DNA from: Nemertoderma westbladi
Taxonomy: Eukaryota; Animalia; Xenacoelomorpha
Reading direction: 5' to 3'
Length of the DNA stretch: 47,786 nucleotides
Assembly (NCBI GenBank): GCA_032718475.1
Contig: JAUCBJ010002009.1
Span: forward strand, 1 to 47,786
Both the position numbers and the translations under genes were made by a program. Below the pieces are notes generated by a model. The model made no database searches and was not told the origin of the DNA. It saw only the letters and a program-made list of their open reading frames with translations. Shown piece by piece: positions 1 to 47,786 of this stretch. Positions within the stretch are counted from its first letter, which is position 1. Every line of letters starts with the position of its first letter.

Positions 1-1812
1 ACCATAAAAAACTACGCAGGAAGTTACAAGCAGGAAGAAGAGAAGCTCATACAAAAAACTGAAAAAGAACCGTACTTTTGGTGGCGAAAACATTATTCCC
101 AACCACCATGTCCCGTCCCCTTAGACACCTGGGAAACACATTTCAGTAAACTTTTCGCAAATACTCAACCCTTGGTCGACGTTCAAGATATTATCGCTGA
201 TTCCGATGGAGAACATGATGAATTACCCTACAATGCACCATTCCTACCAGAAGAAGTAAGGAAAGAATTTATGAGCAAGCCCAATGGTAAATCAGGAGGC
301 CCAGACAGTCTTCCGTACGAACTACTGAAACAATCTCTTCCAATTACACTAAATTTCTGGGTACTATTATTCAACATATGTTTCTTTACAATAAATATTG
401 TAACCAGTTGGAAGTCAAGCATATGTAAAGTACTTTACAAGGGAAAAGGTACACGAAATGATCCAGACAACTATAGAGGGATTGCACTACTATGCAATAT
501 TTATAAAATTCTAACAAGCCTAATCGCCAAAAGACTTAGAGACTTTGTTATAGATAAAATACCCCGTGAACAATTTGGATTTTTGCCCGGTCGATCCACC
601 GCTCAACCCATTAAGCAACTAATAGACAGTATAATCTCCAGCATCCCGCACAAGAAGCCAGTCTATGCATGCTTCGTGGATTTCAGAAAAGCCTTCGATT
701 CTGTTTCAAGGGAAAGGTTAATCAACAAATTAAAGACCCAATTCAATATAAAAGGGCGTCTCCTACGATTTCTCAAACTTTTGCTCTCGACCAACTATAT
801 CCAGGTGTTCGATGGTCTCAGAAAAACAAACTTGATCGCCCAACTACGAGGGTTACTTCAGGGAGACTCACTGAGTCCGTTGCTTTTTATCCTATACATA
901 GCTGATATTGTAATCAAGATTAAAAATGCAGCAATTGCGATCGCAATTTTATTGTTTGCTGATGATTTGTTACTCTATTCTGAATCCAGGGAACCAATAC
1001 AAGCTGGTCTTAATGCTTTACTGGAATGGTCCATTGAAAACCACCTCTCTGTTAATTTAAAGAAAACGGCGATAATAAAGTTCCGGCGTGGCGGCAGGCT
1101 GTGCAAAAGCGACAAATTTACATATAACGGCGACATTGTTCCTATTGTTAACTCATATACATATCTAGGCGTCACATTTCAAACGACGTTAACTTTCACA
1201 AAACACATAATTAATGTCTGCTGCAAATCAATCGTTGCTATTCATAGCATTAAAAATCCAAGACTGTTATCCCTAAAAACAGCTCTAAAAATTTTCGATA
1301 TCAAGATACTACCAATAATGACATATAACCTAGACAAAATCTGGCCATACCTAACATCAAATCAACTACACAGGATCGACAAAGTAAAATCGTTTTACTT
1401 AAAGAAAGTGCTCAGTCTTCATAAATGTTCCAGAAACCGGCTAGTTTTGGCGCTGTGTATGGAAAATACTCTGGTAGAAGATATTATTATCAAATTAAGA
1501 CTACCCGAAACAGATGCCCTCGAACTATATAGAAAGAATGTTGACGCAAAAGTACAGGAGATATCTAATGAGTTCCTCTCAGGTCCAGGTTTTACTTCTA
1601 GGAGCTGGGTAGAACCAATGCAACACAACAGGCACGTCATTACAAGATTGGCTATACATGGCTTTCATTATAAACTATGTTGCACCGATGGCTATCATGA
1701 TCCTCTTGAAACTTGCATATGTAAACTCTGCGGGAACTCAGCACCACTCTACCACATATTATCTTGCCCCTCTAACCGGAAATCAATCTCAACGTGGGCG
1801 GAAGAAGAGTAG
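1..1812 (+). CDS. Non-LTR retrotransposon (LINE) ORF2, reverse transcriptase with C-terminal Cys/His domain; 5'-partial at window edge
   Basis: Frame 1 is open from base 1 to the stop at 1812. RT motifs: KSGGPD, NYRGIAL, QFGF, FVDFRKAFDSV, GLLQGDSLSPLLF, LLFADD, YTYLGV. C-terminus HGFH...CICKLC...HILSC. Confidence 0.95.
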   Translation, partial: TIKNYAGSYKQEEEKLIQKTEKEPYFWWRKHYSQPPCPVPLDTWETHFSKLFANTQPLVDVQDIIADSDGEHDELPYNAPFLPEEVRKEFMSKPNGKSGGPDSLPYELLKQSLPITLNFWVLLFNICFFTINIVTSWKSSICKVLYKGKGTRNDPDNYRGIALLCNIYKILTSLIAKRLRDFVIDKIPREQFGFLPGRSTAQPIKQLIDSIISSIPHKKPVYACFVDFRKAFDSVSRERLINKLKTQFNIKGRLLRFLKLLLSTNYIQVFDGLRKTNLIAQLRGLLQGDSLSPLLFILYIADIVIKIKNAAIAIAILLFADDLLLYSESREPIQAGLNALLEWSIENHLSVNLKKTAIIKFRRGGRLCKSDKFTYNGDIVPIVNSYTYLGVTFQTTLTFTKHIINVCCKSIVAIHSIKNPRLLSLKTALKIFDIKILPIMTYNLDKIWPYLTSNQLHRIDKVKSFYLKKVLSLHKCSRNRLVLALCMENTLVEDIIIKLRLPETDALELYRKNVDAKVQEISNEFLSGPGFTSRSWVEPMQHNRHVITRLAIHGFHYKLCCTDGYHDPLETCICKLCGNSAPLYHILSCPSNRKSISTWAEEE

Positions 1813-1922
1813 GAATCTTGAACATTTTAATTTATTTTAATGTATATTTATAATATATTGCTATATATTTTATGTATATTGTTATTTGCCAATATCACGG
1901 CGTAATTCATTCATTATATATA
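1..1922 (+). mobile_element. LINE 3' portion (RTEX/L2-group-like, clade uncertain)
   Basis: Intact RT ORF followed by a short AT-rich 3' UTR ending ATTCATTCATTATATATA. The 3' boundary is approximate. Confidence 0.8.
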
Positions 1923-3577
1923 AAAAACTACGGAAAACGTGATTGTTTGCGAATTTTTGACAAAAGATCCAGTTAAATAATGAACTCTAGTTTTTATCTG
2001 ACTTCAATAAAATTTAACATGTTATATAAAGCTGAAAGAAAGCTTGAAAATTTGTCTTTAAATGTAATAATGAAACATCATAATCTGTAGATGTAGAGTT
2101 AACACACAGGAACAATTTATTTACCATTGCACTTCCCTTTGGGACCTAAAATGTAAAATGGAAAAAATATTAGCGATTGTGGTTACATGAAAAGTATCTC
2201 AATTCATCGAAAACTTTTGAAGATATGTGGTTTTGAAGTGCTTCGGATCGAGACAGAAAATCATAAATTGTCCCATCCTGTAAACCAGCTTATAGTCAGC
2301 ATTGCATATCATTGGTACCTCAGTGTGAAACAATAACAGTTCCTGAATCGCCTTTGAAAATGGTTTGTTTTGATGTATAATGTTCATATGCAGCATTTAT
2401 AATGTGTGTTTGGCATTTTCATTCGTACCATATAACGCCCCCCCACCTGTAACCGCCTGTAAGCGGCTCTCATTACATTTACATGGAAGGTTACAGGAAG
2501 ACAAAAGTTCCACGCCTATAACCAATTATCGTGGAAATTGTGTTAATATAATGGTTACCGGCAGTGGACAGAAAGGGACACGTAGCATATTTTTTTTACA
2601 GATCATATTTAAGTTCGGACAATACTCGCACTGGATTCTACAGACTCTCTGAGCTTTCAGAACATGCCGGAATATCATTGAAAAACTATACTTTTTACAA
2701 AAAAAATGACTCTACAGGTACTTTGGCCAGTGCAACCATTGTTTCCATCACCGAAATCCCCATCTTATGGCATACTTTTTACCAATTTTCATTTCAGACA
2801 CCTCAGGACGTTGAATTTAATATAACCATTTTAAAAGTGAAAGGGATTGTAAATATATTGATTAAGATACAACCTGGAATACAATGTTCATGCCATTGTC
2901 TGTTATTGAATAAATTATTAAAATTAATTTAACTGTACAAACTTCATTATCATTACGATATGGCACACTTTATAATTTGAAACCGGGGCTTTTTCTAGTG
3001 GAATAATAGTTAGTAAAAACGTTCTGGAACACACCACTGGGGGGTCGGAGTTCGTATTGCTATTGTAGATAAAGTCCTGAGCCGGTGTTGACACTTTCGG
3101 ACAGTTTTAGAAAACTCCCCCATGATGCCAGTTGGACATCAGTAGGAGTATTAATGACAACAATAATATCTACCCTATTAAGTTAATACATTTACTATAT
3201 ACGTCCACGTAAGATAAAATATATATTCCGGACCATAATAAGCCTATATTACAAATTTGATTCCCATTAATAAGAAGGAATGGATGCTTTTTACCCCAGA
3301 CCTGCTTCTAGTTTGTTACTTTTGTAGACTTCCCCCAGATTTTTTGAATTAAGCGATATAACTATTAATATTTACATTAAACATTACTGTTGTTTACGAT
3401 TCACACAAACACAACATATTCACGGATAATCAGGTATTTCGGTCAAATAATATAAAATGTTGTGGATATAAGACGACGGTATATACAATAAGAAATACGT
3501 TATGGGATTAAGTTTTCTCCAATCATGATAGATAATAGCAACATAAAAAATACTTCGATGCAAATTTTAAACCTAAA

Positions 3578-6500
3578 TTATTTGTCCTCGTCGCTGACTG
3601 GTAGAGTTACTTGGGGCACAGAACTTTCTTCCCTATGGACCTCTTTATTACTAGGAACTGCGTTTTCATTTTCTTTAACTTCGACTTGTTTGGTATTATC
3701 TTGTTGATACTCATGCTCCTCAATTTCTTTTATATCTTCCTCCGAGGGTTTACGATGTCTTAATGCACTTGTTGGACGTTCTTCTAACCTTTTATCATCA
3801 TCCAGAATCTGAACGGATCTTGGAACACCCCTAGCAGGTGGTCGAGCTAAAGCTTGCCCATTTGCAGAGTGCAAAGTTTCCGTATCGCCCGTGGTGGAGT
3901 CTAGGAATGTAGCCATCCGTTTCGGTTTAAATTTCACTCGCCTGGGAGTCCCATCCGGAGTCCCCGCATCCAGAATCATAGCTACTCCTGCTCTTATCAG
4001 CTCATCTCCGCTGATACCAGATATGTTGACTGTCAGGTCCACCACCCAGTGTTGGCGAGTGGAATTTGTGTACACATGGCAAATAAACTGGTTAGCATCA
4101 CCACGAGGGGTTTTCCTAATCTGTGAAGAAACAGGTCGAATGAAAATACTCGGAAGTCTAAACAAATTTTGTAACTTTGTTGCAGGAATCATGCATTCGT
4201 TCGGAATGTTCCATGCTGCTCCTATTAAGTATATATTTGCTAAATATATCCCTGAAGTTTCTGTTATTTCGCAATTATCATCTGTCATTGATGTTGAAAC
4301 TTCACAAGCAAATTCTAATTCATCTTGTAGACAACCCAACTCTATTGACTTCTCGTGTTTTAATGCCATTAGGAATCCTTTAGGGTTGACTAATCCACCA
4401 AGCCACACTTTCTTTATGCGACATCGTTTTGTCTCATGGTGGGTGTCTGTTATTCTAGGAACCACACCTTGCTTCACCCAGTGATATAGTTGCCTGTAAC
4501 GAGATTCTAGTTGCTCTAAGAAACTGATAAGGACGTGAGTGCATGGTGTTTGTGTGGGATGAGTCCATGCTGTTGGCACTAAGTCTTGGGCCAGGGTGTT
4601 TGCAATATCTATTAGAGAAACTGGGATTGTTCCTACACCAGCTAGTAAGTAGTGGTGCAGCTGGTGAACACACTCACGGATGTGGCATATCTGCATGTTG
4701 AACCACTGGCACTCCTGAAGAATCACAAATGATAAAATTTCTGGTGTTTCCACTTGATGACTACCCGTTGAGCTGCTCATCCGTGATGGTGGGTGATATG
4801 GGAATGTAAATTGTCTGGCATCGAATCCTGAAGGTTCTCCAACTTTAAGCAATGGTGGCAATCTCTCAAGGCATATCTCAATGCTCAAACGGACCCGACT
4901 TACATTTACTTGTTGCCCTTTATCAGATATTATCTCAGGACCATTTCTAAGCCAATCGAAAAGGTTATCAAGACCAACCATAAACTCAATGCTGTTCGCC
5001 TCATTGGAACGTTTATCTATGTTAGGGTGTAAACCCAACAGCACTGAAGACGAACGTTGTTGGCTAAATTTCTCCGACAACCAAACAGCCCAAAATGTAG
5101 GTTGAACATCAATAGGTGGCAATGGAACACTCGTTTTATCTGTGGTTCCACTTAAATATGTTCTAAATATTTTGTCTGCTGTTACTTGTAAGGCATCTTT
5201 GTCGGAAATATTTGTAACAACATTTGAATATATGTACTCAGTTGCATATACAGTTAACGTTTTGCATGTAATCTCATTTTGATTGCGTAAGAATTCAAAT
5301 GCATCAACTAATTGGGTTTGGTTGAGCGTATACCATTGTGTCATGCCAGGTCCAGGGAAGCATTGTCTTGCTACCAAATACCCATGTAAAATTACACAAG
5401 CAAAAAACGCACTTCTTTGCATATTATTAAAAATTTCCGCACTTGTTAAAATATCTTTTGGTATTAGACGTAATGTTGAAATTATCGAATCCTTAACAGC
5501 ATACACCAATGTTCCATCTGTGAAACGTCTCATTTGTGGGTGCATTTCAGATACATTTTCATCCATAGATGGAATTATATCCCAAGATACTGGTTGCAAA
5601 ACCTGTTTTAATACTTTAGGCATATTTGGGCAGTTCCCACCGACGAGCCATATCGTTAATTTTGAAGCACCATTGTTATTATCAGTATCACATTGTATTG
5701 ATGAAATCAGCCGGCCTAAAGGATCATAGGAGTTCTGATCAAAATGATGAATATTGTTTAAAATTACCCAACCACCTGTTTTGATGCAACCATGCAGTGT
5801 GGATTTCACATCTGTCAACTTCTTTTCACTTAAGTTCAATGTTACATGACAAATGCTATTGGCATCTGCCAATGACTGAAGCATTGATGATGCATTTTCG
5901 CTGCTAATGAGACTTGATATTAGTGATTTTACACTGTCACCTGAATGTGATGGGACCAATAAAAACATACCAGGACATCCAATGTTCATTAAGAGTTCCA
6001 AATCAGACCAGTGCGGTTTCAAATTTAAGTCAATATTTCGCGCCAAATGTTTAGTTGAGTATTTGCTGAGTGATACTGGAAGTCTGTCAGCTCTCAACAT
6101 CCTTAAAATTAGAAGTTGATGAAATTCAGACAATTCGGGTTGTCCTGAAGATTTGCTTATCCAAGGAATAGGTTCCTTCTCAGGTGCTCTTGATGTGTAC
6201 CATTTTTCCCATTTTTCTGAATTCGAAGCGATTTGCACACAAAGACTGTCCAAAGGCCCAGGCAATATTGATAACGCCAAAATATCATCAAACTTGTGAG
6301 CGGGTAAAAAGGCTGGTGGATTGAGATCACAGTCAAAATCAGACAAGTTTAGATTAATGTTTTCTAGTCCGGGATTGCCTTGCATTAGTAGAGCGAGTTC
6401 TTCATCTGTAGCAACATCATCTTTAAGCAGAGCGACTGATAACAAAGTCACTAATAATAAGCGATGCTCATCAAGAATGCATTGTTTGATGTGGTGTAGG

Positions 6501-9500
6501 AAATTTTCGGTAAATTTGTTAACTATGTCTTCAATATTTTCTGCTGCCACACCAATAAAATTGAAATCTGTACTAGGTTCCGGTAAATAGGACATATAAT
6601 CAATACCTTCTTCATTGTTCAGCTGCTTACAAAATTCATTAACAGCATCATTACTGGCTGGATCTAAATCATCGTTATGGGCTTCCCCTATAGATTTATA
6701 TAATATGATGATTAATAAATTAAAATTAAAGATATAATGAGGATTTAGGACTTCCAGACTTTGGAGGACAGAGTACAGACATGAAGCTCTCCTCGCTATA
6801 GGTAGAAATTCAGAAATCATTTCATTTAATCTAGACTGTGTAACTTCCAATTCCTCTAATCGACGAGATATAATTTCCATATGTGAAAAAACCTCGGCCA
6901 CATTTCCTGTCTCCTGACAAATTTTGTTGCTGGACAGTTGACCCATTTGCTCCATTATTTTCATGTCTATTCTCTGCAATACTTTTTTATGGTAGAATAT
7001 CCCTAGTTGCACCTTTTTAATTTCATAGTAAAGTTCTGAGTGTATTCGCATCATAGCTATCTTCAATACTTTCTCCTTAATGTTGTCTGGAGTTAGAGTA
7101 TGGTTAATGATTGTAAGAGCACTGGCAATGAAAGGCTGGAATCGTGCCCTACAATCTTGGGTATGTAATGTCAGTGCAAACTCATTCGTGCAATAAAGTC
7201 TTCTGTTGCCGAATTCTATCATTTGCATATCATCTTGCAATGAACTGCTGTCATCATGGTTATTTAGATCATCAAATGAACGATTAAAACAATTATAAAC
7301 TATAGGGTAAACTACAGAATCAACTTTCTCATCACTATCATGAAGGTACAGCATTTTCTTCATACGAATGCCTTGTTCAATATTAGCAATTATCACAGGA
7401 TCTCTTCTGGCCTGCATATTTACTTTGATAACATTTGAATTTTCCAGATTGCCTTCATTGTTAGGATCAACCAATAGAAGACCTTTAAATTGCATAGTCT
7501 CCATTATTGTTCTGTTCTCTATTTGGAATGTGTCATACCCCTTAACTACCCACATGTCCACTAATTCTTCCCCAGCTATTAATTTTACAAGTGACCTAAT
7601 GTAAGCCCTATAGCCATTGCTGTATACATATGACAGCTCTTTAGATATGTCAGGTCTTTGAAGTTCCTGATTTTGAGATTCATTATCTTCTTCAAGGTCT
7701 GTTCTATTCTCGTCCCTTTTTGGGCTATGCTTTTGTGATTGTCCACCATCATTTTCGTTAAGATTTCTTTCTTTTTGGTTCTCATTATCACCATCATTAG
7801 AAACATAATCCTGATCTTTATCTAATTTTGCATTGTCTCTTGACCATTTCTTTAGAAATGGGATAGACCAGTCCACAATTCTACCCTTCATTGGGTCTAT
7901 ATGGTCAATGACTAATGGAATTCCTCTCTCTTGCAAGCAGTGAGGCCAATGTATGGTTAGCATCAAGCATCGAAATGCTGAGTCATATGGACCTAGATAA
8001 ATAGCAAAGGCACTGGCAATAGCTATTCCACCCGGTATAGCTTGCTCCCTTTCTTGTAAAGACTCATACACCTGGGCACAAAGATCGTGTTGACTGTGTA
8101 AAAGATTACTAAATTCTCTCGCTGCATCAAGATTTTTCTGCAGTTCTTCAGTTTGGCGCTTCTGTTTAGCCCTGTCTACAGTTGCTTCTTCATAACCACC
8201 TGCTAAATCATTGAGACGGGCATCAAGTGTCACTCTCCTTGCATCTAAACCTATCTGGCGTTGTACAGATAATTTGATATAATTGGTTGTGACCTCTACC
8301 TTGGTAATTAGGGGTTTTATTTTCTGCACCTGTAACTTGTGATATTTTACAACATTAATTAACCACTGACATAGAAAACCTGCTGACTCATTATCACATT
8401 TTGACTTTACTATATCTGGTACAAAGTCTGGTTTTTTGGTATAATTTGATTCTATTAGAGAAATTGTTGAATTTTCAATTTCAACCTGGTCGAAATGCAT
8501 AAGTTCCTCTTTGAAATGATCAAGATTTGCCATTTGTCGTTTTGCTCCTTTTGCCCAAGTTGTATCTGCACTTGGAGACTTAACAATCATAATGATTCCT
8601 GCCATAACTTCAGCCACAAGTGGATCGGGTTTTTGTAACGATTTTATTTCTGCCAATAGGTTTGTATTCAATGATCTGACCACTTGTTTAGTTTCATTAT
8701 TTAATTTATTTGCTTGATATGTGGCTCTTTGTAATGCCATTTCATATTCTGGAAGCATTTTCTTAAGATGCGATGTTTTATGAATTTGATTGTTTACTGC
8801 TTCTAATTGCTTTTCAGCAATAGCATTATCTTGTCCGATTTGTGATAATAACGCATCCGTTGCCTTATGTTTTTCCTCTAATACAGAGCACTCATGCTTT
8901 AATTTCTTTTCTAATTTATCAGTTTCTTGCATTGTTTTTTCAATGTTTGCAAGTGCTTGTGAGGTATTATCGTGCTCGGCATTGATTGTTGTAAAACGTT
9001 CTTGTACAAAATGTAGAAAACATTCTACGAATTTTTCAAATGTTGTGTTTGTAAGGTTCCGGTATTCCCCTGAAGATTTCTCTTGGCCATCCTGTTGCCG
9101 AATAGCCAAATGCATTGATGCCAACATATGACTTAGGTTTTCATCATTCAAATAGATGTTCGCATTTTGAACTAACTCACTGTGCCTCCAATGAGGAAAC
9201 ATTATTATGTTTAAGTGTCTCATCAATGCTGGGAATTCTCTGAACCTCGCTTGAAATGTTTCATCTGCCATTTCAAATGTTAATATTAACCTAAATTTAT
9301 TTATGACATTTGTTAAGAAGAAATCCCAAGCTACATCTCTTGAAAACTTTAAACCAGCATTCACAACTTCACTTCTTATTGAATTAATGACAGATGTTTT
9401 ATCTTCGTCAGAAAACAAGCTTTCTACACTTCCTGAAACCAAAAGCTCACTTAACAGAGTTAAACAGTCATCACTTAACAACTCTTCATTACCTAGTAAA

Positions 9501-12500
9501 AATACAAGTTTCTCACCTCCCACGCCAGCCCTAATGAATCCATCAAGCAATTCTTCTTTAAATTGATTTATTGTATAATCAACTGAGGATGTTGCAGGTG
9601 ATGGAGTTACCCGAAAAACTGTTGCCCCAGTCAAGTGTGCCGCAATGAATACCTCGTTAACTACTTGACCTGGTGATCCATTACCTATCAACACAGCATG
9701 TCCAGTTGATGGTGGTGAATGTAGTATACGAGCTATACGAAAAAGTTCTTCCATTGTTGATCTGTAAGGGCTTAATCGAATTGGTGGCTTATCCCTCATG
9801 TATTCTTCGCAACTTTCAAGAACAATATCTCTTAGACTGTCTGTTTCGAAATACGGACTGTAGTAATCTGTGGGATTTTTCATTGAAGGATCACCAGCTA
9901 CTACTAAGCCTGAATCTTCGTGCCGCATGCTACAGTACACTGGTTTCATTTCATCTTCCACAATATGCAACAGCTCATCCGATTCAAACTGTTTTCTGCA
10001 TGCAGTAATAAATGTTTTCTCAAACCTATCATGGTCAATGTATGAAGCCAGGCGCCTCCCAAGTACCCAAAAACATTCATGTCTCCATAACATCATAAAA
10101 TCATTCTTTGAGCAACTTTGGGTTAGGGAAAGACATAGATTTCGTGAGATTGTCATTAAATCCCTCATAGTGAAAATGTAATGACATCTTTCAGGTGTTA
10201 GTAAGAACATTTTCTGGAGTTTTTGCAAAATTTCGATAGTAATCAACATAGTTGTGTTTATTAATGATTGCATTTCTAAACCTGGACTTGTGCCTGGTAC
10301 CATTGTTTGAACAACCCGTGAAACACGTCTTCCTTTTGTTTTTTTGTCATGACCAATGAAGTGGGTTAAGAGCAATGTTGAAAAGATTCCATGCATATCT
10401 TGGATATCGGGATCAGGAACAGCCAATATTGTAAAGTGATTCGCTAACCTTGGATTTATTGAACTACTCCATGATGTGCCACTCATTGCCTTTGGGTTAA
10501 TTGTTACAATATAGTTACATTTTTCGACTTTGTGCCAATTCATACTAACTGGATCATGAAAACCTCCAGCATCAATGTGTTGGCGAACAAATTCACATAC
10601 ATTTTGATTGTTCATAATGTGATCGACTTTGCTCAGGTTTAGGTCATCTAAAAATATTATGAGTTTCTTGTTGTTTTGAGGGACGTAAACTGGTCCATGT
10701 TTCCACTCCAAATTCTTGTCCATTTGCTTCCAAAGCTGTTCTGAGTCAGTAAACTTGTTGCAGTTATGTACAGTCGAAGTGAATTCGGAAACCTTTGAAT
10801 TCCATACATGTCTCAATTTTTCCATTACAATTTGGGTTTTGCCACAACCCCAATCTCCTATGAGCATAACTGGTTTTCTGGCTTCAGCTAGAAGCTCCAT
10901 AATACAACTGATTTGATATGAATGTGCTGTGTGAACAAATGCATTGATGGGAATTTTTGAATGGCTCTCGGCGGTGTACATTGGGGTAATGTCTTCCCAT
11001 CTCACCCAATCATATGTTTCACTGTCTACAAAATAATCCCAAACACTGCCATCTTCTGGAAATCTACAATAACGCCCCCACTCCTGCCGCCAGTATTGAC
11101 TAAACTGATAGCGAAATTGTGGTTTTAAGTTTCCACCAAATGCCCATATGCAGGCAATATTGAAGTATCTCTCAAATTCTTCATCTGCAAGGTCATGTTT
11201 ACCTTTCAACATGCCAGCGAGCAGACTTGTAAGTGTAGATATGATGTTTTCATCAGTGACAGGGATGATTTGGCTCATAGCTGGCGACAGTAAATCAGTA
11301 GCACCTGTCAGAGCATTTTTCATGTTGTTGTGCAAATAGTCAAACACTGATTGCAAGTAGATATCAGCATAAATTTGTATTAAATTTGATTGGGGGTGTG
11401 AAAATTCTTTGATCCATTTCTTAAACAACAGCTCCCAATTGACATCAATTTTCGTCATACATATAACTGGGAGATGACACAGAATAGATGGAGTCATTTG
11501 AGACAAATTTTCAATCTCCCAAATGATTTCAACATTTTCATTTATTTTAACATTTTCATTATTTCCCAGAACCACAGAATTATTGTGATGGAGTATGCTT
11601 CCAAATGTTTCCATTTGTCGAGGGTCAATTGACCCATCAATTGTAAACATCGCAATACTTTGACTATTATTGTGTGTTATGTTATTCTTTAAAGCATTGG
11701 TAAAAATGCCATCTCTCCATACTAATGTTTTATAATGTCTATAGCCCAAAAACATATAGGAATCAAGTGCTTGAGGAAAAATTCTATCATGTGTAACTTG
11801 TGTCCCAACTCTATTTAAATAATGTTTGTAACACTTTATAAGAGTGGACTTTCCTGTTGAAGGATGTCCTGTGATTATGCAGACTTTATGTAGATTCATA
11901 AAGGAAATTACACTTTCAAGTTTTGTTTTGAAATTTATTCCTGCAATTAGACCACATTCTTCAATAGTTCCAGATATAACATCAGATGAATTCTGCATGG
12001 CTGGACTTGATGAGGTTGTCCCTTCTGGCGAAAGGCTTCTGCATTCAGCAATAGGTGTTAGTCTGGGTGGTGATACCATTTCTGTATCTACACCTGTAAA
12101 CGTGTCTGAAAGCAATGTCAAAAATAAAGAAACTTCACTGCCCGATAAACCTCCTATAAATATAACCTTCAATGCTTTTACTGTTGCTTGACTTTCAATG
12201 TGTATAAGATCTTCAGGAACTTTTGACATATAATCTTCCATCTTCATATGTTCCAGAGACAACAAAATAGATAATTGCCTTCCGGCTTCTTTGCCTACCT
12301 GAATAAATGTTGGTAATGTCCATCCCGTGGCAGTTACTTCAATACCAACGTAGGCCTTATTCGGAATTGCTTGAATGGTTCCAAAAATCTGCTCACATGT
12401 TTCCTTCATTATTTTTAATTTCCTTGAAATTGTTTGGGCATGAAAGAAACCTTCCTTTACAAGTAAAGTTTCCAAAACCACACAAGAATCGAGAGATGGT

Positions 12501-15500
12501 ATTGTAATTTGGCGGAAAATTGTAAGTAAATTCGATGGTATACGTGTTGATGATGAAGGGACAACAATTGAACAATCTGGGTCATGTTCTGAGATATTTA
12601 TGTGTGAATTGATAGTACAGTGAATAGCTGCACGTTTATCTAATGGAATTTGTAGACCATGAACATAAAACGACTCTCTGCCTGATCTCTTAGCTTCCAA
12701 TAACAAATTAAATAACTCAGTGCATACACTCTGAGTTTGATGTGAGAGATTTGTAATATTGTTGATAAGGACCCAAGCCCCTGTGTAGCCTAGTCCTTGA
12801 ACAATGTCAGTTATAAGTTGCAAGTCCATTGAGTGGGATCCATCATAATGGAATAGAAGCTGACCAAGCATTGAACTAAGCATGATTACGGTCTCCCTTC
12901 TTCCTGATCCATCTGGCCCGATACAGATAGATCCCAGGTTTGAGTTTATAGATAGTAAACCGCTGAGTAATGCCCTGTTACCTAGACTGGTTGTTACCAG
13001 ATGCTTACAAGAATTCCCCTGATATTCCCATGAATATTCTAAGTGGTTTTCGAGTAAACTGACAACTACTTCACCTTCATCTGTGAGAGAATACTGGATA
13101 GCAGCCTGCAATTCAAATTGGTCATGATTTTTTGCATTCTCTTTATTCCATGTTTTCTGCATCAACTCCCAGAATTGATAAAAAATAATAAATACAGATG
13201 TCATTTTCTCTAATTGACTTTTATTAACGAAGCAGGCTCGATTATTATCTTTGTCACCAATACTATCATCTTCACCATCTATGTTTTCATCTTTGAAAAG
13301 ATCTAATGGTGATTCTATTAACATAGTTGACCCTCGTTTTCTTAATGATTCCTGTGGTGGCTGCTCATCCTCAAAGTCACTCTTTCCTTCTACGTACAGT
13401 TTTGGTGCATCATGTTGTGCAGGAGTTGCTATTGGTTCAGATTCATGTATCTCTGTGTGTCTCTCTTCAGATTTCGGGGTATTTTGTTGTATGATGCTGG
13501 TCTCTAATTCACGGATTTCGCATCTCATTTTAAATATTGTATTAGAAATAGTTGATATAATATCATTCAATTTCGCTTTAAAAGAACTCATCGACTGAGT
13601 TGAGAGTGCTTCTGCTAACAGGTTCGATAAATGTATTCTCACTTGTAAACATGTAATTTCTGTTGAGAAAGATAAAAGGTTTGGTGTGTGTATTAGTTGT
13701 GGAAATGCAGACGTAAGGTTGTTGTCGGATTTAGGGTACATGAGGTTTTGTTGGTAGTCCCAATTAATATTTTCCATGACTTTACTAGCTTCGGCAAACT
13801 CACTTTGTAAGGTATCCTTTATTGTTGCATCCAATTCCAGCATCCACTTTTCTATTCGTTTTTCGCAAAAAACCGGTTGGGAAAGAGAAAGCAATTCAGA
13901 TGAATCGCTGAACACACCTGAAATACGAGTTGCTTCTTCATCTATGTCAATCTCTAGATGACACACATTAGGGAAAACTTTATAGATCAGTTTATTTATT
14001 TCCTCTGGGTAATGAGAATTACAGACAAGTTGTAAGATATCTTCTTTAGCCAAGAAATACAACCGTGGAAATGTCATACATTGATTATTAAGTGACTTAA
14101 TCAAACCACGCCTGCAGTAGTCTAAATTTGTTATCATTTTTTCAAACACTTCAGGCATTGCCTTTCTTGAACAACAACTTAATACATTTGGGTTTTTTTC
14201 TGTGGATTTCATAATAATTCGGAAATCGCGATTAATTCGACTGAAGAGTTGATGCTCTGCATTTAAATTTGCATCCATGTTATCATTGTCAGAAAATATT
14301 CTTTCCATAAGACACCACATATTCTGAACAGACTCCCACAGACGAAGCACTTGCTCAATAAGCCTCAACTTTTTCTGCCACTTGGCAATTTCATCCAAAA
14401 AAGAACTAGCTTTGCTTTCATTTTGTAGAGATGAAAGCATTATTTGGTGATTATCTATATCTTCTAAAATACTTAGGGGGTTTTCCAACAGGTGTATCAG
14501 AGTTAAATCTTGGGCTTGGTTCAACATTGAAGTAGGTAAAGAAATTACGCTAGCTCTTCTTCTGCTAAGACTGGTTGTTGTAGACATTCGGCTTGCAGAA
14601 GAAATCCTACTCAAAGCAGGAGCTTGTTCGCCATCAACCTGCGACATGTTGTATGAATATGGCTTTAAACTAAATACCTTGCTCAACCACACCTCTTCAT
14701 AATTGCTGAGAATGTTTTCAATGTATAAATCTTGAATTGCTCGTTCCACTATTTGATGAACACCATCTTCATGGGCTAGAATATCCATATCCATAAGTTC
14801 ACCAAATGACATGCTTTTCAGTTTTTGTGTATCAATTGTGATTTTTCCACCAACAGCTCGGAATAGTTGCTTCCAGTGTCTACTTCTCATTGCAGGATTA
14901 CCTAAATCATTAACAAGAGGAAGGAATGCATTGACATGAGAGAGATCATGCAATAAGCCAATGTGAACATCCCATTTGTAAGTCAAATCTGACATGCCAA
15001 TCAATCTTGTTTTCATTCTGTCACATTCACTAGCAATTTGTTTGCTATCCATCCCATGCCATAGTTGAGACTTGCCATGATCAATTAGTTCTTTAATTTC
15101 TCCAGCAATTTTCCATATCTCTTGGAGCATTTCCAACTCAGTTCGGCATTTTGGTAACATATCAAAATCGATTACACCCATTTGAAGTAAGTCCTGGAGT
15201 TCAACTAGATTCATTGCCTTATTTTCCAGCAACTCTAATTTATTAAAAAACACCATTATGGGTCCCATAATATATTGGGCATCATTCTCTTTTGCATACA
15301 CATTTGAAGAAGTAATTTCAAACTGCAGATGGTCAATTTCTTGTCCAAATACAGCGAGATAGTTTGTAATCAACTCGCTTTGCTCTTGAATGCTTGGTGC
15401 AAGTCTTTGTTTTGCAAGTGATACTCTTGTTTTCAGACTTGCCCATCTTCCTGGCATTGTTTTATATTGATCAAGAATTATTTTTGGCAATGACACCGAA

Positions 15501-18500
15501 AATTTGCTTAGCAAAAATTCTGTTGTTTTTAGAGCTGTGAATCTACTATCCACTGTTGGTTGTTCTTTACTAATTTCATTAAAAACCTCCATTATTTGCA
15601 TAAACTGATCAATATGCTTCTCTTCACCAGTTATCATCTCAACGTGTGGCTCTACCCTCAATAAAAATTTATCAAGATCTTTGAGAACCAAGTTTACTTG
15701 ATTAATCAAATACTGTGAAAACACCCAGATATATTGCAAGGCATGTGCTGCAATACTTTGTTTTACAGGGTGCAAGTTAACCCTTATCCAACCTTTATCA
15801 CTGTGGTCTGGAAATGAACACACATCCTGCTTAGCTTTGTAATAAATCTCTAACTCATGTTCAAAGTTTGACAGTGGAGGCATATCACTGTTCAGGCGAT
15901 CTGTGTACAAATTGCCAGTTGTTGTGAGTAATGCATGACGTTTCCATGTAACTGTAGATCTTTGAGAGGTATCAGATGTGGATGTTCTATCACTTCTTTC
16001 ACTTTTAATATTAATTTCATCGAGAGATTTATTTTCCCCAGGTACTTTCAGTTTATAATTGCTTTTTCCAATAAATTGATTTCTTGTCTGGTTGGTGTTA
16101 CATTTTCCGGAAAGAAATTCTTGGAAGACAGCGAATGCATCTTGCTCCCACAAAAATGAAAATTTGTTGTACTGGTCTAATAATACAGTGCATTCCAAAC
16201 AATTTTGGGCAACAATTTCCAATATTTTTTCTCTGAGAGTTATTATCTCCTCATCCGAAGAAATGTAATATGAATAACCATTGGGATCACCACTCAGCAT
16301 ATCAACAAGCACCCCTCTATTAATATACCTTGAAATCCATTCTGAAATGTATTCATCAATGCTCTTCCTGTTCGATATTATTTCCAATGCCGGATTAAAC
16401 TCTAATTTGGACCCATTAAAAAACAAATGGATTTGAAGAACTGGTGTATAAGTCCCTTCGGTCATATTACATTTTACCATTTCATTAAGCATTGACTTTA
16501 TGCTCACCACAGTACATTGTTTTAAACCACCTAGTACCAAGTTATCTATATGCTCTACATACTCCTGCCAAGCAGGGGATGCCCTCGACATTTCACATGC
16601 TTGAAATGACGATTCCAGCACAACATTTATTTTCTTACCAGATGGTCTTATATAACCTTCATGGTTGCGAAATATTGTCTCCTGAGCCAAAGCTAATTGG
16701 TCGATTTCCCAGCAAGGGTCATCTTTCTCACGCCCCTGGAATGCATCAAGTTCTCCCTTAGACCAACTCATTGCTATCTCGATTATTTCGTTACAGTTGG
16801 TTTGAATAATATCTAATGCTTGGTAAAGGTCATGGAGGACGAGAGTCGAGGCTACTTCTATGTAATCAGTGGCATCAATGGATCTCCATGTGAATCGACT
16901 TAATCCTTCTTGAATGACTGAGTCTACCCGAAGCAGTCTGCGCTCAAATAAAGGTCTATCATAGTCATTAATTGCTAATAGCACTGTGTTGTATTTATTG
17001 ACGATGCCCTGCAGTCGTCCATTCATACTGGACATTGTCTGGTAATCAGTAGTTCGCAGTAACTCTTTGGCAGCATCTGGAATGCGGACAGAATGTGGAG
17101 GGCGGCTCAAGTAGTGGATCTCCCGGAGGACTGTCAATAGATTGCGATCTAAATTAACCCTCAAAGTGGAGGGTCGCACATCAATCTCATCGTTGTAATC
17201 CGGACTTGTTAATAATGTTTCCTTTAGTCTGTCCCTTAGTTCGGAGTCGATGGAACTTCGCCATTCCTTAAGAGTCTCATCTTCATAAATTTGAAATTCG
17301 TGCATCAGATCATTGTAGGACTGTCTTATATGAAACCCAATATCTGACTCCAGTCTATGAACACATACTCCTTTTAGTTTGTCCATAACAAAAGTTATTC
17401 TCTGCTTTAGTGCATAGATCCATTTCATACGGCAAACTATCAAAGGCATATTTTTCAATTTTGGAGGCTTTCTTAGCACCTGCTCAAACATTGATCTGAC
17501 TTGCAGTAATTCTTCACTGTAGGCTTCTAGAAGTTTTTCATCAATGTCTGATAGGCTTTGCTGGACAACTTCTCGACCTGTGATACCCTGAAACACCTCC
17601 AAAATTCGCAACTGGCTTGCCATATTAGAACACTGCATAAAACTTTGTCTTAATATATCTGACAATCGGTGCTCCAAAGTTTTCATAACAGTTCTAAACT
17701 CAAAGAAGGCCTTTTCAAATTCCCTCCCATCGGCTTTTAGATTGAATGGCTCTAGAGTTTCTTGTTGTAAATGAACAACGGCTCCTTGAAAAGAGTGATT
17801 AACCTCTCTAACCAGGGCATCTAATGCAGGAGATCCAGCACCTCCAACCTCCGCTGTAGATCTCAGCATCCCAAATTGAAGGAGTGTCTGCGACACTTCA
17901 GATAGGTCGTTACACCTTTCCATGAATCTATTCAACTCTAAGAAACAATGTGAATTACGATTAGGCCAGGAAGATGGGCTCCACAACTTCCTACCTGTCA
18001 ATGGGTATCGCTCCAGGCTGGGTCTCCTTCGATCCAGTCGGTACAGTTTGGTTCGGTACAACTTGGTGGGATAACTCTCCGGTTCATCGTTAGATTGAGC
18101 TGCCAGCTCCACACGATTCAATTCATCCGCTCGTTCCTTCCAGTCTAAGTAGTTACCACGAAAACTGCCACAGATATTCAAGGCTTGGCGGATTTTTTCG
18201 TAGGAGGAATCGATATCGGCGAATAGGTCATCTGGGAGAAAGGTTTTTGCCCGGACTATCACCTCATTGGAAATCAGATTGAGTAGAAAGTTAAAGTTTT
18301 GCTTCTCATGGTAGTAACCGCTGTGCGACCAAATGAGAAATAAGGTGTGGATTAGCGGTGGCAACATAGATATTGTACCTCGAACGCTGAGTGCTACAGT
18401 TAACTCGTCCAGCCAAGGCTCTAATGTTGCTAAAAATCGAATATTTTCGTGAGTCTCGTCTAAAGCTTTATCAATATCTCTACGCGTTTTGATCAATGAC

Positions 18501-18997
18501 TGAGCGTATGTACTATCAGCGTCTCTGAGTATACCTACAATAGTTTGTGCCATATCAGTGTCTAATTGCTCGTTGATAGAGTTCAATGTTCGTTCTCGAT
18601 TCAACCAAGTGGCGAACTCGTCAGAAGGAACTGGATTGCTATTAGCGGAATCACGAATAACTTCCTGTGAGTGGTTGTAATGGATAAGCCCTTTCATTTG
18701 CTTCATCCAGGATATAATAGTCGATTCTAGAACGTGCATCAGACTGTCTGTTCTTGTGGGATCGCCTCGCAATTGGTTAAGCAACTCTTCGGTAGGGAAG
18801 GGTAGTATGATTTGACCTTCTACTTGGCCCTGAGCAATCTCTAGAGTCGCGTTCATACTTGTTAACACTTCGGTCACCTTATCTGTCTGGTTGATTCCTG
18901 TAGGGTCTGAACTCATGCAGAGAAGTGGCATGTAGACTTCAGTGTTGAGTTTAATGAGCTGTGACACTGCACTCTCTCCACACTCCATGTGGCTGAC
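3578..18997 (-). CDS. Divergent axonemal dynein heavy chain-like protein, exon 2 (15,420 nt)
   Basis: 5136-aa ORF extended to acceptor tttttag|GTC at 18997. Recognisable parts: N-terminal tail, linker (PAMRSRHWKQL, FPRLYFL), AAA2 GHPSTGKST, AAA3 GDWGCGKT/IIFLDDLN, stalk MTBD (LAEIKSLQKP...TWAKGAK), YLGPYDSAFR and C-terminal WLGGLVNPKGFL. Confidence 0.93.
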   Translation of the reverse strand, partial: VSHMECGESAVSQLIKLNTEVYMPLLCMSSDPTGINQTDKVTEVLTSMNATLEIAQGQVEGQIILPFPTEELLNQLRGDPTRTDSLMHVLESTIISWMKQMKGLIHYNHSQEVIRDSANSNPVPSDEFATWLNRERTLNSINEQLDTDMAQTIVGILRDADSTYAQSLIKTRRDIDKALDETHENIRFLATLEPWLDELTVALSVRGTISMLPPLIHTLFLIWSHSGYYHEKQNFNFLLNLISNEVIVRAKTFLPDDLFADIDSSYEKIRQALNICGSFRGNYLDWKERADELNRVELAAQSNDEPESYPTKLYRTKLYRLDRRRPSLERYPLTGRKLWSPSSWPNRNSHCFLELNRFMERCNDLSEVSQTLLQFGMLRSTAEVGGAGSPALDALVREVNHSFQGAVVHLQQETLEPFNLKADGREFEKAFFEFRTVMKTLEHRLSDILRQSFMQCSNMASQLRILEVFQGITGREVVQQSLSDIDEKLLEAYSEELLQVRSMFEQVLRKPPKLKNMPLIVCRMKWIYALKQRITFVMDKLKGVCVHRLESDIGFHIRQSYNDLMHEFQIYEDETLKEWRSSIDSELRDRLKETLLTSPDYNDEIDVRPSTLRVNLDRNLLTVLREIHYLSRPPHSVRIPDAAKELLRTTDYQTMSSMNGRLQGIVNKYNTVLLAINDYDRPLFERRLLRVDSVIQEGLSRFTWRSIDATDYIEVASTLVLHDLYQALDIIQTNCNEIIEIAMSWSKGELDAFQGREKDDPCWEIDQLALAQETIFRNHEGYIRPSGKKINVVLESSFQACEMSRASPAWQEYVEHIDNLVLGGLKQCTVVSIKSMLNEMVKCNMTEGTYTPVLQIHLFFNGSKLEFNPALEIISNRKSIDEYISEWISRYINRGVLVDMLSGDPNGYSYYISSDEEIITLREKILEIVAQNCLECTVLLDQYNKFSFLWEQDAFAVFQEFLSGKCNTNQTRNQFIGKSNYKLKVPGENKSLDEINIKSERSDRTSTSDTSQRSTVTWKRHALLTTTGNLYTDRLNSDMPPLSNFEHELEIYYKAKQDVCSFPDHSDKGWIRVNLHPVKQSIAAHALQYIWVFSQYLINQVNLVLKDLDKFLLRVEPHVEMITGEEKHIDQFMQIMEVFNEISKEQPTVDSRFTALKTTEFLLSKFSVSLPKIILDQYKTMPGRWASLKTRVSLAKQRLAPSIQEQSELITNYLAVFGQEIDHLQFEITSSNVYAKENDAQYIMGPIMVFFNKLELLENKAMNLVELQDLLQMGVIDFDMLPKCRTELEMLQEIWKIAGEIKELIDHGKSQLWHGMDSKQIASECDRMKTRLIGMSDLTYKWDVHIGLLHDLSHVNAFLPLVNDLGNPAMRSRHWKQLFRAVGGKITIDTQKLKSMSFGELMDMDILAHEDGVHQIVERAIQDLYIENILSNYEEVWLSKVFSLKPYSYNMSQVDGEQAPALSRISSASRMSTTTSLSRRRASVISLPTSMLNQAQDLTLIHLLENPLSILEDIDNHQIMLSSLQNESKASSFLDEIAKWQKKLRLIEQVLRLWESVQNMWCLMERIFSDNDNMDANLNAEHQLFSRINRDFRIIMKSTEKNPNVLSCCSRKAMPEVFEKMITNLDYCRRGLIKSLNNQCMTFPRLYFLAKEDILQLVCNSHYPEEINKLIYKVFPNVCHLEIDIDEEATRISGVFSDSSELLSLSQPVFCEKRIEKWMLELDATIKDTLQSEFAEASKVMENINWDYQQNLMYPKSDNNLTSAFPQLIHTPNLLSFSTEITCLQVRIHLSNLLAEALSTQSMSSFKAKLNDIISTISNTIFKMRCEIRELETSIIQQNTPKSEERHTEIHESEPIATPAQHDAPKLYVEGKSDFEDEQPPQESLRKRGSTMLIESPLDLFKDENIDGEDDSIGDKDNNRACFVNKSQLEKMTSVFIIFYQFWELMQKTWNKENAKNHDQFELQAAIQYSLTDEGEVVVSLLENHLEYSWEYQGNSCKHLVTTSLGNRALLSGLLSINSNLGSICIGPDGSGRRETVIMLSSMLGQLLFHYDGSHSMDLQLITDIVQGLGYTGAWVLINNITNLSHQTQSVCTELFNLLLEAKRSGRESFYVHGLQIPLDKRAAIHCTINSHINISEHDPDCSIVVPSSSTRIPSNLLTIFRQITIPSLDSCVVLETLLVKEGFFHAQTISRKLKIMKETCEQIFGTIQAIPNKAYVGIEVTATGWTLPTFIQVGKEAGRQLSILLSLEHMKMEDYMSKVPEDLIHIESQATVKALKVIFIGGLSGSEVSLFLTLLSDTFTGVDTEMVSPPRLTPIAECRSLSPEGTTSSSPAMQNSSDVISGTIEECGLIAGINFKTKLESVISFMNLHKVCIITGHPSTGKSTLIKCYKHYLNRVGTQVTHDRIFPQALDSYMFLGYRHYKTLVWRDGIFTNALKNNITHNNSQSIAMFTIDGSIDPRQMETFGSILHHNNSVVLGNNENVKINENVEIIWEIENLSQMTPSILCHLPVICMTKIDVNWELLFKKWIKEFSHPQSNLIQIYADIYLQSVFDYLHNNMKNALTGATDLLSPAMSQIIPVTDENIISTLTSLLAGMLKGKHDLADEEFERYFNIACIWAFGGNLKPQFRYQFSQYWRQEWGRYCRFPEDGSVWDYFVDSETYDWVRWEDITPMYTAESHSKIPINAFVHTAHSYQISCIMELLAEARKPVMLIGDWGCGKTQIVMEKLRHVWNSKVSEFTSTVHNCNKFTDSEQLWKQMDKNLEWKHGPVYVPQNNKKLIIFLDDLNLSKVDHIMNNQNVCEFVRQHIDAGGFHDPVSMNWHKVEKCNYIVTINPKAMSGTSWSSSINPRLANHFTILAVPDPDIQDMHGIFSTLLLTHFIGHDKKTKGRRVSRVVQTMVPGTSPGLEMQSLINTTMLITIEILQKLQKMFLLTPERCHYIFTMRDLMTISRNLCLSLTQSCSKNDFMMLWRHECFWVLGRRLASYIDHDRFEKTFITACRKQFESDELLHIVEDEMKPVYCSMRHEDSGLVVAGDPSMKNPTDYYSPYFETDSLRDIVLESCEEYMRDKPPIRLSPYRSTMEELFRIARILHSPPSTGHAVLIGNGSPGQVVNEVFIAAHLTGATVFRVTPSPATSSVDYTINQFKEELLDGFIRAGVGGEKLVFLLGNEELLSDDCLTLLSELLVSGSVESLFSDEDKTSVINSIRSEVVNAGLKFSRDVAWDFFLTNVINKFRLILTFEMADETFQARFREFPALMRHLNIIMFPHWRHSELVQNANIYLNDENLSHMLASMHLAIRQQDGQEKSSGEYRNLTNTTFEKFVECFLHFVQERFTTINAEHDNTSQALANIEKTMQETDKLEKKLKHECSVLEEKHKATDALLSQIGQDNAIAEKQLEAVNNQIHKTSHLKKMLPEYEMALQRATYQANKLNNETKQVVRSLNTNLLAEIKSLQKPDPLVAEVMAGIIMIVKSPSADTTWAKGAKRQMANLDHFKEELMHFDQVEIENSTISLIESNYTKKPDFVPDIVKSKCDNESAGFLCQWLINVVKYHKLQVQKIKPLITKVEVTTNYIKLSVQRQIGLDARRVTLDARLNDLAGGYEEATVDRAKQKRQTEELQKNLDAAREFSNLLHSQHDLCAQVYESLQEREQAIPGGIAIASAFAIYLGPYDSAFRCLMLTIHWPHCLQERGIPLVIDHIDPMKGRIVDWSIPFLKKWSRDNAKLDKDQDYVSNDGDNENQKERNLNENDGGQSQKHSPKRDENRTDLEEDNESQNQELQRPDISKELSYVYSNGYRAYIRSLVKLIAGEELVDMWVVKGYDTFQIENRTIMETMQFKGLLLVDPNNEGNLENSNVIKVNMQARRDPVIIANIEQGIRMKKMLYLHDSDEKVDSVVYPIVYNCFNRSFDDLNNHDDSSSLQDDMQMIEFGNRRLYCTNEFALTLHTQDCRARFQPFIASALTIINHTLTPDNIKEKVLKIAMMRIHSELYYEIKKVQLGIFYHKKVLQRIDMKIMEQMGQLSSNKICQETGNVAEVFSHMEIISRRLEELEVTQSRLNEMISEFLPIARRASCLYSVLQSLEVLNPHYIFNFNLLIIILYKSIGEAHNDDLDPASNDAVNEFCKQLNNEEGIDYMSYLPEPSTDFNFIGVAAENIEDIVNKFTENFLHHIKQCILDEHRLLLVTLLSVALLKDDVATDEELALLMQGNPGLENINLNLSDFDCDLNPPAFLPAHKFDDILALSILPGPLDSLCVQIASNSEKWEKWYTSRAPEKEPIPWISKSSGQPELSEFHQLLILRMLRADRLPVSLSKYSTKHLARNIDLNLKPHWSDLELLMNIGCPGMFLLVPSHSGDSVKSLISSLISSENASSMLQSLADANSICHVTLNLSEKKLTDVKSTLHGCIKTGGWVILNNIHHFDQNSYDPLGRLISSIQCDTDNNNGASKLTIWLVGGNCPNMPKVLKQVLQPVSWDIIPSMDENVSEMHPQMRRFTDGTLVYAVKDSIISTLRLIPKDILTSAEIFNNMQRSAFFACVILHGYLVARQCFPGPGMTQWYTLNQTQLVDAFEFLRNQNEITCKTLTVYATEYIYSNVVTNISDKDALQVTADKIFRTYLSGTTDKTSVPLPPIDVQPTFWAVWLSEKFSQQRSSSVLLGLHPNIDKRSNEANSIEFMVGLDNLFDWLRNGPEIISDKGQQVNVSRVRLSIEICLERLPPLLKVGEPSGFDARQFTFPYHPPSRMSSSTGSHQVETPEILSFVILQECQWFNMQICHIRECVHQLHHYLLAGVGTIPVSLIDIANTLAQDLVPTAWTHPTQTPCTHVLISFLEQLESRYRQLYHWVKQGVVPRITDTHHETKRCRIKKVWLGGLVNPKGFLMALKHEKSIELGCLQDELEFACEVSTSMTDDNCEITETSGIYLANIYLIGAAWNIPNECMIPATKLQNLFRLPSIFIRPVSSQIRKTPRGDANQFICHVYTNSTRQHWVVDLTVNISGISGDELIRAGVAMILDAGTPDGTPRRVKFKPKRMATFLDSTTGDTETLHSANGQALARPPARGVPRSVQILDDDKRLEERPTSALRHRKPSEEDIKEIEEHEYQQDNTKQVEVKENENAVPSNKEVHREESSVPQVTLPVSDEDK

Positions 18998-19394
18998 CTA
19001 AAAATAGCAATAGATAAAAATATCTTGTTTCCATATTTTAATCCCAATAGTTTATCCTCAAAATTTCAATTCAAGTTTTTTTAATCTCACTTCTCAGTGG
19101 TGAATTAGCACACGTTAATTCGTAATGTTTACATCATAAAAAACCTAATTTTGTTGCATATAAAATAATTTTCTAATTTAATTTTTATTTAAATTAAATT
19201 TCATTAACTACATTTTTCTCTTTGGTTCATTATCACACTTTCTTTGCAATCTTAAAATATCAAACACACTCTCATCTTTAACTAACTAACATTGCTTCCA
19301 GTTCTCAAGTAAAAATCATTGATTCCATCCATATCTTCATTCCGTACTGCAGTACTACCGGTACTAACAACATACTTATTCTTTATTAACTAAC

Positions 19395-19709
19395 TTTTTT
19401 CCCAATATTTTTGCGGGTTAGTTTCAGCATGGGTTCTGTTTTAGTAAAGAATACATTCTTCACGGTGATCCCTTGAGGCGGGTTGATACTGGCAATGAGT
19501 TGACCTGACTCCACAATGGCTACAAAGAGACAGTCTACGTTGGGATTGTCACAGAATTCTAGAATATATTCCCGAGTCTGGGGATCCGAGAACAACGATT
19601 TTAATTCGTCATTCCGCGGCCGCAACGAGGTTTGAACTCGCGCTTCCAGCCACCGAAGTCGCTCGTCTAACTCCATCCCGCCTTGCGATTGGGACTCCCT
19701 AACTAACAT
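19395..19709 (-). CDS. Dynein heavy chain-like protein, exon 1
   Basis: ATG at 19709. DERLRWL...EFCD resembles N-termini of outer-arm-type heavy chains. Donor AAA|gttagt at 19395/19394 joins exon 2 in phase 0 across a 397-nt intron. Confidence 0.8.
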
Positions 19710-20850
19710 TCTGTTCGTCGAGTTGAATAATTAATCTCGAAAAATATATTGAACAAGTAAGTTTTTCAAAATGAACGTTATATGCGATTCCATTATTTAT
19801 AATATGTAAATATTAGATTTTACGCTAGAATATAATAAAAATATATAATATTTATAAGCTGCTTAAATTTAACTTAGTTATTATATATTTAAAATCGTCT
19901 ATTTATTTTCTACAACTGTACTTAATTAATAATGTATTACCTACGCATCGTATTATTATTAATTATACATAATGTATGCGATATGGGTTACGGTAATATT
20001 TATACAAATGTTTATTTAATATTTTTTTCAACTATATAAGAAATTGATACATCAGCGGTACAACACGGCTCGGCGAATACGTATAATTATGTAATAAAAT
20101 TATTATTATTAACTTCTAAGATAATTACAAGATAATTATCCTAACATCAATAATAATTATCCTAATTATACTAAGATAATTATATTTTGCTATGAATAAT
20201 AATAATTTTATGACTTAAAGTTGCCTTTATTACATAATTATACGTCTGGCCGTATCACATGGAAATAAATGAGCTTTATTTCACATGTAAATTACTTTTT
20301 TACTAATATATCTTTCTCACATTGTTAAGAAGCAGCTTTACAATAATTAAGTTAATATTAAATGTAAATTCCGCAAAACCTTCAACTTTTCAGATCTATA
20401 AAGCGTCGGAAACGACATCTTGTCGATAATTTCAGTTAACCGAAAATCCCACCAACTGTAAAACGCAAGAAACTTAGACAAAAGATATGAATTGCAATCA
20501 ATTAAATACTAAACGTGATTCTTTAAGACACATTTATTTAATCGATGGTTAATCAACTTTCATTACTTTATTTATCTTTATTATTTGAGGAAATATAATT
20601 TAAAATTTTGAGAGAATTATCATAAAATAATTTTTTTTATCGATAGTACCGGTATGTATCGGACACAAATTGTATTCCCAATGCTAAATAATGTTTAGAT
20701 TGTCGTAACCAAGCAACCATATTAGGTTGCCTGGTATTATATGCTGCCAATAACGATCGACCAATGGGCGCCAAGATGGTACACCAGCGAGGTTTTTCGA
20801 TCCGACACACAATTTGTTTGGCCAAAGAATATTGGGAAAGAATATTATAA

Positions 20851-22935
20851 TTAGGAACCGAGAGGTTCATTACTGTAAGAATTGTTGGCTGATTGATTGA
20901 CTGGCTGGCTGGCTAATCTATAGCCAAAACTACTCTAACGATTTTGATGAAATTTTCACAGCGGCTGGATACCGCGATTCTAAGGTCCCTGATATGTTCC
21001 GCTATTTCGTCCATGAGCCGTGGGCTCGAAAAATAGACATAAACGAAAAAACGCCATAGGCGCAATGGTAAAATATCACCAATAACAGCTGGTGTCGTGA
21101 TGAAAAATGGCTTACGTAATGGATTTCTACACAAGGCTTAGTATAAATCGATGAGGTTGCCAAGATTATTCACTTAGTACACCAATACTGTTTGTTTAGG
21201 CCTTAGGACACTCTGTTAACTGGTTGGTTTAGTTTGAAATCTATTATTGCCTCAGCTGAATTACTCTTCCCAATGCGCACTCTATGGGAATATCTCCCTC
21301 TGCTAATGTAAGCTGAATGACTTAAGTACACAGTGAGTTGGCTACATTAATGTCAACATTTTTGCAAAATGTTTTATTGTTGGACTCTCTGTCAGTCTCC
21401 CCTTCAGAACATTGTATAGGGAATATACTTTAGTTTACTCTACTGTGCCATTCAGCTGAATGGATTTGAGCGATTGCCAAGTAACAGAGTTGGATCATTC
21501 TCTGACCATAGGCAAAGACAGCAAATCTTTTTAAAAAGATACTTTTTCCATGTTTTTTTTCTGACCAAAAATTTCAAAAAGATTTTTTCATAGCCAGTAC
21601 TGTCAATCGATTTGCCATCAAAAATAACGCAAAAAATTTTTTTTGCAAAATTTTAAATTACTGTAAATTTTTGGCGACTGGGGGGGGTCAATTTTTTTCG
21701 ATCCGCTATAACTCCGGAACGCTTTGTCCAAATTCGATGGGGTTTTTATTTTTCAACTTAATTCGATGTCCTCTTTCAGCCTATCCATGTTTCGAAACCC
21801 CAAACAGCGCCGTTCAAAAATTAATTTTTTCTAGTTCTAGAATTTTACAAATTTCAAAAAAGTTGCAGTATTTTATTAACGCCTTTACGGAATTCGATAG
21901 CGTTTTCGATTTTTATATTAAACGCAATATCCTGAATCTCACTAGCCTAGTTTCGCGTCACCAATGCCAAGACTTCATACTTTTTGAGGAACATTTTTCT
22001 AGAATAATTTATTAATAATTATTGTATGAAATATACTTTAGTTTACTCTACTGTGCCATTCAGCTGAATGGATTTGAGCGATTGCCAAGTACAGAGTTGG
22101 ATCATTCTCTGACCATAGGCAAAGACATCAAATCTTTTTAAAAATATACTTTTTCGATGTTTTTTTTTCTGACCAAAAATTAAAAAAAAAATTTTTCGTA
22201 GCCAGTACTGCCAATCGATTCGCCATCAAAAATAACGCAAAAAATTTTTTTTACAAAATTTTAAATTACTGTAAATTTTTGGCGACTGGGGGGGGTCAAT
22301 TTTTTTCGATCCGCTATAACTCCGGAACGCTTTGTCCAAATTCGATGGGGTTTTCATTTTTCAACTTAATTCGATGTCCTCTTTCAGCCTATCCATGTTT
22401 CGAAACCCCAAACAGCGCCGTCCAAAAATTATTTTTTTCTAGTTCTAGAATTTTACAAATTTCAAAAAAGTTGCAGTATTTTATTAACGCCTTTACGGAA
22501 TTCGATAGCGTTTTCGATTTTTATATTAAACGCAATATCCTGAATCTCACTAGCCTAGTTTCGCGTCACCAATGCCAAGATTTCATATTTTTTGAGGAAA
22601 ATTTTTCTAGAATAATTTTTATTTAATTACATTTATAGCGATTTCTTATTACTGATTGCACATGAATTGATGGAGTTTTCAATTTATTAACTAAACACGA
22701 TATCGCGCATCGCACCAGCGTGGTTTCGAAATTCTAAAACGAGGTCTTCACTAGTTGCAGGTCGATTTTGTTCTAGAATTGAGAAACTAATAATAGATCG
22801 AATTTATTAATAATTATTGTATGAAATATGATTGTATTTTTAGATAATTATTAGTTCTATACTAATTCTCGGTGTCTCTTTTATTTAATAAAATAAAAAG
22901 TCGGTTCCTTATCGGGCCGCTAGGCCCGTCACTAG
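20851..22935 (+). mobile_element. Non-autonomous Helentron/Helitron2-type element (HINE/DINE-1-like), copy A
   Basis: Subterminal IRs AGGAACCGA (20853) and TCGGTTCCT (22901); 5' mini-hairpin GAACC-GAGA-GGTTC; TGAT/TGGC microsatellite; CTCTAACGATTTTGATGAAATTTT core; 3' stem-loop CGGGCC-GCTA-GGCCCG followed by CTAG. Confidence 0.75.
21422..22618 (+). repeat. Direct tandem duplication with about 608-bp period inside HINE copy A
   Basis: 21422-~22014 and 22030-~22618 are near identical. The spurious ORFs at 21671 and 22279 are offset by 608 bp. Confidence 0.95.
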
Positions 22936-24046
22936 TTAGCAAGTCGTTAGACTTGATTACTGTAAGAAAAAAAAGCTACTGCTACTGGCTACTGGCTACT
23001 GGCTACTGACTACTGACCTAGAGCAAAAACGGCTCTAACGATTTTGATGAAATTTTGCATGGACCATGAAAATGGATTTCTAAGGGTACTTGTGAAATCG
23101 CGGTTTAAATTGAAACATCTCAACTTGTTTTATTTCGAAAAATAGCCCCAAAACACTAAAATTGCCATAGGCGCAATGATAAAACACCAGCTGGCACTCA
23201 TGAAAAATGTATAGAGATGGCCTGGTAATGCATTCAATAGGAAGGGCAACTAACAAAGAAGTACTTTGTGTGCCAAGTTTTATTATCACTCTATTCTACA
23301 ACCCAGACAGTAATCAAACAAAACATTAACTGGTTTAGCTGGCTATTACAGTCTCAGCTGAATAACTCTTCCCAATGCATCCTTGCTATGTTAATTAATT
23401 GGCGTGCAAGCTAAATGACTGTTAGTTAAACAGTGTGTTGGCTACACAGTGTATTGTACTGTGCTCTCATCGCATTATTGTTTTATTTTGAAATCTTTGT
23501 GCCAACATTAATACTGTGGAGGGTGTATGCTTATAAGGCTGAATGTTTACTCAGCCTCATAATGATTCTCCATAAGGCTAACATTATAGTTTGAAATATA
23601 AAAATCTGTTATAATAATAATATAAATGTTGTAAATTGTTAATCGCGGTTTACATTGAAACATCTCAACCTGTTTTATTTATTACAAAAATAAGAACGAA
23701 TTTGTCTTATCACTTCTTTTGCGCGATTGTATATTGAATTCATGGCAACTGCTGTTATTATTATTAAACAACGACTCGACTACTCTAACTCTCTGACTAC
23801 TCTATCCTATAGAACAAAATAATCATTTCGCTAACTGCTCTCTCTATCTTCTACAATCACAACAGCTTTTATAATTCATTAGATGATTACAACATAATAA
23901 TTATAGTTCGAAGTTGTCTAGAAAATTTCTCGTACACCACCAGGACTACCCTCACACTAATTGATTATCAGACAGAACAAAAAGCTTTTACTTGAATCGT
24001 ACTGTCTCCTACGACTTGCTTCACGGGCCGCTAGGCCCGTCTCTAG
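22936..24046 (+). mobile_element. Non-autonomous Helentron/Helitron2-type element, copy B (related family)
   Basis: Subterminal IRs AGCAAGTCGT (22938) and ACGACTTGCT (24011); 5' hairpin CAAGTC-GTTA-GACTTG; (GCTACTG)n microsatellite; same core as copy A; 3' stem-loop ACGGGCC-GCTA-GGCCCGT followed by CTAG. Confidence 0.75.
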
Positions 24047-24128
24047 TAGGTAAAAGGGGCGAACCATAACTCTCTGGTTGATATTGAGGAATGGTGTAGT
24101 GTAAGTTTAGATTGGAATGTTGATTTTC

Positions 24129-24391
24129 GAGACGGGGGGGGGGGGGGGGGGGGGACTGTACGCAAATCCCGCATTGACGAATTAATATCCCGCCTCAATG
24201 TTAAATTCTCAATTTAGGGAAAGGAGCAGGCTACAGTGGCATGTTACCCTAACCAAAATAATGAACTAAGCACAATAGAACAGGTTGCAGTTTTATTTTT
24301 GAGAATAATCAGCTGTTATTTGCGTCGAATTTCCCCTGGAGACGAATGGATTTTTATTGCGTCCAGTTCCCCCCCCCCCCTCGCCCATCTG
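24129..24391 (+). mobile_element. MITE with poly-G/poly-C terminal inverted repeats and 8-bp TSD
   Basis: GAGAC-G(n)-ACTGTACGCAA ... TTGCGTCCAGT-C(n)-ATCTG, flanked by direct repeat TGATTTTC (24121-24128 and 24392-24399). Further copies at 46785 and 47187. Confidence 0.85.
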
Positions 24392-25420
24392 TGATTTTCA
24401 AGTCTCATAGAAAAGAGCCTCAATAAATAAAGTTGCCTAATTCTTTACTTCTTTAAATGCAACATATTCTTTGCTCATAAATTGGGTTACAAATATGTTA
24501 TATTCCCATAACCGACGTTGGTATATTGCCCACACAACTAGGCTACATATTGCACAATGGAAGTTTTCCGTGTGGATTAATGAGGCTACTTCCCCCTGCT
24601 TATGTAATGGGTTTGGTACCGACCAAACCAATTATTGCTTTCTTGGGTTGCCAACTTTGCATTGGCTTCCCTCCTGCTGACCGCTTTCCTAAATTGATTA
24701 AAAACCCTTAGTAGCATTTGGGCGCTACCGTAACACTCCCCCCAAGTTATTTTCCGGGTGTTTTCCTCGGAAATAACATGTTAAACGATGGTTCAACGCC
24801 CTCATGGCCTTTAATACCTATTGTGGACTATGAGTGGGGTGGTTTATCTTTTAGGTACCAGACTGCCAGTCTGTGTCTTTTATTGGATCCTATGATCTCT
24901 CTCATTATGATACCCGCGTCAAACAGTATCATAAGGTTGTGTAGAGCCTACTCGCATCCTCCTCACATTGATAATTTTGTGGTGCTTTCAGATTTTGCCC
25001 AAATCTCCGCACTAACTCACCTCATCCCGATTTCCAGGCCTAAGAAACTTTTCATTCTGCCCACTACACATCACTCTCCCGTTACTCCGCTAGGCATATA
25101 AAGTACCACTTTATCTTATTCGTACACTTACACTCTTTCCCATTCTCACACACCCCTCTTGAAACTTCACTTTCTCACTCTCCCCCCGTCCACATATTCT
25201 CTACCCTCATATCCTCCCCCGTTCGTCTGTTATCCTTCCACACCAAATTTGCATTGCGCGCGTTAAAGTTATAAATATTAATTTGTCGCGTGTTTCGTCA
25301 AACCTAGATGTTAATTGGTCATAGTCATTGGTTCGTCATTGTCTTCTCAGTATCTAATTGTATATACCCTCAGTTCAAATTTTCAAATTGTTATTTCTTT
25401 ATTTCATCAAGAGCAGAATT

Positions 25421-26068
25421 TAATAAGGATTACAAATCTGAAAACCGCTTAGTGAGACCTCTTTCAGTTCTCGAGTTATCACTGTTTTTACGTATGACAG
25501 TCTGTCCGTCAAATTGTAAGAAAGACATAAGACTGACAGACAGACAGATATACTTGATTCCACCAAACATTAAAACTGTCATAAGAAATGAAATCAGCGA
25601 CAACGAAAACCCCGTAATCAACATTTTAGCTCATTGTTGTGCATACTTCGTTCCAGAAATATTTAACCAACCAGAATGCAGACAGCCAATATTGGCGCGA
25701 ACTTTGAAGGACATTTTCTCAGAATGACATTTCAAATTACTATTCCACCGTCATTATTCAACCAATATTCTTCGTTTATGGCTCATTCGAACGAACGAGC
25801 TTTGGAAACTGTTTAAAAGTAATCTTATGGAATTTTGATAAACATTACAATTTTTTGTAATTAGCCAATTTTAATAAAAAATATGATAATTAATTAATTA
25901 AAATAAAAATGGCTAATTAAAAATTAAATAAGATAACTTTTGTAGAGTTGATCACGCTGAGTCCAAAAAAGAAATTGTTTTCAAGAAATTTGGACCAAGA
26001 TTGAGGGACTATTAACAATTTTAGTGAAATCTTTAATTCCGCCGCCGGCCGCTAGGCGGAGGCTATAA
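25421..26068 (+). mobile_element. Possible third, more degraded Helentron-type element
   Basis: GC-rich 3' hairpin CCGCC...GGCCGCTAGGCGG at ~26039-26059 shares GGCCGCTAGGC with the HINE ends; GTCTGTCCGTC and (GACA)n microsatellites near 25500-25548. Boundaries are weakly supported. Confidence 0.35.
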
Positions 26069-26453
26069 ATTTAAAAATTGTACTACTGTATAAAGGCTAT
26101 TTGGCCTTCCATACAGTAGTGGTTGGCCTTGACAAAATAGCAATATTATAATTTAACTCTAAGTGACAGCCATATCAAAAAAAGGTTCATGGGGGGAGGG
26201 GGGGGGGGGGGGGGGGGGGGGGTGTACCCCTCCCCTGAATAAATAATTCAAAATATAAATTGAGTTACAATTGAAATTTTCTCCAAATTTATATCGAAGC
26301 TACCGCTTCATCAATAACTTTAAACAAGAGAAAAATTGAAATGGAACGTGTTCTTCAGGTTTTCGTTTAATTTTTAGATTAATTTACGTTTAATTTCGTT
26401 TAATTTAGACAAATAAATATTCGCGAAAATAACTTTAAATTAGTCATATAATC

Positions 26454-26693
26454 TTATGATGACAAAACTAATTGTGAGTCATCCCTACTTGGGGCCTCTA
26501 TAGGCGGCAGTGGGGGGTAACCAGTTAATTCAGCCTGTCGAGCAATGTCCTCATCCTTGCTGATAAATAGAACACCTGCATCTTTATTGGCTATTTCTCC
26601 AGCTAATCGGCGTGGGGGTGGGAATCGTGTTAGGTCACTGGAGGATTTACTGACTTTGGCGCCGTTCATTAAAGCAAACAAGTGTCTCAGCAC
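26454..26693 (-). CDS. BBOF1: BBOF1/CCDC176 exon 9 (last coding exon)
   Basis: attatag|GTG acceptor; VLRHLFALMNG matches the BBOF1 motif VLRLLFAKMNG; stop at 26454. Confidence 0.9.
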   Translation of the reverse strand: MLRHLFALMNGAKVSKSSSDLTRFPPPRRLAGEIANKDAGVLFISKDEDIARQAELTGYPPLPPIEAPSRDDSQLVLSS

Positions 26694-26849
26694 CTATAAT
26701 AAATTTAAATTATTAATAAGGCAATTGTGTGGAATAAATCAATATATATTTTCCCCGTGACTTGAGCTCGGAAATATGTTTCGCAATGTAACTCTCCCAT
26801 TTGCAAAGTTCATACACAATTGTATATGTAACAGTCGTCGACTACCTAC

Positions 26850-27035
26850 CTTTTCTTTCTGTTCCCATGTCAGGTCGCCAATATCGACATTCTCTACAAC
26901 ATCCTGCCAATCAGTTGCGGCGGCGATATCGTCTTCCACGCTGTTTGTCGAGGCTTCCATACCCTCGTGGAATGTCCGCACCAGCGGGTAGTCGCCTTTA
27001 CCTGAGTGCGCCATCAGCATTTTATCTCTGTACGC
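26850..27035 (-). CDS. BBOF1: BBOF1 exon 8
   Basis: gttag|GCG ... AAG|gtaggt; YPLVRTF, STNSV and NVDIGDLTWEQKEK are BBOF1 signature motifs. Confidence 0.93.
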
Positions 27036-27160
27036 CTAACAAATAATAGATATACAGCTGCTCTAAGTAAATACGGACAAATGAGCCAATTAAAAGTGAA
27101 GAGTAAAATACTTCAATAATCCTCACAGTAAATACAAACCACAATAAATCGCATTCTAAC

Positions 27161-27340
27161 CCTTTCGGCATCCTTTTTATACTGTTGCTTGTTTCGTTTA
27201 ATCTGATCTCTCACGTACTCTAACGAGTCAACGAAGAACTTCTCAACCTCAGTTCTCTGTTCTAGAATATTCCGAGCGAGGCGTTTTATTTTCTTGCCTT
27301 CCTTGTCTTTTAATTCTAACATTTTTTTATATTTTCCGGC
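27161..27340 (-). CDS. BBOF1: BBOF1 exon 7
   Basis: ttttcag|GCC ... AGG|gttaga; AGKYKKMLELKDKE...LARNILEQRTEVEKFF. Confidence 0.92.
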
Positions 27341-27414
27341 CTGAAAAAATAAATTGTTCTACATTTACCGTTAAGGACCTAATTGTCAAAAAACGGACGA
27401 CAATTACTGAATAT

Positions 27415-28874
27415 ATTTTCACTCTCACCTCCCCTGATGCACCAACTGTGACAATCTACGGTTTACACTCTATCCTCCTCTGATACTCGAACTATGTCTA
27501 TCTTCACTCTTACGGTAACTCCTCAGTAGCTCCCACTGTGTCTCTCTTCAATCTTACCTCCTCTGTAGCTCCCACTGTGTCTCTCTTCACTCTTACCTCC
27601 TCAGTAGCTCCCACTGTGTCTCTCTTCACTCTTACCTCCTCAGTAGCTCACACTGTGTCTCTCTTCACTATTACCTCCTATGTAGCTCCCACTGTGTCTC
27701 TCTTCACTCTTACCTCCTCAGTAGCTCCCACTGTGTCTCTCTTCACTCCTACCGCCTCAGTAGCTCCCACTGTGTCTCTCTTCACTCTTACCTCCTCAGT
27801 AGCTCACACTGTGTCTCTCTTCACTATTACCTCCTATGTAGCTCCCACTGTGTCTCTCTTCAATCTTACCTCCTCAGTAGCTCCCACTGTGTCTCTCTTC
27901 ACTCTTACCTCCTCAGTAGCTCCCACTGTGTCTCTCTTCACTCTTACCTCCTCAGTAGCTCACACTGTGTCTCTCTTCACTATTACCTCCTATGTAGCTC
28001 CCACTGTGTCTCTCTTCAATCTTACCTCCTCAGTAGCTCCCACTGTGTCTCTCTTCACTCTTACCTCCTCAGTAGCTCCCACTGTGTCTCTCTTCACTCT
28101 TACCTCCTATGTAGCTCCCACTGTGTCTCTCTTCACTATTACCTCCTATGTAGCTCCCACTGTGTCTCTCTTCACTATTACCTCCTCAGTAGCTCCCACT
28201 GTGTCTCTCTTCACTATTACCTCCTCAGTAGCTCCCACTGTGTCTCTCTTCACTATTACCTCCTCAGTAGCTCACACTGTGTCTCTCTTCACTCTTACCT
28301 CCTCAGTAGCTCCCACTGTGACTCTCTTCACTCTTACCACCTCAGTAGCTCCCACTGTGTCTCTCTTCACTCTTACCTCCTATGTAGCTCCCACTGTGTC
28401 TCTCTTCAATCTTACCTCCTATGTAGCTCCCACTGTGTCTCTATTCACTATTACCTCCTATGTAGCTCCCACTGTGTCTCTCTTCACTATTACCTCCTCA
28501 GTAGCTCCCACTGTGTCTCTCTTCACTCTTACCTCCTCAGTAGCTCCCACTGTGTCTCTCTTCACTCTTACCTCCTCAGTAGCTCCCACTGTGTCTCTCT
28601 TCAATCTTACCTCCTCAGTAGCTCCCACTGTGTCCCTCTTCACTCTTACCGCCTCAGTAGCTCCCACTGTGTCCCTCTTCACTCTTACCTCCTCAGTAGC
28701 TCCCACTGTGTCTCTCTTCACTCCTACCGCCTCAGTAGCTCCCACTGTGTCTCTCTTCACTCTTACCTCCTCTGTAGCTCCCACTGTGTCTCTCTCCACT
28801 CTTACCTCCTCTGTAGCTCCCACTGTGTCTCTCTTCACTATTACCTCCTCTGTAGCTCCCACTGTGTCTCTCTT
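27415..28874. repeat. 39-bp minisatellite, distal arm (about 35 units plus 2 degenerate relic units) in BBOF1 intron 6
   Basis: Unit CACTCTTACCTCCTCAGTAGCTCCCACTGTGTCTCTCTT; degenerate copies at ~27415-27520. Confidence 0.97.
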
Positions 28875-30268
28875 AACACCTAACACTCTATGGTTCTTTT
28901 CGGGGAATCTCATTGATCTCGATTGCTGCTAAGCTATACAATAGGATTCTATTCAATCGCATCAGGGATCCCATTGAGAGACTGCTCCGTGGAAATCAGA
29001 ATGGGTTCCGTAAAGGTCGTGGGACCATAGAGCCCATTTTGGCACTTAAAAGGATAATTGAAGAGTTATCAAAAAAGAAAGACAGGCATCTGGCTGTTAT
29101 CTTTGTTGACTTCTTCAAGGCCTTTGATTCAGTCTCTCGCTCACGTATGTTCAGCATACTTTCATTATATGGGATTCCAGATGAACTTATTGCAGCAATC
29201 AGATCAGTATACGATGGTTCGACAACATTTGTGTCTACTGTTGATGGTGACACAGGACCATTTGAAGTGTTATGGGGCGTCCTCCAAGGAGACACACTTG
29301 CACCATTCTTGTTCATTATTGTGGTTGACTATGTTCTACGCATGTCCTTAGATCATTATAATGATGATGGGGTGATGATAACTCCACCTACTGGCTCCAG
29401 AAGTCGAGGAAATCCTGCCAAGTACCTAACTGATCTAGACTTTGCTGATGACTTAGGAGTACTCTCAGAATCATTAGAGGGAGCCCAACGGCTCTTCAGC
29501 TCATTAGAACATGCTGCTTCTAGTGTTGGTCTTTTTATTAACTCCAGAAAGACCAAAATTCTGACAGTTAACTTTGAAAGTCCTCAGCAAGTCTCTGATC
29601 GGATGAGCATAAGCTCAAAGGATGGTATGCTTGAGCATGTGGACGACTTCTGTTACCTGGGATCATGGATCCGGAAGTCAGGTGAGGACCTTCGAATACG
29701 TAAGGGAAAGGCATGGGCAGCCTTGAATAGGCTTTCCAGGATTTGGAAGTCACCGAGAATTAATCGGAAACTTAAGGTCCGATTATTTAGAGCAGCAGTA
29801 GTTCCAGTACTCCTCTACGGGAGTCCATGCTGGGCTCTAACTGCTGAGGACACCAAATCTCTGGATGGCACATTCACAAGAATGCTACGCCGGGTTCATT
29901 GTGTCAAGTACAATGCACACATCTCCAACCAGACACTATATAACATTGGAGGTGTCTCATTGGTTCCCCCAAGCTTGACACTAGAACAAAATCGCCTCCG
30001 CTTTGCAGGACATTGCTTTCGCCGGGAGGACCAGCCAGTGCATAATCTTGTACTTTGGCAGCCTCATGGAGTGAATAAGCATGGTGGACCGCCCATGACT
30101 TTCTTGAGACGCATCTTAAAGGACACTGGCCTTAAAGATGCGGATAATCTAGCAAATGTCATGGGTGATAGGGAGTTGTGGTGGTGCAATTTTGTTGACA
30201 AGCCGGCACAGCATTCTTAAAAATGCAGCTGCAATGCAGCATGCCGATCCTAGTAGTAGTAGTAGTAG
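28875..30268 (+). mobile_element. 5'-truncated RTE-clade-like LINE inserted in the minisatellite, antisense to BBOF1
   Basis: RT ORF, short 3' UTR and (TAG)6 tail at 30251-30268; TSD TGTCTCTCTT at 28865-28874 and 30269-30278. Confidence 0.93.
28877..30220 (+). CDS. Reverse transcriptase (5'-truncated ORF, no endonuclease domain, no true start codon)
   Basis: FRGISL, QNGFRKGR, FVDFFKAFDSV, GVLQGDTLAPFLF, DLDFADD, FCYLGS, RLRFAGHCFR; frame is uninterrupted from the truncation point. Confidence 0.9.
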   Translation, partial: HLTLYGSFRGISLISIAAKLYNRILFNRIRDPIERLLRGNQNGFRKGRGTIEPILALKRIIEELSKKKDRHLAVIFVDFFKAFDSVSRSRMFSILSLYGIPDELIAAIRSVYDGSTTFVSTVDGDTGPFEVLWGVLQGDTLAPFLFIIVVDYVLRMSLDHYNDDGVMITPPTGSRSRGNPAKYLTDLDFADDLGVLSESLEGAQRLFSSLEHAASSVGLFINSRKTKILTVNFESPQQVSDRMSISSKDGMLEHVDDFCYLGSWIRKSGEDLRIRKGKAWAALNRLSRIWKSPRINRKLKVRLFRAAVVPVLLYGSPCWALTAEDTKSLDGTFTRMLRRVHCVKYNAHISNQTLYNIGGVSLVPPSLTLEQNRLRFAGHCFRREDQPVHNLVLWQPHGVNKHGGPPMTFLRRILKDTGLKDADNLANVMGDRELWWCNFVDKPAQHS

Positions 30269-33200
30269 TGTCTCTCTTCACTCTTACCTCCTCTGTAGCT
30301 CCCACTGTGTCTCTCTTCACTATTACCTCCTATGTAGCTCCCACTGTGTCTCTCTTCACTCTTACCGCCTCAGTAGCTCACACTTTGTCTCTCTTCACTC
30401 TTACCTCCTCTGTAGCTCCCACTGTGTCTCTCTTCACTATTACCTCCTATGTAGCTCCCACTGTGTCTCTCTTCACTCTTACCGCCTCAGTAGCTCTCAC
30501 TGTGTCTCTCTTCACTCTTACCTCCTCTGTAGCTCCCACTGTGTCTCTCTTCACTCTTACCGCCTCAGTAGCTCACACTGTGTCTCTCTTCACTCTTACC
30601 TCCTCTGTAGCTCCCACTGTGTCTCTCTTCACTATTACCTCCTATGTAGCTCCCACTGTGTCTCTCTTCACTCTTACCGCCTCAGTAGCTCACACTGTGT
30701 CTCTCTTCACTCTTACTTCCTCAGTAGCTCCCACTGTGTCTCTCTTCACTCTTACCTCCTCTGTAGCTCCCACTGTGTCTCTCTTCACTATTACCTCCTA
30801 TGTAGCTCCCACTGTGTCTCTCTTCACTCTTACCTCCTCAGTAGCTCCCACTGTGTCTCTCTTCACTCTTACCTCCTCAGTAGCTCCCACTGTGTCTCTC
30901 TTCACTCCTACCGCCTCAGTAGCTCCCACTGTGTCTCTCTTCACTCTTACCGCCTCAGTAGCTCACACTGTGTCTCTCTTCACTCTTACCTCCTCAGTAG
31001 CTCCCACTGCGTCTCTCTTCACTCTTACCTCGTCAGTAGCTCCGACTGTGTCTCTCTTCACTCTTACCTCCTCAGTAGCTCCCACCGTGTCTCTCTTCAC
31101 TCTTACCGCCTCAGTAGCTCCCACTGTGTCTCTCTTCAATCTTACCTCCTATGTAGCTCCCACTATGTCTCTCTTCACTATTACCTCCTATGTAGCACCC
31201 ACTGTGTCTCTCTTCACTATTACCTCCTATGTAGCTCCCACTGTGTCTCTCTTCACTCTTACCTCCTATGTAGCTCCCACTGTGTCTCTCTTCACTCTTA
31301 CCACCTCAGTAGCTCCCACTGTGTCTCTCTTCAATCTTACCTCCTCAGTAGCTCCCACTGTGTCTCTCTTCACTCTTACCGCCTCAGTAGCTCACACTGT
31401 GTCTCTCTTCACTCTTACCTCCTCAGTAGCTCCCACTGTGTCTCTCTTCACTCTTACCTCCTCAGTAGCTCCCACTGTGTCTCTCTTCACTCTTACCTCC
31501 TCAGTAGCTCCCACTGTGTCTCTCTTCAATCTTACCTCCTATGTAGCTCCCACTGTCTCTATCTTCACTATTACCTCCTATGTAGCTCCCACTGTGTCTC
31601 TCTTCACTCCTACCGCCTCAGTAGCTCCCACTGTGTCTCTCTTCACTCTTACCGCCTCAGTAGCTCCCACTGTGTCTCTCTTCACTCTTACCTCCTCAGT
31701 AGCTCCCACTGTGTCTCTCTTCACTATTACCTCCTATGTAGCTCCCACTGTGTCTCTCTTCACTCTTACCTCCTCAGTAGCTCCCACTGTGTCTCTCTTC
31801 ACTCTTACCTCCTATGTAGCTCCCACTGTGTCTCTCTTCACTCTTACCTCCTCTGTAGCTCCAACTGTGTCTCTCTTCACTCTTACCTCCTCAGTAGCTC
31901 CCACTGTGTCTCTCTTCACTCTTACCTCCTCAGTAGCTCCCACTGTGTCTCTCTTCACTCTTACCTCCTCTGTAGCTCCCACTGTGTCTCTCTTCACTCT
32001 TACCTCCTATGTAGCTCCCACTGTGTCTCTCTTCACTCTTACCTCCTCTGTAGCTCCCACTGTGTCTCTCTTCACTCTTACCTCCTATGTAGCTCCCACT
32101 GTGTCTCTCTTCACTCTTACCTCCTCAGTAGCTCCCACTGTGTCTCTCTTCACTCTTACCTCCTCAGTAGCTCCCACTGTGTCTCTCTTCACTCTTACCT
32201 CCTCAGTAGCTCCCACTGTGTCTCTCTTCACTCTTACCTCCTCAGTAGCTCCCACTGTGTCTCTCTTCACTCTTACCTCCTCTGTAGCTCCCACTGTGTC
32301 TCTCTTCACTCTTACCTCCTATGTAGCTCCCACTGTGTCTCTCTTCACTCTTACCTCCTCAGTAGCTCCCACTGTGTCTCTCTTCACTCTTACCTCCTCA
32401 GTAGCTCCCACTGTGTCTCTCTTCACTCTTACCTCCTCAGTAGCTCCCACTGTGTCTCTCTTCACTCTTACCTCCTCAGTAGCTCCCACTGTGTCTCTCT
32501 TCACTCTTACCTCCTCTGTAGCTCCCACTGTGTCTCTCTTCACTATTACCTCCTATGTAGCTCCCACTGTGTCTCTCTTCACTCTTACCTCCTCAGTAGC
32601 TCCCACTGTGTCTCTCTTCAATCTTACCTCCTATGTAGCTCCCACTGTGTCTATCTTCACTATTACCTCCTATGTAGCTCCCACTGTGTATATCTTCACT
32701 ATTACCTCCTATGTAGCTCCCACTGTGTCTCTCTTCACTCTTACCGCCTCAGTAGCTCCCACTGTGTCTCTCTTCACTCTTACCTCCTCAGTAGCTCCCA
32801 CTGTGTCTCTCTTCACTCTTACCTCCTCAGTAGCTCCCACTGTGTCTCTCTTCACTCTTACCGCCTCAGTAGCTCCCACTGTGTCTCTCTTCACTCTTAC
32901 CTCCTCAGTAGCTCCCACTGTGTCTCTCTTCACTCTTACCTCCTCTGTAGCTCCCACTGTGTCTCTCTTCACTCTTACCTCCTCAGTAGCTCCCACTGTG
33001 TCTCTCTTCACTCTTACCTCCTCATGTAGCTCCCACTGTGTCTCTCTTCACTCTTACCTCCTCTGTAGCTCCCACTGTGTCTCTCTTCACTCTTACCTCC
33101 TCAGTAGCTCCCACTGTGTCTCTCTTCACTCTTACCTCCTCAGTAGCTCCCACTGTGTCTCTCTTCACTCTTACCTCCTCAGTAGCTCCCACTGTGTCTC

Positions 33201-35787
33201 TCTTCACTCTTACCTCCTCATGTAGCTCCCACTGTGTCTCTCTTCACTCTTACCTCCTCAGTAGCTCCCACTGTGTCTCTCTTCACTCTTACCTCCTCAG
33301 TAGCTCCCACTGTGTCTCTCTTCACTCTTACCTCCTCTGTAGCTCCCACTGTGTCTCTCTTCACTCTTACCTCCTCAGTAGCTCCCACTGTGTCTCTCTT
33401 CACTCTTACCTCCTCATGTAGCTCCCACTGTGTCTCTCTTCACTATTACCTCCTATGTAGCTCCCACTGTGTCTCTCTTCACTATTACCTCCTCTGTAGC
33501 TCCCACTGTGTCTCTCTTCACTCTTACCTCCTCAGTAGCTCCCACTGTGTCTCTCTTCACTCTTACCTCCTCTGTAGCTCCCACTGTGTCTCTCTTCACT
33601 CTTACCTCCTCAGTAGCTCCCACTGTGTCTCTCTTCACTCTTACCTCCTCTGTAGCTCCCACTGTGTCTCTCTTCACTATTACCTCCTATGTAGCTCCCA
33701 CTGTGTCTCTCTTCACTCTTACCTCCTCTGTAGCTCCCACTGTGTCTCTCTTCACTCTTACCTCCTCTGTAGCTCCCACTGTGTCTCTCTTCACTCTTAC
33801 CTCCTCTGTAGCTCCCACTGTGTCTCTCTTCACTATTACCTCCTATGTAGCTCCCACTGTGTCTCTCTTCACTATTACCTCCTCAGTAGCTCCCACTGTG
33901 TCTCTCTTCACTCTTACCTCCTCAGTAGCTCCCACTGTGTCTCTCTTCACTCTTACCTCCTCAGTAGCTCCCACTGTGTCTCTCTTCACTCTTACCTCCT
34001 CAGTAGCTCCCACTGTGTCTCTCTTCACTCTTACCTCCTCAGTAGCTCCCACTGTGTCTCTCTTCACTCTTACCTCCTCAGTAGCTCCCACTGTGTCTCT
34101 CTTCACTCTTACCTCCTCATGTAGCTCCCACTGTGTCTCTCTTCACTCTTACCTCCTCAGTAGCTCCCACTGTGTCTCTCTTCAATCTTACCTCCTCAGT
34201 AGCTCCCACTGTGTCTCTCTTCACTCTTACCTCCTCTGTAGCTCCCACTGTGTCTCTCTTCACTATTACCTCCTCATGTAGCTCCCACTGTGTCTCTCTT
34301 CACTATTACCTCCTCAGTAGCTCCCACTGTGTCTCTCTTCACTCTTACCTCCTCAGTAGCTCCCACTGTGTCTCTCTTCACTCTTACCTCCTCAGTAGCT
34401 CCCACTGTGTCTCTCTTCACTCTTACCTCCTATGTAGCTCCCACTGTGTCTCTCTTCACTCTTACCTCCTATGTAGCTCCCACTGTGTCTCTCTTCACTA
34501 TTACCTCCTATGTAGCTCCCACTGTGTCTCTCTTCACTCTTACCTCCTCAGTAGCTCCCACTGTGTCTCTCTTCACTCTTACCTCCTCAGTAGCTCCCAC
34601 TGTGTCTCTCTTCACTCTTACCTCCTCATGTAGCTCCCACTGTGTCTCTCTTCACTCTTACCTCCTCAGTAGCTCCCACTGTGTCTCTCTTCACTCTTAC
34701 CTCCTCAGTAGCTCCCACTGTGTCTCTCTTCACTCTTACCTCCTCAGTAGCTCCCACTGTGTCTCTCTTCACTCTTACCTCCTATGTAGCTCCCACTGTG
34801 TCTCTCTTCACTATTACCTCCTATGTAGCTCCCACTGTGTCTCTCTTCACTCTTACCTCCTCAGTAGCTCCCACTGTGTCTCTCTTCACTCTTACCTCCT
34901 CAGTAGCTCCCACTGTGTCTCTCTTCACTCTTACCTCCTATGTAGCTCCCACTGTGTCTCTCTTCACTCTTACCTCCTCAGTAGCTCCCACTGTGTCTCT
35001 CTTCACTCTTACCTCCTCAGTAGCTCCCACTGTGTCTCTCTTCACTCTTACCTCCTCTGTAGCTCCCACTGTGTCTCTCTTCACTCTTACCTCCTCAGTA
35101 GCTCCCACTGTGTCTCTCTTCACTCTTACCTCCTCATGTAGCTCCCACTGTGTCTCTCTTCACTCTTACCTCCTCATGTAGCTCCCACTGTGTCTCTCTT
35201 CAATCTTACCTCCTCTGTAGCTCCCACTGTGTCTCTCTTCACTCTTACCTCCTCAGTAGCTCCCACTGTGTCTCTCTTCACTCTTACCTCCTCATGTAGC
35301 TCCCACTGTGTCTCTCTTCACTCTTACCTCCTATGTAGCTCCCACTGTGTCTCTCTTCACTCTTACCTCCTCTGTAGCTCCCACTGTGTCTCTCTTCACT
35401 CTTACCTCCTCATGTAGCTCCCACTGTGTCTCTCTTCACTCTTACCTCCTCAGTAGCTCCCACTGTGTCTCTCTTCACTCTTACCTCCTCAGTAGCTCCC
35501 ACTGTGTCTCTCTTCACTCTTACCTCCTCAGTAGCTCCCACTGTGTCTCTCTTCACTCTTACCTCCTCAGTAGCTCCCACTGTGTCTCTCTTCACTCTTA
35601 CCTCCTCAGTAGCTCCCACTGTGTCTCTCTTCACTCTTACCTCCTCAGTAGCTCCCACTGTGTCTCTCTTCACTCTTACCTCCTCAGTAGCTCCCACTGT
35701 GTCTCTCTTCACTCTTACCTCCTCTGTAGCTCCCACTGTGTCTCTCTTCACTCTTACCTCCTCAGTAGCTCCCACTGTGTCTCTCTT
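30269..35787. repeat. 39-bp minisatellite, proximal arm (about 141 units), overlapping the 3' end of BBOF1 exon 6
   Basis: Same unit as the distal arm. Minus strand reads AAGAGAGACACAGTGGGAGCTACTGAGGAG|GTAAGAGTG and ends within the exon at GCA AAG AGA GAC. Confidence 0.98.
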
Positions 35788-35916
35788 TGCCCGCCTAAGT
35801 ATCTCGTCTCTCTCTGCTTCGAACTCTTGCACTACATGGGTCAGCGACCTTTCCAATGACTCTATCTTGGCTTGCATTGCCTTGATCTGTTCCCTTTGTT
35901 TCTTCGCTTCAGTTAC
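35758..35916 (-). CDS. BBOF1: BBOF1 exon 6 (using the first donor)
   Basis: tttcatag|GTA ... GAG|gtaaga; VTEAKKQREQIKAMQAKIESLERSLTHVVQEFEAERDEILRRAKRDTVGATEE; joins exon 7 in phase 0. Confidence 0.9.
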
Positions 35917-36162
35917 CTATGAAAAACACAAGGTTAATGACACGTCATAAATTACTTTTTTCGTAATGTTAAAATTTTAGAATAAAACCGCATACACTTG
36001 TTGCGAATTAATTTACGGTGTTCCAGTACGCCTATGTTGATATCGACACCTTACTACCTTAAATTGAGAGACAAACCACACGATGCATCAGAGTGATATG
36101 TTAATTAATACGATAAGTTCTTACGGAATAATACAAACAAATCAACCACAATTCTGTGTTAC

Positions 36163-36316
36163 CTTTTCCAATACAAGGAGATCATTTAACTCCCTGTCCC
36201 CAGCCATCCTCTCGTTTTCATTCGATAGAACTGAATTCATTTTCTTCAGTGATTCTTCTTTGGATATGTGATATTGTAAAGCCTGACTCTTACGAACATT
36301 TTCCTTGTATACAGAT
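36163..36316 (-). CDS. BBOF1: BBOF1 exon 5
   Basis: gggaaag|A TCT ... AAG|gtaaca; SVYKENVRKSQALQYH...ELNDLLVLEK; phase is compatible with exons 4 and 6. Confidence 0.85.
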
Positions 36317-36539
36317 CTTTCCCATAAAACAAATTAAAACAAGTTATAGTTATTATATATATATATATTATATCGATATATATATATTATGAAGATTTCC
36401 TAATTTTTATAAACATTATTCTGATGTTTTTCAATAATGCTAGAAATGCAGCAGCTTTAAACATTCAAGTAAGATAGAATGTAGGATAAGTTTGTCAAAC
36501 ACAGTAGGGGTTAACCTGGTTTTTGGCAAAGTTTGGACC

Positions 36540-37045
36540 CCGTTCATGAAAACAACTTTATTGAGCTTAGTTGGTCCGCTAATGTAAAAATTGACAAAAA
36601 TGAAAATTGGGTGGTTTTTAATTAATACTAATTAAGAAATTATTTAATACTAATCATATTACTAAAATTTAACACTTACCCCCTAAACATACTGACAGGT
36701 TTATTTTGCTCCATTGGTGTCATATTGTACACAAATAAAAAATATTAAAATATCATGGGTGGCTTTTAATATAAATGCTAATTAATTATTTATTTAATAC
36801 TAAATATTATTACCTTTAACAGGGGATGTTACCACATCATGAAAACAAGTATTTTTCTCCAATCATGTCTTGATGAATAAAATATTATAAATTAGAAAGT
36901 TTCATGGGTGGCTTTTAATACATATAAATGCTATTTTATTATTTATTTAATACAAAATTTTATTACCTTTAATAAAGGATGTTTGTTACTCCATTACATA
37001 CATGAAAACAAGTTTTTTGCTCCAATCATGTCTTGATGAATTGAT
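36540..37045. repeat. Diverged ~145-bp direct repeats (about 3 copies) in BBOF1 intron 4
   Basis: Recurring GGGTGGYTTTTAAT (36609, 36757, 36906), CATGAAAACAA and CTCCAATCATGTCTTGATGAAT blocks. Confidence 0.7.
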
Positions 37046-37575
37046 GAAGTATATTATTATTATTATATTCTGGGTTATACAATATTATCATACTGTTACT
37101 TATCTTATACTGTACTTCTAAGATAATATAAGTCGATAATTGGGCAGAACTGGACTATCTGAATTCAATTTAAAATATATGACACCGATGAAAAACATCA
37201 AATTTGCAATATTTCATGTCGTAAGACATATGCAAATTCTCTAAAAAATCATTGTTCGAGTTATATTTATTTTTTTCTATTTTTTAATTTATTTATTTTT
37301 TTAAAAATCCGATTAAAAAAAACAATCAATAATTGATTTTAAGAATGTCATTTAATTATGTTGATGGATAAAACGCTAAGTAAAGTCTCACATTTGTAAT
37401 GAGTTTTTAATATCTCCTTGGACGCGTAGGTGTTATATTTAGGTTATGTGCGTTTGTTTGTAGGCTTACAGTATTAAATCATGATTGTTGGTTTGTGTAA
37501 AGTAAATTGTTGAGCGATTATGAGTTATTATTTCAATGAGAATGAATATGCCAACATCCATTAAACATAACCAAC

Positions 37576-37769
37576 CTCGTGGTCTCGTCCATGTTCTCAA
37601 TAGCCTCATTATGAGCCCTCTCTGCTAGCTCAGCTACTTTCTGATTAGCTTCATGTTGTAGTCGCGCCTTCTCCTCAAAAAATTTATGTTCCGATGACTG
37701 TAGAGCCTGTTGATGCTCTACATTTGTCTCAAACATGGTGTCTTTAATACCATCCAACTCTTTTTGCAT
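37576..37769 (-). CDS. BBOF1: BBOF1 exon 4
   Basis: ttttag|ATG ... AG|gttggt; EHKFFEEKARLQHEA...LAERAHNEAI. Confidence 0.93.
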
Positions 37770-38656
37770 CTAAAATAATCACCAATTAAATTACAATTTT
37801 TTTTTAAAACGGGTTCGTGATCGTCTGGGGTGCCCAAAGCCTTATAATTTCTATAACTAAAATAAACATAACCTAACTAACTATAGTCGTAGACCTCATC
37901 TGTATTCCAATCCCCCAAACGCCCCAGAATCGCTAGGTGCTGGACTTGGACTAGAGGTAGCAGAGCCTGCTCCTGGGTGGCCTTGATTTCTCGCCAGCCA
38001 GCAGCGATGGCGGGTAAGTTTTGCTCTTAGACTCTCTGTCGCCGTAATTCCCATCTTTCATCTCTAGACTTACATACTGAATAGCTCGTTATCGGATTTC
38101 TATGCTTACAATGAAATGTTAAAAAAGTAATCTTTTGCCCTCATGGTGTGACATAATGAGCGGGCACTGTATACTACTATCACTATTGCGTAGCTACACA
38201 TTCGATAAACAAAATGTTCCAGAACACTGTGCATTTATTCAATATAATCAAGGCCATCTTAATACCAATGTATTATATTAGTAATAATAATATAGTAATA
38301 TTATATAATTCAAAAATAAGTATAACTTCTTTGATCAGCTGATCGAGGGGGGTGAGCAGACCTTGTATTACGATGGCCATGATATTATAAATTGCCTCCA
38401 GAGAACGAGAACCCTTCTATATCTTCTGTTTTTTTTAAACGAAATTCAAATACTCCGAATCGAAAATTCTGGCTTCATATGGACATCAAACTAGTTGTGT
38501 TTTAAATTTCAAGCAACATGATAAAGATTTAGATTTGTAAAAAAATATGGGGGGGGGGGGGGTGGTGAGGGTGGGGGAGGGAGGGGGTGGGTGTGTTTCA
38601 ACAGAAAATGACACTATTTCAGGTCATTGTAGATACAATTATGATACAGTACCTAC

Positions 38657-38830
38657 CTGAGCCCTCTTTCTTCTGAATTCTTTAACCATCTTCAACTCGT
38701 TTTGCATTAATTGCACTTCATTGGTGCGTTGATTAAGAGCTTCCTCCAGATTTGATACTTTTAGAGTAAAGTCCTCGGCTAGTTTCTGACGATCTTCCCT
38801 AGCCTGTCTGCGGGCCTCCTTTAGTTGTTC
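38657..38830 (-). CDS. BBOF1: BBOF1 exon 3
   Basis: ttattag|GAA ... CAG|gtaggt; EQLKEARRQAREDRQKL...ELKMVKEFRRKRAQ. Confidence 0.9.
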
Positions 38831-39485
38831 CTAATAAGTTAAAAAATATACTTTATTAGCTAGGAGATGCAAGAACTACAGGTAATTATAATAGTATGGT
38901 AGTTCATGGAAGATGTAAAATATAAAAATAAATAATATGATAACCTTGGTATGTAGGCAAACGATAAAGTAGTGTTATTCGATACCAAATATCACTATTT
39001 AATTGGCCTACAACTTTATGCTTGAGTGCTTTTAGTTTTCGCGAGATGGTTGGTTCCAAAATACTAATGAGTGATAAACGAAATATCCGATGGAAGAATA
39101 TTTGAAATTCGAAGAACTGAAATTACCCGACATGTTTGTTATAGTAATTCACCATTTTGTATATGAAAAAAATGAAGAAGTTTGTAACATTGAAATAGTG
39201 ATGAAATGCGCACTTTCTTCACTAAAATTCGGATCATAGTTTTTAAGATAAAATTAAATGTTCATATTGTTTCATTATAGTACTTTACAATATACCGCAT
39301 CGCTACATGAAAGATATTCAGACAAGTAACCTAAACAACACACCATTTGGCTTACAGTAAAACTTTATTTGCGCAATATTGAGTAGACTTACAGTACTAC
39401 ATAAAGACATACAGTACTTAATAAGAACTTCCTATGTGTTGAGCCCATCTTCTGGTATATTTTAGCTGTTCCTAAAGATACTTAC

Positions 39486-39642
39486 TTGCAGTGACTCTAT
39501 TTTATCCTCCTTAGCTATATCCTGTTGCTTTAGATAAGTGATGACGTCTATGGTGTCCTTCTCCGTTCGTTCTAGATGACTGATCAGATTGTCGTTATCT
39601 AATAGTAGCCTCTTGGCATTCTCGCGAAACTCCAGGCGGGAT
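39486..39642 (-). CDS. BBOF1: BBOF1 exon 2
   Basis: atttag|A TCC ... CAA|gtaagt; SRLEFRENAKRL...TEKDTIDVITYLKQQD. Confidence 0.9.
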
Positions 39643-40397
39643 CTAAATTATAAATATTAAAATAAACTTACCCTACAGGCCCATGAGGAATCATTATCTC
39701 TGATAAAACCCCAACCAAGACTAACTATTTATTTACGTCATTGTGTGAAAAGTGGCACTTTCCAGCGTTATGACCCGAACGTGTATTTATGTACCGAGCG
39801 AGTGCAGCGAGGGATGATGTTTACATAAAAAATATAACCTTGAATAACCTTGCACGTATAGCATTCAATGGCTTTCATCAAGAAGTGTATTGAAAGAAAT
39901 TAATTTATTGTATTTGAGCTGTTAATGCAACTGTAATACTGTATAAGAAATATAATAAGTGTTTTAGAAGTTTATTGTTTCTACACCCTAAGTTAGTAAT
40001 ATTACTTCATAGCGTTCCAAGAGGTTCTTTGCTGCGGCAAATATACCGGTACTAAATGGCTGTAGGAAACAGAAATGAAGAAGCTACAAACCATGAAAGT
40101 GTGGTTCATCGAGACTGTGCGATAAACTGGTTTTCCCTGAAGGGTAATTTTTAGGAGGTAAAAAGCAGAGACCGGGAGAAAAAGTTTTTGTTTTTGGAGT
40201 TTTTTTTGTTTTTGGAGTTCAAATGTTTTTGGAAAGAATTTGCAAGTATAGGAAATAAAAACGTTTTGTAATAAATTTCAATTCACCTACATTCAAATGT
40301 TATGTGCGAGAGTATACATGATTGATATACCATCGTGTGCAAAATTCAATACAGGAGGACAGAATATCCGAATTTGGGTTCTGTATAACTAACTTCC

Positions 40398-40456
40398 AAA
40401 GGACCCTTCGATAACTACTTCGGCCTATGGCCTCAGTAGTTATCGAAGGGTCCTTT
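40398..40456. repeat. Perfect 22-bp inverted repeat with 15-nt loop
   Basis: AAAGGACCCTTCGATAACTACT / AGTAGTTATCGAAGGGTCCTTT around TCGGCCTATGGCCTC. Confidence 0.92.
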
Positions 40457-40462
40457 CGTAGT

Positions 40463-41490
40463 CTCGTAGGTGTGATGCAGGGTGATTGTCTAAGTTCTAT
40501 TCTGTTTGCCTTATTCCTAAATGATTTGGAAGCGGAATTGGCAAAAACGGGTTACGCTGGTTTGGATATTGGCTACCCTACAATATTCGCTAGATATTGG
40601 CTACCCTACAATATTCGCTAGATATTGGCTACCCTACAATATTCGCTAGATATTGGCTACCCTACCATATTCGCTAGATATTGGCCACCCTACAATATTC
40701 GCTAGATATTGGCTACCCTACAATATTCGCTAGATATTGGCCACCCTACAATATTCGCTAGATATTGGCTACCCTACAATATTCGCTAGATATTGGCTAC
40801 CCTACAATATTCGCTAGATATTGGCTACCCTACAATATTCGCTAGATATTGGCTACCCTACAATATTCGCTGGATATTGGCCACCCTACAATATTCGCTA
40901 GATATTGGCTATTCTACAATATTCGCTAGATATTGGCCACCCTACAATATTCGCTAGATATTGGCTACCCTACAATATTCGCTAGATATTGGCTACCCTA
41001 CAATATTCGCTAGATATTGGCTACCCTACAATATTCGCTAGATATTGGCTACCCTACAATATTCGCTAGATATTGTACATAATTTTGCAGATTACTGGTG
41101 GTTGGATGTAATCCGTATTTTCAGAAACAAGGGGCCGGTGTGTCCCAATCAGAATGTTGGTTTTAAAAAGGAAAAATACTAGATGTCGTGCACTACTACA
41201 TCTATTTGGGTGTGGTTTTTTCTTATACTGGTAACTTCGCCAAAGCCCATTATAAATTATGGATGTGAGGTATGGGGTGGGGATGGAACAATGCAACTGA
41301 TATAGAAATAGTGCATATAAGTTTCCTCAAACGAGCCTTGGGTGTAAAGACCACTAAGACAAGTACATCAAATCTCATGGTGTATGGAGAAGCGGGTACT
41401 TTTCCTTTGTCACTGCACCATAAGGTGAACACTATAAAGTTCTGGGTTCGAATAATTGAAATGCCCGATAAAAGACTCACAAAGTGCAAT
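40463..41490 (+). pseudogene. Degraded LINE reverse transcriptase fragment in BBOF1 intron 1
   Basis: GVMQGDCLSSILFALFLNDLE at ~40469; NYGCEVWG at ~41255; VHISFLKRALGVK...NLMVYGEAGTFPL...IKFW; frameshifted and internally deleted. Confidence 0.85.
40565..41075. repeat. 28-bp minisatellite, about 18 copies
   Basis: Unit GATATTGGCTACCCTACAATATTCGCTA, nearly invariant. Confidence 0.97.
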
Positions 41491-41927
41491 TCATAATTAT
41501 AGATTACCATTTTCATAGACATCCTTCCTTACCGTTATACCATCAATTATTTTCAACAAATATGGTTCGGGTCTGGAAAAATCTAGCAATCTATATATAT
41601 AAGGCACTAAAACTACGCGCAGCTAGAATTAATAGTAACGAAATGTGTAACGTAGTAAATACTCTGTATGAGTCTGACGAGTCAGCGCTATTAGTTATAT
41701 CGTAACCAATAATAATTCTCTATACCGTTTTTTTTTTTTATTTTTTTGTTATATTTAAAATTACATTTGTTTAGGTGTTTAGTTGGGTGTGGGGTTTCCA
41801 GGGACTATTTTTGGTTGTATTTTGGTAGTTAGTGCGTACAATGGTAAGATCAACAATAGTATTAGTGACTTGTTGTCATGAATATAATAATAATTATTAA
41901 CTATCGGTATATTATACTCAGACTCAC

Positions 41928-42076
41928 TTGTCCATTATGTCCAGTTTTGATTCCCATAGCTTCGCATTGGCAGCAGCAAGTTTTTCAACACTTTCCTTTT
42001 TTCTTTCCCCACCTTTTCCCTTACCACCTTTTTTCCCTTTTTTCTTCCCACCGCCACCTTTTTTCTTTTTAGGCAT
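41928..42076 (-). CDS. BBOF1: BBOF1 exon 1 (start)
   Basis: MPKKKKGGGGKKKGKK...AAANAKLWESKLDIMD, AA|gtgagt. The K/G-rich N-terminus and ANAxLWE motif are typical of BBOF1. The nine exons sum to 1593 nt (530 aa plus stop). Confidence 0.92.
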
Positions 42077-42736
42077 TTTTATTCTTAATACTCCGAGAAG
42101 AAATCGTTAAATTAACTAAATAATCAATTAACGCTCTTATGATCAATAAGTAATAAGTACAAATGTTACACTAATAAAGAATATTTATTCAGTTTTAACT
42201 ACTAATCTATGCAGTATGATATTCACCGGTAAATAGAATTCCTTCAAAACAAACCGAGGTCTTTTTCAAAGTAAGTAGGCCTAAAATTCGTCAAAATCAA
42301 AACCACTACGATAATATTTAGGGAGATACGAAATATTATCTACATCTCAAGGAAGTCCCTTTAAAATACCGTTTTTATTATTTTTCTATCCTCATAAAAT
42401 GTTAATGAAAATTAACGGTCATTTAGATAAAAGAACTATGATTTTGTTAGCGTCTTTAAATAGTTATTAGCCTGATAATAGGTAAAATAACACTTTCCAA
42501 ACAGACGGATATGATTATTATAAAATCTTATCAGGTATGTGAGGCTAAGATAAAATGTTTTTAGCAAAACGTATTTTTCGATAATTTACTCACATTTGGG
42601 ACTTAGATCTAGATCTTAGCGATTAGATTTACCGACACAAAATAACTATCTCAACAAGGCCATCATGAACTACTATAACTTCTAAATGTATAACTGTTAT
42701 AATAGGTCATGGGCCTATGCGTATGCATATTAATTG

Positions 42737-43169
42737 CCGGTGTAATAGGCTGAGATAACTCCCCACCAAATATGACTCCCCAGTCTTAGCCTAGGCTGAG
42801 AACACTCCCCAGTTTTCTCCCTAGATTTCTTAATTAACGGAAAGGAGCAGGTTACAGTGGCGGGCTTTTCTAACGAAAACAATAAACGATATCTCAATAA
42901 CATAGGTTACAGTTTTATTTTGCAATATACGAAAATAACACAGGGACGGATATGAATTATAACTCAAATAGGGGAGTAATCTGTCATCTCAACCTAAGGG
43001 GAGTCATCTCAGCCTAATGGGAGTGGGAGTGTTCTCATGCCTAGGCTGAGATAAACTGGGGAGTGTTATCAGCCTAGGCTGAAACGACTGAGGAGTGTTC
43101 TCTGCCTAGGCTGAGATGACTGGGAAGTCATTTCAAGAGGGAGTGAGTTATCTCAGCCTTGTACACCGG
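42737..43169. mobile_element. MITE-like element with 25-bp TIRs and palindromic subterminal repeats
   Basis: CCGGTGTAATAGGCTGAGATAACTC / GAGTTATCTCAGCCTTGTACACCGG (2 mismatches); multiple internal CTCAGCCTAGGCTGAGA-like motifs; no clear TSD. Confidence 0.8.
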
Positions 43170-43474
43170 TCATTTTACTATCTAAAACAATACATTCCCA
43201 TAAACAATTACTGTTAAAAACGACTTCCTATATTTACAGTGCGCCATCAAGTAGTTTGAACATTGAAAGGCGTCAGGCAAAGTGTTTTGAGTTCTGGAGT
43301 TATTTTTAATAAAATTGTGGAATAAGAGACAGCAAACTAACAAATTTACAATTAATTGTTACAAATTTTTTACTTTCAATAACACACTGGCATACCGAAA
43401 GAAAATACACAATAATTAAAATAATAAAACAGTAAAACAGTAAACATAATCATTACGGGAGTTTACGAGAATGT

Positions 43475-44820
43475 AATAAGGCCTAACGTTAATAGGTAGG
43501 GCTACTGCTAATCCCGTACTACACAGCTGAAATCAACGTTAATAGGTAGGGCTACTGCTAATCCCGTACTACACAGACGTTAATAGGTAGGGCTACTGCT
43601 AATCCCGTACTACACAGCTGAAATCAACGTTAATAGGTAGGGCTACTGCTAATCCCGTACTACACAGACGTTAATAGGTAGGGCTACTGCTAATCCCGTA
43701 CTACACAGCTGAAATCAACGTTAATAGGTAGGGCTACTGCTAATCCCGTACTACACAGCTGAATAATAAGGCCTAACGTTAATAGGTAGGGCTACTGCTA
43801 ATCCTGTACCGGTACTACACAGACGTTAATAGGTAGGGCTACTGCTAATCCCGTACTACACAGCTGAAATCAACGTTAATAGGTAGGGCTACTGCTAATA
43901 CCGTACTACACAGACGTTAATAGGTAGGGCTACTGCTAATACCGTACTACACAGACGTTAATAGGTAGGGCTACTGCTAATACCGTACTACACAGACGTT
44001 AATAGGTAGGGCTACTGCTAATCCCGTACTACACAGCTGAATAATAAGGCCTAACGTTAATAGGTAGGGCTACTGCTAATCCTGTACCGGTACTACACAG
44101 ACGTTAATAGGTAGGGCTACTGCTAATACCGTACTACACAGACGTTAATAGGTAGGGCTACTGCTAATCCCGTACTACACAGCTGAAATCAACGTTAATA
44201 GGTAGGGCTATTGCTAATCCCGTACTACACAGACGTTAATAGGTAGGGCTACTGCTAATCCCGTACTACACAGCTGAAATCAACGTTAATAGGTAGGGCT
44301 ACTGCTAATCCCGTACTACACAGCTGAAATCAACGTTAATAGGTAGGGCTACTGCTAATCCCGTACTACACAGCTGAATAATAAGGCCTAACGTTAATAG
44401 GTAGGGCTACTGCTAATCCCGTACTACACAGCTGAATAATAAGGCCTAACGTTAATAGGTAGGGCTACTGCTAATCCCGTACTACACAGCTGAATAATAA
44501 GGCCTAACGTTAATAGGTAGGGCTACTGCTAATCCCGTACTACACAGCTGAAATCAACGTTAATAGGTAGGGCTAATGCTAATCCCGTACTACACACCTG
44601 AAATCAACGTTAATAGGCAGGGCTACTGCTAATCCCGTACTACACACCTGAAATCAACGTTAATAGGTAGGGCTACTGCTAATCCCGTACTACACAGCTG
44701 AAATCAACGTTAATAGGTAGGGCTACTGCTAATCCCGTACTACACAGCTGAATAATAAGGCCTAACGTTAATAGGTAGGGCTACTGCTAATCCCGTACCG
44801 GTACTACACAGCTGAAATCA
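43475..44820. repeat. Modular minisatellite: about 27 copies of a 41-bp core with 0-, 9- or 17-bp linkers
   Basis: Core ACGTTAATAGGTAGGGCTACTGCTAATCCCGTACTACACAG; linkers are none, CTGAAATCA or CTGAATAATAAGGCCTA. Confidence 0.96.
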
Positions 44821-46784
44821 GATATGTACATTAGTAAAATGTCCCATAAAACTAAGGTATTTAAAACCAATGCCAAATTCCCATCATATGCATTGTTGAG
44901 GATGTCGCTTAGCAACTATAATTTGCTCTATCAACCTTTTACTAAATTTTTATTGGGTAGATCTTTAGCCAATCCCTGTTCCTTGGCAGAGAGAGCCAGG
45001 GGATAAATTACCACTCTAATTTATTTAGTTATAATATTCAGCGTAACATTTTAGTTATTTTTTGCTTCAAAGTTTTAAGCATAGGCCTACATATAAGTGT
45101 ATCATTATAATTTTATAGATTATAATTATAATTTTATATATTACTATTAATTATATATTTAATGTCTATTTGAATTATACAGTAGTGTATTATGTATTAA
45201 CTATTAGTATATGAAAGCCGTCCACAGGTGACTTATGGAGGATCGCTAGAAGTCGGCTAGTTTACATAGGGAGTATTTAGGTTAGGCCAAGTTCCAATCA
45301 CTCGTGGGTCGTGTATAAAGGTGACTTATTCGACCCAGTGAACTGAGTGTAAGTCGCACGTGGTCGGCTGGCCGGCTTACATACTGTATATCATCATAGG
45401 CCTGCAATAGACTATATGGAGGGTCGCTAAAAGTCGCAAAAGTTTATATGTAGACTATAGGTGGATCCGACTTTGCCGACCAATTCGACTCTTCCGACCA
45501 CCCCTTGTTGGGCGGGCTTTCCACTGTAGAGTAGACCAGTTAAAGGTGGCTAGGCTAGTGGTTGGTAGGCTATAATTCTGTAATTAGTTAATTAATTACC
45601 TTCATTTGCGACAAATAGATATTGCACAATATAAATTATTGCAGTACTACAGGTTAATTTATTTTTGGGTATAGGCTTTGCCTATAATATATTACTGATA
45701 CTTGTACTGAAGGCCTAAGTGAACAGCAGTAGAGATACCGGTACCAACCAGTAGAACCTACGCAGAGCAGAGTGCACAGGTGCACAGACGGCCTATGATG
45801 CACACATACTGTAGCAGTAAGATAGCCAAGACCTAGCATCCCTAGTTAATAATACTAGTACTTTCTTATTCCAAAGTGTTCTAGAACATTGTGTATTTAT
45901 TAAATAGGATAAATATTCTGCGGCAGAATCAAATGCAGGCAACATTTGAAAGCTCATATCTCAGCTATTTCCCAACCAAATTCAAATGTTTTACATATTT
46001 GGAATCCTTGCGCGGTCAGCTTTCGAATGGTGCTAACAAGTCACTTCAAGGTTGAATTATGACTACTGTGTAACTGCGGTGCAATATCGACGTAAATACC
46101 TTTATGAAACGCTTTTACTTTAGGTAAAGAATTAAAGCGAAAATGAAAATCCTTACTCACCCACTATGGAGGAGGGAGATGAACCTATTTTTGTTTCAAA
46201 TTTCATTCAATCTCATTAAGATTTGTAAATTAAATTGGGGCTAGGGGTTCCATGTACCTGAATTACGACGTCGATATATTCAAAGATATGTTATATATAA
46301 TTAGTTTCTAATAATGTATTCATCTGTAATATAAAGTTCAATATTATGGCATGAAAATATAAATATATATATATTGCGGTTATTTTATTATATTTTTCGT
46401 ATATTGTTCGAACCAGGGCAGGGGCTGGCATTTTTGTTTTGCTGTTTGTTTTAGTGATTCCCTCTCATTACATCGCATTCTATTGGTTTCCCGCATGCCA
46501 ACAGCCCCGCCTCTCCCATACACTGACGTCACCAGGGCGTTACTAGGTGAAATCAGCTCCTTATAGGTTAAAGTACCTGGTTATGGGAAGCAAGTTGCCA
46601 TCCATCACATCCATCCATAGGTTTCCTTGTACTGCAGTAGAAAGCTCTTTGTTAGGGGAAGATAATTTTCACGGCGTACCGTATATATTTAATAATTAAT
46701 AATTTGTATTGCCTTGGCTTTATCAGAGACTTTTTTTAAACTGACAATCCTAGGTTTTTTTAATGGGATGTTTTATTCATGTGT

Positions 46785-47038
46785 GAGACAGGGGGGAAAC
46801 TGGACGCAAATCCCACCTTGGCGAATTAATATCCCGCCTCAATGTTAAATTCTAAATTTAGGGAAAGGAGCAGGTTACAGTGGCACGTTATTTTAACCAA
46901 AACAATAAACTAAACACAATAGAACAGGTTACAGTTTTATTTTTGAGAGTAATCAGCTGTTATTTGCGTGGAATTTCCCCTGGAGAGGGATGAATTTTTA
47001 TTGCGTCCAGTTTCCCCCCCCCCCCCCCCCCCTATCTG
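46785..47038 (+). mobile_element. G/C-tract MITE, copy 2
   Basis: Colinear and highly similar to 24129-24391; GAGACAGGGGGGAAACTGGACGCAA ... TTGCGTCCAGTTT-C(n)-TATCTG. Confidence 0.88.
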
Positions 47039-47118
47039 TATTATGTACATGACTTTGACGTGTATCTACACGTATTTGTAATTTTTATATTATATTTATT
47101 TAATTATGTTATCACACG

Positions 47119-47169
47119 TGAATTTTTATTGCGTCCAGCCCCCCCCCCCCCCCACCCCTCCCCTGTCTG
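47119..47169 (+). mobile_element. G/C-tract MITE, isolated right end
   Basis: TGAATTTTTATTGCGTCCAG-C(n)-TGTCTG. Confidence 0.7.
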
Positions 47170-47186
47170 TTTATTCCGCGTTAGAC

Positions 47187-47408
47187 CAGATGGGGGGGGG
47201 GGGGGGGGGGACTGGACACAATAAAAATGCATCCTTCTCCAGGGGAAATTCGACGCAAATAACAGCTGCTCAAAATTAAAACTGTAACCTGTTCTATTGT
47301 GTTTAGTTTAGTGTTTTAGATAAAATATCGTGCCACTGTAACCTGCTCCTTTCCCTAAATTGAGAATTTAACATTGAGGCGGAATATTAATTCGCCAAGA
47401 CGGGATTT
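47187..47408 (-). mobile_element. G/C-tract MITE, copy 3, inverted and missing one end
   Basis: Reverse complement of copy 2 (CAGATG-G(n)-ACTGGAC ... GCCACTGTAACCTGCTCCTTTCCCTAAA ... GGGATTT). Confidence 0.85.
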
Positions 47409-47559
47409 TCGGTCTACTGTTTTCTGTCTTACTAGTCTACGGTATTTTATTATTCAACTTGAGTAATCAGATTATCATAAAATGCTTAAAGACTAAATAT
47501 TATTGCTAAATATCCTTCTGCGCTAATTGTTATCATATAATTATAATGATCCCACCGGT

Positions 47560-47786
47560 ATGGCTCGGTCTATGAAGGGGTCGCTAACATCTTCCCCAGT
47601 AAAGCGGCTGAACCCACGCGACACCGCCCAGATATGGTCACAACTTCCCGGGTCCAGCGAAAAGATTGTGGAAGTTCGCCCCGGTCGCTTCATCAACGTC
47701 CAGGCAGTAAACCCGTTGATTAAACGACTCCCAAAGGATCGATTCAGTTCACTGCCCCCGACCACCCGCAAGGAAAGACGTCGCTC
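47560..47786 (+). CDS. Probable coding exon running off the window; weak resemblance to the ABHD8 N-terminus; strand uncertain
   Basis: Sharp GC rise at ~47547. ATG at 47560 is open to the edge (MARSMKGSLTSSPVKRL...EKIVEVRPGRFINVQ), and VEVRPGR recalls ABHD8 VEVKPGR. An antisense frame is also open. Confidence 0.4.
   Translation, partial: MARSMKGSLTSSPVKRLNPRDTAQIWSQLPGSSEKIVEVRPGRFINVQAVNPLIKRLPKDRFSSLPPTTRKERRR

What the first reader, a model, noticed from the sequence alone, without database searches (positions are those of the whole stretch)
27415..35787. Tandem array of about 175 in-frame 5' splice donors built from the BBOF1 exon 6/intron 6 junction
Seen: on the gene strand the 39-bp unit is the last 30 nt of exon 6 (KRDTVGATEE) plus the first 9 intron nt (GTAAGAGTG). 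Essentially every unit therefore carries a GAG|GTAAGA-type donor with its exonic context. 39 nt is 13 codons and exon 7 starts in phase 0. The first donor (35758/35757) gives the same EFE-to-KD spacing that I recall for human BBOF1. Eight further donors precede the first stop (35410). Inference: donor choice could add 0-8 copies of VRVKRDTVGATEE to a coiled-coil basal-body protein, while more distal donors would include stops and feed NMD. The array is either a length/dosage dial or a striking case of first-donor fidelity against about 175 decoys. It has inflated an intron of about 88 nt (relic donor 27428 to acceptor 27341) to 8417 nt.
Basis: partly seen in the sequence, partly recalled or inferred. 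Interest (0 to 1): 0.88.

Follow-up and report, generated by a model that had tools for sequence, protein, structure and literature searches.

The report
Repeated splice donor in BBOF1 intron
A 39-base piece spanning the end of an exon and its splice signal is copied about 175 more times in the next intron of a cilia gene, yet an assembled transcript joins the first signal straight to the next exon, so it is likely a drifting repeat of a kind already known from human and lancelet genes.

Summary
It also stands in DNA of a second sample. It is not an in-frame array: 20 of 176 donors are in phase and 9 are stop-free. One transcript contig (X4, depth 566) runs unbroken from unique exon 6 into exon 7, so the first donor is used. 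That junction gives the spacing found in 119 of 120 homologues, which argues against a length dial. A second RNA run (X5) holds a one-unit loop at mRNA-like depth. About 1-6% unspliced or DNA background would explain it, but leak to nearby donors is not excluded; the control could not be run. Closest known: exon/intron-boundary minisatellites (human F7, CBS, 6-16, LMNB2; ABCA7 up to ~427 units; amphioxus 'mirages'). This scan has reported the same kind on other DNA several times. Verdict: large new member of a known kind, likely near-neutral.

The parts
41928..42076 (-). BBOF1 exon 1, coding part (ATG at 42076)
39486..39642 (-). BBOF1 exon 2
   Evidence: model; homology of whole model
38657..38830 (-). 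BBOF1 exon 3
   Evidence: model
37576..37769 (-). BBOF1 exon 4
   Evidence: Pfam DUF4515 E=4e-4, below the curated cut-off; model
36163..36316 (-). BBOF1 exon 5
   Evidence: model
35758..35916 (-). BBOF1 exon 6; its last 30 nt (35758-35787) are the exonic part of the repeat unit
   Evidence: hit P0003, named BBOF1-like; the loose end of RNA contigs equals 35788-35817
35752..35760 (-). Authentic 5' splice site (cut 35758/35757), the one used in the transcript contig
   Evidence: (X4 record 17)
35410..35757 (-). Stop-free read-through zone: donors 2-9 could add 1-8 copies of a 13-aa unit
   Evidence: use not shown
30268..35787 (-). Proximal block of the 39-bp minisatellite, about 141 copies; holds all ten 40-bp frameshifting units (33057-35445)
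28875..30267 (+). 5'-truncated non-LTR retroelement (447-aa open RT frame, short trinucleotide tail) inserted in a unit, with 11-bp target duplication at 30268-30278 and 28864-28874; gives the intron's only AATAAA/ATTAAA on the gene strand (29539)
   Evidence: (RVT_1 E=1.4e-26)
27519..28874 (-). Distal block of the minisatellite, about 35 copies, more diverged
27429..27513 (-). Two decayed units at the distal edge
   Evidence: alignments; shuffle P=0.001 for 27429-27474
27341..27428 (-). Relic donor and 88-nt unique intron end with the acceptor of exon 7
   Evidence: ancestral state inferred
27161..27340 (-). BBOF1 exon 7 (180 nt, phase 0 at both ends)
   Evidence: RNA joints; 47% identical to P0003, E=2e-17
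26850..27035 (-). BBOF1 exon 8
   Evidence: RNA joints, model
26454..26693 (-). BBOF1 exon 9, coding part to the stop
   Evidence: RNA joint, model

Best explanation
This is a minisatellite whose unit spans the exon 6/intron 6 boundary of BBOF1, and the assembled mRNA uses the first donor, so the other 175 donors are likely near-silent passengers in a drifting repeat. Shown: the unit structure, two blocks, LINE insert, decayed distal edge, divergence rising with distance from the exon, presence in a second sample's DNA, and a first-donor transcript contig. Inferred: it began as a 39-bp tandem duplication over the donor and grew by slippage or unequal exchange, with most recent turnover next to the exon (40-bp variant confined to the proximal third). 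The splicing machinery likely takes the most upstream donor, as tested for human F7. Rare use of donors 2-9 would add 13-aa units; use of any more distal donor would put a premature stop in the mRNA and is predicted to be cleared by NMD, which would keep the array cheap enough to persist.
For:: X4 record 17 (1888 nt, depth 566) is one contig covering unique exon 6 (loose end identical to 35788-35817), the shared 30-mer and exons 7-9; 0 of the 3 records laid from X4 came from the array. X5 also has an exon-6 contig ending in the shared 30-mer and an exon-7 contig starting with it; anchor spacing across the junction is 43 aa in the first-donor model and in 119 of 120 homologues (42 in one); 20 of 176 donors in phase, 9 stop-free; divergence rises with distance (Spearman 0.32, P=2e-5); stop-free runs of 10 and 7 units occur deep in the array, so the first 8 clean units need no selection (2-4% by simple nulls that ignore the gradient). 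GT never varies, but 21 of 39 positions vary, P=0.21. The window holds other unrelated arrays (28-bp x18, 41-50-bp x27). Precedent.
Against:: X5 holds a 68-nt loop contig (one more unit between two copies of the 30-mer) at depth 30.3 beside exon contigs at 29.4 and 46.4; node minus loop leaves only about 12 for spliced flow at the junction, so in-frame leak could be sizeable there. X4 comes from a sample (S3) whose array allele is unseen: it may be short or absent, so its clean contig need not reflect a 176-donor allele. Contigs drop minor forms. Only two RNA-like runs from two studies; no raw reads, no NMD block. Neutrality itself was not tested.
Confidence: 0.78

Rival explanations
1. Length-dependent dosage effect without adaptive purpose: long alleles lower correct BBOF1 mRNA through intron retention, NMD-bound distal donor use, in-frame skipping of exon 7 (180 nt), or early polyadenylation at the AATAAA in the antisense LINE, as ABCA7's VNTR does for its neighbouring exon.
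For: ABCA7: one-unit retention and in-frame exon 19 skipping were found next to a donor-bearing VNTR. Exon 7 is phase 0 at both ends. X5's loop shows array-containing molecules in a sample whose DNA carries the array. X5 depth is lower on the exon-6 side than the exon-7 side, which is uninformative but not contrary.
Against: No contig joins exon 6's end to exon 8 in X4 or X5 (table 5; absence in contigs is weak). X4 shows abundant full-length mRNA. About 1-6% unspliced or DNA background explains X5's loop.
Confidence: 0.12
2. Functional length dial: donors 2-9 are used in a regulated way to add 1-8 copies of a 13-aa unit to the coiled coil.
For: The first eight units are stop-free and in phase; 2.3% of 8-unit windows are clean. 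X5's loop is of the kind such transcripts would make.
Against: Junction spacing is fixed in 119 of 120 homologues from cnidarians to mammals, none longer, and no tandem 13-mer was found in any of the 120. 13 is not a multiple of 7, so an insert would shift a heptad register (established knowledge; register not modelled here). X4's deep contig is unbranched. The clean proximal run fits the homogeneity gradient; a clean run of 10 lies deep in the array. Frameshifting 40-bp units begin at unit 9.
Confidence: 0.05
3. Assembly artefact: the array is inflated or invented by the assembler.
For: Exact length is not verified by long reads here. Depth ratios in a second sample suggest 24-55 (up to 113 per haplotype) copies of the commonest words against about 109 in the window, rough and 2-fold discordant between runs.
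Against: Array words are at hundreds-fold depth in DNA runs X2 and X3 of another sample with its own SNPs. No N in the window; units carry ordered, region-specific variants, a decayed edge and a LINE with a clean target duplication.
Confidence: 0.05

Closest known systems
Human F7 IVS7 37-bp VNTR (Borensztajn et al. 2006, PMC1557585; seen: abstract, synopsis, introduction, six passages)
   Same: First unit spans the exon/intron boundary; identical downstream donors; only the most upstream one is used.
   Different: 5-9 copies against 176; F7 unit has 4 exonic nt against 30; here the unit is 13 codons, so the first 8 extra donors would be in frame; mechanism was tested by mutation in F7, not here.
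Human ABCA7 intron 18 25-bp VNTR (De Roeck et al. 2018, PMC5954066; seen: start of abstract, nine passages)
   Same: Each unit carries the donor GT; alleles of about 12 to 427 units (298-10,678 bp), so the size here has a precedent; retention of one unit is seen.
   Different: ABCA7 unit starts at the GT and is out of frame; length affects exon skipping and disease risk; here no effect was measured, and a LINE splits the array.
Human 6-16 (25 pseudo-sites), CBS IVS13, LMNB2, PDGF intron 4 minisatellites (seen only as summarised in the introduction of PMC1557585)
   Same: Reiterated donor; use limited to the first one (LMNB2, PDGF) or first three (6-16, CBS).
   Different: 10-25 copies; whether the two nearest donors leak here is open.
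Amphioxus 'mirages' in Adh3, globins, PGBD5 (PMC3087553, seven passages; PMC3902484, one passage; the original Adh3 paper PMC117041 was not held)
   Same: Invertebrate tandem repeats over exon/intron boundaries, concerted evolution inside with diverged edge units, no reported disturbance of splicing.
   Different: The globin examples have 3-6 units; this one is far longer and in a lineage that a quick BBOF1 tree could not place.

Membership tests
Exon/intron-boundary (donor-reiterating) minisatellites, F7/CBS/LMNB2/ABCA7/'mirage' type | Tandem unit of minisatellite size whose first copy includes the authentic splice donor | tested here: met
   39-bp unit = 30 exonic + 9 intronic nt
Exon/intron-boundary (donor-reiterating) minisatellites, F7/CBS/LMNB2/ABCA7/'mirage' type | Donor sequence reiterated in the following intron | tested here: met
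   176 GT donors, 127 identical to the authentic GAG|GTAAGA context counting itself
Exon/intron-boundary (donor-reiterating) minisatellites, F7/CBS/LMNB2/ABCA7/'mirage' type | Most upstream donor dominates in mRNA | tested here: met
   X4 record 17 unbroken from unique exon 6 to exon 7; caveat: that sample's allele is unseen, contigs only
Exon/intron-boundary (donor-reiterating) minisatellites, F7/CBS/LMNB2/ABCA7/'mirage' type | Copy number varies between alleles (VNTR) | tested here: inconclusive
   Depth ratios 24 and 55 against about 109 in the window; contig depths are no copy number
Exon/intron-boundary (donor-reiterating) minisatellites, F7/CBS/LMNB2/ABCA7/'mirage' type | Concerted evolution within the array, diverged edge units | tested here: met
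   gradient and region-confined variants
Exon/intron-boundary (donor-reiterating) minisatellites, F7/CBS/LMNB2/ABCA7/'mirage' type | Downstream donors are functional when the first is lost (shown for F7) | not testable with these tools
   needs a minigene
   none in X4; ambiguous loop in X5
   spacing 43 in 119 of 120 homologues, 42 in one; comparative, not experimental
BBOF1/CCDC176 | Full-length homology and DUF4515 domain | tested here: met
   530-aa model about 50% identical to the closest named BBOF1 proteins; exon 4 hits DUF4515 at E=4e-4, under the curated cut-off as a lone exon

The most novel reading that the evidence does not exclude
In animals with the long allele, donors 2-9 are used at an appreciable level (the X5 loop), giving BBOF1 isoforms with 1-8 extra 13-aa units in a coiled coil whose length is otherwise fixed across animals, while distal donors feed NMD, so array length sets both isoform mix and dose of a cilia-orientation protein.
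Probability: 0.1. Interest if true: 0.65.

Novelty: new member of a known kind. Interest (0 to 1): 0.27.

Why it matters
If the best reading holds, it is a large invertebrate example showing that a first donor wins over 175 near-identical downstream copies, 72 of them with the same 30 exonic bases, which extends the F7 result to another lineage and gives a natural test of first-come donor choice. Because the first eight alternatives are in frame and escape NMD, leak here could be measured without NMD bias. It does not change what is known: the class, the first-donor rule and arrays of this size are in print. If the ladder reading held, it would be an unusual way to vary the length of a conserved coiled coil.

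Tried and rejected
No whole genome is held, so the genome-wide frequency of such arrays and other copies of the unit could not be counted. The look-up of sequencing runs listed no run on record as RNA; X4 and X5 proved spliced only when laid. A control for DNA or pre-mRNA carry-over in X5 was not obtained, so the loop's origin stays open. Single-exon homologue searches found nothing (0 of 89 and 0 of 18 candidates); PDB searches and the ESM Atlas gave nothing usable. Selection to keep GT: rejected, P=0.21. Selection to keep the first eight units open: not supported once the gradient and a 10-unit clean run elsewhere are counted. Array reshaping the exon's coding end by conversion: the 10 aa are unusually diverged (2.8% of windows lower), but the next 10 aa in exon 7, outside the array, are about as diverged, so not attributed. 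Higher-order repeat: longest repeated block 6 units against at most 5 in 60 shuffles, weak. Recursive or internal acceptors: every unit edge is AG|GT, but no AG in the intron has 11 or more pyrimidines in the 15 nt before it, a cut-off the real acceptor also missed, so the scan is uninformative; units are 77% purine. Heptad-phase count was too noisy to use. Quick tree leaves the protein on a long unplaced branch (careful search unfinished). Absence of variant-tail junction contigs was not used as evidence, as contigs drop variants. Papers PMC117041 and PMC3737724 were not held. PMC10078293 (12 passages) added nothing specific. No supplements were read; those of PMC10078293 may list more boundary repeats.

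Full report
Observation. Tandem Repeats Finder reports two 39-bp blocks, 30268-35787 (141.3 copies, 96% matches) and 27519-28874 (34.8 copies, 94%). On the minus strand the unit is the last 30 nt of an exon plus the first 9 nt of the intron. A scan found 177 donor-like starts, one of them a stray hit in the insert, leaving 176 with the authentic donor: 127 GAG|GTAAGA, 30 GAG|GTAATA, 11 GCG|GTAAGA, 4 GCG|GTAGGA and 4 others. 'In-frame' is not: ten 40-bp units shift the frame, so 20 of 176 donors are in phase and 9 of 176 are in phase and stop-free.

The gene. Nine GT-AG exons give an open 530-aa frame. Exon 6 found one hit among 1.84 billion representatives (P0003, E=6.7e-4), named BBOF1-like; with it 639 relatives were found and 120 listed. 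Exon 7 is 47% identical to P0003, and the model is about 50% identical to the closest homologues. A quick tree leaves it on a long branch outside the sampled cnidarian, mollusc, ambulacrarian and chordate groups, so the animal is unplaced. That BBOF1 keeps cilia oriented rests on a title in a reference list; that it is a coiled coil is recalled. Other introns are 125-2285 nt.

Anatomy and history. The gap between the blocks is a 1393-bp, 5'-truncated retroelement on the opposite strand: 447-aa open frame, RVT_1 E=1.4e-26, short trinucleotide tail, 11-bp target duplication inside a unit. It inserted into an existing array (inferred from the duplication). Divergence from consensus rises with distance from the exon (0.75 differences per unit proximally, 2.1 distally; Spearman 0.32, P=2e-5). 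The 40-bp variant lies only in the proximal third and the GCG variant only beyond it. Two decayed units and a relic donor at 27428, 88 nt from the acceptor, close the distal edge. This is the pattern of a minisatellite turning over mostly beside the exon (inference). The gene strand is 40% G, 10% C, which could favour R-loops and instability (speculation). The window holds other, unrelated arrays.

DNA in another sample. X2 and X3 (DNA, one sample, with alleles unlike the window's) show summed depth 5093 and 2483 on the array edge against 26.7 and 3.8 beside it. The array is therefore real and shared. Single pieces give 24- and 55-fold single-copy depth against about 109 expected from the window (assuming their one differing letter is the consensus base): a rough hint of length variation only.

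RNA. X4 and X5 are not on record as RNA but skip introns 7 and 8 exactly. X4 record 17 (1888 nt, depth 566) covers exons 9-7, the shared 30-mer and then letters identical to unique exon 6 (35788-35817); 1059 nt precede the 30-mer, fitting 957 coding nt plus a 102-nt leader. None of the 3 records laid from X4 came from the array. That is first-donor splicing. Limits: contigs drop minor forms, and the array allele of X4's sample is unseen. In X5 (same sample label as X2/X3) 4 records were laid: exon-6 side (29.4), shared node (42), exon-7 side (46.4) and a 68-nt loop holding one more unit (30.3). The loop's words occur 77 times per array, so 0.39 whole-array molecules per base, about 1% of mRNA depth, or 2-6% if that sample's array is shorter, would make it. 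Ladder transcripts would make the same loop, and node minus loop leaves only about 12 for spliced flow, so the contigs cannot decide. A control for carry-over was not obtained. One per cent background in X4 would have given a loop near depth 438; none is seen, so X4 is either very clean or from a short allele.

Protein constraint. Between two anchors on either side of the junction the first-donor model has 43 residues, as do 119 of 120 homologues; one has 42, none more, and none has a tandem 13-mer. This argues against a useful 13-aa insert. The clean first eight units look unlikely under simple nulls (2-4%), but a clean run of 10 lies deeper and the proximal units are the most uniform. GT invariance is not significant (P=0.21).

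Mechanism. Shown: structure, sharing, first-donor mRNA. Inferred: origin by a 39-bp duplication over the donor, growth by slippage or unequal exchange, choice of the most upstream donor, NMD of distal-donor products. Confidence 0.78; length-dependent dosage effect 0.12; regulated dial 0.05; length artefact 0.05.

Comparison. Borensztajn et al. (PMC1557585; abstract, synopsis, introduction, six passages) describe this architecture in human F7, show by mutation that downstream donors work but do not compete, and list 6-16, CBS, LMNB2 and PDGF, with leak limited to the two nearest sites. ABCA7's 25-bp VNTR carries the donor GT in each unit and reaches about 427 units, 10,678 bp, with one-unit retention and exon skipping (PMC5954066; nine passages). 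Amphioxus 'mirages' are the invertebrate case (PMC3087553, seven passages; PMC3902484, one passage). A search for BBOF1 with 'tandem repeat' and 'intron' found 0 papers; BBOF1 alone found 65, 15 listed, none on this by title. Earlier notes of this scan list 12 findings with these words in at least 8 genomes, 8 shown; none match this sequence or genome. They are unchecked notes, used only as leads.

Verdict. A real, large, new member of a known class, with first-donor use shown in one deep transcript contig and minor leak open. What is particular here is the in-frame proximal run, the 30-nt exonic context and the LINE inside. Interest 0.27.

Noticed in passing
window 3578-18997 (-), with a likely upstream exon at 19386-19730: A single uninterrupted 5139-aa open frame (15.4 kb) encoding a dynein heavy chain-like protein (DHC_N1, DHC_N2, AAA_6-9, MT, Dynein_C). 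By eye the first and fourth P-loops look degenerate, as in DNHD1-like chains (recalled). A near-intronless giant exon directly downstream of BBOF1.
   Followed up: partly
window 28875-30267 (+): Young-looking 5'-truncated LINE with an intact 447-aa RT frame inside the array; may be polymorphic; supplies the intron's only AATAAA on the gene strand (29539).
   Followed up: partly
window 40565-41075 and 43485-44798: Two more minisatellites: 28-bp x18 in BBOF1 intron 1 and a 41-50-bp x27 array about 1.4 kb upstream of the start codon.
   Followed up: no
window ~26360-26400: All four laid runs continue past 26401 with letters unlike the window, and a 15-base piece of them is absent from the window: the window's BBOF1 3' UTR allele differs here, near a 10-bp tandem repeat.
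   Followed up: partly
window 21440-22650: Two tandem copies of a roughly 580-bp element between BBOF1 and the dynein gene (near-identical frames at 21512-22015 and 22078-22626).
   Followed up: no
window 41250-41530: Fragment resembling the end of a LINE reading frame in BBOF1 intron 1 (resemblance recalled, not tested).
   Followed up: no
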